From NCBI GenBank assembly GCA_013141125.1, contig JABFRO010000003.1:46458-110457 (forward strand): DNA of 64,000 nucleotides, written 5' to 3'. Under the pieces are notes generated by a model that was given only the letters and a program-made list of their open reading frames with translations, did no database searches and was not told where the DNA came from. This DNA is from Methylophilaceae bacterium (GTDB lineage: Bacteria > Pseudomonadota > Gammaproteobacteria > Burkholderiales > Methylophilaceae). The position numbers and the translations under genes were made by a program. This document shows, one piece after another, positions 1-64,000 of the stretch (its first letter is position 1; every line of letters begins with the position of its first letter).

Positions 1-258
1 CAAGTTTGCAATCGGCGTTTGCGTATGAATCGAGCGACCAAAATCTCCATGCGCCAGTTTGTTTAAATACGTAGCAAACTGTATCACCAAGGGCCGGTCT
101 AATCCCAAATCAGCGCGCAATTCTGTCCTGTCTGCCTGCGTGGCTGATTCCCCCAGCATCACATCCACCGGATCTCCCGGCACCAAATGCACCAACAGGA
201 AAGTCAGCAGCAGCACGCCAAATACCACAGGAATGACACCCAATAAACGTTTAATCAC
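1..258 (-). CDS. ABC transporter permease (DppB/OppB-like), N-terminal part; gene runs off the window
   Basis: Own minus-strand translation from GTG at 258: VIKRLLGVIPVVFGVLLLTFLLVHLVPGDPVDVMLGE..., a typical peptide-permease N-terminus. The start overlaps the upstream stop (GTGA). Confidence 0.6.
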   Translation of the reverse strand, partial: MIKRLLGVIPVVFGVLLLTFLLVHLVPGDPVDVMLGESATQADRTELRADLGLDRPLVIQFATYLNKLAHGDFGRSIHTQTPIANL

Positions 259-806
259 GGCAGTTCCTCAGCCTGCGTATCAACAATATTCACTGGCGTA
301 CCTACGGCCACCCAATCAAATAGCTCGACCAAATCGGCATTGCGCATACGTATGCAACCATGCGAGCCCGGTTTGCCCATGGGCTGGTCATCCGGTGTGC
401 CATGTATGTAAATATAGCGCTGCATGGTATCGACATTGCCCAGCCGGTTGCTGCCCAGCTCGCAACCGGAAAGCCAGAGAATGCGCGTTAAAATCCAATC
501 GCGCTGGGGATAGGCTGCGGCCAATTGCGGCGACCAGATTTCCCCGGTAGCACGGCGGCCGACAAATACCGCATTTGGCGGCGCATCGGCACCAATTTTG
601 GCGCGGATGATGTGCTTGCCCAAAGGTGTGCAGCCGCTGCCTTTTTCGCTGCCTATGCCATTGGCGGCGGTAGAAATACGGTATTGTTTTTTGATGTCGC
701 CAACAGCATCGAATAACGTCAGGGTTTGACTGGGGATGGAGATTTCAATACGCATAATTTTAGAATGGCGGCTTACGTGCAGTATGAAATACATGAGGAA
801 TTTCAA
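255..806 (-). CDS. L,D-transpeptidase family protein (YkuD domain)
   Basis: Catalytic motif HGTPDDQPMGKPGSHGCIRM. An alternative start at 755 (MRIEISIPSQ) is possible. Confidence 0.8.
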   Translation of the reverse strand: MKFLMYFILHVSRHSKIMRIEISIPSQTLTLFDAVGDIKKQYRISTAANGIGSEKGSGCTPLGKHIIRAKIGADAPPNAVFVGRRATGEIWSPQLAAAYPQRDWILTRILWLSGCELGSNRLGNVDTMQRYIYIHGTPDDQPMGKPGSHGCIRMRNADLVELFDWVAVGTPVNIVDTQAEELP

Positions 807-874
807 GTCTATTCTATGAGGTCTGAATTCGCAAGCTTGACATTAGTGTGACACCAGCATACCTTGCCATCGCT

Positions 875-1387
875 ATGGCAACCCCCAAAAAACCCGATCA
901 AAAGAATTACATCACTCCCCAAGGCCATGCGGCGATTGAGGCCGAGTTTACGCACTTGCTGAAAGTAGAGCGGCCTGAGGTGGTGCGCGTGGTTTCATGG
1001 GCGGCAGGCAATGGTGACCGCTCTGAAAATGGTGATTACATCTACGGCAAAAGACGTTTGCGCCAGATTGATGGACGTTTGCGCTTTTTGATGCAGCGCA
1101 TGGATCTCGCTGTCATCGTAGACCCGGCGACACAACAGGGCTTGGAGAAAGTTTACTTTGGGGCTTGGGTCACTTTGTATTCTTTGGAACGCGAGACGGA
1201 GCATGTTTACCGTATTGTCGGCCAGGATGAGCTGGAGCCTACCAAAGGCTGGATTAGCTGGGTTTCGCCTTTGGCCAAGGCCATGCTGGGCAAACAGATT
1301 GGCGATATTGTGAAAGTGCAAACACCTGCCGGTGAAGAAGAATATGAAGTGCAAGACATCCGCTATCGGGCCGAGAATGACGAATAA
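875..1387 (+). CDS. greB: transcription elongation factor GreB
   Basis: ERPEVVRVVSWAAGNGDRSENGDYIYGKRRLRQIDGRLRFL matches the Gre coiled-coil and acidic-tip region. The internal ATG (MATPKK) is preferred over the GTG at 848. Confidence 0.85.
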   Translation: MATPKKPDQKNYITPQGHAAIEAEFTHLLKVERPEVVRVVSWAAGNGDRSENGDYIYGKRRLRQIDGRLRFLMQRMDLAVIVDPATQQGLEKVYFGAWVTLYSLERETEHVYRIVGQDELEPTKGWISWVSPLAKAMLGKQIGDIVKVQTPAGEEEYEVQDIRYRAENDE

Positions 1388-1423
1388 GGCCTTCTGGAAA
1401 TTCATATTCTCAGAAAAAATCTG

Positions 1424-2608
1424 ATGCAAACCAAGCCGTTGCCAGTGTTGCCGCCTCAGCGTTGGGATATTTTCTGCCGCGTTATTGATAACTATGGCGA
1501 TATTGGCGTTTGCTGGCGTTTAGCCAGACAGCTGGCGCATGAGCATGGCCTTGCTGTACGTTTATGGGTGGATGAGCTGGAAATTGCAAAGCGCTTGATT
1601 CCGACTCTGGATTCCAGATCGGTGCGGCAAACCATAGCCCGCATTGACATTTGTCATTGGCCGGACGTGTTTCCTGATGCTGCCGTTGCGGATGTCGTGA
1701 TTGAAGCTTTTGCTTGTGAATTGCCGCAAAATTATGTTTTAGCTATGGCTGAAAGGCCTCAACAACCGGTGTGGCTGAATCTGGAATATCTCTCGGCAGA
1801 AACCTGGGTGGATAATTTTCATCTGCAACGTTCGCCGCATCCGATTTTGCCACTTACCAAGTATTTTTTCTTCCCTGGCTTTAGCTTGCATACAGGCGGA
1901 TTAATCCGTGAAAAAAACCTCATTGAACAGCGTGAAATGTTTCAACGCTCGAGTTCTGCGCAAGCCACTTTCTGGCAGCGTTTGAGTGTTGTAAATGAAT
2001 CGGCGTTAAAAATTTCGTTGTTTTGCTATGCGGATGCGCCTATTGCTGATCTTCTGGAAGTATTGGCTCAGCATGAGCAAGCTGTACTATGTCTGGTTCC
2101 GGAAAGTGTTGCTTTATCTATTATTGCGAAATATTTTGCCAGTGAAGAGCAAAAAGTGCCGCTGGAAATTGGCCAACAATATCAAAAAGGCAATCTCACG
2201 CTGCAAATACTGCCTTTCCTTGCAGCGGAAACTTACGATCAGCTACTGTGGGCGTGCGATCTCAACTTTGTACGCGGGGAAGATAGCTGGATACGCGCTC
2301 TATGGGCGGCAAAGCCCTTTATCTGGCAACCTTACCGGCAACAAGAGGAAACGCATCTCATCAAGTTAAATGCGTTTATTGAGCGCTATGGTAGCGGCCT
2401 CAACGCAAGCAGCCGCGAAGTGTTAGATGATTTTCATCATAACTGGTGTAGCCATACATTTGCGCCATCCAACGCGCGTGCACTTTTACTGCACTTGCCC
2501 GCGCTACAACTTCATGCAACAACACAAACAAATCAATTTGCTAAGCCAGTAGATCTAGCCTCTGCGCTTACGACTTTTGCGGCGACTTTTTGCGAAAATA
2601 AGTTATAA
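1424..2608 (+). CDS. earP: EF-P arginine rhamnosyltransferase EarP
   Basis: N-terminal WDIFCRVIDNYGDIGVCWRLARQL motif; lies directly upstream of an Arg32-type efp. Confidence 0.85.
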   Translation: MQTKPLPVLPPQRWDIFCRVIDNYGDIGVCWRLARQLAHEHGLAVRLWVDELEIAKRLIPTLDSRSVRQTIARIDICHWPDVFPDAAVADVVIEAFACELPQNYVLAMAERPQQPVWLNLEYLSAETWVDNFHLQRSPHPILPLTKYFFFPGFSLHTGGLIREKNLIEQREMFQRSSSAQATFWQRLSVVNESALKISLFCYADAPIADLLEVLAQHEQAVLCLVPESVALSIIAKYFASEEQKVPLEIGQQYQKGNLTLQILPFLAAETYDQLLWACDLNFVRGEDSWIRALWAAKPFIWQPYRQQEETHLIKLNAFIERYGSGLNASSREVLDDFHHNWCSHTFAPSNARALLLHLPALQLHATTQTNQFAKPVDLASALTTFAATFCENKL

Positions 2609-2674
2609 TGCGCGGTTTTTCGTGCTGGCTTATTTAGCGCTATCAAACTTTAATCTCAACAAGCAGGACAATAT

Positions 2675-3232
2675 ATGAAAACAGCTCAAGAAGTTCGCGT
2701 AGGTAACGTCATCATGATCGGCAATGATCCACTCGTCGTATTAAAAGCGGAATACAACAAGTCAGGCCGCAATTCAGCGGTGGTTAAAATGAAATTCAAG
2801 AATCTGCTCACCGAAGCGCCAAGCGAATCCATTTATCGCGCGGATGACAAATTCGACGTGGTGGTGCTGGAGAAGAAGGAAGTGACCTATTCCTACTTTG
2901 CTGACCCAGCGTATGTATTCATGGATGCCGAATACAACCAATATGATATTGACGCTGAATTTATGGCCGAGGCATTGAACTACCTGGAAGTTGGCATGGC
3001 CTGTGATGTACGTTTTTATAACGATAAAGCCATCTCGGTTGATTTGCCCAACTCAGTGGTGCGTGAAATCACTTACACCGAGCCAGCAGTCAAGGGTGAT
3101 ACTTCAGGTAAGGTAATGAAGCCAGCCAAGATTGCCAGCGGTTTTGAATTGCCCGTACCGCTATTTTGCGCAACGGGTGACAAGATTGAAATTGATACGC
3201 GTACCAATGAATACAGAAACCGTGTGAAATAA
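2675..3232 (+). CDS. efp: elongation factor P (Arg32 type)
   Basis: [13 protein letters not shown]...YNKSGR32[13 protein letters not shown]; full-length 185 aa. Confidence 0.95.
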
Positions 3233-3252
3233 TTCAAATAAATTGAAAACTT

Positions 3253-3278
3253 AAAAAAGGAGCTGCGGCTCCTTTTTT
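3253..3278. terminator. bidirectional rho-independent terminator
   Basis: aaaaaaGGAGCtgcgGCTCCtttttt between the convergent efp and channel genes. Confidence 0.7.
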
Positions 3279-4119
3279 ATTTTCTAGCCTGGATATTCTC
3301 GTGAATGAGTGCAACATCATCTCTGGTTGCATTTGTTGTGTTATCTAACGCATGATGATTAAGTAAGCGCTCTATGTTTTCCAGCCGCTCAGCAATTTGC
3401 TTGAGCTGAACATCTACCTGTTTTTCTTCTTTTTCGACTTTTTTCACCTCGCTACCGATCAAAAAAGCGGATAGATTCGCTGTCAGTAACGAGACCAGAA
3501 CCACGCCCAGCAAAATCACCAAAGCACCAAAAAAACGCCCGGCTCCGCTAATGGGAACAATGTCTCCGTAACCGGTGTGACTAATCGTCACCCATGCCCA
3601 CCACATGCCATCCCAGGCATTACCTATGCTGGGGTCTATGTGGGAAACAATAATGCCTGACAGCATCACAATGACCGAAGTTACCAGTAATGTGGGGCCG
3701 ACCTGGCCTTGGGCAAGATATTTACGGAAGCGGGGAGATACGCGGAAAATCAGAAACAACATAATCATTAAACGCAAATTACGCAGGGCTCCAACCAGTG
3801 GGGTCTCTGTCCAAACTATAGGAAATCCACCAAAAATAATGAGCAGATTCATCCAGTTATTGCACAGATAACGCCATTTATCACGTGCCAGCGTGGTTAT
3901 CAGTGCGGTTTCAAGCAGGAAAATTAGCCAGATAGCCCAATCGAAGTAGTGCGCCGTTGTCAGGCTAATTGCGTGAACTTCTTCCAGATACCACTGAATA
4001 GGAATCCAGATCGCCACCAGTAAAACAGGCCATTGCAATCGTTCCGCCCAGCGCAGTGCTGTTATGCGTTCATTTGGGTCTATGCCAGTAACACCCAGCA
4101 ATTGCCTGACTTTTATCAC
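3277..4119 (-). CDS. potassium channel family protein
   Basis: Multiple TM helices and a selectivity-filter motif TISHTGYGDIVP. Confidence 0.75.
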   Translation of the reverse strand: MIKVRQLLGVTGIDPNERITALRWAERLQWPVLLVAIWIPIQWYLEEVHAISLTTAHYFDWAIWLIFLLETALITTLARDKWRYLCNNWMNLLIIFGGFPIVWTETPLVGALRNLRLMIMLFLIFRVSPRFRKYLAQGQVGPTLLVTSVIVMLSGIIVSHIDPSIGNAWDGMWWAWVTISHTGYGDIVPISGAGRFFGALVILLGVVLVSLLTANLSAFLIGSEVKKVEKEEKQVDVQLKQIAERLENIERLLNHHALDNTTNATRDDVALIHENIQARK

Positions 4120-4199
4120 CCAATACCTCGTTATTTCGGTTTAACTGGCAAGAATACTCGCCATTGGCAAAACCCAATCAAGATTGGTCACTAAATTAA

Positions 4200-5336
4200 T
4201 TAGCCTCGCCCACGGGTTTTATCACTGCGTTTTTGCTGTGCGGGCTCATTCAGATCGCTGGTTTGGCGAACACGGCGATTCGTCGCTACTGGCTTTCTGG
4301 GTTTGCTTGTGGGCTTGCTTGCCGGAGTGGGTCTGCTTCCTGGTATGTGCTCTCCTACTCTGCGACGTGCGTTTTTGGGTGCGCTGGAGTTATCTGCTGC
4401 CGGTTCGGCCAAAGCTGTCCGGCCAGCGGAACTACGTCTGGCTGGCTCCTTGCGTTCCTTTGGTGTAAAAACCTTGGAAGCACTTTCTATTTCGCGTGCT
4501 GTACGTTGACGTAACGGCGCGCGTGGCACTTCCAGCCCAGCCCACTCTAGCAGGCCTATAACTTCCTTTGGTTCCAGCTCTAGCATTTGGCCACGCTTTA
4601 CCCGTGGCGGCAGATTAATCGGACCGAAGCGCACGCGCATCAAACGGCTAACAGGTAGCTGTAGCGACTCAAACAAACGGCGCACTTCGCGGTTACGGCC
4701 TTCGCGCAGAACCACTTTATACCAATGGTTGGAACCTTCGCCGCCTAGCGGATGGATGACATCAAAGCTTGCCGGGCCATCTTCCAGCTCTATACCTTGT
4801 GTCAGTTGCAGCAGTTGTTCCTCGGTTAATTCGCCAAAAATGCGCACCGCATATTCACGTTCAACTTCGTAGCGTGGATGCATGAAGTAATTGGCCAGTT
4901 CGCCCGAGGTTGTGAAAATCAACAAGCCTGAAGTATTCATATCCAAGCGGCCAATGGCTACCCAGCGCGCACCTTTGATATGCGGCAGTTTGTCGAATAC
5001 GGTGGCACGCTTTTCCGGGTCATCCTGCGTTACTATTTCGCCTTCCGGCTTGTGATAGATCAGCACTTTCGGTAATTCGGCTTCAAATGGCAAGCGCAAT
5101 GGGCGGCTATCCAGCCGCACAATATCAGAAGGCAGCACACCAGCGCCAACGATGGCCACTTCGCCATTAATGGTAATGCGGCCGCTGGCAATCAATGTTT
5201 CCATCTCGCGCCGTGAACCCAGCCCGGAGAGTGCTAAAAGCTTATGCAGCCGCTGCGTGGGTGCGTCCGGGTCAATGGCTACGGGTCTGGTGCTTGCTGC
5301 ACGCGGGTCGCGTTGTTGTTTAAACGGACGTGCCAT
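4200..5336 (-). CDS. rluB: 23S rRNA pseudouridine synthase RluB
   Basis: S4 domain (LHKLLALSGLGSRREMETLIASGRITING), an RsuA/RluB catalytic core (GRLDMNTSGLL) and a basic C-terminal tail. Confidence 0.85.
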   Translation of the reverse strand: MARPFKQQRDPRAASTRPVAIDPDAPTQRLHKLLALSGLGSRREMETLIASGRITINGEVAIVGAGVLPSDIVRLDSRPLRLPFEAELPKVLIYHKPEGEIVTQDDPEKRATVFDKLPHIKGARWVAIGRLDMNTSGLLIFTTSGELANYFMHPRYEVEREYAVRIFGELTEEQLLQLTQGIELEDGPASFDVIHPLGGEGSNHWYKVVLREGRNREVRRLFESLQLPVSRLMRVRFGPINLPPRVKRGQMLELEPKEVIGLLEWAGLEVPRAPLRQRTAREIESASKVFTPKERKEPARRSSAGRTALAEPAADNSSAPKNARRRVGEHIPGSRPTPASKPTSKPRKPVATNRRVRQTSDLNEPAQQKRSDKTRGRG

Positions 5337-5373
5337 AATTTTTTCTCTTGTAATTCATTTGGTTGCAATGCTC

Positions 5374-6576
5374 TTAGTTATAATTCAGGCCCATGGCTTC
5401 GCGTACTTCACGCATGGTTTCTTTTGCCAGTTTTCGTGCACGCTCACAGCCTTCTGCCACCACATTTTTTACCAGCGTAGGATCTTCAGAGTATTCTGCG
5501 GCACGCTCTTGTATGGGTTTGAGTTCCGCGAGTACGCCTTGAATCACCGGTTGTTTACATTCAATGCAGCCTATGCCTGCACTGCGGCAACCATTCTGCA
5601 CCCAGGTTTTAGTGCTGTCGTCCGAATAAACTTCATGCAATTGCCATACTGGACATTTGGCTGGGTCGCCAGCATCCGTACGGCGTATACGTGCCGGATC
5701 GGTAGGCATGGTTTTGATTTTCTTGGCAACCAGATCCGGCGACTCACGCAGGGAAATCGTATTGTTATAGGATTTGGACATTTTCTGCCCATCCAGACCA
5801 AACATTTTTGAGGCCGGTGTTAATTTGTATTCCGGCTCGACTAGAATCATTTTGCCGCCGCCTTCCAGATAACCCAATAAACGCTCGGAATCACCCAGGC
5901 TTAAGCCTTGTTGTTCTTCTACCAAGGCACGGGCTGATTCCAGCGCTTCATCATCACCACTTTCCTGATAACGGTTGCGTAATTCGTCATACAGCGCGCC
6001 TTTTTTACCACCCAACTTTTTGATCGCTGCGTGGGCTTTTTCTTCAAACCCTGGCTCACGGCCATAAATATGATTAAAACGACGCGCAATCTCACGCGTG
6101 AATTCAATATGCGGGATTTGATCTTCGCCTACTGGCACCTGCGTGGCTTTGTAAATTAGAATATCCGCGCTTTGTAATAGGGGATAGCCCAAAAAGCCAT
6201 AAGTAGATAAATCCTTATGCGCAAGTTTTTCCTGTTGATCTTTGTAGGTTGGCACACGCTCCAGCCAGCCCAGCGGCGTAATCATCGACAGCAAGGTGAA
6301 TAATTCTGCATGTTCGGGTACGCGGGATTGAATAAAAATTGTGGCGTTGGCCGGGTCAACGCCGGCTGCAAGCCAATCCACCACCATTTCCCACACATTG
6401 TCTTCAATGACTTGTGGGGTATCGTAATGCGTAGTAAGGGCGTGCCAATCCGCGACAAAAAACAGGCATTCCTGCTCATGTTGCAGCTTGATCCAGTTTT
6501 TCAAAACGCCGTGGTAGTGGCCTAAATGCAACAGCCCGGTAGGGCGCATCCCCGATAATATGCGTTCAACTGCCAT
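5374..6576 (-). CDS. trpS: tryptophan--tRNA ligase (long form with C-terminal Cys cluster)
   Basis: HIGH-like GLLHLGHYHG and KMSKS. C-terminal Cys motif: C, 21 residues, C, 6 residues, C, 2 residues, C. Confidence 0.95.
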   Translation of the reverse strand: MAVERILSGMRPTGLLHLGHYHGVLKNWIKLQHEQECLFFVADWHALTTHYDTPQVIEDNVWEMVVDWLAAGVDPANATIFIQSRVPEHAELFTLLSMITPLGWLERVPTYKDQQEKLAHKDLSTYGFLGYPLLQSADILIYKATQVPVGEDQIPHIEFTREIARRFNHIYGREPGFEEKAHAAIKKLGGKKGALYDELRNRYQESGDDEALESARALVEEQQGLSLGDSERLLGYLEGGGKMILVEPEYKLTPASKMFGLDGQKMSKSYNNTISLRESPDLVAKKIKTMPTDPARIRRTDAGDPAKCPVWQLHEVYSDDSTKTWVQNGCRSAGIGCIECKQPVIQGVLAELKPIQERAAEYSEDPTLVKNVVAEGCERARKLAKETMREVREAMGLNYN

Positions 6577-6623
6577 TTCTAAATCTCAAAAACATTTCAA
6601 AACCTCAAGTTAAAGTCTAGCGC

Positions 6624-7295
6624 TCAAAAAATAATCCAAGTAATCAAATTTAAAACAATACCTATCATAGGCCATAAAATATTACCCAGCACATGGGTGA
6701 ACATCAGTACGATTAAAATAATAAAACCATATGGCTCTATCTGGGCAAGGCGATAAGCCAGGCGGTTAGGTAACAAGCTTACGGCAATGCGCCCACCATC
6801 CAGTGGCGGTAGTGGCAATAAATTAAGCACCATCAGTATCACATTGATGATAATGCCTGCGGCTCCCATTAAAGCTAAAGGTGTGGCTATGAAATCAGGA
6901 AACACTGAAGAAAATTTAATAGCCAGTGCCCAAAATAAAGCCATGACTAAATTAGCCCCTGGCCCGGCAGCAGCAACCCATAACATATCGCGCTTGGGGT
7001 GGCGTAATTTTGAAAAATTAACAGGGACGGGCTTTGCCCAACCGAACAAAATACCACCGACCAACATAGTTAGTGCGGGAATCAGCAAAGTGCCAACGGG
7101 GTCGATGTGACGCAAGGGGTTGAGGCTAATGCGACCAGCAGCATCCGCTGTCATATCGCCAAAATGGCGCGCTGCATAGCCATGTGCTGCCTCGTGTACG
7201 GTTATGGCAAAAATCACAGGGAGCGCATAAACCGTAATGCGTTGCACGGTATCCAGATTGGAAAGTGATTGTAGTAATAATTGAAGGACTTCCAT
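6624..7295 (-). CDS. site-2 protease family (M50) membrane metalloprotease
   Basis: HEAAHGY zinc motif in a polytopic membrane protein. Confidence 0.8.
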   Translation of the reverse strand: MEVLQLLLQSLSNLDTVQRITVYALPVIFAITVHEAAHGYAARHFGDMTADAAGRISLNPLRHIDPVGTLLIPALTMLVGGILFGWAKPVPVNFSKLRHPKRDMLWVAAAGPGANLVMALFWALAIKFSSVFPDFIATPLALMGAAGIIINVILMVLNLLPLPPLDGGRIAVSLLPNRLAYRLAQIEPYGFIILIVLMFTHVLGNILWPMIGIVLNLITWIIF

Positions 7296-7306
7296 AGTGG
7301 GTATCT

Positions 7307-7930
7307 TTACAGTCCAAACGGCTTCGGATCACCCGCGCCCAGGCGGATCAGCTGTGGTGCTTCACCGGTTAAATCAATCACTGTTGTCGGCGTTGCCAAG
7401 CAGGCTCCGGCATCTATCACCAAATCCACTTGGCGTTCCAGTCGGTCACGAATTTCCCATGCTTCATTGAGCGGTTCTTCTTCACCGAGCAATGACAAGG
7501 TCATGCTTAATAAGGGCTGATTCAGTGCCTCAAGAATCGCCAATGTCACTGCGTGTTGCGGCACACGTAAACCAACAGTACTGCGTTTGGGGTGTTGTAA
7601 ACGGCGTGGTACTTCCTTGGTGGCTTTAAGCAAAAAAGTATAACGTCCCGGTGTGTTGGCTTTTAATAAGCGAAACTGGCTGTTATCCACTTGCGCATAG
7701 CTCGCCAATTCAGCCAGATTGCGGCACACTAAAGTGAAGTGGCGCGATTCATCCACCCCGCGTATCTCACGAATACGCTCTTGAGCTTGTTTATTGCCCA
7801 GTATGCAGCCCAAGGCATAACTTGAATCGGTTGGATAAGCAATGACTCCGCCGCCTAGCAGAATTTCTACGGATTGCTGAACCAGTCTGGTCTGTGGATT
7901 CTCTGGATGTATGACAAAATATTGCGCCAT
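7307..7930 (-). CDS. yciO: YrdC/Sua5-family protein, YciO-like
   Basis: YPTDSSYALGC and NTPGRYTFLLKATKEVPRRL. Collinear with my recollection of E. coli YciO and adjacent to a yciV-like gene. Confidence 0.85.
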   Translation of the reverse strand: MAQYFVIHPENPQTRLVQQSVEILLGGGVIAYPTDSSYALGCILGNKQAQERIREIRGVDESRHFTLVCRNLAELASYAQVDNSQFRLLKANTPGRYTFLLKATKEVPRRLQHPKRSTVGLRVPQHAVTLAILEALNQPLLSMTLSLLGEEEPLNEAWEIRDRLERQVDLVIDAGACLATPTTVIDLTGEAPQLIRLGAGDPKPFGL

Positions 7931-8811
7931 TAGTATGCGCCTGCTTTCATTTGAGGTTGCATTGCTATCTCATCAATTCCCGGCCAGTTTTGCCATACCG
8001 GCACACAGCCGTCAGGCAGTTCCGGCAATCGCCCCATATCCATATAATTGTGTCCCGGACCATGATAATCCGAGCCCTGTGAGGCTTGCAGGCCAAACAG
8101 CCTGGCCAGCTTGGCAAATTCCTGATATTGCTCTACGGTATGGCTACCTGTTACCACTTCAATGGCGCTACCGCCCAGATTGCGGAACTCTTCCAATAAC
8201 AGCAGCATATTGGTGCGACCCAAATCATAACGTCCGGGATGTGCCAATACGGCGACCCCGCCGCTGCCAGTTATCCAGGAGATCGCCTCTTCCAAACTTG
8301 CCCAGCTGTGTTCAAAATAGCCGGGCTTGCCTTTGACCAGATAGTTTTTAAATACGGCTCGAATATTGGGAGCCCAACCTTGTCCGACTAGAAACTGTGC
8401 AAAATGGGTGCGGCTGATAATGCCTTGTCTGGCGTAAGAATAGGCACCGTCCAAACTGCCCTGAATGCCGATTTTCTCCAAGCCATCCGCCATGTTTTTT
8501 GCGCGTATGTGGCGCCCCGCGCGAATTTCGAGCAAACCCTTTGCCAATGGGGCATGGTCAGGATTTATATTCAAGCCAACAATATGCAGAGTGCGCCGGT
8601 GCCATGTCACAGAAATTTCCACGCCTGGAATCAACGTTATTCCGTGTCGATCTGCAGTGACTTTGGCTTCAATAAAGCCTGCGGTGTCGTCGTGATCTGT
8701 CAAAGCCAAAGCACGCACTCCCTTGCTGGCGGCGTACGTCACCAGCTCTTCCGGCGTTAACAAGCCGTCAGAAACAGTCGAGTGGCTATGCAGGTCTATC
8801 ATGGATGGCAT
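7930..8811 (-). CDS. trpH: PHP-domain phosphoesterase (TrpH/YciV family)
   Basis: IDLHSHSTVSDG N-terminus and HPGRY motif. Confidence 0.85.
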   Translation of the reverse strand: MPSMIDLHSHSTVSDGLLTPEELVTYAASKGVRALALTDHDDTAGFIEAKVTADRHGITLIPGVEISVTWHRRTLHIVGLNINPDHAPLAKGLLEIRAGRHIRAKNMADGLEKIGIQGSLDGAYSYARQGIISRTHFAQFLVGQGWAPNIRAVFKNYLVKGKPGYFEHSWASLEEAISWITGSGGVAVLAHPGRYDLGRTNMLLLLEEFRNLGGSAIEVVTGSHTVEQYQEFAKLARLFGLQASQGSDYHGPGHNYMDMGRLPELPDGCVPVWQNWPGIDEIAMQPQMKAGAY

Positions 8812-8904
8812 TGGATACTTTATATAAATTAACTTGTTTCACTGGCTGAATCATAGCAAAATACCGCGTTAACATATACTCTTACCTTTTGCTAAGGCTT
8901 CCCA

Positions 8905-9444
8905 ATGAAGTTTTTCTTTGACCTGTTTCCGGTCATCTTGTTTTTTATAGTCTTTAAATTTTTCGGAATTTATGCAGCCACAACCTCTGCTATCGTCGCT
9001 ACTCTGTGCCAGATTGGCTGGGTGAAATACAAGCATGGCAAGGTCGATGGCATGCTCATTGCCAGTGGTATCATCATTGTGGTTTTTGGCGGTGCCACGC
9101 TATTTCTGCATGATGAAAATTTCATCAAATGGAAGCCTACGGTTTTATATTGGCTGTTTACCGTTGCGCTGATTGGCACCAACCTTTTTGTCAAAAAAAA
9201 TCTGATACGTAGCATGATGGAGAAACAAATCTCCTTGCCGAATGCTGTCTGGAACAACCTTAATCTGGCTTGGGCACTGTTTTTTGCGTTATTGGGTTGC
9301 CTTAATCTCTATGTGGCGTTTAATTTTTCCACGGATACCTGGGTCAACTTTAAACTCTTTGGTACAACAGGTTTGATGCTGGTGTTTGTCATTGCACAAA
9401 GCCTGATGCTCAATAAATATATAACTGAAGCAGACTCCGAGTAA
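8905..9444 (+). CDS. yciB: intracellular septation protein A (YciB)
   Basis: [15 protein letters not shown]-terminus; 5-TM small membrane protein. Confidence 0.85.
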
Positions 9445-9457
9445 AAGGAAAGTGCCA

Positions 9458-9760
9458 ATGTGGTACGTCATTATTGCTGAAGATGCGCCCAACAGTCTGG
9501 TGCTACGCCAGGCAAGCCGTCCTGCTCACCTTGAACGTTTGCAGGCATTGCAAAATGCAGGGCGATTGTTGCTGGCCGGGCCTTTTCCTGCCATTGATAG
9601 CCAGGATCCTGGCTCAGCGGGCTTTACTGGCAGTCTGATTGTGGCCGAGTTTGACAATCTGGCTGAAGCTCAAGCTTGGGCGCAAGCGGATCCATTTGTA
9701 GCTTCAGGCGTATACGTCAAAGTATCCGTTAAACCTTTTCGCAAAACGTTGCCTGCATAA
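9458..9760 (+). CDS. YciI family protein
   Basis: About 100 aa with the YciI-like fold signature (AGPF...GSLIVAEFD...DPF). The ATG follows an AAGGAAAG Shine-Dalgarno sequence. Confidence 0.75.
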
Positions 9761-10033
9761 ATGACACTCATAGAAGAAATACGCGTTCGACTTTCTGTAC
9801 TTGCGCCCTTAGTGCTTGAAATCAAAGATGATAGTGCGCTACACGCTGGTCATCAAGGCAATGGCGGTGGCGGACACTTTTCGCTCACCGTAGTAAGCTC
9901 GCAATTTTGCGGAAAATCACAGATAATCCGTCATCGCTCTATTTATCAATTAGTTGCCGATTTAATGCCGCATCAAATTCATGCCTTAAGTATTCAAGCC
10001 ATTGCAACAGATGAATCACCCCCTAAACTTTAG
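9761..10033 (+). CDS. BolA family protein
   Basis: HAGH...HF.L.VVS..F.G...I.RH motif pattern. Confidence 0.8.
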   Translation: MTLIEEIRVRLSVLAPLVLEIKDDSALHAGHQGNGGGGHFSLTVVSSQFCGKSQIIRHRSIYQLVADLMPHQIHALSIQAIATDESPPKL

Positions 10034-10061
10034 TCACTTTTTAATCATCGAGGATTTGTAA

Positions 10062-10877
10062 ATGAAACTGAAAAAAATATCATTAATTACTTTAGCCACG
10101 CTATCTGCGCTTATTTGCCTGCCAGCTTATGCGGCTGGTGATGTAGCCACTGTGAATGGCAAACCTATCAAGCAAACACTGGTGGATTTTATTGCCAAAG
10201 ATGCAGCTGCACGTGGCCAAACTGTTGATAGCAATGTGCACAATGTGATTGTTAACAAATTAATCGCTAGTGAGCTGGTATATCAAGAAGCGCAGCGTAT
10301 AGGTTTGGATAAGCAGGCGGATTATGTCACCAGAGCAGAACTTGCTAACCGCGAGTTACTGGTGAATAGCTTTTTGCAAGATTATCTGAAGAAAAATCCG
10401 GTTAGTGATGCCGATACCAAGGCTGCTTACGAAAAATTAAAGGCGCAATTAGGCGACAAGGAATACAGCGCCAAACACATTCTGGTGGCTAAGGAGGACG
10501 AGGCTAAAGATATTATTGCAAAATTAAATAAAGGTGCGGATTTTGCAAAATTAGCCAAAGAAAAATCAACCGACCCTGGCTCCAAAGAAAAGGGCGGTGA
10601 TCTGGGATGGTTTTCACCTGCCGGTATGGTCAAACCTTTCAGTGATGCGGTAATGGCGCTAAAAAAGGGCGCAATTACGCAAACTCCAGTGCAATCGCAG
10701 TTTGGTTGGCATGTTATCAAGCTGGAAGATGCGCGCGCAACAACCGCACCGGCTTATGACAAAGTGAAAGACGATGTCAAAAAACAACTGCAACAGCAAA
10801 AGTTTGAGAAATTAGTGACCGATCTGCGCACCAAGGCCACTATAGTTGTGAATCCTGGTACTGCAGCCAAGAAATAA
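10062..10877 (+). CDS. secreted parvulin-type peptidyl-prolyl isomerase
   Basis: Signal peptide and a PpiC domain (SAKHILV...GGDLGWF...FGWHVIK). Confidence 0.85.
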   Translation: MKLKKISLITLATLSALICLPAYAAGDVATVNGKPIKQTLVDFIAKDAAARGQTVDSNVHNVIVNKLIASELVYQEAQRIGLDKQADYVTRAELANRELLVNSFLQDYLKKNPVSDADTKAAYEKLKAQLGDKEYSAKHILVAKEDEAKDIIAKLNKGADFAKLAKEKSTDPGSKEKGGDLGWFSPAGMVKPFSDAVMALKKGAITQTPVQSQFGWHVIKLEDARATTAPAYDKVKDDVKKQLQQQKFEKLVTDLRTKATIVVNPGTAAKK

Positions 10878-10916
10878 GCTCAATCCCCCCAGCTCGATAT
10901 TCGTAAAAACACTTGA

Positions 10917-10946
10917 AGACGGCTAATCTAACTAGCCGTCTTTTTT
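10917..10946 (+). terminator. rho-independent terminator
   Basis: AGACGGCTAatctaacTAGCCGTCTttttt after the PPIase gene. Confidence 0.75.
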
Positions 10947-10991
10947 GTAAACTACCTATTAATATTGCATCCACGATACTAAAGAATATGC

Positions 10992-11010
10992 AATAATGAG
11001 AATCATTATC
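10992..11010. promoter_or_regulatory. Fur box upstream of feoAB
   Basis: AATAATGAGAATCATTATC compared with the consensus GATAATGATAATCATTATC. Confidence 0.7.
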
Positions 11011-11035
11011 ATTAAGACTTCTGACAGGATTGCAT

Positions 11036-11260
11036 ATGACTACGCTGGCCAATTTACATCCCGGTGAAAGTGGCGTTATCCACGCTGTTCACGCGGATGA
11101 ATCGCTATTTCAGCGTCTGAGCGCACTCGGGTTTCGTCAGGGGAAAAAAATAGAGTTCATACGCCGTGCCAATTTTAACGGGCCGTTGCATGTGCGCATA
11201 GGTTCTACCGATATTGTCCTGCGTGAGTCTGAAGCACGCCGTATTCAAATTACTCACTAA
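11036..11260 (+). CDS. feoA: ferrous iron transport protein A
   Basis: Small SH3-like FeoA (LHPGESGVIHAV...RLSALGFRQG) directly upstream of feoB. Confidence 0.85.
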   Translation: MTTLANLHPGESGVIHAVHADESLFQRLSALGFRQGKKIEFIRRANFNGPLHVRIGSTDIVLRESEARRIQITH

Positions 11261-13050
11261 TGAAACGCATCGCCCTTCTAGGTATGCCCAATACGGGCAA
11301 ATCGACATTATTCAATCGTATCAGCGGCGCATCGGCGCGCGTAGGCAACTGGCCTGGCATCACTGTTGATTTGATGAGCGCAAAAATTCTGCTGGGCGGC
11401 CATATCGCCGAATTAGTCGATTTGCCCGGTTTGTATGATTTGCATGGTTTTTCCGATGATGAGCAAGTGGTTCGACACTTTTTTGCCAATAACACGGTTG
11501 ATCTGGTGATGATAGTGCTCAACAGCGCGCAGATAGACCGGCAGATTTCGCTGGCACTGCAAGCCCGTGCACTGGGGCTGCCTGCCATTTTGCTATTGAA
11601 CATGCGTGATGAAGCGCGTCGCGCCGGCATCACCATCAATGTCGAAGCCATGTCCAAGCAGCTGCAAATGCCAGTGGTGCTTATCAGTGCCAAATATGGC
11701 GAATCCTGTCCGCAAGCACTACAAGTCGCCGCACAAAATCTCGACCGCCAACACGCCTCCATGTCGCCTGAACAAATTGCTGCCTTGCTTCAGCAAGACA
11801 GCAGCATAGAGCGCGAGATGGAAAGCATAGTAAAAAATGCGGTACAGATGCCTGCACAATTGACCGATCAACTCACCAATAAAATTGACCGTGTGCTCTT
11901 GCATCCCTGGTTTGGGCTGCCGCTGTTTTTTGCCGCCATGTATTTGTTGTTTCAGTTCATATTCGCCGTGGGCAAGCCCTTGCAGGATGGCGTGGCCTGG
12001 CTACTGGCCGGTTTGCGCACCGAGGCACTGGGACCCTTGTTAACCGGCGCGCCCGCTTGGCTGCAAGGCCTGCTGCTGGATGGCGTATTTAACGGCATAG
12101 GCACGGTGACGGCTTTTGTGCCGATTATTGTGCTGTTTTTCATCATCATGTCCATTGTTGAAGATAGTGGCTATCTTTCGCGCGCGGCTTTCATGATGGA
12201 TGCCTTGATGGCGAAAATGGGGCTGGACGGTCGCGGCTTTGTCATGATGTTGATGGGCTTTGGTTGCAATGTCCCCGCGCTCATGGGTACTCGCGTCATG
12301 CGTTCGCGCAATTTGCGTCTGCTGACCATGCTGGTGATTCCACTTTCACTGTGTTCCGCGCGGCTACAGGTATTTTTATTTCTGACCGCCACGCTATTCA
12401 CCGCCACCCAGGCACCCCTGGTGTTATTTTCGCTATACCTGATGAGTTTTCTAACGATTTTTCTTAGCGCGCTGATATTCAAAGGGCGCTATGCCAGCAA
12501 TGAACCCTTCATTCTGGAACTGCCGCCTTACCGCTTTCCGACCCTGCAACAAATCTGGCTACGCGGTTGGCATGAAGTCAGGCACTTTTTAAACCGCGCC
12601 ACCAAATTCATTATCATCGGTGTGGTGCTGGTTTGGATACTAACCCACGTCCCCGGCAACGTGCCACCCGCCAGTCAAGCTACGCTGGCCGGTATGATAG
12701 GCAGCTGGCTGGCTCCGGTATTAACGCCCATAGGTATTGATGGCCAGCTGGCGATTGCGCTGCTGTTCGGCTTTGTCGCCAAGGAAATCGTTATCGGTGC
12801 CTTTGCCGTTATTTACGGCTTGCAAGGCGATGCGCTGATGCACATCATTGCGCAGAAGCTGGACTGGGTACAAGGCATGAGCTTTATGCTGTTCACCCTT
12901 ATCTATACGCCTTGCCTTTCCACTATTGCGGTCTTGAAAAGCGAATCAAAAAGCATGGCGTTCACGCTATTGTCGATTGTATGGTCACTGGTTTTGGCCT
13001 GGGTAATCAGCTTCATTTTTTACCAATCTGCCCGTGCATTGGGCTTTTAG
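11260..13050 (+). CDS. feoB: ferrous iron transporter FeoB
   Basis: N-terminal G domain GMPNTGKST, DLPG, then a polytopic permease domain. Confidence 0.95.
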   Translation: MKRIALLGMPNTGKSTLFNRISGASARVGNWPGITVDLMSAKILLGGHIAELVDLPGLYDLHGFSDDEQVVRHFFANNTVDLVMIVLNSAQIDRQISLALQARALGLPAILLLNMRDEARRAGITINVEAMSKQLQMPVVLISAKYGESCPQALQVAAQNLDRQHASMSPEQIAALLQQDSSIEREMESIVKNAVQMPAQLTDQLTNKIDRVLLHPWFGLPLFFAAMYLLFQFIFAVGKPLQDGVAWLLAGLRTEALGPLLTGAPAWLQGLLLDGVFNGIGTVTAFVPIIVLFFIIMSIVEDSGYLSRAAFMMDALMAKMGLDGRGFVMMLMGFGCNVPALMGTRVMRSRNLRLLTMLVIPLSLCSARLQVFLFLTATLFTATQAPLVLFSLYLMSFLTIFLSALIFKGRYASNEPFILELPPYRFPTLQQIWLRGWHEVRHFLNRATKFIIIGVVLVWILTHVPGNVPPASQATLAGMIGSWLAPVLTPIGIDGQLAIALLFGFVAKEIVIGAFAVIYGLQGDALMHIIAQKLDWVQGMSFMLFTLIYTPCLSTIAVLKSESKSMAFTLLSIVWSLVLAWVISFIFYQSARALGF

Positions 13051-13056
13051 CGCTGC

Positions 13057-13632
13057 ATGATTCCCTCCGGCACATGGCGCTGGCTGATATTGGCGCTGTT
13101 TGTTCTCAGCCATAATGCCAACGCTTTTCAAACATCCTCAAATGCTATTGACCCCAAGCCCATCGCGGCTACGGGTAGCATCACCGTCGCCTTCACGCCG
13201 CAACAGGATGCTGCCGGGCTGATTATTGACGCGATCAATCTGGCGCAGCAACAAATTCTGGTGCAAGCGTATAGCTTTACGCATAAGGCGATTGCCAGAG
13301 CGCTGATTAATGCGCAGCAACGTGGTGTAAAGGTCAGCCTCATTGCCGATAAAGAGCAAACCGATCATATGCCATATACGCAAATACCTGCACTTGCGGC
13401 TGGCGGTATCACCGTTTGGCTGGATGCTGAACACCAAAGCGCGCATAACAAGGTGATGCTGATAGATGCGGAAAGCCCTCATGCCGTGGTCATTACCGGC
13501 AGCTTTAATTTTACGGCGGCAGCACAATACAAAAATGCGGAAAATCTGCTGTTATTGCGTGGTAATCCAGCGCTAACCAAACGCTATCAGCTTAATTGGC
13601 AACAGCATCTGCTGCACTCCACACCGTTTTAA
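13057..13632 (+). CDS. secreted phospholipase D-family protein (Nuc-like endonuclease)
   Basis: Signal peptide; single HKD motif HNKVMLID...GSFNFT. Confidence 0.8.
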   Translation: MIPSGTWRWLILALFVLSHNANAFQTSSNAIDPKPIAATGSITVAFTPQQDAAGLIIDAINLAQQQILVQAYSFTHKAIARALINAQQRGVKVSLIADKEQTDHMPYTQIPALAAGGITVWLDAEHQSAHNKVMLIDAESPHAVVITGSFNFTAAAQYKNAENLLLLRGNPALTKRYQLNWQQHLLHSTPF

Positions 13633-13721
13633 CGCGATAAATAAATAGGCTAGGCGCAATCCTGCCAGCTATTCGTCCTATAATCTACCCCATTCATTAA
13701 ACCTAGATTGTCCATTAGAGT

Positions 13722-13745
13722 GTAGGTCGGGTTTTAACCCGACAT
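13722..13745. repeat. GTAG-headed REP-like palindrome
   Basis: GTAGGTCGGGTTttaAACCCGACat. Confidence 0.6.
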
Positions 13746-13756
13746 TGTCGAGCTGA

Positions 13757-13780
13757 AGCCGCCCACAGCGGCTAGTTTTG
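13757..13780 (+). terminator. possible terminator after the PLD gene
   Basis: AGCCGCccacaGCGGCTagtttt; short stem and weak T-run. Confidence 0.35.
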
Positions 13781-13854
13781 TCATAAAAAAATTTCCAATG
13801 GATAATCCCGGTTAAATACAAAATTCAAATACAAAATCATAAAGAGGAGCAAAT

Positions 13855-14304
13855 ATGAAAGAACTTATAATTGACCTGAATGGCAAAGGTCTGCGTATTG
13901 GCATAGTGTTATCGCGTTTTAATCGGGATATAGGCGATGGCTTACTTTCCGCCTGTAAGGAAGAGCTCATTAAACTGGGTGTGGATTCCGATGACATTAC
14001 ATTGGCCACCGTGCCGGGCGCGCTGGAAACCCCGTTAATTCTCGCGCAAATGGCTTTCAGCGAAAAATATGATGCCTTGATTGCACTGGGCGCCATTGTG
14101 CGTGGTGAAACCTATCATTTTGAAGTAGTGGCTAACGAATCCGCACGCGGCATTGCTGAAGTGCAGGCGGATTCCGGCGTGCCTATTGCCAACGCAGTTT
14201 TAACCACAGAAGATGATGAACAAGCCATTGCGCGCATGAGCATTAAAGGCGCAGAAGCAGCGCAGGTTGCCATTGAAATGGCTAATTTATTGAGGCAACT
14301 ATGA
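13855..14304 (+). CDS. ribH: 6,7-dimethyl-8-ribityllumazine synthase
   Basis: RFN..I...L...C...L...GV......VPGA.E.P family pattern; followed by nusB. Confidence 0.95.
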
Positions 14305-14780
14305 GCGAAAACATCACCAACCCTAGCCCGGCAAAACCGGAAAAAACCGGCAAAAGTCGGCGCAAATCACGCGAGCTGGTATTAAAAGCCATATATCGCG
14401 GTTTGCTAAACAAAGGCGAGCTTTCACAAATCAGGCGTGATGCAATGGAAGACCCTGATTACACTCATGCCGATGTAGACTACTTTCGCCTATTGTTGGA
14501 AGGTGTGCATGAACAAATGGTGGAAATTGATAGCCATTTAATTAAATATACGGACCGTAATGTCAGCGCACTTAGCCCGATAGAGCACGCCATTTTATAT
14601 ATTTCCGCTTACGAGCTGCTATACGATCCCAGCATTCCTTACCGCGTGGCGATCAATGAAGGCGTTGAATTAGCCAAGCGCTTTGGCGGCACCGATGGTC
14701 ACAAATACGTGAATGGTGTGTTGGATAAACTGGCTGCCAAAGCGCGGCCGAGTGAACTGGCACATGCACGTGTACCGTAA
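14301..14780 (+). CDS. nusB: transcription antitermination factor NusB
   Basis: Conserved ribH-nusB arrangement; [14 protein letters not shown]-terminus. Confidence 0.95.
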
Positions 14781-14910
14781 AAATTGTGAGGTTTAAGGGG
14801 GCAACGAGCTATAGGAAAACGCTTCCAAACCGTAAACAACAGCGACTCTGGCATAGGGGCGAGGTTGAAGCCTGCTTCTACTTTATACAAAAAAGGTAAA
14901 TTAACTGACC

Positions 14911-15903
14911 ATGAACTTACAGCAACTCTCACGCCGTCGGTTCATGGTTACGTTTGGCGGCCTATTGCTTACCTCATCAATATTGGCCTGCGCTTGGCGT
15001 TTTAACAAACCCATTACTATCGCCGCACACGTCTGGCCGGGATATGAACCCATGTTTCTGGCGCAACGGGAAAACTGGCTGGATACGCAGCAAGTACGCC
15101 TGATGCAAACCGCTTCTGCCACAGAGTCTGTACAAGCCCTGGCCGCAGGAAGCATTGATGGCGCGGCGCTAACACTGGACGAAACCTTAAAAGCGCGGGC
15201 AGCGGGCATACCGCTTTCTGTGGTTCTGGTCTTCAATATCTCGGCTGGTGCGGACATGCTGCTGGTCAATGCAAATATTAAAAGCCTCGCCGACCTCAAA
15301 GGGCGGCGTATAGGCTTTGAGCAAAGTTCGGTGGGCGAATTGTTTCTGGCAGAAGTATTACAAACGGCCGGGCTGAAAAAATCCGAGGTCAAATTGGTAG
15401 CGCTCACCGTAGACCAGCAAGTTGAATCCTGGACACACCAACGAATAGAGGCTGTCGTCAGCTATGAACCGGTGGCCAGCCAATTGCAGGCACTGGGTGC
15501 TTTCAAATTATTTGATAGTCGCCGAATCCCCAATACTATTGTCGATGTACTGGCCATACGCAGCGATATCCTCGATTATCGCCATAGCAGTGCCATTCGC
15601 CACTTGATAAACGCCCATTTTCGTGCGCTGGAACATATCAACCAAAATTCGCAGGATGCCTCTTATCGCATGGCAACGCACCTTGGTTTGCCCGCAGACG
15701 AAGTGCTGCCAGCCTTTAAAGGCTTGGTTCTGCCAAATGCTGCCAACAATTATCGCCTGTTCGCGGGAGCGTCACCGACCTTACTCGCCAATGCGCGACA
15801 TCTATCCAACACCATGGTAAAAAATGCATTACTTACCCAGCATGACCGTCTGGATGGATTAATAAGAGCAGATTTCTTACCGACAGACTTTCAAAATAAT
15901 TAA
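14911..15903 (+). CDS. Tat-signal periplasmic substrate-binding protein (NMT1/nitrate-sulfonate-bicarbonate type)
   Basis: SRRRFMVTF twin-arginine signal; SBP-like alternating pattern. Confidence 0.7.
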   Translation: MNLQQLSRRRFMVTFGGLLLTSSILACAWRFNKPITIAAHVWPGYEPMFLAQRENWLDTQQVRLMQTASATESVQALAAGSIDGAALTLDETLKARAAGIPLSVVLVFNISAGADMLLVNANIKSLADLKGRRIGFEQSSVGELFLAEVLQTAGLKKSEVKLVALTVDQQVESWTHQRIEAVVSYEPVASQLQALGAFKLFDSRRIPNTIVDVLAIRSDILDYRHSSAIRHLINAHFRALEHINQNSQDASYRMATHLGLPADEVLPAFKGLVLPNAANNYRLFAGASPTLLANARHLSNTMVKNALLTQHDRLDGLIRADFLPTDFQNN

Positions 15904-15907
15904 CGCT

Positions 15908-18900
15908 ATGCAATTTACCCATCTAAATTCATTCATCCGTCTCTGCCTGCTATTGGTCAGCCTGGCCAGTGCGACACTTGCCCCCGTGGCTTATGCCGCC
16001 GAACCGGTAAAAATTGGCATACTGGCTTTTCGCTCCAAACCTCAAACCCTAAAGCAATGGCAACCCTTGGCCGAGGTCTTGAAACAAGCGATGCCGACGC
16101 GCGATTTTGTGGTGGAAGCACTCACGCTCACCGAGCTGGAACAAGCGGTAGCCAGCCGTCAATTGGATTTTGTGCTGACCAACCCCGGCCACTATTTGCT
16201 CATGGCACAACGCAGCGGTTTATCAGCACCACTGGCCACCTTGGCAGTAATGGAAAATAATCAGCGCACCATGGCTTTTGGCGGCGTTATTTTCAGCCGT
16301 ACACAAACCAAACTGCATAAGCTCAACGATATCCGCCATAAAACCATTGCCGCCACCAGCACAGATTCCTTGGGTGGCTATCAGGCACAGGCTTATGAGT
16401 TAATCCAGATTGGGATACATCTGCCGCAAGATGCCAAGCTGCTGTTTACCGGAATGCCGCATGACAATGTTGTCAATGCCGTGTTAAGCGGACGTGCCGA
16501 TGTTGGCTTTGTGCGTACTGGCGTATTGGAGGCCATGGCGCGCGAAGGCAGGCTGGATATGCAGCAGATCGAGGTAATCAACCATCAACAACTGCCAGAA
16601 TTCCCGGTGCAGGCTTCTACCCGACTTTATCCGGAATGGCCTTTCGCCGCGCTGCCGCATGTGGATGAAAACCTGGCGCGGCATGTGGTGGCGGCACTAT
16701 TCATGCTGGAAGAAAATTTCAATGCCACGCGTGCAATAGGCATACATGGCTTTGTCACGCCGGCTGACTACACGCCTGTCATCAACTTGCTCAAGGAGCT
16801 GCGTGTTGCACCCTATGAAGCTGCCCCTGCTTTTACACTGCGAGATGTGTGGGAGCGTTATCGCTGGCAAACAACCTCTGGCTCGTTGGCAGCGCTGTTG
16901 ATTTTGTTATTGGGGATTCGCTTATTGTTGACCAAACGCAAATTCAAACAGGAACATGATCTGGTTCTGCAACAAACCCAGCAGCTGCAAGAAAGTGAAT
17001 TTCGCTGGAAATTTGCCATCGAAGGCGCTGGTGACGGTGTATGGGATTGGAATATTCAAACCAACGAAGCCAAGTACTCCAAGCGTTGGAAGGAAATGCT
17101 GGGTTATACCGAAAATGACATCCTGCCTACCTTTCAGGAGTGGTCACAGCGTATACATTCAGAAGATCAGCCTGCTGTCGCGGCAAAACTTCAGGACTAT
17201 TTGGAAGGAAAGGTATCTATTTATTGTGTTGAGTTCCGCATGCGATGCAAAGATGAAAGCAACCGCTGGATTCTAGCTCGCGGGATGTTGGTCAGCCGTA
17301 GCCAAGATGGCAAGCCTTTACGCATGATAGGCACACATACGGACATAACGGAACGCAAGCAGGCCGAAAAATATGAACAATTTCGCAGCCATATTCTGGG
17401 CTTGCTGGTCAGCAATGAATCGCTCACTCATTTGCTGCAAGCGATAGTGCTGGGTGCAGAGCAATTCAATCCAGCCATGCTGTGCAGTATTTTGTTGCTG
17501 GATCATGAAGGCCGCCATCTGGTCAATGGCGCAGCCCCCAGCTTGCCTGATTTCTACAATGCAGCCATCAACGGCATTAATATCGGCATGGGCGTCGGCT
17601 CTTGTGGAACCGCTGCCTTTACCGGAGAGCGTATCTTTGTGGATGACATCCAAACCCATCCTTATTGGGCACCGTATAAAGAACTCGCAGCCAGTGCCAG
17701 GTTGGAAGCCTGCTGGTCACAACCCATACTCGCGGCTTCAGGCCAGGTGCTGGGGACTTTTGCCATTTATCATCAAAAGCCAAACTCGCCATCAGCCGCA
17801 GACATCCGATTCATTGAACAAACCGCGCATCTGGCCAGCATTGCCATTGAAAAAAGTATCGCGGCGGAAAAACTGCAACTGATCGCCAGTGTGTTCACCC
17901 ATGCCCGCGAAGGCATCATGATTACAGCGGCGGATGGCACTATTATGGATGTCAATGAAGCCTTCAGCCGTATTACCGGCTACAGTCATGATGAAGTTAT
18001 AGGATGCAATCCACGTTTATTCAACTCAGGTCAACATTCAAAAGAATTCTATTCCGCCATCTGGCGTGATTTGCTCAGCAAAGGTCATTGGTATGGCGAA
18101 ATATGGAACCGGCGTAAAAATGGCCTGGTGTTTGCTGCCATGCAAACCATCAGCGCGGTGCGTAATGATGAAAATAACATCCAGCAATACGTGGCCTTGT
18201 TTTCCGATATTACCGCACTCAAGGAGCATGAAAGCCAGCTCGAACATATTGCCCACTACGATGCGCTCACCAATCTGCCCAACCGCGTCTTGCTGGCCGA
18301 CCGTTTGCAGCAAGGCATGGCGCAAACGCAGCGCAACAAACAGCTGCTTGCTGTGGCTTATCTCGATCTGGATGGCTTCAAGGCGGTGAATGATACTTAT
18401 GGACATGAAATTGGCGATCAATTACTCATTACTATTTCTGCCCGCATGAAACAGGCGCTGCGTGAAGGCGATACCCTGGCCAGACTGGGGGGCGACGAGT
18501 TTGTCGCTGTCTTGCTGGATCTGGACGACAGCACCGACAGTGTGGCGATACTGAATCGGTTACTCAGTGCCGCTGCCGAAGCGGTACATATTGACGACAT
18601 CACACTACAGGTATCAGCCAGTCTTGGGGTGACCTTTTTCCCGCAGGCAGAAATTGTGGACGCGGATCAATTGCTGCGCCAGGCCGATCAATCCATGTAT
18701 CAGGCCAAGCTGGCGGGGAAAAATCGTTACCATGTATTTGATGCCGAACGTGACAGCAGTGTGCGCGGCCATCACGAAAGTCTGGAGCATATCCGCCAGG
18801 CATTGAGCAGACGTGAATTCGTGCTGTTTTACCAGCCTAAAGTTAATATGCGTAGCGGCGAAGTAATAGGTGCAGAAGCTCTGATTCGCTGGCAACACCC

Positions 18901-19909
18901 CGAGCGAGGATTGCTACTACCCGCCGCTTTTCTACCCGTCATCGAGGATCATCCGCTGGCAGTTGAGCTGGGCGATTGGGTCATCACTACCGCGCTCACG
19001 CAGATTGCGCTATGGCGCGCAGACGGGCTGGACATCCCGGTCAGCGTCAATGTGGGGGCGCGCCAATTGCAACAATTGAACTTTGTAGAACGTCTGCGTG
19101 AAATTCTGGCTTTGCATCCAGACATTCATCCTTCATCACTTGAAATTGAAGTGCTGGAAACCAGCGCCCTGGAAGATATCGCCCAGGTTTCTCAGGTGAT
19201 TGAGGTGTGCCGTGAGATCGGCATCAACTTTGCGCTGGATGATTTTGGCACCGGATATTCCTCCTTGTCTTACCTGAAGCGTTTACCGGTTACCCTGCTC
19301 AAGATAGACCAGATTTTTGTACGCGGCATGCTGGATGATCCCAATGACCTGGCCATTCTGGAAGGTATTATCGGCTTGGCCAGCGCCTTCCGCCGCCAAG
19401 TCATTGCCGAAGGTGTGGAAACTATAGAACACGGTGTCATGCTGCTGCAATTGGGCTGCGAACTCGCCCAAGGTTATGGTATTGCCCGCCCCATGCCCGC
19501 GCACAAACTACCAGAATGGGCGGCAAGCTGGCAGCCGGATCCAAGCTGGGTGAATCAACCGTCTATCCATCGCGACGATTTGCCGCTGCTTTATGCCAGC
19601 ATAGAACTGCGCGCCTGGGTGATAACGATAAACAACTTTCTCAACGGCAAGCGTGGCATCCTCCCGCAGCTAGACTACCGCGCTTCCAGCTTGGAACAAT
19701 GGTTAGAAAATGAAGGCCAGCAGCGCTATAGACTGCAACCTGCTTTATTCAACGTAAAAACTTTGCTGATTGGCTTGTATGCATTGGCAACCGAGCTGTT
19801 TACCCTACATGGCGAAGGGCGTGATGAGGATGTGCAGGAAGGCATGAAGGAGCTGTACCAACAACGCGATAACTTGCTGGCTCAATTGACCGCATTAAGT
19901 GCCAGTTGA
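15908..19909 (+). CDS. membrane sensor: PhnD-like periplasmic domain, TM, PAS, GAF, PAS, GGDEF, EAL
   Basis: Signal peptide plus a periplasmic binding-like domain and a TM segment. Intact RLGGDEFV (GGDEF) and EIEVLET...DDFGTGYSS (EAL). Confidence 0.9.
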   Translation: MQFTHLNSFIRLCLLLVSLASATLAPVAYAAEPVKIGILAFRSKPQTLKQWQPLAEVLKQAMPTRDFVVEALTLTELEQAVASRQLDFVLTNPGHYLLMAQRSGLSAPLATLAVMENNQRTMAFGGVIFSRTQTKLHKLNDIRHKTIAATSTDSLGGYQAQAYELIQIGIHLPQDAKLLFTGMPHDNVVNAVLSGRADVGFVRTGVLEAMAREGRLDMQQIEVINHQQLPEFPVQASTRLYPEWPFAALPHVDENLARHVVAALFMLEENFNATRAIGIHGFVTPADYTPVINLLKELRVAPYEAAPAFTLRDVWERYRWQTTSGSLAALLILLLGIRLLLTKRKFKQEHDLVLQQTQQLQESEFRWKFAIEGAGDGVWDWNIQTNEAKYSKRWKEMLGYTENDILPTFQEWSQRIHSEDQPAVAAKLQDYLEGKVSIYCVEFRMRCKDESNRWILARGMLVSRSQDGKPLRMIGTHTDITERKQAEKYEQFRSHILGLLVSNESLTHLLQAIVLGAEQFNPAMLCSILLLDHEGRHLVNGAAPSLPDFYNAAINGINIGMGVGSCGTAAFTGERIFVDDIQTHPYWAPYKELAASARLEACWSQPILAASGQVLGTFAIYHQKPNSPSAADIRFIEQTAHLASIAIEKSIAAEKLQLIASVFTHAREGIMITAADGTIMDVNEAFSRITGYSHDEVIGCNPRLFNSGQHSKEFYSAIWRDLLSKGHWYGEIWNRRKNGLVFAAMQTISAVRNDENNIQQYVALFSDITALKEHESQLEHIAHYDALTNLPNRVLLADRLQQGMAQTQRNKQLLAVAYLDLDGFKAVNDTYGHEIGDQLLITISARMKQALREGDTLARLGGDEFVAVLLDLDDSTDSVAILNRLLSAAAEAVHIDDITLQVSASLGVTFFPQAEIVDADQLLRQADQSMYQAKLAGKNRYHVFDAERDSSVRGHHESLEHIRQALSRREFVLFYQPKVNMRSGEVIGAEALIRWQHPERGLLLPAAFLPVIEDHPLAVELGDWVITTALTQIALWRADGLDIPVSVNVGARQLQQLNFVERLREILALHPDIHPSSLEIEVLETSALEDIAQVSQVIEVCREIGINFALDDFGTGYSSLSYLKRLPVTLLKIDQIFVRGMLDDPNDLAILEGIIGLASAFRRQVIAEGVETIEHGVMLLQLGCELAQGYGIARPMPAHKLPEWAASWQPDPSWVNQPSIHRDDLPLLYASIELRAWVITINNFLNGKRGILPQLDYRASSLEQWLENEGQQRYRLQPALFNVKTLLIGLYALATELFTLHGEGRDEDVQEGMKELYQQRDNLLAQLTALSAS

Positions 19910-20643
19910 ATGGCGCAGCAACCCGCCGCATCCAGGCGCAAACAACTGCCCTGCGCATACCAGTCAGCCAACACCCAACGCTGACAAATATGTCCGTCTA
20001 GCGCCAGAGAATGAAGCGCTGGCCTATGCGTATGGCCATGAATAAATAGTTCAGGATAGTGATGCGTGCGTAACAGCGCTTCCACCGCTGCTGCATTCAC
20101 ATCCATGATGGTTTCAGCTTTGCCGGATTTCTCCTGCTCGCTGCGCTGACGCAAAGCTTCAATTTGTTGTTTGCGAGTGGACAAAGGCTGGCTCAAGAAA
20201 GCCGCTTGCCACGCGCTGTTACGCACTTGCTGACGAAACACCTGGTAGGAGGCATCATCTGTACACAAACTATCGCCATGGCTCAACAATACGCTTTTAC
20301 CATACAGCGATAGCCGCGTGGGATCGGCTAACAACTGAATTCCGGCAGCCTTGGCAAAGCCGTCGGACAATAAAAAATCGCGGTTGCCGTGCATGAAAAA
20401 AACCTGCGTTCCGGAGGCCACCAGCGCATTTAATGCTGTAATAACAAGCTGATGATGCGCATCAGCCAAGTCATCATCCCCCGCCCAATACTCAAACAAA
20501 TCGCCCAGAATATAAAGCGCGTCTGCTTGAGCCGCCGTAGTCTGCAAAAACGCCACAAACTGCCGCGTAATCAGCGGGCGCGTATGGCACAAATGCAAAT
20601 CGGAAATGAACAGGCTGTGGTCAATGTCCATAGCCTGTTGCAT
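19882..20643 (-). CDS. lpxH: UDP-2,3-diacylglucosamine diphosphatase LpxH
   Basis: FISDLHL...YILGDLFEYWAGDD...HGNRDF...HGHTH metallophosphatase motifs. Confidence 0.9.
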   Translation of the reverse strand: MQQAMDIDHSLFISDLHLCHTRPLITRQFVAFLQTTAAQADALYILGDLFEYWAGDDDLADAHHQLVITALNALVASGTQVFFMHGNRDFLLSDGFAKAAGIQLLADPTRLSLYGKSVLLSHGDSLCTDDASYQVFRQQVRNSAWQAAFLSQPLSTRKQQIEALRQRSEQEKSGKAETIMDVNAAAVEALLRTHHYPELFIHGHTHRPALHSLALDGHICQRWVLADWYAQGSCLRLDAAGCCAIQLALNAVN

Positions 20644-20710
20644 TTCCGATGGCAGTTTTTTATCTGAAGTATTCAGATCAAAATCACTGGCATAAATTAG
20701 TCGCGTTAAA

Positions 20711-21202
20711 CTAGATCAGCTCGGCGCTTTCAATCACCACATCTTCCACAGGCACATCCTGATGGCCTTTTTTGCTGCCGGTTTTCACTTTGGCAATTTT
20801 ATCTACCACTTCCTGTCCGGCAGTTACTTTACCAAACACAGCGTAACCCCAACCCTGTGAAGTAGGCGCGGTAAAGTTCAGAAAATTATTATCGGCAAGA
20901 TTGATAAAAAACTGGCTGCTGGCAGAATCCGGGTTCGGCGTACGCGCCATGGCAATGGTGTATTTGTCATTTTTCAAGCCATTGTTAGCTTCGTTTTTAA
21001 TCTCGGCGTTAGTTGGCTTTTGATTCATGCTCGGCTCAAAACCACCGCCCTGAATCATGAAACCATCAATGACGCGATGGAAAATAACATTGCTGAAAAA
21101 TCCACTTTCTACGTATTGCAAAAAGTTTGCTACGGTAATCGGTGCCTTCTCGGCATCCAGTTCCAAAGTAATATCGCCAAAATTGGTGTGTAGTTTAATC
21201 AT
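20711..21202 (-). CDS. ppiB: cyclophilin-type peptidyl-prolyl isomerase B
   Basis: [15 protein letters not shown]...SQFFIN. Confidence 0.95.
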
Positions 21203-21282
21203 GGTTAGTCCTTAAATAAGTTGATAAAAAAGTGTGTTACTCAAAACAATAGGCTACTGCGCAAGAACTCTATGCAACTGCA

Positions 21283-22503
21283 TTAGGCAGCATCTTCGTA
21301 TAGTATTTTCCATTGCTGGTTTTCAAGCACCCAATATTGGCGCTTCTGCATACGGTTTTCTAATTGGTTGTTTTTAAAATCCTGCTCAAAACTCACCACC
21401 ACCATGGGTTTTGCTGCATCTGGGTACCTAAACATGCTGAAATTGGATAGCTTGATGGATGCCCCGGATGCGCTTGTTTGAACGCGCCGTTTGTATTCAA
21501 TCCAGGATGAAAAATCATAACTGCTATTGAAGAAGTTGCTTGAATAATGTGCAAGATACTGCTCAGTATTCTGTGTCTCCCAATCATGCCGCCAATTTTC
21601 TATCGCTGCACTTAGTGCTGCTTTTTGCGGAATGGATTGATCCTCTGTTAGCCATTGAATCTGTTCGGCAATAATCACTGGCGTATTGCCGTTTTGTAGA
21701 AATGGCATCAACGCCTTCAGATCGGGTGCCGCAACGACTACGCAACCATTGCTGGCACGTGGAGGGCGGCTATAGGAATCACTGGGTGTGCCATGGATCC
21801 AGATGCCATGCCCACCGTTTCCTTGGCGGTTGTCCCATTCGTTTGGATAATTAAGCGGGAAAGCCGCCGCTCCGTAAAAATCCGGTAGCTTTGCTTTAAG
21901 CTGGGCACTGGAGAAATAAACACCCACCGGCGTACGTTTATCCCCTTCGGCTTTTTTCTGAACCCCGTTTTTACCCAATGTCACGTAATAGTCAGCAACA
22001 TAGCGCGGTTTCCCGTTTTCATTATGATAGATATATAAACGCGATTTTTCCGCATCGATCACAACGGCATATGCTTGTGCCGAGTTCATTTCCCACAAAA
22101 ACTCTGGCTTGCCTTTAGGCTGTTCTCTGCCTAGATAATTTTGCAAACGTACCAGCGCTTCCTGCCGAAAATCCTCAACATTGGCTGCCGGGTTGGCTGT
22201 GCTATTTCCAAACGTCTGTAATTGTTGCGCGCGCGCCATAAATAAATCACCGCGCACCAAATGTGCCAACTTGAAATTTGGTGCCACACGCAGCAGCTCA
22301 TCTGTCGTCGCCAACGCTTGCTGTAGCTGGCCTTGAGAAGTCTCAAGCAAGCCCTTAATCAGCAAGCTTTCAATATCATGTTGATTTATTTGTAAATGGC
22401 GCGATGTCGAATTAACAGTAGGATTGACCGTTGCCGCCACATTCCAGGATAAGAATGGGCTAACCACCAGCCCGCAACCTATGCAAATGATGATAAAGCG
22501 CAC
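21283..22503 (-). CDS. L,D-transpeptidase family protein
   Basis: HGIWIHGTPSDSYSRPPRASNGCVVV catalytic motif and a signal peptide. Confidence 0.8.
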   Translation of the reverse strand: MRFIIICIGCGLVVSPFLSWNVAATVNPTVNSTSRHLQINQHDIESLLIKGLLETSQGQLQQALATTDELLRVAPNFKLAHLVRGDLFMARAQQLQTFGNSTANPAANVEDFRQEALVRLQNYLGREQPKGKPEFLWEMNSAQAYAVVIDAEKSRLYIYHNENGKPRYVADYYVTLGKNGVQKKAEGDKRTPVGVYFSSAQLKAKLPDFYGAAAFPLNYPNEWDNRQGNGGHGIWIHGTPSDSYSRPPRASNGCVVVAAPDLKALMPFLQNGNTPVIIAEQIQWLTEDQSIPQKAALSAAIENWRHDWETQNTEQYLAHYSSNFFNSSYDFSSWIEYKRRVQTSASGASIKLSNFSMFRYPDAAKPMVVVSFEQDFKNNQLENRMQKRQYWVLENQQWKILYEDAA

Positions 22504-22525
22504 AAAAAAACTAATTTTCAGAGTA

Positions 22526-23578
22526 TTAATGATTGGTCAGCTCCTGCTCAATTAACCATTTGCCGCCAATATTTTTCATAACCAAGGTCTTGGGTGTGAA
22601 TTTATTCACACCGTCAGCACGATAGCTTTGATTAAATGTTACTTTTACCAACTTGTCATCTTCTTGAGAGATGCGTACATGATCTGTTTGAACACTAATT
22701 TTAGCTGGCCGGTTAATGCGCTCGCGTCTGCTTTTCTCCCATTCTTTACGGCTAACACCTGCCGGTGTTTTAAAGCTATTGGCGTAACTGGCAAGATAGG
22801 CGTTCATATTCTTCTCCGCCCAGGCATTTGCCCAGCGACCAAGCGCCAGTTCGATTTCCTTATCGTTGTTTGATGCTTTGGAGGGCTCTGTAACAGCAGT
22901 AGCTACTGCTGGCTTGGTAACTGGTGCGGCCTTTAATGCGGTTGAATCTTTCGGCTTGGCGGGAATGGCTGCGGCTATAGGTGGCACAGTCGCTTTAGCG
23001 GTGCTGGCAGCATTAATCCCCGGTATCTTGGGGGTAACATTGGATGCTACGCTGGTGGGTCGGCTTGCTGTAGGTACCAACTCTTTAATTAAAGATAGCT
23101 TGCCTTGTAAACTTGTGTTGTTGTTATCTAACTTTAGCGCTTTATCATAAGCCTCTGAAGCCATTTTCGCGTAAACATCGCCCAGATTTTCATGCGCGGT
23201 GGCATAACTCGGATGCGTTTTAATCGCGGCTTCCAGCGCTTTTTGCGCCTTGTCGTATTGCCCCTTGTCTGCATAGAGCACGGCCAGATTGTTATAAGGC
23301 TCCGGCAAATTGGGATTTTTTTCGGTCACCTCTTTAAATATCTTGATGGCTTCATCCACTTTTTTAAGGTCAGCCAGAATGACTCCCTTCAAGAATAAAG
23401 CCTGGACATCTTTAGGATAGGCAAGCAAGTGTAAGTTGATACGATCCAAAGCAGCCACCGATTGGCCTTGAGTGGATAGTTGCGCAATTTCTTTTATATC
23501 ATCAGCAAGCGCATTGCTCGCCGGAAAAAAAGCCATCATCAAAAGTATCAATGACGCAAAAGTGCGTGACTTGTACAT
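22526..23578 (-). CDS. TPR-repeat protein with signal peptide
   Basis: TPR-like repeats (AL.LKG..L.......A...F......P....YNNLAVLY). Confidence 0.7.
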   Translation of the reverse strand: MYKSRTFASLILLMMAFFPASNALADDIKEIAQLSTQGQSVAALDRINLHLLAYPKDVQALFLKGVILADLKKVDEAIKIFKEVTEKNPNLPEPYNNLAVLYADKGQYDKAQKALEAAIKTHPSYATAHENLGDVYAKMASEAYDKALKLDNNNTSLQGKLSLIKELVPTASRPTSVASNVTPKIPGINAASTAKATVPPIAAAIPAKPKDSTALKAAPVTKPAVATAVTEPSKASNNDKEIELALGRWANAWAEKNMNAYLASYANSFKTPAGVSRKEWEKSRRERINRPAKISVQTDHVRISQEDDKLVKVTFNQSYRADGVNKFTPKTLVMKNIGGKWLIEQELTNH

Positions 23579-23759
23579 TATGTTATACTTTTTCGTTAAC
23601 GTTTTAGTACGCCAATTCTATCAACATTCTGGCTTAATCTCCAACAGTTGTATGCCTTTTGCGAATACTTTAGATAAAGAGCATATTCTTCTTCAAAAGT
23701 CTGGTAGACAAAGCTGACCTGATGCAACTAGTGACTTATTAAATCTACAAAAAATAATC

Positions 23760-25175
23760 ATGCTCAAAATTTATAACTCCCTCGCCAGAGAAAAGCAGGA
23801 CTTTATCCCCATAATAGCCGGCAAAGTGAACATGTATGTGTGCGGCATGACTGTGTACGATTATTGTCATTTGGGTCATGCCCGCGTCATGGTCGTCTTC
23901 GACATGGTGAGCCGCTGGTTGCGTGCTTCCGGTTATGAAGTTACCTATGTGCGTAATATCACCGATATCGATGACAAGATTATCAAGCGTGCGCTGGAGA
24001 ATCAGGAAACGATAGGCACGCTCACCCAGCGTTTTATTGACGCGATGAACGAGGATGCGGCCAAACTGGGCGTTATCCGCCCTAATCTGGAGCCACGCGC
24101 GACGGAATTCGTTGAAGGCATGGTGCACATGATAAGCACACTTGTCAGCAAGGGCTTTGCTTATGCCGCCGACAATGGCGATGTTTATTATTCGGTAAAA
24201 AGCTTTGACGGCTACGGCAAGCTTTCCGGCAAATCGCTGGAAGATTTACGCGCCGGGGAGCGCGTGGATATAGACTTGCACAAACGTGACCCGCTGGATT
24301 TTGTGTTGTGGAAAGCCGCCAAACCGGACGAACCCAGTTGGGATTCACCTTGGGGCAAAGGCCGTCCGGGCTGGCATATTGAATGCTCGGTCATGGGTGA
24401 GCATCATTTGGGCAATCACTTTGATATTCACGGCGGCGGTCAGGATTTGCAGTTTCCGCACCATGAAAATGAAATCGCCCAATCCGAAGCCGCGCACGGC
24501 TGCACCTATGTCAACTACTGGATGCACAACGGTTTTATTCGCGTGATTAACGAAAAAGACGGGCAAGATGAGAAAATGTCCAAATCGCTGGGCAATTTTT
24601 TCACCATACGCGATGTACTGAGAAAATATGAGGCTGAAGTGGTGCGTTTTTTCATCCTGCGCGCGCAATATCGTAGCCCGCTGAATTATTCCGAGCACCA
24701 TCTGGATGATGCAAAACAGGCACTCACGCGGCTATATACCACGCTGAAGAATGTACCTCCAGCGGCGGTTGCCATTGATTGGAGCGCGCCTTACGCCGCC
24801 AGATTCAAAGCGGCCATGGAGGATGACTTCAATACGCCGGAAGCACTGGCGGTGCTGTTTGATTTGGCCAATGAAGCCAATAAAACCAAATCGCCTGAAC
24901 TGGCGGGGCAGCTTAAAGCGCTGGCCGCTATCGTGGGGCTGTTGGAACATGATGCCACTGGTTTTCTGCAAGGCCGCCTCGCGGATGAAATGTCCGATGC
25001 AAATGCTGATACCCATGCGCTGTCACCCGCAGACATTGAAACCCTTATTCAAGCACGGCTTACCGCCAAGCAAACCAAAAACTATGCCGAAGCCGACCGC
25101 ATTCGCAAGGAGTTGCTGGAAAACGGCATCATTCTGGAAGATACCCCACAAGGCACCACCTGGCGCAGCGCTTAA
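23760..25175 (+). CDS. cysS: cysteine--tRNA ligase
   Basis: [21 protein letters not shown]. Confidence 0.97.
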
Positions 25176-25190
25176 GAAAAGGATGGCAAC

Positions 25191-26219
25191 GTGCTGTATT
25201 CACTGATTAAACCGCTGCTGTTTGCGCTGGATGCCGAGTCCGCGCATAACCTGACGCTCAAAGCACTTAAAATTTCGGAAGCATGTGGCGTATTGGCGTT
25301 GCTACCCAAGCCACCCGTGTGCCAACCGCGCCAGGTGATGGGCATCCACTTTCCCAATGCCGTGGGTTTGGCGGCGGGTCTGGATAAAAACGCGGCTTAT
25401 ATAGATGGCTTGGCCGCGCTCGGTTTCGGTCATATTGAAGTCGGCACCGTCACGCCGCGTCCGCAGCCGGGCAATCCGCAACCGCGACTATTTCGCGTAG
25501 TCAACGCGCAAGGCATTATCAACCGCTTTGGTTTTAATAATCTTGGCGTTGATGCACTGGTAGAAAACGTCAAACGCGCCAGATTTTGCGATGCCGGTCA
25601 CCGGGGGGTTTTAGGCATCAATATTGGCAAGAACTTTGATACGCCGAATGAGAATGCGGTGGACGACTACTTGATCTGCCTGCGCAAAGTCTATGCCCAT
25701 GCCAGCTATGTGACGGTGAATATCTCCTCGCCCAATACCAAAAACCTGCGCCAGCTTCAAGAAAAAGAAGCCTTATCCAAGCTGCTATCCACACTAAAAA
25801 GCGAGCAGGAAAAGCTGGTGGAGGCGCATGGACGTTATGTGCCTATCGCGCTCAAAATCGCCCCCGACCTTGAAGTTGAACAAGTCAATGAAATTGCGGA
25901 TTTGTTGATGCTGCATCAAATGGACGGTGTGATTGCGACCAATACCACACTCGCGCGCGAGGCTGTCATGGGCTTGCTTCATGCTGAAGAGTCGGGTGGT
26001 TTATCTGGTGCCCCGGTACGCGATAAATCCACGCAGATAATTCAACTGTTATCGCAACGTTTGCAGGGAAGCTTGCCGATTATAGGGGTGGGCGGAATTC
26101 TGAATGGGGTGGATGCCAAGGCCAAGATTGCCGCTGGTGCTAGCTTGGTACAGGTGTACAGTGGCTTGATTTATCGCGGCCCAGCGTTAGTGTCCGAGGT
26201 TTGCCAGGCCTTGGGCTAG
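25191..26219 (+). CDS. pyrD: dihydroorotate dehydrogenase (quinone)
   Basis: GTG start; [11 protein letters not shown]-terminus; GLDKN, NISSPNT, GVGGI motifs. Confidence 0.95.
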
Positions 26220-26239
26220 GCTTCTATTACCGAAGCCGA

Positions 26240-26866
26240 ATGACCGATTCAACACATCTTCCGATTTTATATTCCTACCGCCGCTGTCCTTATGCCATGC
26301 GTGCCAGAATGGCTTTGCATTACAGTGGCATTGCTGTTGAAGTTCGCGAAATCATGCTTAAGAATAAGCCAGCGCATATGTTACAAATCTCACCTAAAGC
26401 TACCGTCCCCGTGTTGCTGCTAACTACCGGTGAAGTCATAGATGAAAGCCTGAACATTATGCATTGGGCGCTGGCGCAGCATGACCCTGAAAACTGGCTG
26501 ATGGCGGGCGATTTATTGGAGGCAAATGCGACTGAACAATTAATTGCCGAGAATGACAAACGCTTCAAGCAGGTGCTGGATCGCTACAAATATGCGGTTC
26601 GCTTCCCGCAATATCCGCCGGAATTTTACCGTGGCGAAGGTGAGCGCTTTTTAAGCGAACTTGAAACCCGCTTAAAAAATCACGCGCATTTATGTAGAGA
26701 AACCCGCTCACTTGCGGACATGGCCATTTTTCCGTTTATCCGCCAGTTTGCTGCTGTAGACCAGGTATGGTTTGAACAAGCGGCATATCCACGCTTACGA
26801 CTATGGCTGGAGGGATTACTTCAATCGCGAATTTTTCTGGATGTGATGGGGAAATGCAAAGTATAA
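26240..26866 (+). CDS. glutathione S-transferase family protein
   Basis: LYSYRRCPYAMRARMAL thioredoxin-like N-terminus. The internal ATG is preferred over the ORF-track start at 26201. Confidence 0.7.
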   Translation: MTDSTHLPILYSYRRCPYAMRARMALHYSGIAVEVREIMLKNKPAHMLQISPKATVPVLLLTTGEVIDESLNIMHWALAQHDPENWLMAGDLLEANATEQLIAENDKRFKQVLDRYKYAVRFPQYPPEFYRGEGERFLSELETRLKNHAHLCRETRSLADMAIFPFIRQFAAVDQVWFEQAAYPRLRLWLEGLLQSRIFLDVMGKCKV

Positions 26867-26893
26867 AACACGCACAAGCTGTATAGCAAATAG

Positions 26894-26930
26894 AAAGCGC
26901 GCATCACACTAACTGCAAGATGCGCGCTTT
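26894..26930. terminator. bidirectional terminator
   Basis: AAAGCGCGCATC...GATGCGCGCTTT between convergent genes. Confidence 0.7.
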
Positions 26931-26952
26931 ATTTAGTCAGCAAACCAAGCAA

Positions 26953-29241
26953 TCAACCCACTACATCAGCCACAGCCGCCTTGCCTTTGTCATCAGTACG
27001 GCTTTCTTCAAACGTCAGCTTGACTTCATCCTTGTCATCAACATCCACAATTACATGCCCGCCATTGGCCAGGCGGCCAAACAGCAACTCATCAGCTAAT
27101 GCACGGCGTATGGTGTCCTGAATCAAACGCGCCATGGGGCGTGCGCCCATGAGTGGATCAAATCCTTTTTTGGCCAGATAAGTTTTTAACGCATCGGTGA
27201 ATGTCGCATCTACTTTCTTCTCATGCAATTGATCTTCCAATTGCATGAGAAATTTATCCACCACGCGAATAATGACTTCTTGTGCTAACGCGCTGAAGGA
27301 TACGATGGCATCCAGACGGTTTCTGAATTCCGGCGTAAACAGACGTTTAATGTCGGCCATTTCATCGCCCACACTGTTGCTTGGATTAAAGCCTATGCTA
27401 GTCTTGGAAAGCGCTTCAGCTCCGGCATTGGTAGTCATGATAATCGTTACATTGCGGAAATCTGCCTTGCGCCCGTTGTTATCCGTCAATGTGCCATGAT
27501 CCATCACTTGCAGCAGAATATTGAAAATATCGGGGTGCGCTTTTTCAATTTCATCCAGTAGCAGCACACAATACGGTTGTTTGGTAATGGCTTCAGTCAG
27601 CAAGCCACCTTGCTCAAAACCGACATAACCCGGCGGCGCGCCGATCAGGCGTGAGACTGCATGCCGCTCCATGTACTCCGACATATCAAAGCGCACCAAC
27701 TCTATGCCCAGTGTGTAGGCCAGTTGTTTGGCCACTTCAGTTTTGCCTACACCAGTGGGGCCAGAGAATAAAAACGCACCAATGGGCTTGCTCGGGCTAC
27801 CCAGACCGCTACGCGCCATTTTAATGGCAGAAGCCAAGGTTTCAATGGCTTTATCCTGGCCAAATACTACAGACTTAAGGTCGCGCTCCAAGGTTTTAAG
27901 CGCGGTTCTATCATCGCTGGAGATATTTTTTGGCGGAATGCGTGCAATTTTGGCAATAATGTCTTCGATCTCTTTATTGCCAATTACTTTCTTCTGTTTG
28001 GATTTAGGCAAAATGCGCTGTGCTGCACCGGCCTCATCAATCACATCAATGGCTTTATCTGGCAAATGCCTGTCATTTATGTATTTGGCGGCCAACTCTG
28101 CTGCAGTTAACAGCGCGGAGGCGCTATATTTCACATTGTGATGTATTTCAAAACGCGATTTCAAGCCTTTCAAAATTTCTACTGTTTGCGAAACACTAGG
28201 CTCGACCACGTCTACTTTTTGGAAGCGACGCGAGAGTGCATGATCCTTTTCAAAAATGCCACGATATTCTTGATAAGTGGTTGCGCCTATGCATTTTAAA
28301 GTGCCGTTGGACAAGGCTGGTTTAAGCAGGTTGGATGCATCCATCGTGCCGCCGCTGGTGGCACCCGCACCAATCAGTGTATGAATTTCATCAATAAATA
28401 AAATGGCATTGGGTTGTTCAGCCAGTTTCTTCATCACCGCTTTGAGTCGTTGTTCAAAATCTCCGCGATATTTGGTGCCTGCCATCAGCGCACCCATATC
28501 TAGCGAATACACGACAGCGTTGGCGAGCACCTCAGGTACCTGGCCGTCTGCAATACGTTGTGCCAAACCTTCGGCAATGGCGGTTTTCCCCACCCCGGCC
28601 TCACCTACCAACAACGGATTATTTTTGCGGCGGCGGCACAAGGTTTGGATCACACGTTCAATTTCCTGATCGCGCCCAATCAGCGGGTCAATTTTTCCAG
28701 CGGCCACCTGCAGGTTAAGATTGAGCGTGAAATTATCCAAGGCACTGGCAGGCGCTGCTCCGGCTTCTCCTTCGGCTTCATTTCCACCGGATTTTGGATT
28801 ACCTTCAACCGCTTTAGCCACGCCGTGAGCAATGTAATTGACTACATCCAAACGCGTAATGCCTTGTTGCTGTAAAAAGTAAACAGCGTGCGAGTCTTTT
28901 TCACCAAAAATAGCCACGAGCACATTGGCACCCGTTACTTCTTTTTTACCGGAAGATTGCACATGCAAAATGGCGCGCTGAATCACACGCTGAAAGCCCA
29001 GGGTAGGCTGCGTATCAACCTCTTCCGCGCCGTCTTTCACTGGCGTATGTTCTTCAATATAGCCGATCAACTCTTTGCGCAGGGTTTCAATATTGCTGCC
29101 ACAAACGCGCAGCACTTCGGCAGCGGTTGGGTTATCCAGCATGGCCAGTAACAAATGCTCAACAGTGATGAGCTCATGTCGTTTCTGCCGCGCGTCCATA
29201 AACGCCATGTGCAGGGAGACTTCCAGTTCTTGTGCAATCAT
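26953..29241 (-). CDS. clpA: ATP-dependent Clp protease ATP-binding subunit ClpA
   Basis: Two AAA+ modules (GEAGVGKT, GPTGVGKT); clpS lies upstream. Confidence 0.97.
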   Translation of the reverse strand: MIAQELEVSLHMAFMDARQKRHELITVEHLLLAMLDNPTAAEVLRVCGSNIETLRKELIGYIEEHTPVKDGAEEVDTQPTLGFQRVIQRAILHVQSSGKKEVTGANVLVAIFGEKDSHAVYFLQQQGITRLDVVNYIAHGVAKAVEGNPKSGGNEAEGEAGAAPASALDNFTLNLNLQVAAGKIDPLIGRDQEIERVIQTLCRRRKNNPLLVGEAGVGKTAIAEGLAQRIADGQVPEVLANAVVYSLDMGALMAGTKYRGDFEQRLKAVMKKLAEQPNAILFIDEIHTLIGAGATSGGTMDASNLLKPALSNGTLKCIGATTYQEYRGIFEKDHALSRRFQKVDVVEPSVSQTVEILKGLKSRFEIHHNVKYSASALLTAAELAAKYINDRHLPDKAIDVIDEAGAAQRILPKSKQKKVIGNKEIEDIIAKIARIPPKNISSDDRTALKTLERDLKSVVFGQDKAIETLASAIKMARSGLGSPSKPIGAFLFSGPTGVGKTEVAKQLAYTLGIELVRFDMSEYMERHAVSRLIGAPPGYVGFEQGGLLTEAITKQPYCVLLLDEIEKAHPDIFNILLQVMDHGTLTDNNGRKADFRNVTIIMTTNAGAEALSKTSIGFNPSNSVGDEMADIKRLFTPEFRNRLDAIVSFSALAQEVIIRVVDKFLMQLEDQLHEKKVDATFTDALKTYLAKKGFDPLMGARPMARLIQDTIRRALADELLFGRLANGGHVIVDVDDKDEVKLTFEESRTDDKGKAAVADVVG

Positions 29242-29250
29242 TTTGGCTCC

Positions 29251-29562
29251 TTAAACTTCCTCCATTGCGCATTGCAATGGATGTTGATTTTCACGCGCAT
29301 AATTTAATACCTGATGCACTTTGGTTTCTGCAATATCGCGTGAATAAATCCCGCAGATGCCGCTACCTTCCGTGTGTACTTTAAGCATGACCTGTGTCGC
29401 CTGTTCAAGATTTTTACTAAAAAACCGCTGGAGCACCTCAATTACAAACTCCATTGGCGTAAAGTCATCATTAATCAAAAATACTTTGTACATTGCAGGC
29501 GGTTCAACCTGCAGTTCCTCAATGCTGCTATCTTCTTTCTCTATGTGTTTGGTGCTTGCCAT
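29251..29562 (-). CDS. clpS: Clp protease adaptor ClpS
   Basis: [19 protein letters not shown] motif. Confidence 0.95.
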
Positions 29563-29653
29563 AAGTGTTGCCTATATTGAGCTTATTTCTAAAATTTTCA
29601 AGTCTTAATCAGCCCCATATTTCACGCTTACTTTAAAAATTTAATTTCAAACT

Positions 29654-30328
29654 TTAAAGTAAGCCGCGCTCGGCAAAAGATAAAAGGGTATTGCCTGCCA
29701 CAATAAAATGATCCAGCACGCGCACATCCACTAACGCCAAAGCCTGTCTGAGTGCCTGGGTAAGCATTTCATCCGAGTTGCTTTGCTGCGCAACACCTGA
29801 GGGATGATTATGCGCGAAAATTACGGAAGCTGCATTATGATATAGAGCGCGTTTAACTACTTCGCGCGGATACACACTGGTTTGCGTTAAGGTGCCAGCA
29901 AATAATTCCTCCTGCGCCAGCACGCGGTTCTGCGCATCCAAAAACAACACGATGAATACTTCTCGCGGCAAGTTCCCCAGCTTTAAGCGCAGATATTCAC
30001 TCACTTGCTTGGGTGAGCTTAGCACATCCCGCTCACGCATTTCTTCGTTCAAAGCGCGGCGGCTCATTTCAAAAATCGCTTTTAACTGCACGTATTTGCT
30101 ACTGCCTATGCCGTGTACTTGAGATAATTCCACCAGGTCAGCCGCAAAAATCCCATTCAAACTACCAAAGCGTGTGAGTAAATCACGCGCTAAATCTACC
30201 GCACTTTTACCCACCACGCCTACGCGTAAAAAAATAGCCAACAACTCGGCATCAGACAACATCTCTACGCCTTGCTGCAATAGTTTCTCGCGTGGCCTTT
30301 CATTTGCCGGCCAATCTGTAATTGCCAT
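29654..30328 (-). CDS. radC: RadC-family JAB-domain protein
   Basis: HNHPSG JAMM motif. Confidence 0.9.
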
Positions 30329-30395
30329 TTAAACCTCCAGTTTTATTAGACTAACAGCAGCCTCTGGTTTGGTTAACGGCAGGGTTTGAATTGGC

Positions 30396-31211
30396 TTAAT
30401 CCGGGATTACAATTCTTTTAAATTCTGTTGGCGCAGATGGATAAGCCAGATTCATGCCATTCAATACCTGTAACAACAAGCGCGAAACCAGCAGATTGCG
30501 ATTGGTTTTGGAATCCGCCGGCACTATATACCAAGGCGCATAATCAGTAGAAGTGGCTATGATAGCCTGCTCGTACGCCAGTTGATATTGTGGCCAAAGC
30601 GCACGTTCCTTTAAATCATTCGGATTGAATTTCCAGGTTTTTGTCGGATCATCCAAGCGCTCCTGCAAGCGAGTTTTTTGTTCTTCTTTGGAAATATGCA
30701 AAAAACACTTGATAATAGCTGTGCCCGTTTCTGTCAGTAAACGTTCAAAATCGTTGATTTGTTTGTAGCGAAGCCTACACTCGGCCTCATCTATCCAATC
30801 ATGCACTTTAACGATGAGGACATCCTCATAGTGGCTGCGGTTAAAGATCACCAGCTCGCCAGCTTTCGGCACTTGGGCGTGCGCACGCCATAAATAATCA
30901 TGTGCAAGCTCCTCGCTACTGGGGGTTTTAAAGCCGGCTAAACGTATACCCAGGGGATCACATTCACTAAAAACATGGCGCACGATGCCATCTTTTCCGC
31001 TGGCATCCATGCCCTGCAAAATCAGCAACACTTTGCGCTTGCTTTCCGCATGTAAAATATCTTGCAAGGCATTAATTTCTGTCGCCAACTTTGCAAGTTC
31101 AGCCGCATTTTGCGCCTTGCTACCTGATCGCTCGCTTTTATCCTTGGTATTAAAATCGTCAAGCGTGAACTTGGCATTGGGTTTAATACGGTATTTATCT
31201 AAATCAGCCAT
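30396..31211 (-). CDS. ppk2: polyphosphate kinase 2 family protein
   Basis: LQGMDASGKDG Walker-like motif; PPK2 size class. Confidence 0.9.
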   Translation of the reverse strand: MADLDKYRIKPNAKFTLDDFNTKDKSERSGSKAQNAAELAKLATEINALQDILHAESKRKVLLILQGMDASGKDGIVRHVFSECDPLGIRLAGFKTPSSEELAHDYLWRAHAQVPKAGELVIFNRSHYEDVLIVKVHDWIDEAECRLRYKQINDFERLLTETGTAIIKCFLHISKEEQKTRLQERLDDPTKTWKFNPNDLKERALWPQYQLAYEQAIIATSTDYAPWYIVPADSKTNRNLLVSRLLLQVLNGMNLAYPSAPTEFKRIVIPD

Positions 31212-31335
31212 GAATGTCTTTTATAAATTGAAAGTGTATGCGCTATTGATTTGAAGCAAAACCTGAAACAATCAAATGATAATTGGCGTTAAGATTTTCC
31301 CAAAACTATTCATAGAGGCTCCCATATATCCATCA

Positions 31336-32328
31336 CTACAACCCATCCAGCGGACTGCTCACCCCGCGTCCGCCCTTGTTCAGTACATGGGTATAAATCA
31401 TTGTTGTCGTCACGTCAGAGTGACCCAACAACTCCTGCACCGTGCGAATATCATAACCGGCCTGCAGCAAATGCGTGGCAAAACTATGGCGCAAGGTATG
31501 CGGACTGGTGGGCTTGGCGATGCCCGCAATTTGCGCCGCACGTTTAACATAGCGCTGCACCTGTTTCTCTTCCACATGATGGCGGCGCTTGGCTCCACTG
31601 CGCGGATCCACGGAATATTTGCTCGCGGCAAATATATATTGCCAACCCCATTCTTTCGGCGCGTTGGGATATTTTACCGCCAAGGCATCCGGCAGCCAGA
31701 CATCCACTTTGCCTGCCAGCAAATCCTCATCAAACCAGGCACGCCGCCGCGTGATTTGCTCACGCATGGCTTCAAGCAAACTTTCAGGCAACATGGTCAC
31801 GCGATCCTTGCCGCCCTTGCCGTCACGCACAATAATCTCGCGGCGCGACAAATCCACATCCTTCACCCGTAACCTGACGGCTTCCATCAAACGCATCCCG
31901 GTGCCATAAAGCAATTTGATCATCAAACCGATAGGCTCTGGCGCCTGATCTGTCCCACGCAACAACGCTTGCACTTCCAATGGTGTCAACACCACAGGCA
32001 AACGTTTGGGTTTTTTTGAGCGTTCAAAATTATTCAGCCAAGGCAAATCCAGCGCCAACACCTCGCGATACAGAAACAATATCGCGGACAAAGCCTGATT
32101 TTGAGTGGCGCTTGCCACCTGACGCGTGGTGGCCAGATAAGTCAAAAAAGCCTCCACTTCGTGCGCCCCCATCTCCAGCGGATGCCGCTTGTCATGGAAC
32201 AAAATATACTGTTTAATCCAGGACACATACACTTCTTCCGTGCTCAAACTATAATGCTTGAACCGAATTTTATCGCGTACCTGGTCAAGCAACTTGGGTG
32301 CTGGCGGCAATGTCGTATCTTCTTGCAT
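31336..32328 (-). CDS. intI: integron integrase IntI
   Basis: Tyrosine recombinase motifs TGMRLMEAVRLRV, HTLRHSFATHLL, MIYTHV. It also has the integron-specific extra segment (DVWLPDALAVKYPNAPKEWGWQYIFAASKYSVDPRSG). Confidence 0.92.
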   Translation of the reverse strand: MQEDTTLPPAPKLLDQVRDKIRFKHYSLSTEEVYVSWIKQYILFHDKRHPLEMGAHEVEAFLTYLATTRQVASATQNQALSAILFLYREVLALDLPWLNNFERSKKPKRLPVVLTPLEVQALLRGTDQAPEPIGLMIKLLYGTGMRLMEAVRLRVKDVDLSRREIIVRDGKGGKDRVTMLPESLLEAMREQITRRRAWFDEDLLAGKVDVWLPDALAVKYPNAPKEWGWQYIFAASKYSVDPRSGAKRRHHVEEKQVQRYVKRAAQIAGIAKPTSPHTLRHSFATHLLQAGYDIRTVQELLGHSDVTTTMIYTHVLNKGGRGVSSPLDGL

Positions 32329-32366
32329 AAAATGACTTAAAAGTTAATGGAATGTTAATTATGCTA

Positions 32367-32395
32367 TTGAATTTTAATAATACAAGTTATATTAT
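32367..32395 (+). promoter_or_regulatory. candidate cassette promoter (Pc-like)
   Basis: TTGAAT-17 nt-TATTAT pointing into the array. The context is AT-rich, so chance matches are likely. Confidence 0.35.
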
Positions 32396-32442
32396 ACGAC
32401 TTGGCCTAAGAATTATAGGACAAAAGATGTCGTATATATTAC

Positions 32443-32449
32443 GTTGGGC
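32443..32449 (+). other. attI recombination core
   Basis: GTTGGGC (GTTRRRY), 115 bp from the intI start and 6 nt before the first cassette ATG. Confidence 0.5.
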
Positions 32450-32454
32450 ATTCC

Positions 32455-33081
32455 ATGTCGCCATCCAATGAGTCTCTGCCCGTCAAGGGAAAAATCGGCA
32501 GCAAACTAAAGCAAATAGTTTTTGGCTGTCTTGCTATTACTGGCGTAGTAGCCGTGATCTGGCACGGCCTTTTCCCATTGCTTCATGGAAAGTCGAATGG
32601 ACATAAAGTCTACCTCTCTCCGAGCAACAAATACAAAGCCATCCTTTTCAATTGGAATGGTGGTGGAGGACTTTCTCCCTATTGTTATAACTCGATTTCC
32701 GTTGTTTCAACGACGGTAAGTGATGATGCCGCTGACAATGATCGATACAGCGTCTATTCCGGCGGTTGCCACGCGGTTGGAGACAGCGACTATGCTCCTA
32801 CAATTAAATGGCTATCCGGTGTCGAACTAGAAATTACTTACAATCTTACTCAGGCAGTGCATGGCATAGACCATGTGGTTTTAAAAGGTTCGGCTGACTC
32901 TGGTCAAGTTTTTGTTATCCACAAAAATATCATGCCCTATCAGCCCAACCCGCCGTTCAAGCGGGACGCGCTAAAGCGCGCCCCTCAATTTTACGTTGAG
33001 GCTGTAGAAAAACCCCCTCCTAATTTCACCCGATTCCGCCTTGGGAATGTACGCAACCCCATGTTTTATATGCAGTTATAG
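32455..33081 (+). CDS. cassette 1: hypothetical membrane-anchored protein; 3' end reads through its attC
   Basis: 208-aa ORF with one N-terminal TM helix (IVFGCLAITGVVAVIW). No motif recognised. Confidence 0.55.
   Translation: MSPSNESLPVKGKIGSKLKQIVFGCLAITGVVAVIWHGLFPLLHGKSNGHKVYLSPSNKYKAILFNWNGGGGLSPYCYNSISVVSTTVSDDAADNDRYSVYSGGCHAVGDSDYAPTIKWLSGVELEITYNLTQAVHGIDHVVLKGSADSGQVFVIHKNIMPYQPNPPFKRDALKRAPQFYVEAVEKPPPNFTRFRLGNVRNPMFYMQL
32943..33001 (+). repeat. attC (59-bp class) of cassette 1
   Basis: R'' GCCCAAC ... stem GCGGGACGCGC/GCGCGCCCCTC with unpaired bases ... R' GTTGAGG. Confidence 0.65.
33002..33049 (+). repeat. left half of a long attC-like repeat (family 2), split by an IS
   Basis: CTGTAGAAAAACCCC is complementary to GGGGTTTTTCTACAG at 34865-34879. 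It aligns with the intact copy at 37765-37873. Confidence 0.55.
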
Positions 33082-34812
33082 ATGATAACCGCTTGATTTC
33101 ATGCTATAATTCCGCCATTCCAATTCACTGGCGGGCAGGATTTCCCCATGGCACGTTTCAAACCCACCCACAAAGGCCTGAAACTCCTGGCCGTTGACTT
33201 TGACCAGCAAATCCTCCCCGGCACCTTTGAACATGCCTTGTGCCATCTCATCGATCACGAACTCGATCTTTCTGCTTTCCATGCGCGTTACCAGAACGAC
33301 GACGGTGGCGCTTCCGCCTATCACCCCGCCGCACTTCTCAAGATCATTTTGCTCGCCTACAGTCGCGGCCTCCTTTACAGCCGCAGGATAGAAGCCGCCT
33401 GCCGCGAGAACATAGTCTTTATCGCCGTCTCCGGTGACAGCCAACCCCACTTCAGCACCATTGCCGCCTTTGTGTCCGGCATGGGCGATGCCATCGCCTC
33501 CCTCTTTGCCCAAGTGCTGCTGGTGTGTGATCGTCAGGGCTTGATCGGGCGCGAGATGTTTGCCATTGACGGCGTTAAACTGCCCGCCAATGCCAGCAAG
33601 GCCAAATCCGGCACACGCGCCGATTATCAGCGGCAAATGGAGAGAATGGAGCAAGCCGCCAAGACCCTGCTGGAGAAACACCAACGCGCCGATGCCGCGC
33701 TCACGGAGGCAGCGATGGGGCAACGCGAGGCCAACAAGCTCGCGCGATTGCAAAAGGAGGCCACCCAACTGCGTGACTGGCTGCAAGCCAACACCCATGA
33801 CCGCAAGGGCAGCCGTGGCAGCGTCATCCTCTCCAACCGCACTGATAACGAATCCGCCAAAATGGCCACCGGCAAGGGCGTGGTGCAAGGCTATACCGGT
33901 GTCGCTACCGTGGATGAGAAAGCGCAGATCATTCTGGATGCAGAAGCCCACGGCACCGGCTCGGAACAAGCCTTGCTGCTCCCCGCGATAAAAGCCGTCG
34001 CCGCCTATATGACACCGGAAACGGTGATTACCGCCGATGCCGGATATTATTCGGAAAGCAATTGCCAGGCACTGGCCACCCAATCCATCGAAGCCTATAT
34101 CCCCGACCCGGATTACCGCAAGCGCGATGAGCGCTATGCCGACCAGGGGATTCATACGGCCAAACCGGATCCGTTGTGGAACAAGGCCAGGTCAGGGAAA
34201 GTCGCCACACACAAAAAGAAAGCCCGCTGTTTCAAGCCTGCCGACTTTGTATTGGCCGAGGATCATTCGCACTGCCTGTGTCCGGGCGGAAAACGACTGT
34301 ATGGCAATGGTTCCAATTGCACCATAGGCGGACGCATCGCCCTCAAATTCTCGGGAGCCAAACAGGATTGTGTGCCATGCGACAAACGTAACGAGTGCTT
34401 ACGCACCCCGGATAAAACACTGGTCCGGCAAGTGGCCTTTTTGCAGGGGAGGCGCGATTCAAGCCCCAGTGTGTTGGAACAAATGAAAGCCAGGATCGAC
34501 AGTGCGCGTGGAAAGGCAATGATTACACGCCGCTTTGCCACCGTGGAACCCGTGTTTGGCAACTTGCGCGGGAATAAACATCTGCACCGCTTTACGCTAC
34601 GTGGCAAAGATAAAGTGGATGGGCAATGGAAGCTGTATTGTTTGATGCATAACGTGGAGAAACTGGCGCATCATGGTTATGCCAGCTAAGGCGGGGATGA
34701 GGAAGGTAACCATGCGTGTGCAGAAGTGCCCATAGGCTGAACTAACACGGTGAACCGGGCAAAAAAAACGGCGGGAATGAATGAACATCGAAAAAGGGGC
34801 TGGGGATGCATG
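33050..34812 (+). mobile_element. IS1182-family-like insertion sequence (ends approximate, +/- 30 bp)
   Basis: A single 513-aa DDE transposase gene flanked by the two halves of an attC-like repeat. Possible short IR GCAACCCCA / TGGGGATGC. Confidence 0.55.
33148..34689 (+). CDS. IS1182/IS5-like DDE transposase
   Basis: N-terminus LPGTFEHALCHLIDHELDLS...GGASAYHPAALLKIILLAYSRGLLYSRRIE. C-terminus VEPVFGNLRGNKHLHRFTLRGKDKV...LMHNVEKL. Confidence 0.85.
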   Translation: MARFKPTHKGLKLLAVDFDQQILPGTFEHALCHLIDHELDLSAFHARYQNDDGGASAYHPAALLKIILLAYSRGLLYSRRIEAACRENIVFIAVSGDSQPHFSTIAAFVSGMGDAIASLFAQVLLVCDRQGLIGREMFAIDGVKLPANASKAKSGTRADYQRQMERMEQAAKTLLEKHQRADAALTEAAMGQREANKLARLQKEATQLRDWLQANTHDRKGSRGSVILSNRTDNESAKMATGKGVVQGYTGVATVDEKAQIILDAEAHGTGSEQALLLPAIKAVAAYMTPETVITADAGYYSESNCQALATQSIEAYIPDPDYRKRDERYADQGIHTAKPDPLWNKARSGKVATHKKKARCFKPADFVLAEDHSHCLCPGGKRLYGNGSNCTIGGRIALKFSGAKQDCVPCDKRNECLRTPDKTLVRQVAFLQGRRDSSPSVLEQMKARIDSARGKAMITRRFATVEPVFGNLRGNKHLHRFTLRGKDKVDGQWKLYCLMHNVEKLAHHGYAS

Positions 34813-34889
34813 GAAATGCGCATTTTAAAAAATTCTCTACGGAATAAACGGGTGGTTTAGAATGGGGTTTTTCTACAGCGTCGTTGGGC
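34813..34889 (+). repeat. right half of the IS-split attC-like repeat (family 2)
   Basis: GGAATAAACGGGTGGTTTAGAATGGGGTTTTTCTACAGCGTCGTTGGGC ending in R' GTTGGGC. Confidence 0.6.
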
Positions 34890-34921
34890 AACTCAAACCA
34901 CAACTCATACCAGGGAATGCA

Positions 34922-36058
34922 ATGTTTGAACGCACCTTTTTCCATATAGACGAATTTGGCAGCGCTGGTATGGCGTACCTGCCCTCAATTCTTACTTTAA
35001 ATAGATCAACTGTGCTTTGGTCTCCAGCTCCAATGTTGCTTGACCATAGCCATAATCAAGGAAGCAGTATTATTGGAACTGAGGAACTGCTCAAGCTGCT
35101 GCGGAAGCGTATTGTTCGGATTATCGGTAGGCGAAATTGGTTTGATCGATCATGGCGAAATCGAGCGGGTGCTTGGGAATTTGCCAAGTGGCAGGACGAT
35201 TTCGACAATGAGGTCTGCGCTATGGCGAACGAGGATGCTAACGAACCTCTTTCTAACAGGCGCGTCATTATCGCGCCAGATGAGCAAGGTTTCGAGCGAG
35301 CGGAGTTGCTGTTAAAGCAAGACCCTGTCCTTGTTGAAAAACTCACTTCCTTGCTGTCACATCGACAGTTACCCCAAGGCATATTGGAAAAGGCAGAAAG
35401 AGCAAAGCGCCAAGGTAGGGGTGTGGAAGTTCAAATACTCAGAGATGCGTTCAATCACCAACAAGCGATTATTGACGCAGATGCGCGTTCTGCAACCGTC
35501 CCAGACACTTTCATGAACACGCTCGTCGCACTGATTAAAGGCTTGGAGCCAACCACTGCAACCGACAATCTGCTTCCGGCGGACGAATCGTGCTTGCGCG
35601 ATGCTCTTGATCTACTTAGGGCAGTTCGCGCACCCACATCATTTGAATCGCTGGAAGCATTCCTTTCTTCGGGCGCACGTGATGATCTCGTTTCACTGCT
35701 TTGCTCTAACCGTGCAGCAGGATCACTTCCAGACTCCATCATCTGGCAAATCGAGCAAGCCACGAAAATTCGCCCTGTTCTTGATCGCCTCTTCCCTTCC
35801 CGTGATCCTGTTGGGTATTCGAGTTCACTGGCCACATTCGTTTCGACGCTTGCGTCACTCATATCTTCGGGCGCCTCCGTCGGACTCATCACGATCCCGT
35901 TTCAGGTCTGTAAAGGATGGCTTCAAGAACGTAGTCTTGTTCCTCTGGAAGTGGACAAGAAATATAAAGTGAAGCCACTGTTTCAGTTAGCTATCGGCAC
36001 AGACCGACCTAAAAAAGACGAGGTTGAGGCACTACTAATAGCTCTTCGTCATGCATAG
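34922..36058 (+). CDS. cassette-borne hypothetical protein (378 aa), no recognisable motif
   Basis: Long uninterrupted ORF. The internal ATG is chosen because the ORF-track start at 34862 lies inside the attC-like repeat. Confidence 0.7.
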   Translation: MFERTFFHIDEFGSAGMAYLPSILTLNRSTVLWSPAPMLLDHSHNQGSSIIGTEELLKLLRKRIVRIIGRRNWFDRSWRNRAGAWEFAKWQDDFDNEVCAMANEDANEPLSNRRVIIAPDEQGFERAELLLKQDPVLVEKLTSLLSHRQLPQGILEKAERAKRQGRGVEVQILRDAFNHQQAIIDADARSATVPDTFMNTLVALIKGLEPTTATDNLLPADESCLRDALDLLRAVRAPTSFESLEAFLSSGARDDLVSLLCSNRAAGSLPDSIIWQIEQATKIRPVLDRLFPSRDPVGYSSSLATFVSTLASLISSGASVGLITIPFQVCKGWLQERSLVPLEVDKKYKVKPLFQLAIGTDRPKKDEVEALLIALRHA

Positions 36059-36102
36059 CGCGTCAAAATCTCTGTTGCACCGTACACGCGCATGAGTTGC
36101 CC

Positions 36103-36118
36103 AAACAATAGGGGACAG
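36103..36118 (+). repeat. copy 1 of the direct repeat AATAGGGGACAG
   Basis: aacAATAGGGGACAGc, immediately 3' of the IS110 fragment. Confidence 0.6.
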
Positions 36119-36153
36119 CAACTGTCTTGAAATAAATTGTTTTTGACCGGTTT

Positions 36154-36666
<513 letters not shown>

Positions 36667-36688
36667 TTAATGATATACTTCAGCTCGC

Positions 36689-36770
36689 GTAGGTTGGGCA
36701 GAATGCAATGAAGCCCAACAATAAACAATTCCTTGAATGTTGGGCTTCGCTACCGCTCTGCCCAACCTAC
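36689..36770. repeat. nested REP-like palindrome carrying integron-core-like GTTGGGC/GCCCAAC motifs
   Basis: Outer arms GTAGGTTGGGCAG / CTGCCCAACCTAC; inner arms GAAGCCCAACA / TGTTGGGCTTC. Confidence 0.75.
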
Positions 36771-36971
36771 CGCGTTAAATGACGCCTGCGTATTTCATAA
36801 ATTATATCCATGTAAAACACTCCAGATACCCCCAGCTAAAACACTGGATGGTGACATACTGAGGTGGAAACTATTGGACGCCGATTAACATACATTCACC
36901 GTCGCGGTGTTGTCACCTTACCTGAACTGCCAGACAAGTTAATTGTCGTTAGACCAGACTAGATAATTGTC

Positions 36972-37128
36972 GCTTAATAGTAGAAAAACCTAAATTTCAA
37001 AAAATCAGTTTTAAATTTGTAAAACCTGGTCTCTAATATCGCTTTGCAAGCGACGATCATCATGCTGGGAGGAGTTAAGTGACACTTGTTAAAATAATTT
37101 TTTGGGTTTTTCTACAGCGTCGTTAGCC
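36972..37128 (+). repeat. long attC-like repeat, family 1 (ORF-less unit)
   Basis: About 90 percent identical by eye to 38397-38558. Ends GGTTTTTCTACAGCGTCGTTAGCC. The left core is degenerate (GCTTAAT). Confidence 0.6.
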
Positions 37129-37139
37129 ATCAATAAAAT

Positions 37140-37168
37140 TTGCATATCGTAAACAAATTGTTTATAAT
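37140..37168 (+). promoter_or_regulatory. sigma70-like promoter of the higBA cassette
   Basis: TTGCAT-17 nt-TATAAT. The -10 ends 6 nt before the higB ATG and there is no Shine-Dalgarno sequence. Confidence 0.55.
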
Positions 37169-37174
37169 TGGCGC

Positions 37175-37456
37175 ATGATTCAAACATTCGCCAACCCTGA
37201 AACCGAAAGCTTTTTCGTTACAGGTAAATCGCGTCGTTTACCTTCGGAAATTCTCAAGCGTGCAGCCATGCGTCTCAATCAGTTGCATGCCGCTACAGAG
37301 TTGAATGATCTACGTTTGCCACCCTCTAATAATTTAGAGGCTCTTTCGGGTAGCCGCGTTGGTCAATGGAGCATACGCATAAACCAACAGTGGCGTGTCT
37401 GTTTCAAGTTTGAAAATGGTGACGCATTTGATGTGGAAATAGTGGATTACCACTAG
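37175..37456 (+). CDS. higB: HigB-like (killer protein) toxin
   Basis: 93 aa; ...GQWSIRINQQWRVCFKFENGDAFDVEIVDYH C-terminus typical of the HigB family. Confidence 0.9.
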   Translation: MIQTFANPETESFFVTGKSRRLPSEILKRAAMRLNQLHAATELNDLRLPPSNNLEALSGSRVGQWSIRINQQWRVCFKFENGDAFDVEIVDYH

Positions 37457-37466
37457 GAGTAATAAC

Positions 37467-37763
37467 ATGATCTACAATAGTTCAACGCCCCTCCATCCTG
37501 GCGAATACCTCGCCGAAATCCTTGAAGAGCTTCATATCTCCCAAGCGCTGTTCGCTCGTACCATTGGTGTGTCGCCTATGCGCATTTCCCATATTATTAA
37601 AGGCAAGCGCCCTGTTACGGCTGAACTGGCATTGCTGTTTGCAAAAGCTTTTGAGCAAACTCCACAGTATTGGCTCAATTTGCAAGCCAGCTATGATCTA
37701 AAAACTGCTGAGAAAAGCATCGCCAGTCGTCTCTTCTCCATTCATAGCTTGGCTCATGCTTAA
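37467..37763 (+). CDS. higA: HigA-family HTH antitoxin
   Basis: HPGEYLAEILEELHISQALFARTIGVSPMRISHIIKGKRPVTAELALLF...WLNLQASYDL. Confidence 0.9.
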   Translation: MIYNSSTPLHPGEYLAEILEELHISQALFARTIGVSPMRISHIIKGKRPVTAELALLFAKAFEQTPQYWLNLQASYDLKTAEKSIASRLFSIHSLAHA

Positions 37764-37764
37764 T

Positions 37765-37873
37765 GACTAACCCCTCATTCCACCGGATTGGCCGAAAAGT
37801 GCGGCTAGCCGGTGAATTCGCTGTGGAATAAACAGGAGGTTTAGAATGGGGTTTTTCTACAGCGTCGTTAGGA
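37765..37873 (+). repeat. attC-like repeat, family 2 (intact copy)
   Basis: GACTAAC...ATTCCAC/GTGGAAT stem...GGGGTTTTTCTACAGCGTCGTTAGGA. Confidence 0.6.
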
Positions 37874-37888
37874 CACCTCATTCAACTT

Positions 37889-37917
37889 TTGATTTTAGTG
37901 CAATAAAGGTATATTTT
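37889..37917 (+). promoter_or_regulatory. candidate promoter of the brnTA cassette
   Basis: TTGATT-17 nt-TATTTT. The -10 ends 7 nt before the brnT ATG and there is no Shine-Dalgarno sequence. Confidence 0.4.
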
Positions 37918-37924
37918 ATATACC

Positions 37925-38197
37925 ATGATTGCATTTGAATTTGACGAAACTAAAAGTCAGGCTAATCTTTTGAAGCATGGCATCAACTTCGTTGATGCAC
38001 AACAGCTTTGGAATGATCCAATGTTATTGGAAATTCCTGCTAAAACTGAAGATGAGCCAAGATTTCTCATGATAGGCCTGATTAACACCAAGCATTGGTC
38101 GGCGGTTATCACTTACAGAGGCGCAGATATTCGACTTATTTCTGTTCGTCGCTCACGCACCGAGGAGGTAGCATTATATGAAAGCTATAAACTTTGA
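37925..38197 (+). CDS. brnT: BrnT-family (DUF497) toxin
   Basis: FEFDETKSQANLLKHGINFVDAQQLWND...IRLISVRRSRTEE. Confidence 0.85.
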   Translation: MIAFEFDETKSQANLLKHGINFVDAQQLWNDPMLLEIPAKTEDEPRFLMIGLINTKHWSAVITYRGADIRLISVRRSRTEEVALYESYKL

Positions 38198-38402
38198 AAA
38201 ACAATTTGACGAGGATGTTGATATTACGTCTTCACTAGACATTTCAAAAGCAAAGCGCGTTTTGCAAGCGCAGAAACGCGTGAATGTTGATTTTCCAACC
38301 TGGATGATTGAATCTCTAGACCGTGAGGCTGGAAAGCTTGGCGTGACTCGACAGTCGGTCATTAAGGTGTGGCTTGCTGAGCGTCTTGAAAAAGTTGCCT
38401 AA
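38178..38402 (+). CDS. brnA: BrnA/CopG-type antitoxin
   Basis: Overlaps brnT by 20 nt. C-terminal RHH-like VDFPTWMIESLDREAGKLGVTRQSVIKVWL. Confidence 0.75.
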   Translation: MKAINFEKQFDEDVDITSSLDISKAKRVLQAQKRVNVDFPTWMIESLDREAGKLGVTRQSVIKVWLAERLEKVA

Positions 38403-38558
38403 CGACACTGTAGAAAAACCTAGATTTCAAAAAATCAGTTTTAAATTTGTAAAACTTGGTCTCTAATATAGATTTTTAAGCGACGATCATCATGCTGGGA
38501 GGGGTTAAGTGACGCTTGTAAAAAATAATTTTTTTGGTTTTTCTACAACCTCGTTAGG
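38397..38558 (+). repeat. long attC-like repeat, family 1
   Basis: R'' GCCTAAC (contains the brnA stop) + GACACTGTAGAAAAACC ... GGTTTTTCTACAACCTC + R' GTTAGGC. Confidence 0.7.
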
Positions 38559-38596
38559 CATCAAAAACACTCCCCCCTTTTTTCAGGAGATTTAGC

Positions 38597-39067
38597 GTGA
38601 TCGAAACTTTCGTTTCCAGACCCACATGGGCTCCACCTGAAATAGAGCAAAAGCTGAGCGGTTTCTATCAATTGCTCGAAGACACAGGATTCAAAGCAAA
38701 TACTATCGGAACGAGTCAAGCACCGCTCAGATCTCCATTTGAAGATGTGAAGCGACTGATTAAGAAGTGTAAGTGCACAATCGTTCTGGGGCTTCCGCAA
38801 GTTTTCATTGCAACGGGCTCGTTGAAAACTACTCCGATCACATCGCCGGTGGCATTCGCGACTGAATGGAATCAAATTGAGGCCACTATGTCGCTGATGC
38901 TTGATTTGCCAACGCTTGTACTATTGCACGACTCTGTGGCGGCAAGAGGAATATTCGACCGCGGCGCTGCAAATGTATTTGTATACGGCTTCAATGTGCT
39001 CGAAGAATCTTGGCTCTCATCACTACGCCCAGCACTGAATTCGCTTAAAGAAGCCATTGATGCCTAA
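38597..39067 (+). CDS. cassette-borne hypothetical protein (156 aa)
   Basis: GTG start 7 nt after AGGAG. Alternating strand/helix pattern. The stop lies inside the attC R''. Confidence 0.65.
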   Translation: MIETFVSRPTWAPPEIEQKLSGFYQLLEDTGFKANTIGTSQAPLRSPFEDVKRLIKKCKCTIVLGLPQVFIATGSLKTTPITSPVAFATEWNQIEATMSLMLDLPTLVLLHDSVAARGIFDRGAANVFVYGFNVLEESWLSSLRPALNSLKEAIDA

Positions 39068-39124
39068 CGAATAAGGTTAGATCGCGATCGCGAAGCGAGC
39101 CGCGATCTGAACCGTTTGTTGGAC
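39062..39124 (+). repeat. attC (about 60-bp class), last recognisable site of the array
   Basis: R'' GCCTAAC; GGTTAGATCGCG / CGCGATCTGAACC stem with one extrahelical base; R' GTTGGAC. Confidence 0.7.
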
Positions 39125-39446
39125 AAGCCCGGCCAAGGCCTACAAACGCTAGGCAAATAGCTCCTCAATCCGGCCTTGCATTAAAGGGCTGAGATGCCCA
39201 GGATATTTTAAAAAGCCACCTTCAATTTCAGTGCCGGAAGTGGCTGTTTTACCCGATTTCAGCCGTTTTTAGAGTGAGTTGAGCCGCACCTGCTGATGGC
39301 GGCAGGTTGGCGGGCGTGCTGGTTTACAGGGCAGTCTCCCTGATTGGCACCTGGCAGCGTGATGTATTCATCTCACATCTCAACCGCGTGCGCACTATCC
39401 GCATTGGCTTGCCGCTGCTCGTAGCCCGGAAGCCGCCCAATATCAG

Positions 39447-39559
39447 TAGGGCGGGATGAGCGTAGCGTTTCCGCCGTATGGTTTGGTTTGTCTATGGCCA
39501 GCCGTAGATAAGACCCAGCCAGCTCATGCGCCGGATAACGCTACGCTCATCCCGCCTAC
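39447..39559. repeat. REP pair / long inverted repeat
   Basis: GTAGGGCGGGATGAGCGTAGCGTT ... AACGCTACGCTCATCCCGCCTAC separated by about 55 bp. Confidence 0.75.
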
Positions 39560-39694
39560 GCGAGCTGTATGTGTTGATCTTCTCATCCGGTGCAATCCGT
39601 TACGATTTTTTCGATCTGTTTCGATATTGCCAAATGTGAAATCTTGAAAGATGGATCCGCGCTGCAATCCGCCATGCCAATAGCTCATTAAAAC

Positions 39695-42474
39695 TCACAT
39701 CTGCCTTGTAATCACCGCCACCGGCGGTGCCCAGGCATCGCCGGGACGTTTTTTGTGGGTGACCAGGGTTAGTTGTGAGGGGTCGTAGACGTTGACGTTG
39801 TGGGTGATGGGCGAGGTGATGAGGTATTGCGCGCGGGTGGCCTTGAGGAAGGCGCTGACGCGGTCTATGTTGAAAATATCCAGATGCGCGAAAGGTTCAT
39901 CAATGAACACAAAGCCGCTGGATTGATCTTCGTCCATCATCAGGCCGATCAGCAATATCAGCGATTTCATCACTTGCTGGCCGCCGCTGGCCTCGCCGTC
40001 GTTCATGCCCATCATGCCTTTGCTGTCAAAGTTGAAATTGACCTCCAGCCCGGCCTGCGCGAGTGCCAGATCATCGTTTTCCAAAGGCGGTAATTCGCCG
40101 TGCACTACGATGCCGGCCAGCTCGCCCAGGTGGCGTATGTTTTTGAGATATTGGCGCACTGTGGCTCTCAAGACATTGATGTATTCACCGCGCGCGCCAT
40201 CGGTGAGCGATTGCGCGCGCTGGTTATCGGCGCGGCGCTGGTCATTTTCTTTCTGCATGGTGGTAAATTCATTCTGAAATTTGGCCAGCAGTAAAATTAC
40301 TGCGTCGTCGGTTTCCCATTGTTCGCTGTTGAATCTGTTCACCAGCTCGTTGATTCTGAAGCGTACATGGGTGGCATCGCCATAGCGTTGTTTCAAGGCT
40401 TCCTGTTCAATTTTGTTGAACCAGTGTTGTGGCCGTTTGGCTCTATCCTGACGAAATAGCTGTATGCGCTTGATCTGTTCTTCACGCGGGTTGCGCAGAT
40501 TTTCCTGCAAATCGGTGATTTTTTTATTCAGATCGGTCAGTTGTTGCAGGGTTTTGCTGAGCTGTTTATCGGCGGCATGACGTGCCTCATTGGTGCTGGT
40601 TTTAGCGCTATCGGCACTGGCCAGTTGTTGGCCGGCGGTTTGCACTTCGGTGTGCAGGGCGGCTAATTTTTGCTCGGCATCGCCAAATTCATCGGCGCGA
40701 ATTTCCAGCATTTGCGCGGCGTTAATGCCTTTGAGCAAGCCGTCATTGTGCTGCACTTTTTGCCGCAGGGTGAGGCTTTGCTGTTCCAATCGGTTTAATT
40801 GCTGATTCAGCACAGATTCTTCATTGGCGGCGGCTTCCAGGCGCGCGCTTTTGGCCGATTCGCCAAATTGATAATCCTGCTTGGCGATGCCGATATGGCG
40901 GCCGCCACGGCGTTCGCGCTGATAGCCATCACGCGTAATCCAATCTTGTGCGGCGGGTAAATCACGGCCTTGGGCAATATGGGCCACGCGTTGAATGCGG
41001 TTGAGCAGATTGGCCAGCCAGGCGGGCGGCAGACTGCTGAAGCTGACCACTTCCAGCAAGGAGCCAGCCAGCGCGGCAGGTACTTCGGCCTGGTCGCTGC
41101 TGATAAAATGCCGGTAGTTCAAACGCTCGCCGATTTGCCAGGCCGCAATTTTATCCGCTTCCCGGCGCAGTAAAATCAAATGGCGATAAGGTGCCAGCAC
41201 TGCTTCCAGTGCAGATTGCCAGCCGGTGTCGGTGACTTCAATAATATCCGGCAATAAACGGTGGGCAATATTGGTTTCATCCAGTGCGGTGCGTACCTGA
41301 TTAACAAAGCCGGGGGAGGGCGCTTTGCCGCTACGTAGCGCGGCAATCAATGACGTGCATTCGGCGCGGCGTTCACGCAGGTTGCGCATTTCGGCTTCCA
41401 GCGTTGCCAGTTGTTGCCGTGCCTGGCCCAGTTCTTCGGCCAGTTTTGCGGTGTCCTGGCTGGCTTCGCTTTGGCATAAACGGCGCAGTTTTTCGCGCTC
41501 ATCCAGCACGGCCTGTGTTTTTATTTGCTGTTCGCGTAGCTGGGCAAACCGTTCGCTCGCCGCTTTATATTCCGCATTGGCGCGGTTTTCCTGTTGCTCA
41601 GCAGCTGTCAGTGCGGCTTCCTGCGCGCTATGCAGTTGGCGCGTCTGCTCTGCATCTTGCACACGATCACGCAATTGGCGGCGCTGGCCGCGTAGCTGGT
41701 TTTGCGCGCCGGAAATGGAATCCCTCAGCTCAATCAGGCGCAGGCGCGGCAGCGTTTCTGTTTCCAGCGCGCGTTGTTCGCGTTGCAAATTCTCCCATTC
41801 ACGGTAGCGATTAACGCGCGAAGTGTATTTTTCCACCTGATTATCCAGCGCCGTCAGCTGCACATCCATGGCCTGCAATTCGCGCTCGGTTTCGCGCTGC
41901 TGGGTTTTGGCTTCGGTATAGGCCTCCAGAATCTGTTTGTCACCAAACACCTGAAACACCAAGTCGAGCAAGGCTTTGGGCGAATATTCGCACAGCTTGT
42001 CGGTATCGCCTTGCTCCAGCGCCAGCACTTCGGCAATGGCGGCAGACAAGCCCAGCCGCCGTTTATAATCTTTCACGCCCAGCCATTCGGCGTTTTTTTC
42101 CAGGTCTTCAATGGCAATGTTGCCGGGGACGATCAAATATTGGCGTTGCCAATCGCCGCCTTGTTTGCGGATGCGGCAGGCCAGCGTGACTTCGTCCTCC
42201 ATAATCGGAAAAAATGGATGGCGTTGATTGGCAATGCGGCGGTTATCCACCACCGCACGTAGCCAGGCAAAGGATTCATTGGAGCGGCGCACATAGCGTT
42301 TGTAATCGCGCTTGCCCGAGCAATCCAGCCCAACAGCGTGCGCAGTGCGTCCAGTAGCGTGGTTTTGCCGGAACCGTTGGGGCCGACGATGGTGATAATC
42401 TGCGTATCCAGCGGCAAACTGAAGCGTTGCCAAAAATCCCAGTGCACCAGTTCCAGCGAGCGAAAATTGAACAT
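39695..42474 (-). pseudogene. SMC-like ATPase (MksB/JetC-like), disrupted by a 1-nt frameshift near 42328-42332
   Basis: Walker A GPNGSGKTT sits in one frame (ORF 42133-42474). The rest sits in the 977-aa ORF frame from LDCSGKRDYKRY onward. It has coiled coils, a hinge-like LPDIIEVTDTGWQSALEAVLAPYRHLILL, signature ASGGQQ and Walker B FVFIDEPFAHLD. Length is 2780 nt, which is 3n-1. Confidence 0.8.
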
Positions 42475-43178
42475 CAGATGCTCTCCTCGTCTGACTCAAT
42501 TTCAGCTGGCGCTGATTCGTCCGTGTAATTTTCATCAATCCCGGTGCTGATAATGGGTTTTGCCAATAACTCGGCCAGCGCGCCTTCAATAATGCGGCCT
42601 TCCATGGTGGGGTAATCCAGCAAAACATCCAGCATATGGCCTTCCAGTATCATGCCTTTGCGCCGGATGACAAAGCCCAACCTGGCCAGCACGCCCAGAT
42701 TGACATTGATGCGCATCTTGCCGCCCAGCTTGTCACCAAAATCGGCCATCAGTGTGCTTTCAAGAATGCCGCTGGAAACCTCCTCACCGCGCGGCATGGG
42801 CTTGTCGGCGGCAAACATATCGTCCTGATTCTCGCTATCGCGCGATTTGCGCCCGGTTTGGCGCTCGCGTTTGGGCAAGATAATTAGCGCCCATAACACC
42901 ACCAGCAAAGCCACACCATCGCGCTGCAAACCCATATTGTTATTGAGCCAGGTTTCGCCGCCGCCAAACACGACGTTTTCCGCCTCGCGCAATAAACCCA
43001 GCGCCACATGATCGGCATAAGGGTTATCCAGCAAGCATAAACCGCAAGCCGCCAAGCGCGTTTCCAGCTCCAGACGAAAACCCTCATCCGTAAGCGAACG
43101 CCGCACCAGCTTATCCTCGCGCGGCAGACTGCGATGCGCCAACAACCGCGCGATTAAGGTTTGTATATCTCGTTCCAA
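42474..43178 (-). CDS. MukE/MksE (JetB)-like subunit
   Basis: 234 aa. wHTH-like LGVLARLGFVIRRKG, a hydrophobic LLVVLWALIIL block and an acidic tail. The stop overlaps the ATPase start (TGATG). Assigned from context and remembered MukE features, not from a search. Confidence 0.55.
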   Translation of the reverse strand: MERDIQTLIARLLAHRSLPREDKLVRRSLTDEGFRLELETRLAACGLCLLDNPYADHVALGLLREAENVVFGGGETWLNNNMGLQRDGVALLVVLWALIILPKRERQTGRKSRDSENQDDMFAADKPMPRGEEVSSGILESTLMADFGDKLGGKMRINVNLGVLARLGFVIRRKGMILEGHMLDVLLDYPTMEGRIIEGALAELLAKPIISTGIDENYTDESAPAEIESDEESI

Positions 43179-43218
43179 AAGGCTTTCCTAATTAATTCTG
43201 TTGTGTAATCAATGCTAA

Positions 43219-44508
43219 TTATGGTTTGTTGGCTAGCGGCATCAACATGCCGTTACTGATGCTGGCCACGCCATCACGATTAACGGCGATGTGTTCCTGT
43301 TGCAGCTTTAGCGCAATGGGTAATTGCGCAAATTTGGCTACCGCGCCGCTGGAATGTTGCGATTCGGTTTCGCTATTGAGCAAGGCCAGCAGCGAGAATC
43401 TATAGGCGGCATGCGCATAGCCGCCGCCCACCACGGCATCCTGCAAGGGCGTGTTATGCGTGATGAGCGACAGGGTGTCATGAAAGCTTTCCAGCAATTC
43501 CAGACGCAGAGTTTGCGTGTTTTCCTGCTGCGGTGCTGCGCTGGCGGGTGGCAAATGGCTGGCAGCGGCTTTTTCGCGCTCGCGTTCCAGCAGCTCGAAT
43601 TCTGCGCTATCCAGCATTTCTTGTTCGGTGACAAATAAGGGTTCAGGATGCGCCCACACCGAGCCGATGGCCAGATCGGCGATATGCTCCAGAGCACAGC
43701 CGCGCAGCCAGCTGGAAATATCCGAAGAAGACAAACCGCTATCACCCAGATGCACGCGTTGCCGCTCCAGACTGATGAGCGCGCGGCTGAAAACCCCGGT
43801 CATGCGCAACATGCGGCTTTGTGCCTGGGCGATGCTTTGCGCAATGCGCCAGGCAGAAGTTCCCAATTCGCCGTTGGCATTAAGGTTGTGGATAATTTCC
43901 GTGCCTTTTTCCACCCACTTCCACACCGATTCCAGCTTGGTTTGCGCGCGTTTCAAGCGAAATTCTGAGCCGGACAGCACCGCCTGATCGAATTCATTTT
44001 GCAATTCGGTCAGCCGCCCCAGCAAATGTTGCAGCGTTTCTGTCGATACACGGCCTATGGCTTGCCCCGCCGCCACTTGCGCGGTGATAAAGCCCAGCTC
44101 GGCATCTTCTTCCCCCGCCAGTTCCAGCACATTCGCCAGAGCCGCCAGCGCAATGCGTCCGGCGGGGGATAGTTGATACAGCCTGTCTTCAGCGTCCCAT
44201 ACCAGCAATTCATTATCGCGCAAGCGCCCGAGCACGGTTTGCAGCTTGACCGTATCCAGATAAGCAAAATGCGCCTGCAACTCCTGCGCACTCCAGCTCG
44301 GCGCATCCGCCCGTGCGCCGATTTCACGCAACACCAGCAGCCGAATCAAAACCTCATCACTACCACCACGAAACAAAGTGATAAACGCATTCAGCGTGTC
44401 ATGCGCGCGCAGCAATGGGTAGAGCGCTGGCAAATCGCCGGTTTCAATACCGGGGGCGAAAAATGCGCTGAGATCGGGGCTGGGGGGGGAAGGAGGCAGG
44501 ACTGCCAT
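43219..44508 (-). CDS. kleisin-like MukF/MksF (JetA)-like subunit
   Basis: 429 aa. N-terminal wHTH-like LGRLRDNELLVWDAEDRLYQLSPAGRIAL and a long helical middle. First gene of the three-gene module. Confidence 0.55.
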   Translation of the reverse strand: MAVLPPSPPSPDLSAFFAPGIETGDLPALYPLLRAHDTLNAFITLFRGGSDEVLIRLLVLREIGARADAPSWSAQELQAHFAYLDTVKLQTVLGRLRDNELLVWDAEDRLYQLSPAGRIALAALANVLELAGEEDAELGFITAQVAAGQAIGRVSTETLQHLLGRLTELQNEFDQAVLSGSEFRLKRAQTKLESVWKWVEKGTEIIHNLNANGELGTSAWRIAQSIAQAQSRMLRMTGVFSRALISLERQRVHLGDSGLSSSDISSWLRGCALEHIADLAIGSVWAHPEPLFVTEQEMLDSAEFELLEREREKAAASHLPPASAAPQQENTQTLRLELLESFHDTLSLITHNTPLQDAVVGGGYAHAAYRFSLLALLNSETESQHSSGAVAKFAQLPIALKLQQEHIAVNRDGVASISNGMLMPLANKP

Positions 44509-45765
44509 TTACCCGCGCACTTCGCCATTCCCCAGCACAATATATTTCACGCTGGTCAACCCTTCTAGGCCGACCGGGCCGCGTGCGTGGAGTTTATCGG
44601 TGGAGATGCCGATTTCCGCGCCCAGGCCGTATTCAAAGCCGTCGGCAAATCTAGTAGAGGCGTTGACCATGACCGAGCTGGAATCCACTTCACGCAGGAA
44701 TCTTCTGGCGTAGGTATAGTTTTCGGTGACGATGGCTTCGGTATGTTGCGAGGAATACTGGTTGATATGTGCAATGGCTGCGTCCAGTCCGTCCACCACT
44801 TTGCAGGAGATAATCGCGGCCAAGTATTCGGTGTAGTAATCCTCATCGGTTGCGGCTTGGGCTTGCGGCACTAATGCGCAGGTTTCCGAACAGCCACGGA
44901 TTTCCGTGCCTTTGGCGCTCAGCATGGCGGCGATTTTTGGCAGCATAGCGGCGGCCACGCTGCGCGCAACCAGCAAGGACTCCGCCGTGTTGCAGGTGCC
45001 TAGACGCTGGGTTTTGGAGTTTTCAATAATGCGTAGCGCCTTGGCGAAATCCGCGTCGTCATCCACATACACATGGCAATTGCCATCCAGATGTTTGATG
45101 ACGGGAATGCGTGCTTCGGCGGAAATGCGCGCTATCAGCCCCTTGCCACCGCGCGGCACGATGACATCGACGTATTCCTGCATGGTAATCAGCTCGCCGA
45201 CGGCGGCTCTGTCCGTGGTTTCCACCACTTGCACGGCGCTGGCAGGCAAACCTGCTGCCGCCAAGCCTTCATGCACCAGTTTTGCCAGCGCTTGATTGCA
45301 GTTTATCGCCTCGGAACCGCCGCGCAAAATGGCGGCATTGCCGGATTTGATGCATAGCCCGGCGGCATCCACGGTCACATTGGGGCGCGCTTCGTAAATA
45401 ATGCCGATAACCCCCAGCGGCACCCGCATATTGCCCACCTGTATGCCGGAAGGCCGATATTTGAGGTTGCTGATTTCGCCGATAGGGTCGGTCAGTGCGG
45501 CGATTTGCTCCAGACCTTCGGCCATGGTGGCGATGGATTTTTCCGATAAGGCCAGTCTATCCAGCAGCGCTTCTTCCAAGCCTGCCGCGCGCGCGGCTTG
45601 CATATCCAAAAGATTGGCCGCCAGCAGCGCCGATTTCTCGCGGCGAATCGCCTGCGCTATCGTCACCAGCGCCAGATTTTTGGCATTGGTCTCCGCCCGT
45701 GCCATCAAGCGTGAAGCGGCACGCGCCTTCGCGCCTAGTTGTTGCATGTATTGTTTAATCGCCAT
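44509..45765 (-). CDS. proA: glutamate-5-semialdehyde dehydrogenase
   Basis: [31 protein letters not shown] motifs. The internal ATG ([11 protein letters not shown]) is preferred. Confidence 0.95.
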
Positions 45766-45812
45766 TTTTTTAACTTTAAATTGGGTTGGTTGAACAGTTG
45801 CCGACAAAAGTT

Positions 45813-46052
45813 TCAATCAAGTCGGTCAAATTCTTCGGTTTTAAGCGCAGGCACTTTGGCCAAAGCCTGATCGAACGCCGCCCGCGATCCGCGCAATGCG
45901 CGTGATTTGAGATAGCTTTCTGTGGTCAAGGCCGCTACTTTTTCTGCCACTGCGGTGGCAATGAATTGATTAAGTGAGACATTATCTTCTTCGGCAACAT
46001 CTTTGGCCATTTTGTGTAAAGATTCCGATAAACGTACACTAAGTACACTCAT
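45813..46052 (-). CDS. ribbon-helix-helix-type antitoxin
   Basis: [39 protein letters not shown]. Overlaps the PIN gene by 4 nt (ATGA). Confidence 0.7.
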
Positions 46053-46453
46053 AAATTCTCCAATAGTTTTAGTAAGCCTCGCGGAGTTTCGACTGTTAGT
46101 CCAAATTGTGCAGCTGGTACAAAGTCTTTCAGGTTCCAGGTAATAATCATGGCATTGGTTTTTACCGCCAATTCCAGTATGTGGTCGTCTTGCGGGTCGC
46201 GCAAGACAGGCCGCCATAAATAAAAAATTCCGTGCTTCTCCGAGATGTGGCAGAGATAATCAACGACGGCCTCCACATCGGTATCGCTTAAAGATTTATT
46301 ACGCTTTAATGCCGCCTCGTATTCCAGCACTAGGGGTGTTGAAATGTGTAATTGCAATGACGTTTGATCTATTCGTTGCAATAGCCGGTAGGATGCGCCT
46401 AGTGACGACCTTATCGCGGAAAATAATACGTTGGTATCCAGAATAATATTCAT
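46049..46453 (-). CDS. PIN-domain toxin
   Basis: MNIILDTNVLFSAI N-terminus; acidic residues spaced as in PIN nucleases. Confidence 0.8.
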   Translation of the reverse strand: MNIILDTNVLFSAIRSSLGASYRLLQRIDQTSLQLHISTPLVLEYEAALKRNKSLSDTDVEAVVDYLCHISEKHGIFYLWRPVLRDPQDDHILELAVKTNAMIITWNLKDFVPAAQFGLTVETPRGLLKLLENL

Positions 46454-46592
46454 TATTTGGTATTATATGCAATACCGTTAAATTTGCAAATTCAAGGTGA
46501 ATGTTACCGTGATTAAATTTGAATGGTTGCGTTAGTCAATATTAAAAAGTTAATTAAACCATTAGCTTAAAGGCATTAAGGTGGGTAATTTT

Positions 46593-47128
46593 ATGCAAAG
46601 TCCACATCTGAATTCCGCCGAAATTTGTCTGCGACCATTTCACGCCAGTGATGCAGATGCATTTGTAATTGCAACACGTGAGTCGGTTGTCAGTGTGGTT
46701 CCCTGGTTGCCGTGGTGTCATAGTGAATATTCGGTTGCTGAAGCCCAACAGTGATTTGCTCGTTGTGCGCAAAGGCTGGAGGAAGAATCTGCTTATGAGT
46801 TCGGTATATTTTCTGCGGATGGTTCTGAACTGATCGGTGGTATCGGTCTGAACGAGTTCAGAAAGCAGCATCAGCTCTGTAACTTGGGTTATTGGGTGCG
46901 AACGTTATGGCAACGGCGCGGTATTGCCACTCAAGCGATCCATTTGCTGGCTGAGTTTGGCTTTCAAGAGCTGGGCCTTACTCGTATTGAGATTGTGGTC
47001 GCAGAAGGCAACGAGGTCAGCACCGGGGTGGCAAAAAATCCGCCGCCATTTTTGAAGCTTATGCCCGCAATCGTCTGGTTTTGCATGGCAAGCCTATAAC
47101 AGCGGCGGTGTATGCACTCATTGCATAA
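46593..47128 (+). pseudogene. GNAT (RimJ/RimL-like) N-acetyltransferase with an in-frame TGA and a 3' frameshift
   Basis: Own translation: ...HSEYSVAEAQQ*FARCAQRL...NLGYWVRTLWQRRGIATQAI...RIEIVVAEGNEVS, then a frame change to ...AAIFEAYARNRLVLHGKPITAAVYALIA*. The TGA is at 46752-46754. Confidence 0.75.
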
Positions 47129-47186
47129 GCTTGTAGATCAATCCTGTCAGGCGGATGCACCATGCAATCCGCCTCGAATTAATTTA

Positions 47187-47522
47187 CTATGCCGTTAAAT
47201 CTACCGTCTCCGCTTCAGGAGCATTTTTCTTGACCGATTCGATGCCGTTATCGCGGCTGGCTTCGGATTCGTACATTTGGCTTTGGCCTATGATTTGATG
47301 ATTGGCGGCTTTCAGCACAAAGTAAGGTTTCTCGTTACTGGAGGTGAGGCGCTCAAAGCGGGCTTCATCGCTGCCATTTTTTTTCACGGATTCAATGCCA
47401 TTTTCAGCGCTGGCTCTGGTTTTGTACATTTCACTTTGCAGAATAATCTGCCCGTTGCCTGCCAGCAGGCTGAAGTGAAAATCACCATTTTTTGCCGACT
47501 TTAATTCGAATTTTCCAGCCAT
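47187..47522 (-). CDS. YegP-family (tandem DUF1508) protein
   Basis: Two repeats ...F.L.A.NGQII..S..Y....S..NGIESVKKN. Confidence 0.85.
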   Translation of the reverse strand: MAGKFELKSAKNGDFHFSLLAGNGQIILQSEMYKTRASAENGIESVKKNGSDEARFERLTSSNEKPYFVLKAANHQIIGQSQMYESEASRDNGIESVKKNAPEAETVDLTA

Positions 47523-47617
47523 GTTGCTCTCCTGTGGGGTTGCGAAAGGTTTGACCGATGCATTTTACATTTAACCCGTAAACAACTGGCAGAATCAAGA
47601 ATGTTTTACCTGTAAAT

Positions 47618-48394
47618 TTAGCCTGCCTGCAAATGATTAATGGCTTTTAATCCTTCGTTGATGAGCTGTTCCAGTGGCAGTTCCATTCTGGGCATGGCCA
47701 GCGCGATGACGATGAAGCCTATGCCTATGGTGATGGGGAAGCCGATGCCGAACAGATTCAATTGCGGGGCGGAGCGGCTGAGTATGCCCAGCGCGAGGTT
47801 GGTCATCAACAGGGCGGCGATAATGGGCAGTGATAAATGCAGCCCGGCACTGAAGATGATTTCAGCCCAGGTGACGATATTAATCAGGTGCAAGCCATGC
47901 GCCGGGTCTATCACGATGGGCAAATTGGTGAAGCTTTCGGCCAAGGCTAAAATCAGCATCAAATGCCCATTAATGCTAAGAAACAGCAGGGTAGCGATAA
48001 TGGTGAATAACTGGCTGACGGCGATGGTCTGGCCTTGCGATTGCGGATCATAAAAGCTGGCAAAGCCCAAGCCCATGGTGGCACCGCTGATTTGCCCGGC
48101 CAATTCGATGGCGGCAAAAATCAGGCGCATGGTAAAGCCCATGGCAATGCCGATAATGAGCTGCTGCACCAAGACCAGCAGGCCTTCCAGTGAAATAATA
48201 TTGAAAGCTGCCAGCGGCGGCAGCATGGGCGCGATGGCCAATGCTATGACTATCCCCAGGCTGAGTTTGATGGTGGGCGGAATAGCCGCATGGCTGAATA
48301 CCGGGGCGATGGCGATTAAACCCAGCACCCGGGTGAGAGGTAATAACAGGCCATTGATCCAGGTTTGCAGGACTTCGCTGCTGATGGAAATCAT
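47618..48394 (-). CDS. fliR: flagellar export apparatus protein FliR
   Basis: Polytopic membrane protein downstream of fliQ. Confidence 0.9.
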   Translation of the reverse strand: MISISSEVLQTWINGLLLPLTRVLGLIAIAPVFSHAAIPPTIKLSLGIVIALAIAPMLPPLAAFNIISLEGLLVLVQQLIIGIAMGFTMRLIFAAIELAGQISGATMGLGFASFYDPQSQGQTIAVSQLFTIIATLLFLSINGHLMLILALAESFTNLPIVIDPAHGLHLINIVTWAEIIFSAGLHLSLPIIAALLMTNLALGILSRSAPQLNLFGIGFPITIGIGFIVIALAMPRMELPLEQLINEGLKAINHLQAG

Positions 48395-48415
48395 GGCGGC
48401 AGTGGTAGCGTAGAC

Positions 48416-48685
48416 TTACCCAGCCAGTGCCGGAATGCTGGTGAAAACATGGCGCATGTAATCCAGCATCTCGGTCAGCATCCACGGCCCGGCGAATACC
48501 AGCGCGGCAAACACCCCCACCAGCTTGGGGATGAAAGAAAGCGTGGCTTCATTGATTTGTGTGGCCGCTTGAAAAATGCTTACCAGCAAGCCGATGATGA
48601 GCGCTACCAGCAGCATGGGCGCGGAAATCAGCAGCGTGACTTCCATGGCTTGCCGCCCTATATCCATTACGCTTGCGGGATTCAT
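48416..48685 (-). CDS. fliQ: flagellar export apparatus protein FliQ
   Basis: 89 aa; ...LLVSIFQAATQINEATLSFIPK. Confidence 0.9.
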   Translation of the reverse strand: MNPASVMDIGRQAMEVTLLISAPMLLVALIIGLLVSIFQAATQINEATLSFIPKLVGVFAALVFAGPWMLTEMLDYMRHVFTSIPALAG

Positions 48686-48724
48686 GTGCAGTCTCCTTTT
48701 GAAATCACATACAGCCAAATCGGT

Positions 48725-49486
48725 TCAATAAAAACTCTGCGAGAGTGAACCCAAAATCAGCTGCCAGCCATCTACCAGCACAAACAGCATCAATTTGAAC
48801 GGTAAGGAAACGATGGCAGGAGATACCATCATCATACCCATGGCCATCAGCACGCTGGCGACCACCATGTCGATGACGATGAAGGGGATGAAGATGGCAA
48901 AGCCAATTTGAAATGCGGTTTTAAGTTCACTGGTCATAAAGGCAGGGATAAGCACGCGCAGTGAAATATCCTCAGGTGTTTTTGGTTGTTCGCTGCGTGA
49001 CATTTTCAGAAACAGCGCCAAATCCGCCTCGCGCGTTTGTTTCAGCATAAAGGTTTTAAGCGGCGCGGCACCTTTTTCCAGCGCCACTTGCATGGTGATT
49101 TTATTTTCGGATAAAGGTTGATAAGCCTCGGTATAAATTTTGTCGAACACCGGCCCCATGACAAACAAGGTTAAAAATAGGGATAAGCCCACGATGACCT
49201 GATTTGGTGGTGAGGATTGCGTGCCCAGCGCTTGCCGTAATAAAGACAGCACAATAATGATGCGCGTGAAACCGGTCATCATCAGTAATGCCGCTGGCAG
49301 AAAAGTCAGCGAAGTGAGCAGAATCAGGGTTTGTATGCTCAGGGTGTAATTTTGCCCGCCACCGGCGGCGGGGGCAGTGGTCAGCACATTCAAACCGGCG
49401 GCATCGGCGGCGCTGGCGGCCATGGGCAAGGCTAATAGCAGCGCTGTGATAGAAAAAGCGGTCAGCAGGTGTAGGGTGCATTTCAT
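48725..49486 (-). CDS. fliP: flagellar export apparatus protein FliP
   Basis: Signal peptide [11 protein letters not shown]...; conserved [27 protein letters not shown]. Confidence 0.9.
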
Positions 49487-49516
49487 GCACCCAATGGTGC
49501 GTAAAACGCACCCTAC
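49471..49516. repeat. GTAG-headed REP-like double hairpin between fliO and fliP
   Basis: GTAGGGTGCatttcatGCACCcaatGGTGCgtaaaacGCACCCTAC. It overlaps the first fliP codons. Confidence 0.7.
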
Positions 49517-49553
49517 CCGAGCCAGATATTGGCATGCCGGTATATTTTTAAAT

Positions 49554-50075
49554 TCATGGCGCATCGTGTTTTGCCTTTATCTGTTCGGTGTCGGCGTATT
49601 TATTAATGGCTTGTTTTAGCCACTTGGCAAACGGATGCAGCGCTGGTGCCGGATTATCCAATGCGGCTCCCTGCTCCAGTTTGATGGCAGCACCTATCTC
49701 CAGATTCGCCAGACTATTCACCTGCCCGGGTGCCACGCCTACCACGATCCAGCGATCAGCAATTTCAATTACCACGACGCGTTCACGGCTACCTACACTG
49801 ACACCACCGACGATACGCGCCACGGCGGGATTGTTGTTGATGCCAGCGCCTATGTGCTTCACCAGCCAGGTGACTAATGCCATCACCGCCAATACCGTTA
49901 GCAGCCCCAATATCACCTGCAAAATGCCGGCGCCGGGTGATGGTGTGCTTGCCAACGTACTGGCTGGTCTGCTATCTGCGGCAACTGCGGCGTGCATGTT
50001 CATAAACAGCCATGTCATGCTGAACAGTTTGGTCAAACGCGATAGTCTGGGTGAGTTAGGCGGTTGCATACGCAT
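49554..50075 (-). CDS. fliO: flagellar protein FliO
   Basis: Single-TM small protein between fliN and fliP. Confidence 0.7.
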
Positions 50076-50108
50076 GATCTTTTGTGAATGAGGTTTTCAA
50101 AGAGCGTG

Positions 50109-50648
50109 TTATTTGTTGATTTTACGTATGCGTTCTGCCGGAGTAATGATGTCCGTCAGTCGAATGCCGAATTTTTCGTTGACTACCACCACTTCTCCTT
50201 GCGCGATCAGGCAACCATTTACCAGCACGTCCATAGGTTCACCCGCCATGCCATCCAACTCTACTACTGAGCCTTGTGCCAGTTGCAGCAAGTTCTTGAT
50301 GGCAATTTTGGTACGGCCCAGTTCAACCGTTAGTTGAACCGGAATATCCAGAATGAAATCAATATCATTTTGTGTTTCACGTAATTTGTTCTTTTCAGAA
50401 AACTCAGAAAAAACGGGCGTACTTTGCGTTTTGCTTTGTAAGGCTGAAGGAATGTTATTGGATTGTTCGGCCATCGCAGCACCCCAATCATCGCTATCCG
50501 TGGTGGTGGCTTCAGCTTGTTCCGCCATCGCCGCACCCCAGTCATCGGCATCAGCAGTCACTGTCTCAGCTTGTTCTGCCATTGCCGCGCCCCAATCATC
50601 TTCAGCAACCACTTCATCGGCACCGGGTTTTGTTGTTTCATTTGCCAT
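50109..50648 (-). CDS. fliN: flagellar motor switch protein FliN
   Basis: C-terminal SpoA domain (ILDIPVQLTVELGRTKI...GEVVVVNEKFGIRLTDI). The N-terminus has three DDWGAAMAEQ repeats. Confidence 0.9.
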   Translation of the reverse strand: MANETTKPGADEVVAEDDWGAAMAEQAETVTADADDWGAAMAEQAEATTTDSDDWGAAMAEQSNNIPSALQSKTQSTPVFSEFSEKNKLRETQNDIDFILDIPVQLTVELGRTKIAIKNLLQLAQGSVVELDGMAGEPMDVLVNGCLIAQGEVVVVNEKFGIRLTDIITPAERIRKINK

Positions 50649-51642
50649 CCTGCTCTCCTTTCATGAATTCCACTGCATTGGACTTCAGCAGTTTTTCTAC
50701 ACGTAATGCATATTGCCCATTAAATAACCCATATTTACATTCCATGACGGGTACGTTATCGACTTTAGCCTCTACTGTTTCGCTTAAAGGTAAAGGAATC
50801 ACATCCCCCGCTTTCATGTTCAGCACGTCGCCCAAGGTCATTTTGGCTTGCCCCAAATTGGCAATTAGTTCTACCTCGGCGATTTGGATTTGTTGGGTGA
50901 GTAACTTTACCCAGCGTTTGTCTATGCCTAATGTTTCGCCTTGCAGGCTGGAGCTCAACATGTCCCGTATCGGTTCCAGCATGGAGTAAGGCATGCAAAA
51001 ATGTACATCGCCGCCTATTGATCCGAACTCAACGCTAAATGTTGTGGCTACAACCACCTCGTTGGGTGTGGCGATGTTGGCGAACTGTGTATTCATTTCC
51101 GAACGGATATATTCACACTCAATGGCATATACCTGCTCCCATGCCTTGGAATAAGCTTCAAAAATAATATCCAATACACGTTGAATAATGCGTTGCTCGG
51201 TCTGCGTAAACTCTCGCCCCTCGACGCGGGTATGAAATCGGCCATCTCCGCCAAACAGATTGTCCACAATGAGGAATACCAGATTGGGATCAATCACAAT
51301 CAATCCGGTTCCTCTGAAGGGCTTGAACTGAATCAAATTCAGATTGGTTGGTACAATTAAGTTACGAATGAAATCGCTATATTTTGAAATGCGCACTGCT
51401 CCTACAGAAACTTCAGCAGTGCGTCTCAAAAAGTTAAACAGACCAATACGAAACAAGCGCGCAAAGCGCTCATTGATGATTTCCAGCGTTGGCAATCTAC
51501 CCCGGACAATACGCTCCTGCGTCGCCATGTTATAATCGCGCGCAATGCTCGGGTCTATCTCCTCCTTGGTGCTGGTTTGGTCGTTACCAACCCCTTTTAA
51601 GAGTGCATCAACCTCGTCCTGAGAAAGAAAGCTATCAGCCAT
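50638..51642 (-). CDS. fliM: flagellar motor switch protein FliM
   Basis: N-terminal LSQDEVDALL CheY-P binding motif. Confidence 0.95.
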   Translation of the reverse strand: MADSFLSQDEVDALLKGVGNDQTSTKEEIDPSIARDYNMATQERIVRGRLPTLEIINERFARLFRIGLFNFLRRTAEVSVGAVRISKYSDFIRNLIVPTNLNLIQFKPFRGTGLIVIDPNLVFLIVDNLFGGDGRFHTRVEGREFTQTEQRIIQRVLDIIFEAYSKAWEQVYAIECEYIRSEMNTQFANIATPNEVVVATTFSVEFGSIGGDVHFCMPYSMLEPIRDMLSSSLQGETLGIDKRWVKLLTQQIQIAEVELIANLGQAKMTLGDVLNMKAGDVIPLPLSETVEAKVDNVPVMECKYGLFNGQYALRVEKLLKSNAVEFMKGEQDGK

Positions 51643-51651
51643 GATTATTTA

Positions 51652-52140
51652 TTACTGAATAATGAAAGAGGTAAATAGCACGTCGCTAACAGTCTGCGCT
51701 TCGCCGCCTTCGGCAAATGGCTTATTGATTTCGCTGACGAGTTCCTTGGTGAGTGCGGTTTTACCCTCAAGCGTGGAGATTTCAGAACTTTTCTTGGATG
51801 ACAAAACCATCAACACCCGGTTGCGTACCAGGGGCATATGCGTTTTGATATTTTCTTCTTCATGCGCATCGGCAATTTGCAGTGACATTTCTGCTTGCAG
51901 ATACTGCTCACCCGGATCGGGCTGCAAATTGACGGTGAAAGTTTCCAGCGTCATATACACCGGTGCTTCAGCTTTTTCGTGGTGTTTTACGGTTTTATGT
52001 GCGTCTGGCTCGGCTTTTGGCTGCATGAAAAACCAGGCAGCACCGCCGCCGCCCGCCAGTACCAACACGGCAGCGACAATCATAATCATTTTTTTATTGG
52101 ATTTTGCCGGAGCGGCATCTTTCTTTGGATCCTGAGCCAT
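51652..52140 (-). CDS. fliL: flagellar basal-body-associated protein FliL
   Basis: Single TM; position upstream of fliM. Confidence 0.85.
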   Translation of the reverse strand: MAQDPKKDAAPAKSNKKMIMIVAAVLVLAGGGGAAWFFMQPKAEPDAHKTVKHHEKAEAPVYMTLETFTVNLQPDPGEQYLQAEMSLQIADAHEEENIKTHMPLVRNRVLMVLSSKKSSEISTLEGKTALTKELVSEINKPFAEGGEAQTVSDVLFTSFIIQ

Positions 52141-52183
52141 TTTTTATTCCTCTGAGATGCGTAACGTATGAGTGACGTAAGCA

Positions 52184-52209
52184 TTATCAGCAATAGCCAT
52201 GTGTTTTTA
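52184..52209 (-). promoter_or_regulatory. candidate sigma28 (FliA) promoter of fliL
   Basis: Minus strand TAAA-15 nt-CTGATAA versus the consensus TAAA-N15-GCCGATAA. Confidence 0.35.
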
Positions 52210-52342
52210 TGTCAGGAAAAGAAGTGGGAAAGTAGCTTTGATCCTAAAATCAGCGATTGAGCGGTGCAAGCGCAAGTAGGGGCAATAAAAATCATTTTGC
52301 CCGTGTCGGGTTTTTGTGGATGGCTCTTGAAACTGGCAGGGG

Positions 52343-52600
52343 TTAAGGCGCTAGCAAAGGGTCTAGTCCACCATCGAGATCCAGCGCACGTAAATCATCA
52401 AAGCCACCGATGTGCAATTCATTAATGTAAATCTGTGGCACGGTACGGCGTCCGGTTTTTTTCATCATTTCCTGACGCAGCTCGGGCTGCAAATCTACTC
52501 GAATTTTGTTGATCTCGGTTACACCCTTGTTCAGCAGCAGCCGTTCTGCACGAATGCAGTAAGGGCAAACGGCTGTGGTATACATCACGATATGCGCCAT
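52343..52600 (-). CDS. grxC: glutaredoxin 3
   Basis: CPYC active site; 85 aa. Confidence 0.9.
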   Translation of the reverse strand: MAHIVMYTTAVCPYCIRAERLLLNKGVTEINKIRVDLQPELRQEMMKKTGRRTVPQIYINELHIGGFDDLRALDLDGGLDPLLAP

Positions 52601-52614
52601 GCTTGATGACTCCC

Positions 52615-53031
52615 TTATGGTTTTCTGACAGTAGGTAGTTTCGCCTCAGCCCAGGCATTCAAGCCGCCATCCAGGCCAAAAACCTTACTGAATTCATGCT
52701 TGCGTAAAATGCCGCAAGCCTTGAGTGAGCGCGTACCTGTCTGGCAATTGACCAGAATCGCTTTATCCTTGTAGCGTTGAAGTTCCGCGATTCGATCTGC
52801 CAATTGTGCCAAAGGAATGTTTCTGGCACCGGTGATAGAGCCGCTCGCAAATTCAGCTTCATCACGTACATCCAGCACAATGGCATTGTCACGGTTGATA
52901 AGCAACACGGCGGCATTGGGCGGCAAATTGGTGTTGCCACCCACACCGCGCATTAACAACGGCCATAACAGCATGAGTCCTGAACTCAAGGCCAAGCTAC
53001 TATAAATTACTTTATCTGACAAAAATTCCAC
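52615..53031 (-). CDS. rhodanese-like domain protein
   Basis: Active-site loop CQTGTRS and an N-terminal TM helix. Confidence 0.85.
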   Translation of the reverse strand: MEFLSDKVIYSSLALSSGLMLLWPLLMRGVGGNTNLPPNAAVLLINRDNAIVLDVRDEAEFASGSITGARNIPLAQLADRIAELQRYKDKAILVNCQTGTRSLKACGILRKHEFSKVFGLDGGLNAWAEAKLPTVRKP

Positions 53032-53161
53032 GGTAATCCTTTCTAAATAATCATTATAAAAAATACTTCATTTGCGGCTTATGTTAATTGATGCGTTCAC
53101 CCAAAGTAGATGTAGCATAATATGAACTCTGCTACCTTCTATGCAAGTGGTTCTGAAAATT

Positions 53162-54733
53162 ATGCGCGAAATAAACACCCACCCTGTTTTACTGGTCATT
53201 CTGGATGGCTTTGGCCATAGCGAAACTACAGTCGACAACGCCATTGCCTTGGCGCACAAACCCAATTGGGACAAGCTTAATCGCGAACACCCGCATGCCT
53301 TGATTAACGCTTCGGAAAGTTTTGTCGGCTTGCCCAAAGGGCAAATGGGCAATTCGGAAGTCGGGCATCTTAACATTGGTGCCGGGCGCGTGGTGTTTCA
53401 GGAATTTGAGCGCATTAACCAGGCCATTGCCAGCGGTGAATTCTTCAGCAATCCGGCCTTGGTCAAAGCGGTGCAAACAGCTAAAACGACTGGCAAGGCC
53501 TTGCATATTTTAGGCTTGCTCTCAGATGGCGGGGTGCACAGCCACCAAAGCCATATTCACGCCATGCTGGAAATGGCGGCGCGCGCGGGTTTGCAAAAAG
53601 TCTATATTCATGCGTTTCTGGATGGCCGTGATACGCCACCTATCAGTGCTGCCGCTTATATTCAGTTGCTGGAAGATAAATGTAGCACACTGGGCACTGG
53701 CAAAATTGCTTCCATCGTCGGCCGCTACTACGCGATGGATAGAGACAAACGCTGGCCGCGTGTAGAAATAGCTTATCATTTGATTGCCGAAGGCGTGGGC
53801 GAATTTAGCGCCAGCAGCGCGGCCGAGGCATTGACGGCTGCCTATCAACGCGGTGAAAACGATGAATTTGTCAAAGCCACTGCGATTCGCCAATCCGATG
53901 CAACGCCATTAAGTATGGAAGATGGGGATGTTGTTGTGTTCATGAACTTCCGCTCCGACCGTGCGCGCCAACTGACGCATGCATTCCTTAATCCTGATTT
54001 TGAGGGTTTTCATCGGCGGCACGTGCCCAAGCTTGGCGGTTACTACACCTTGACCATGTACGATAAAGCCGAACTTCATGCCGAGGCTGCTTTTTCGCCA
54101 GTGAGTCTGCACAACAGCTTTGGTGAATATCTGGGCAAGCTGGGTTTGACTCAGTTGCGCATAGCAGAAACCGAAAAATATCCGCATGTGACTTTCTTTT
54201 TCAATGGTGGCGAAGAGCAGGTTTTCCCCGGAGAAGCGCGCATTCTGGTGCCATCGCCACAAGTGGCCACTTATGATTTGCAGCCTGAAATGAATGCATT
54301 TGAACTCACGGATCGTTTGCAGGAAGCCATACTAAGCCGCAAATATGATGCCATTATCTGTAATTTCGCCAATGCCGATATGGTCGGCCACACCGGCAAC
54401 CTGCAAGCCGCCATCAAGGCCATTGAAGCCTTGGATATTTGCCTGGGGCGCGTGGTGCCAGCGGCACAACAAGCCGGTTACGAAATGCTCATCACCGCCG
54501 ATCACGGCAATGCCGAGATGATGCAAGACACTATTAACCACCAAGTGCATACGCAACACACCACTAACTTGGTGCCTTTGTTATATATCGGTCGTCCTGC
54601 AAGACTGGCAGCCACCGGTGTGATTGCGAATGCCACTCTTGCAGATATTGCCCCTACTCTGCTTCAAATGATGGGGCTGGTGCAACCGGCTGAAATGACG
54701 GGTCGAGCCCTGCTGACTTTTACTGCAAATTAA
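53162..54733 (+). CDS. gpmI: 2,3-bisphosphoglycerate-independent phosphoglycerate mutase
   Basis: LVILDGFG, SDGGVHSH, TADHGNAE motifs. Confidence 0.95.
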   Translation: MREINTHPVLLVILDGFGHSETTVDNAIALAHKPNWDKLNREHPHALINASESFVGLPKGQMGNSEVGHLNIGAGRVVFQEFERINQAIASGEFFSNPALVKAVQTAKTTGKALHILGLLSDGGVHSHQSHIHAMLEMAARAGLQKVYIHAFLDGRDTPPISAAAYIQLLEDKCSTLGTGKIASIVGRYYAMDRDKRWPRVEIAYHLIAEGVGEFSASSAAEALTAAYQRGENDEFVKATAIRQSDATPLSMEDGDVVVFMNFRSDRARQLTHAFLNPDFEGFHRRHVPKLGGYYTLTMYDKAELHAEAAFSPVSLHNSFGEYLGKLGLTQLRIAETEKYPHVTFFFNGGEEQVFPGEARILVPSPQVATYDLQPEMNAFELTDRLQEAILSRKYDAIICNFANADMVGHTGNLQAAIKAIEALDICLGRVVPAAQQAGYEMLITADHGNAEMMQDTINHQVHTQHTTNLVPLLYIGRPARLAATGVIANATLADIAPTLLQMMGLVQPAEMTGRALLTFTAN

Positions 54734-54734
54734 C

Positions 54735-56153
54735 ATGAATAGGCGTGTTTGCTGTCAATTAAGTTTACTGATTTGTTTACTGTTTGGAAGTCTTGCAGCA
54801 TCTAATACAGTCTTTGCCGAAGATAAAACCACTGAAGCCAAAATGGCCTCGAAAAAAGCCCTCAATGAACTTCAGGAGCACATTGCTGTGCTGAAGCGAG
54901 AGCTGGAAAATGCGCAATCAGCGCATTCAGAAGCCGCCGATGAACTCAAGCAAAGTGAGCAGGCTATTAGCGAGGCCAATCGCAAGTTATATGTTTTGAA
55001 TCAACAGCACGCACAAAACGATGCCTCCCTGCAAACTTTGCAACAACAAAAATCCGTGCTGGAATCCCAGCTGCAACAGCAACAGCAATGGCTGAAAAAA
55101 CAGTTATATCTGCAATATGTACACGGGCAACAAAGTTACACGCAAACCGTGTTGCAACAGCAGGATCCGAGCGCTATCGCGCGGCAATTGCACTATCAAT
55201 CCTATGTGGCCAAAGCGCGCAGCCAGCGCATCGCCGCTGTGCGGCAAAATCTGGACAAAGTGGCAAAACTCAATGAAAAAACCGCTACAACCTTGCAGGA
55301 AATCAGTGACCTACAAAACCAGCAGCAGCAACAGCGCCTTGAATTGCAAAAACAAAAAAGGGTGCGCGGCCAAAAGCTGAGCCAGCTATCGACACAAATT
55401 AATGCGCAACGCGGTGAAATCGACAAACTTACGCGGGATGAAAAAAGCCTGTCTGATTTGGTTGAACGACTGGCACGTATTATTTCCAAAAAACAGATAG
55501 TGAAAAAAAATCCGCCCAAAAGCACTAATGTTCAAGCTAAATCCATCGTCAATGCTAAACCCAAGGTTCAAACAAAATCTGAAAAAACGACTACCGGTGA
55601 ACCTGTAGCCCCCAAACCTATTGAAAATAATGTGGTTGAAAGCAAAAAGTCCGCAAATGAACCCGATGAAAAAATCATAGCAACATCAGACGAATCCATC
55701 GCTAAAAATCAGACACCTGGCAAAAACGAAGTGGTATCCGCTATTGTTGAAGCAAGTTCCAGTTTTGCCTCACTTAAAGGCAGGCTCAATTTACCAGTGC
55801 AAGGCCAAGTAAGTAATCGCTTTGGCAGAGCCCGTGAAGATACCGGTATTTCATGGAAAGGCTTGTTCATAAAAGCCAGCGAGGGTGCTGAAGTGAAATC
55901 CGTTGCCAGCGGCATGATCGTATTCGCCGATTGGCTACGCGGTTTCGGCAATTTGTTGATTATTGACCACGGCGGCGGCTACATGAGCCTCTACGGTAAT
56001 AATCAGTCCTTATTGAAGCGCGTCGGTGAAGAAGTGAAGCGTGGCGATGTGGTCGCGGTGGTAGGCAACAGCGGTGGCAATGAAACCTCGGGGCTTTATT
56101 ATGAATTAAGGCGGCAGAGCAAACCGTTTGATCCGCTGAGCTGGAGCCGATAG
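54735..56153 (+). CDS. envC: murein hydrolase activator EnvC-like (coiled coil + M23/LytM domain)
   Basis: Q-rich coiled coil and a C-terminal GFGNLLIIDHGGGYMSLYG. Confidence 0.85.
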   Translation: MNRRVCCQLSLLICLLFGSLAASNTVFAEDKTTEAKMASKKALNELQEHIAVLKRELENAQSAHSEAADELKQSEQAISEANRKLYVLNQQHAQNDASLQTLQQQKSVLESQLQQQQQWLKKQLYLQYVHGQQSYTQTVLQQQDPSAIARQLHYQSYVAKARSQRIAAVRQNLDKVAKLNEKTATTLQEISDLQNQQQQQRLELQKQKRVRGQKLSQLSTQINAQRGEIDKLTRDEKSLSDLVERLARIISKKQIVKKNPPKSTNVQAKSIVNAKPKVQTKSEKTTTGEPVAPKPIENNVVESKKSANEPDEKIIATSDESIAKNQTPGKNEVVSAIVEASSSFASLKGRLNLPVQGQVSNRFGRAREDTGISWKGLFIKASEGAEVKSVASGMIVFADWLRGFGNLLIIDHGGGYMSLYGNNQSLLKRVGEEVKRGDVVAVVGNSGGNETSGLYYELRRQSKPFDPLSWSR

Positions 56154-56325
56154 ATTCGCGTTGGCTCCGTAAGTGTTTGATGTGAAAAAATTAATTCAAG
56201 TGAATGGAATTTGTATTGACTTTATCTTAATAAGTGTATTGACGCGAATCGGGGGGTGCTGCAAGATGCGATCAGATAACGCTGATTTACCGTCTCGTCA
56301 TACCTTACCGAAAAGAGAATATGCC

Positions 56326-57177
56326 ATGAACATCGCGCTGAAATTTGAAAGAGTCCTGCCTATACTGTTGATGACACTAGCGCTCAGTGCCTGCACCAAT
56401 CTGAAGGATATAAAAAGCTATGCGAACGAGTCAGCAAAACTAACGGCCTATACTGATTTGACCACCCGCTTCCGCGACACATACGAGCGCGAGCAAGCCT
56501 ATCTCCCCGATGGCGTGGTGCAGCAGCAAGCACAGGACAACGATAAAAAACGTAAAGCCGCCTATAACGACTTAATCCAGGTGCATCAGCAAATTACGCT
56601 TTATTTGCATACGCTGGCGATACTGGCGGGCGAAGATACATTCGACCTCTCGCATAATATCAATGCTGTTGGGGCTGGAATCAAAGCTAATCCCGAGTTT
56701 GGCGTGGATGCAAAACTGGTTGATGCTATAAACAAAATCACGCTAGGCATTAGCAAGGTAGCGACTGCCAGCTATCAAAAAATTGCGGTCAAAACGCTGA
56801 TTAAAGAAAGCGATGCCGATTTGCAAACCAGCCTGCAGGGTTTGCTGACGCTGATTCATGTTTACGAAAAAACCAATGACAATGAGAAAAAAACGGTATT
56901 AGGTTTTTTTGAAATGGAAATACCATTCGCGGCGAAAAAAGACAAGCTGCTCACGGCACTGGCTCGCGCCAATGCACAGGCTAGAAGTTCGGAATACAAT
57001 CGCGTACAGGAAAAATATGCCGAAGCTGAAAAAGGCATTAAGAGCATTGCTGAAGGCCATAAAAAGCTGCTGGAAAATATCGACAATCTGTCAAAATCCG
57101 AAGTTAGATCCCAGATCAGGAGGATTACTCAAGATATTAAATCGGTCAGTGAGCAACTTCAAATTGCAGCCAATTAA
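56326..57177 (+). CDS. hypothetical all-helical lipoprotein
   Basis: Lipobox LALSAC after MNIALKFERVLPILLMT. No motif recognised. Confidence 0.6.
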   Translation: MNIALKFERVLPILLMTLALSACTNLKDIKSYANESAKLTAYTDLTTRFRDTYEREQAYLPDGVVQQQAQDNDKKRKAAYNDLIQVHQQITLYLHTLAILAGEDTFDLSHNINAVGAGIKANPEFGVDAKLVDAINKITLGISKVATASYQKIAVKTLIKESDADLQTSLQGLLTLIHVYEKTNDNEKKTVLGFFEMEIPFAAKKDKLLTALARANAQARSSEYNRVQEKYAEAEKGIKSIAEGHKKLLENIDNLSKSEVRSQIRRITQDIKSVSEQLQIAAN

Positions 57178-57212
57178 TACTGAAAACGTAGTTAACTGAA
57201 TGGAGAATACAC

Positions 57213-57629
57213 ATGGCTCTCGCAACCCAGCAGCAAGTAGAAGAATTTGCCGACAGTTTGTCCAAAAGTGCAGATGCAGTGCATGAAAGGCTAATCAATG
57301 CCATCAAGAATCAAGAGGTGGATCAACTTTCCGCCCAGTCCATTTTTCAGGACGAAGCCTCCTTGCGTCAGCGTGCCAATAGCCTGTATTTGGAAGCGGC
57401 AAAATCAGTGGTAGAGGGCATCAGTGATTCACAGGAGGATATTATCAAGCTGGTTTATAGTGCGCAGGAAAAGATAAAAACCATCAAGGAAATCGCCAGC
57501 TTTATTGACCTGACTGCGGATCTTTTGGTTCTTGCTTCGGCGGCTTATGCGGCCAAGCCAGCACCTATTATCGCTGCATTAAAAGAAGTCAAGGTGGATG
57601 TAAGTGTCATTAAAAAAGAACTGGCTTAA
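57213..57629 (+). CDS. hypothetical helical protein (138 aa)
   Basis: ORF with an upstream GGAGA. No motif recognised. Confidence 0.5.
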   Translation: MALATQQQVEEFADSLSKSADAVHERLINAIKNQEVDQLSAQSIFQDEASLRQRANSLYLEAAKSVVEGISDSQEDIIKLVYSAQEKIKTIKEIASFIDLTADLLVLASAAYAAKPAPIIAALKEVKVDVSVIKKELA

Positions 57630-57845
57630 ACTTTCTTACAATCCTGCGACGTTTAAGCAGCTCGGTTTAACCATAACAGCATGTTCTAAAAGTATTGCCA
57701 GGTTTTATGTTGTTATGGCGCAAAGCTTACCTGGTGGTTGCTGGCCGAGCGTGGCAGCATTGAGACTCGGCGAAGTTTTCAGCCACACATGCGAGGGTGG
57801 CTGAGAATAATTGGCTAGAATTCTAACCATCCACAATGATCTCCT

Positions 57846-58769
57846 TTACTTGGCCAGCTGAAAATCCAGCACTTGCATATTCATCACCAAGCCTGCATCC
57901 TGAATCGGCAATACAATCGCGTCCTGGTCGGAATCGTTATGGTGCGAATGCCACCAGCCGGGCGGGGTAATGAAGGTGGAGCCGCTAGTCCACATGGCTT
58001 TAATCGGGTTGATGATATTGCCATTGTCATCAATTTTTTTGCCGATCAGGGTGTAAGTATCGGCACCTGCAGATACGCAATGGTCAATGGCGACGGAGTT
58101 ATGCCGGTGCGCAGCTTGCACTACGCCTTTGGGCAGGATGTTGTACAGCGACCACAGGGTGTGGGTTAGTGTCTTGGTATGCGGGAAGTGCGGGTTGGAC
58201 AATAGTACGCCCACGCGGTTACGCTGCTCTCCCTGCGCACGTACTTTATTCAGCTCTTCCGTGATCCGTTGTTGCGTGTATAGCACTGGTTCAAAACGAT
58301 TTTCACTGGGAATTGCACCCAAATAGCTTAACAGTGGCGCATCGTTCACCCAAAACAACACGCTGTCTTGTGTCGCTTCATGTAGCGCGGATGCCACTGC
58401 TGGCAGGGTAAATAAATCGCCGGTTTTCCAGGCAATAGTTCCGGCATCCATACTGGTGTGGCCTGCGCCGTGAATTACAAAAAACATTTGTGAAGTGGCA
58501 ACAAAATCCGTCTGCAAGCGCTCATTGGTGGCAATGCGTAAATAACCCGCGTATAGATTGGGTGTTGTGGCGGCATAAGCGGTTTTTAAGGTTGCCGACA
58601 AATCAAAGGGTATCAAACGCGTAGCCCCCGCGCCATGCATGGCACTGGGAAAGGCTTCTATCTTGATTTCAGGCATCGCCGGATTAACAGCGGACATGTA
58701 TTCCTTGAAATCAGCTTGTGCCTCCCACTGCTGCGGCAGGTCAAAAATAGGCGGTAATTGGGCGGACAT
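57846..58769 (-). CDS. bicupin-domain protein
   Basis: Two cupin-like halves (HGAGHT...; AAHRHNSVAIDH...PPGWWHSHHN). Confidence 0.7.
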   Translation of the reverse strand: MSAQLPPIFDLPQQWEAQADFKEYMSAVNPAMPEIKIEAFPSAMHGAGATRLIPFDLSATLKTAYAATTPNLYAGYLRIATNERLQTDFVATSQMFFVIHGAGHTSMDAGTIAWKTGDLFTLPAVASALHEATQDSVLFWVNDAPLLSYLGAIPSENRFEPVLYTQQRITEELNKVRAQGEQRNRVGVLLSNPHFPHTKTLTHTLWSLYNILPKGVVQAAHRHNSVAIDHCVSAGADTYTLIGKKIDDNGNIINPIKAMWTSGSTFITPPGWWHSHHNDSDQDAIVLPIQDAGLVMNMQVLDFQLAK

Positions 58770-58947
58770 GATTTCCTCGCATAAACTTGATAATAGGGGC
58801 TAGTGAAAGACGCATACGGAGTAATCATGCCATAAAATTTAACAGCAAGGTTGAAGGTGAGGTTTTTTTGGAGGCTATAGTTGTGTTGGCGAAACTTGTT
58901 TTTCATGAGCGGTGCAATACATTGTGACTCACTGCCCTTTCCAGTAA

Positions 58948-60629
<1,682 letters not shown>

Positions 60630-60630
<1 letters not shown>

Positions 60631-61469
60631 TGAAGCTATGTAACTTTGATGTCGGCCTGGAGCATCCTTTATTTTTGATTGCCGGCCCATGCGTGATTGA
60701 ATCGCAGCAAATGGCCATTGATACCGCCGGACAGCTCAAGGAAATCTGCGCAAAATTGGGCATTTCCTTCATTTACAAATCGTCCTACGATAAAGCCAAC
60801 CGCAGTTCGGGCAAGACCTATCGCGGCTTTGGCATTACGGAAGGCTTGAAAATTCTGGATGAAGTAAAACGCCAAATCGGCGTGCCGGTGCTGACCGATG
60901 TGCACACGGCAGAAGAAGTGCCGGAAGTGGCGGCTGTGGTAGATGTGTTGCAAACACCGGCTTTCCTGTGTCGCCAGACTGATTTTATTGAAGCCTGCGC
61001 GCGTTCCGGCAAGCCGGTGAATATCAAAAAAGGCCAATTTCTGGCACCGTGGGACATGAAAAATGTGGTGGATAAAGCCAAGGCTGCCAACGGCGGGCTG
61101 GACAACATTATGGTGTGCGAACGCGGCACCTCTTTTGGCTATAACACCCTGGTTTCTGATATGCGCGGCCTGGCTGTGATGCGTGAAACGCATTGCCCCG
61201 TGGTGTTTGATGCCACGCATTCCGTGCAACAGCCGGGTGGTCAGGGCGATAAAAGCGGTGGCCAGCGCGAGCATGTGCCGGTATTGGCACGTGCCGCCGT
61301 CGCCAGCGGCATTGCCGGTATTTTCATGGAGACGCATCCAGATCCGGCCAAAGCCTTGTCCGACGGCCCCAACGCCTGGCCCTTGCCCAAAATGCAAGCC
61401 TTGCTGGAAACGCTGATCGCTTTGGATAAACTGGTCAAACAGCAGGGATTTATCGAACAAACGCTTTAG
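60630..61469 (+). CDS. kdsA: 3-deoxy-8-phosphooctulonate synthase
   Basis: [23 protein letters not shown] and DATHSVQ motifs. Confidence 0.97.
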
Positions 61470-61477
61470 AGGGTTTT

Positions 61478-61506
61478 GTAGCGTGGGCAAAGGCTTTCTA
61501 GCCCAC
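61478..61506. repeat. GTAG-headed REP-like hairpin
   Basis: GTAGCGTGGGCaaaggctttctaGCCCAC. Confidence 0.5.
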
Positions 61507-61651
61507 CATTATGCTATTGGTGTTGCACCATGAGCGTGCAACAAAAGTGGACAATAAGAACATTTGCTCGTTTAACAACTAAATTTGTAATTCGCAAGGT
61601 CTATAACAGCAGGCTTGAAACTTGCTTCTATCACTAGACTATTCTTAATAA

Positions 61652-62947
<1,296 letters not shown>

Positions 62948-62972
62948 CCAACTCGGTCAATCAGCCACTCTC

Positions 62973-63308
62973 ATGCGCCTGCTTATACTCATCTTCGTGG
63001 TATTTATCGCTGTCCTGCAATATCCGTTGTGGCTGGGTAAAGGGGGGTGGTTACGCGTGTGGGAGCTGGATCGGCAAGTCAATTTGCAAAAAACGACTAA
63101 TGCTGAACTGAAAGAGCGTAATGACACACTGGATGCGGAAGTGCGCGACCTCAAGCAAGGTAACGCCGCCATTGAGGAGCGTGCCCGAAGTGAATTGGGC
63201 ATGATCAAGCAAGACGAGGTGTTTTATCAGGTGATGCAGTCTGAACTTCCCAGTGTCAACATCAAGCCAGCGCCAACTCCGGTGGAAGCGCTTGTCCGGC
63301 GGCCTTGA
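62973..63308 (+). CDS. ftsB: cell division protein FtsB
   Basis: The internal start gives [20 protein letters not shown] plus a coiled coil. The longer ORF would overlap eno. Confidence 0.85.
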
Positions 63309-63328
63309 CAGGTGTTTGGTTTGAACGC

Positions 63329-63355
63329 AAAAGCGGCCTTGAAGGCCGCTTTTTA
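63329..63355. terminator. bidirectional terminator
   Basis: aaaaGCGGCCTtgaAGGCCGCtttt between ftsB and hsp20. Confidence 0.75.
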
Positions 63356-63374
63356 TTCATAAACCCCGAAATGC

Positions 63375-63806
63375 TTAACTGATCGTCAGTTTTTTTGCAG
63401 TCGTTGTGGCTTTCTTGGGTAAAGCCAACTCCAGCACGCCATCACTATATTTTGCTTCAGAAGCGCCTTCATCCAGCTCATTGGCCAAGCTGAAACTGCG
63501 TTCAGCTTTACCGTAAAAGCGTTCGGAGCGCAGCACTCTTTCGCCTTCCTTGACTTCTTTTTCCTGCTTCACTTCCGCGCTAATCGAAACCTGGTTGCCT
63601 TCAATTGTCACATGGATGTCTTCTTTTTTAACGCCGGGAATATCCGCATGTACGGTGTAGCCCTTGTCATCTTCTTTCACATCAATCTTGATTTTCACCT
63701 CAGGAGCTCCTTCAACGCGTACCGGCCGGAAAAAGCCTCTAAACACATCCTCAAAAGGGTCACTTGCACTTAATTGAAACGGATCAATACGGGTAATATT
63801 AGCCAT
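63375..63806 (-). CDS. Hsp20/alpha-crystallin small heat-shock protein
   Basis: ADIPGVKKEDIHVTIEGNQVSISAE...SERFYGKAERSFSL...DGVLELALPK. Confidence 0.92.
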   Translation of the reverse strand: MANITRIDPFQLSASDPFEDVFRGFFRPVRVEGAPEVKIKIDVKEDDKGYTVHADIPGVKKEDIHVTIEGNQVSISAEVKQEKEVKEGERVLRSERFYGKAERSFSLANELDEGASEAKYSDGVLELALPKKATTTAKKLTIS

Positions 63807-63860
63807 GACAAATCTCCTTTAATCAGTTTTGCGAACACAGCCCAGCGGCTGTTAACTGTT

Positions 63861-63888
63861 AAATGGGGAAAGCTCACGCGAATTCAAG
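63861..63888 (-). promoter_or_regulatory. sigma32-type heat-shock promoter
   Basis: Minus strand CTTGAA-14 nt-CCCCATTT, 55 nt upstream of the hsp20 ATG. Confidence 0.55.
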
Positions 63889-63896
63889 AGGTATTT

Positions 63897-64000
63897 TTAA
63901 TCGTTATGCGTTTTTTTCTGCATGTATTGATTGAAATATTCAATGTAGTTATCCATGTTTTCCAGAAGAGCAAGGCGATATTGCTCGACAGAATAAGCAA
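63897..64000 (-). CDS. 3' end of an unidentified gene entering from beyond the window
   Basis: Open minus-strand frame ...AYSVEQYRLALLENMDNYIEYFNQYMQKKTHND*. Too short to identify. Confidence 0.25.
   Translation of the reverse strand, partial: AYSVEQYRLALLENMDNYIEYFNQYMQKKTHND

What the first reader, a model, noticed from the sequence alone, without database searches (positions are those of the whole stretch)
39695..44508. GC-rich MukFEB/MksFEB (JetABC)-like SMC module without a JetD/MksG nuclease, next to the integron
Seen: there are three co-directional genes. (1) A 429-aa protein with a wHTH-like N-terminal segment (LGRLRDNELLVWDAEDRLYQLSPAGRIAL) and a long helical middle. (2) A 234-aa protein with a wHTH-like LGVLARLGFVIRRKG and an acidic tail, the same size class and features as MukE. 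(3) An SMC-like ATPase of about 926 aa with GPNGSGKTT, coiled coils around a hinge-like block, ASGGQQ and FVFIDEPFAHLD. The second and third genes overlap (TGATG). Established: this order and size pattern is that of MksF-MksE-MksB condensins and of JetA-JetB-JetC in the Wadjet anti-plasmid system, whose DNA cleavage needs the Toprim protein JetD/MksG. Here no such gene follows. Inference: this is an orphan accessory condensin, a decaying Wadjet, or a JetABC-type DNA sensor working with an unlinked or unknown effector. Its position among cassettes, IS and TA loci favours a defence-related origin.
Basis: partly seen in the sequence, partly recalled or inferred. Interest (0 to 1): 0.7.

Follow-up and report, generated by a model that had tools for sequence, protein, structure and literature searches.

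The report
Wadjet-type SMC module, nuclease gene unlinked
These three genes are the DNA-motor part (kleisin, KITE and SMC ATPase) of a divergent Wadjet/MksBEFG-type anti-plasmid system; its nuclease gene has not been lost but was moved by a chromosomal rearrangement to another place in the same genome, and the apparent frameshift is peculiar to this assembly.

Summary
On the minus strand lie a 429-aa kleisin-like gene (44508..43219), a 234-aa KITE-like gene (43178..42474) and a 926-aa SMC-like gene (42474..39695). The SMC gene is broken by loss of one G in a GGGG run. No jetD follows it.

Sequence profiles (Pfam, NCBIfam, PADLOC) do not recognise the two small proteins. AlphaFold models do: the 429-aa protein matches MukF best, and the 234-aa protein matches JetB, Nse3, MukE and ScpB.

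The module belongs to a compact chromosomal clade, found in 407 species genomes and on no plasmid. In every closest relative the SMC gene is followed directly by a roughly 405-aa Toprim JetD-like gene. One clade member (L049) is listed as an FEBG operon in the Wadjet-group catalogue of Bürmann et al. 2025.

In this organism, a Methylophilaceae MAG, an intact jetD orthologue sits elsewhere, still attached to its ancestral neighbour nadD. A rearrangement therefore cut exactly between jetC and jetD.

Two sibling assemblies carry GGGG and an intact jetC. The three genes have dN/dS of about 0.1.

The best reading is a split but probably working Wadjet system. It is a new member of a known kind and of moderate interest.

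The parts
43219..44508 (-). jetA/mksF-like kleisin gene (429 aa): N-terminal winged-helix domain, long helical middle, disordered linker, C-terminal winged-helix domain
   Evidence: ORF. AlphaFold2 model has mean pLDDT 82.5. The top Foldseek PDB hits are MukF chains: 9gm7_C at E 1.6e-4 (prob 0.99), then 7nz2, 9gm9, 3euh and 1t98. No Pfam, NCBIfam or PADLOC JetA hit. All 37 of 37 family-invariant residues are kept.
42474..43178 (-). jetB/mksE-like KITE gene (234 aa, TTG start): tandem winged-helix with an acidic tail
   Evidence: ORF. AlphaFold2 model has pLDDT 74. Foldseek hits are JetB 8dk1_E at E 2.2e-5 and 8as8_C at 3e-5, then Nse3, MukE and ScpB. Pfam DUF4194 hits weakly in 7 of 46 family members, best E 0.0012. 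34 of 35 invariant residues are kept.
39695..42474 (-). jetC/mksB-like SMC ATPase gene (926 aa once repaired): Walker A at 31, signature SGGQ at 830, Walker B IDEP at 858, D-loop AHLD at 863
   Evidence: Pfam SMC_N at 1.6e-16. PADLOC JetC models reach 2.7e-23, mostly over the coiled coil. The protein is 100% identical to the intact 926-aa protein MEQ1602197.1 of the sibling assembly. 102 of 104 invariant residues are kept.
42329..42331 (-). site of the -1 frameshift: a GGG run here, GGGG in the sibling assemblies
   Evidence: The window reads TTGGGCTGG. L086 (GCA_040080335.1) and L083 (Logan SRR11487827) read TTGGGGCTGG. Over 11 kb the window and L086 differ by one mismatch and this one gap.
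44509..45765 (-). proA (gamma-glutamyl phosphate reductase). This is the conserved upstream neighbour, and its stop codon abuts the kleisin ATG.
   Evidence: Pfam Aldedh. Junction TAAATG. The proA-F-E-B order is shared with L004-L010, L038, L039, L042, L056, L065 and L084.
39068..39694 (.). 3' flank that replaces jetD: unique non-coding DNA with an internal inverted repeat (39450-39556). The breakpoint lies at or just after the jetC stop codon.
   Evidence: No similarity to JetD or to any related locus other than the siblings L083 and L086. In relative L084 the jetC stop overlaps the jetD start (ACATGAACGG).
38597..39125 (+). last cassette of the integron array (156-aa ORF plus an attC-like end), abutting the module's 3' flank
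   Evidence: Sequence. attC-like repeat families. The IntI-like integrase at 31336..32328 is.

Best explanation
This is the motor and sensor half of a divergent Wadjet/MksBEFG (JetABCD) system: JetA-like kleisin, JetB-like KITE and JetC-like SMC ATPase.

**How it got here.** In the ancestor, the order was proA-jetA-jetB-jetC-jetD-nadD, as it still is in the nearest relatives. In this Methylophilaceae lineage a chromosomal rearrangement cut exactly at the jetC/jetD junction. jetABC stayed with proA and now ends against the distal end of an integron cassette array. jetD stayed with nadD-rsfS-rlmH at another locus, on a different contig.

**State of the genes.** All four genes remain intact in the population. 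The single-G deletion in jetC is peculiar to this assembly, being either a sequencing error or a very recent mutation.

**Inferred mechanism.** This follows established Wadjet biology and was not tested here. A dimer of SMC-kleisin-KITE motors loads on DNA and extrudes it. The motors stall against each other on small circular DNA. The Toprim nuclease JetD, here supplied in trans, is then recruited and cleaves the plasmid.
For: **Subunit identities**
- SMC motifs are present.
- The kleisin model matches MukF.
- The KITE model matches JetB, Nse3, MukE and ScpB.

**Family context**
- 407 species genomes carry the module.
- In 27 of the loci fetched, the SMC gene is followed by a roughly 405-aa protein: directly in most, after one intervening 288-aa ORF in the Dechloromonas/Azonexus group. 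That protein hits PADLOC JetD1 at 4e-18 and Pfam DUF2399 in 5 of 20 members.
- It has invariant Toprim motifs, E-N-x-x-x-F-E and C-D-P-D-P-A-G-I.
- All relatives with 57% or more kleisin identity have it.
- An NJ tree places the JetD-bearing loci as ancestral.
- Family member L049 is entry 330, an 'FEBG' operon, in Data S1 of PMC7617805.

**Unlinked jetD**
- P0494 is NOT68081.1 / HOP04_07115 (430 aa). It carries the same MAG locus-tag prefix as the window's kleisin (HOP04_13270) and KITE (HOP04_13265).
- It is also present as MEQ1603082.1 in sibling MAG GCA_040080335.1.
- It is 63% identical to the linked JetD of L084 and keeps 55 of 56 invariant residues.
- It is followed by nadD, as in L084.
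- It has a promoter-like site just upstream of the conserved start.

**Integrity of the module**
- GGGG and an intact 926-aa ORF are found in two sibling assemblies.
- Between the two strains that lack an adjacent jetD, dN/dS is 0.09 (F), 0.09 (E) and 0.14 (B).
- Family-invariant residues kept: 37/37, 34/35 and 102/104.
Against: - No functional data exist for any member of this clade.
- The kleisin and KITE are not recognised by any JetA/JetB/MukF/MukE sequence profile, so the assignment rests on predicted structures with low TM-scores (0.18-0.35).
- Whether JetD still associates with JetABC once expressed from another locus is inferred.
- MAG binning could in principle place the two contigs together wrongly, although two independent MAGs agree.
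- Several sister clades keep the three genes for long periods with no jetD next to them. A JetD-independent role is therefore possible for this module too.
- If the frameshift is real in this strain, the system is off here.
Confidence: 0.6

Rival explanations
1. Nuclease-independent accessory condensin, of the MksBEF type described in Pseudomonas aeruginosa. After separation from jetD, the three-gene complex serves chromosome organisation or segregation, and the unlinked JetD is irrelevant to it.
For: Whole clades of this family keep intact F-E-B with no jetD beside them. These are the Chitinibacteraceae (in a fixed ispB-rplU-rpmA-obg ... rlmL-like housekeeping neighbourhood), the Lysobacteraceae, some Desulfuromonadales and one Gallionella locus. 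The family is chromosomal and was not found on any PLSDB plasmid. In the window the module is probably co-transcribed with proA. The literature accepts nuclease-free Wadjet-group members such as MukBEF and MksBEF as chromosome organisers (PMC7617805; 10.1101/2020.05.18.101659).
Against: The window's lineage separated from jetD recently: its sister L084, at 69-75% identity, still has it linked. jetD is retained intact in several assemblies, which is unexpected if it were useless. Whether the clades without an adjacent jetD also carry one elsewhere could not be tested.
Confidence: 0.22
2. Decaying remnant. The system lost its nuclease neighbour, jetC is now a pseudogene, and the module is on its way out.
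For: There is a frameshift in jetC in this assembly. Related loci exist in which the SMC gene is gone but F and E remain (L009, L012). The module borders a cassette array with IS elements.
Against: The frameshift is one base in a homopolymer. It is absent from two sibling assemblies that are otherwise 99.98% and 98.3% identical. dN/dS is about 0.1. There is no other lesion, and nearly all invariant residues are kept. The breakpoint spares both jetC and jetD.
Confidence: 0.1
3. JetABC-type DNA sensor re-wired to a different, unknown effector, for example a product of the neighbouring cassettes or TA loci, instead of JetD.
For: The module adjoins HigBA, BrnTA and unknown cassettes. Related operons have acquired extra genes inside them: a 219-aa ORF between F and E, a GNAT between E and B, and a 288-aa ORF between B and JetD.
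Against: The cassettes are on the opposite strand, are typical mobile integron cargo, and are not conserved with the module in any other locus. No nuclease-like partner is conserved next to the modules that lack jetD. The original JetD is available in trans.
Confidence: 0.05

Closest known systems
Wadjet / MksBEFG / JetABCD plasmid-restriction systems (Doron 2018; Liu 2022; Deep 2022; Weiss 2023, PMC10123090), and the 'Wadjet group' catalogue of Bürmann et al. 2025 (PMC7617805)
   Same: - Gene order is kleisin-KITE-SMC(-Toprim nuclease), with overlapping or abutting genes.
- Predicted folds are shared: JetB-like KITE, MukF-class kleisin, SMC head-coiled coil-hinge.
- The nuclease of the clade has invariant Toprim E and DxD motifs and hits PADLOC JetD and Pfam DUF2399.
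- One clade member, Geobacter sp. DNJC01000016.1 (L049), is listed as an FEBG operon in that paper's Data S1.
   Different: - The SMC is short, 926 aa, against roughly 1100-1400 aa for JetC as I recall it; the catalogue's lower cut-off was 890 aa.
- The kleisin and KITE lie outside Pfam DUF3375/DUF4194, TIGR02677/8 and all PADLOC JetA/JetB models, so standard defence finders built on such profiles would probably not call it.
- In this genome the nuclease gene is not in the operon but at a distant locus.
Nuclease-free MksBEF of Pseudomonas aeruginosa PAO1 (Petrushenko 2011; Lioy 2020)
   Same: Three-gene mksFEB operon without an adjacent mksG, chromosomal, co-existing with other chromosome-maintenance genes. 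The coiled coils are shorter than in MukB (from my memory of Petrushenko 2011; that paper is not held in the library).
   Different: PAO1 MksBEF is described as a condensin with no nuclease partner. Here an orthologous nuclease gene persists in the genome, and all nearest relatives are four-gene systems. A direct sequence comparison with PA4684-PA4686 could not be made with the tools available.
MukBEF of Escherichia coli
   Same: Same subunit classes and gene order. MukF is the best structural match of the 429-aa protein, and MukE is among the matches of the 234-aa protein.
   Different: MukB is 1486 aa. There is no significant profile similarity to MukF or MukE (hhalign probability below 1%). 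The Pfam MukB N-terminal hit is below its cut-off. No MatP/Dam-linked context is present.
Lamassu (LmuB SMC-like ATPase with LmuA effector)
   Same: An SMC-like ATPase with weak PADLOC LmuB hits (7e-17).
   Different: Lamassu has no MukF-class kleisin and no tandem-winged-helix KITE, and it carries an LmuA effector. None of that applies here.

Membership tests
Wadjet / MksBEFG (JetABCD) group | SMC-family ATPase with Walker A, signature motif, Walker B, long coiled coil and hinge (JetC/MksB) | tested here: met
   GPNGSGKT at 31, SGGQ at 830, IDEP at 858, AHLD at 863. Pfam SMC_N at 1.6e-16. PADLOC JetC at 2.7e-23. PDB Smc heads and JetC 8dk1_C by sequence. This holds only after repair of the one-base frameshift.
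Wadjet / MksBEFG (JetABCD) group | MukF/JetA-class kleisin encoded first in the operon | tested here: met
   Met by predicted structure only. The top five Foldseek hits are MukF chains (E 1.6e-4 to 3.6e-2), aligned over the full length. Sequence profiles fail.
Wadjet / MksBEFG (JetABCD) group | KITE subunit (tandem winged helix; JetB/MukE) encoded second | tested here: met
   Foldseek gives JetB 8dk1_E at 2.2e-5 and 8as8_C at 3e-5, then Nse3, MukE and ScpB. DUF4194 hits weakly in 7 of 46 homologues. There is no hit for the window protein itself.
Wadjet / MksBEFG (JetABCD) group | Toprim nuclease JetD/MksG encoded in the same operon | tested here: not met
   No JetD-like coding capacity anywhere in the 64-kb window. 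The flank 39068-39694 has no remnant. It is met in 27 related loci. An intact orthologue is encoded at another locus of the same genome.
Wadjet / MksBEFG (JetABCD) group | ATP-dependent restriction or cleavage of small circular DNA | not testable with these tools
   Needs transformation or conjugation assays, or in-vitro cleavage with the purified complex.
Nuclease-free MksBEF condensin (P. aeruginosa type) | No MksG/JetD partner in the genome | tested here: not met
   HOP04_07115 / MEQ1603082.1 is an intact JetD orthologue in both MAGs of this organism.
Nuclease-free MksBEF condensin (P. aeruginosa type) | Sequence relationship to PA4684-PA4686 and a chromosome-organisation phenotype | not testable with these tools
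The distant family members that could be named are MAGs of Pseudomonadota and Sericytochromatia, not Pseudomonas.
MukBEF sensu stricto | Membership of the MukF, MukE and MukB sequence families | tested here: not met
   No Pfam MukF or MukE hit. MukB N-terminal scores 17 bits against a cut-off of 23. hhalign probabilities are 0.1% and 0.5%.

The most novel reading that the evidence does not exclude
This clade is a natural series of transitions between a nuclease-armed Wadjet and a nuclease-free MksBEF-type complex. The nuclease gene has been shed from the operon at least five times: in Chitinibacteraceae, Lysobacteraceae, some Desulfuromonadales, a Gallionella locus, and this lineage. Where that happened early, F-E-B has since been inherited vertically in a housekeeping neighbourhood. 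The window's genome would be an intermediate caught in the act, with the operon split precisely at the jetC/jetD junction and all four genes still under selection. That would show JetD can be supplied in trans in nature, and that loss of linkage precedes, or substitutes for, loss of the nuclease.
Probability: 0.35. Interest if true: 0.6.

Novelty: new member of a known kind. Interest (0 to 1): 0.42.

Why it matters
**Annotation.** A defence or condensin module that Pfam, NCBIfam and PADLOC leave as 'hypothetical' can be assigned by structure and synteny. A system scored as lacking its effector may simply have it elsewhere in the genome. Profile-based defence finders would probably miss this whole clade, and operon-based rules would misclassify this genome.

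**SMC biology.** The clade offers closely related four-gene, split and three-gene versions of one Wadjet lineage. That is useful material for two questions. What changes when a plasmid-cleaving SMC complex loses its nuclease? How might chromosomal condensins such as MukBEF or MksBEF have arisen from Wadjet-like ancestors?

Tried and rejected
- **Sequence profiles for the two small proteins.** Pfam, NCBIfam and PADLOC on the window proteins and on 46-47 homologues each gave nothing for the kleisin except weak PADLOC 'JukB' hits (19 of 47, best 5e-5), which I judged to be winged-helix noise. DUF4194 for the KITE was only marginal.
- **PDB by sequence.** phmmer and profile searches found no MukF, JetA, MukE, JetB or JetD.
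- **hhalign of the family profiles against E. coli MukF and MukE.** Not significant.
- **A jetD remnant in the window or in the 630-bp 3' flank.** None.
- **Plasmid-borne relatives.** None in PLSDB by tblastn.
- **Relation to P. aeruginosa MksFEB.** This could not be settled. Petrushenko 2011 and Rybenkov 2014 are not held. Ten distant representatives looked up by name were uncultured MAGs.
- **'Decay' reading of the frameshift.** Rejected after comparison with sibling assemblies and dN/dS.
- **Promoter and terminator scans of the module.** Uninformative.

Full report
**1. What is in the sequence**

The finding's coordinates hold three co-directional genes on the minus strand.
- A 429-aa ORF lies at 44508..43219.
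- A 234-aa ORF lies at 43178..42474, with a TTG start preceded by AGGAAAG.
- An SMC-like gene lies at 42474..39695.

The SMC gene is read in two frames. A 113-aa N-terminal ORF carries GPNGSGKTT, and the rest sits in the long ORF. Adding one G to the run at 42329-42331 restores a 926-aa protein. That protein has Walker A at 31, SGGQ at 830, Walker B IDEP at 858 and the D-loop AHLD at 863.

The KITE-like stop and the SMC start overlap as TGATG. The stop of the upstream proA gene abuts the ATG of the first gene (TAAATG), so read-through from proA is likely.

The module is 55-57% GC, like proA. The window averages 49% and the neighbouring cassettes 43%.

**2. What the proteins are**

*Sequence libraries.* The SMC protein gets generic hits only: Pfam SMC_N at 1.6e-16, PADLOC JetC up to 2.7e-23 (largely coiled coil), and TIGR02168 far below its cut-off. 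The two small proteins hit nothing in Pfam, NCBIfam or PADLOC.

Scanning 46-47 homologues individually adds little. DUF4194 appears weakly in 7 of 46 KITE-like proteins (best E 0.0012), and nothing appears for the kleisin-like family. PDB sequence and profile searches, and hhalign against E. coli MukF and MukE, are negative.

*Predicted structures.* These settle the matter.
- The 429-aa model (pLDDT 82.5) has an N-terminal winged helix, long helices, a disordered linker and a C-terminal winged-helix domain. Its best PDB matches are five MukF chains; the top one is 9gm7_C at E 1.6e-4, probability 0.99, aligned end to end.
- The 234-aa model (pLDDT 74) matches JetB of P. aeruginosa and E. coli (E 2-3e-5). 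It then matches Nse3/MAGE, MukE and ScpB, which are all KITE proteins.

TM-scores are low (0.18-0.35), as expected for flexible multi-domain proteins. The assignment is therefore by fold class, not by close superposition.

**3. Source and family**

The kleisin is 100% identical to HOP04_13270 of a Methylophilaceae MAG, on a 463-kb contig.

The family is compact. Only 326 representatives of 1.84 billion reach E ≤ 1e-3 with the kleisin profile. The module occurs in 407 species genomes of Betaproteobacteria, Lysobacteraceae and Desulfuromonadales. It was not found on any PLSDB plasmid. In nearly all 80 loci fetched, the order F-E-B and the sizes (about 420/225/930 aa) are conserved.

**4. The missing nuclease**

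In 27 fetched loci a roughly 405-aa gene follows the SMC gene. In most it follows directly, often with overlapping stop and start. In the Dechloromonas/Azonexus group a 288-aa ORF intervenes.

This protein hits PADLOC JetD1 at 4e-18 and Pfam DUF2399 in 5 of 20 members. It has invariant Toprim motifs, E-N-x-x-x-F-E and C-D-P-D-P-A-G-I.

Every relative with 57% or more kleisin identity has it. That includes the nearest one, L084 (72/75/69% identity), whose order is leuS-lptE-holA-proA-hicB-F-E-B-jetD-nadD.

An NJ tree of the SMC proteins puts JetD-bearing loci in basal and scattered positions. Loci without it fall into separate groups: all Chitinibacteraceae, all Lysobacteraceae, some Desulfuromonadales, one Gallionella, and the window's lineage. 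That implies several independent losses of linkage.

The clade is already catalogued. Locus L049 (Geobacter sp. DNJC01000016.1) is entry 330, 'FEBG', in Data S1 of Bürmann et al. 2025, with matching coordinates. That paper also states that several Wadjet-group members lack MksG/JetD.

**5. jetD is unlinked, not lost**

The window has no JetD-like coding capacity. The 630 bp after the SMC stop are unique, with no remnant.

A search with the JetD profile found P0494, which is HOP04_07115 of the same MAG. It is 430 aa, 63% identical to L084's JetD, and sits on a 2.0-Mb contig. The identical protein is in the sibling MAG GCA_040080335.1 on contig 60. There it is followed by nadD-rsfS-rlmH. nadD is 54% identical to the gene that follows jetD in L084.

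The rearrangement therefore cut at the jetC/jetD junction. In L084 that junction is an overlap, ACATGAACGG.
- jetC kept its full C-terminus.
- jetD kept its conserved N-terminus (WSAPDADGICEQRLDVGAKSTL) and 55 of 56 invariant residues.
- jetD has a promoter-like site (TTGGCA-16-TACAAT) just before a plausible internal start. This is only a consensus match.

**6. The frameshift**

The sibling assembly L086 matches the window over 11 kb with one mismatch and one gap. The gap is the missing G: TTGGGGCTGG against TTGGGCTGG. A second strain, L083 (98.3% identical), also has GGGG. Both have a 926-aa gene called. The intact protein exists in the collection only from these assemblies, not from HOP04.

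The lesion is therefore assembly-specific or strain-specific. It cannot be taken as decay.

Both the window and L083 lack an adjacent jetD. Between them dN/dS is 0.09, 0.09 and 0.14 for F, E and B, comparable with proA at 0.065. Family-invariant residues are kept at 37/37, 34/35 and 102/104.

**7. Interpretation**

Shown here:
- the subunit classes;
- orthology to four-gene FEBG operons;
- a clean split of the operon;
- intact genes under purifying selection.

Inferred from established Wadjet work (Liu 2022; Weiss 2023; Bürmann 2025): the complex loads on DNA, extrudes it, recognises small circles and activates JetD to cleave. Here JetD would be supplied in trans.

From memory rather than a tool result, JetD and JetABC can be purified separately and mixed to reconstitute cleavage. 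That would make trans supply plausible.

The main rival is a JetD-independent, condensin-like role. It draws on the long-lived clades without an adjacent jetD that sit in housekeeping synteny, ispB-rplU-rpmA-obg-F-E-B-rlmL-like. Decay and re-wiring to a cassette-encoded effector are unlikely.

**8. Novelty**

The kind is known: the Wadjet/MksBEFG group, including members without the nuclease. The clade itself is in a published catalogue. Three things are new here:
- this member;
- the demonstration that its 'missing' nuclease is unlinked in the same genome;
- the observation that the kleisin and KITE families of this clade are invisible to current profile libraries.

Interest is moderate.

Noticed in passing
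L083 4781-8552 (sibling strain, Logan SRR11487827): In a strain 98% identical across the module, four defence-type genes are inserted between proA and the kleisin gene: an ApaLI-like restriction enzyme, an N6/N4 methyltransferase, an FRG-domain protein and a GmrSD_N protein. The proA/kleisin junction therefore acts as a defence-gene insertion spot. The kleisin is called 441 aa there.
   Followed up: partly
window 44509-45765 versus 39695-44508, compared with L083: Synonymous divergence between the two strains is much higher in proA (dS 0.32) than in F, E and B (0.13, 0.04, 0.04). This suggests a recombination boundary at the proA/kleisin junction.
   Followed up: no
L045, L054, L061, L062, L066-L068, L076, L080 (about 9300-10000 in locus coordinates): In Iodobacter and Andreprevotia loci, and in a MAG labelled Janthinobacterium, a conserved 219-aa ORF of unknown function with no Pfam hit sits between the kleisin and KITE genes of the version lacking jetD.
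   Followed up: partly
L001 11953-12495; also L014, L021, L029, L040: A GNAT acetyltransferase gene lies between the KITE and SMC genes in L001 (Jeongeupia HS-3). L014, L021, L029 and L040 (Jeongeupia, Deefgea) show a gap of the same size that was not annotated.
   Followed up: no
L024, L025, L032, L037, L079 (between the SMC and JetD genes): In Dechloromonas, Azonexus and related MAGs, a 288-aa ORF with no Pfam hit is inserted between jetC and jetD. It may be a fifth component.
   Followed up: no
L009 and L012: The kleisin and KITE genes are present but the SMC and JetD genes are absent. In L012, lptE and holA follow the KITE gene directly. These are genuine decayed versions of the module.
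   Followed up: no
window 31336-39125: This is a chromosomal integron. It has an IntI-like integrase (31336..32328, minus strand) and attC-like repeats of the form GCCTAACGAC...GTCGTTAGGC. Its cassettes include HigB/HigA (37175-37763), BrnT/BrnA (37925-38402) and a 156-aa unknown (38597-39067). It is interrupted by an IS1182/IS5-like transposase (33148-34689) and an IS110-family fragment (36154-36663).
   Followed up: partly
L088 11882-11980 versus window 32994-33092: The contig that carries the unlinked jetD in GCA_040080335.1 ends, 2.6 kb downstream of jetD, in a 99-nt stretch that is 80% identical to an attC-like element next to the window's integron integrase. It might be a hint about how the rearrangement arose.
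   Followed up: no
window 39450-39556: A 107-nt imperfect palindrome (75% self-complementary, REP-like, GTAGGGCGGGATGAGCGTAGCG...) lies in the unique flank that replaced jetD.
   Followed up: no
window 45813-46453: A PIN_3-domain toxin with a HicB/DUF6290-like antitoxin pair sits directly upstream of proA. Relative L084 has a different HicB-like gene between proA and the kleisin.
   Followed up: no
family alignment A1 (kleisin-like proteins): 19 of 47 family members give weak hits (best 5.4e-5) to the PADLOC model JukB. This is probably a shared winged-helix region, and it was not examined further.
   Followed up: no
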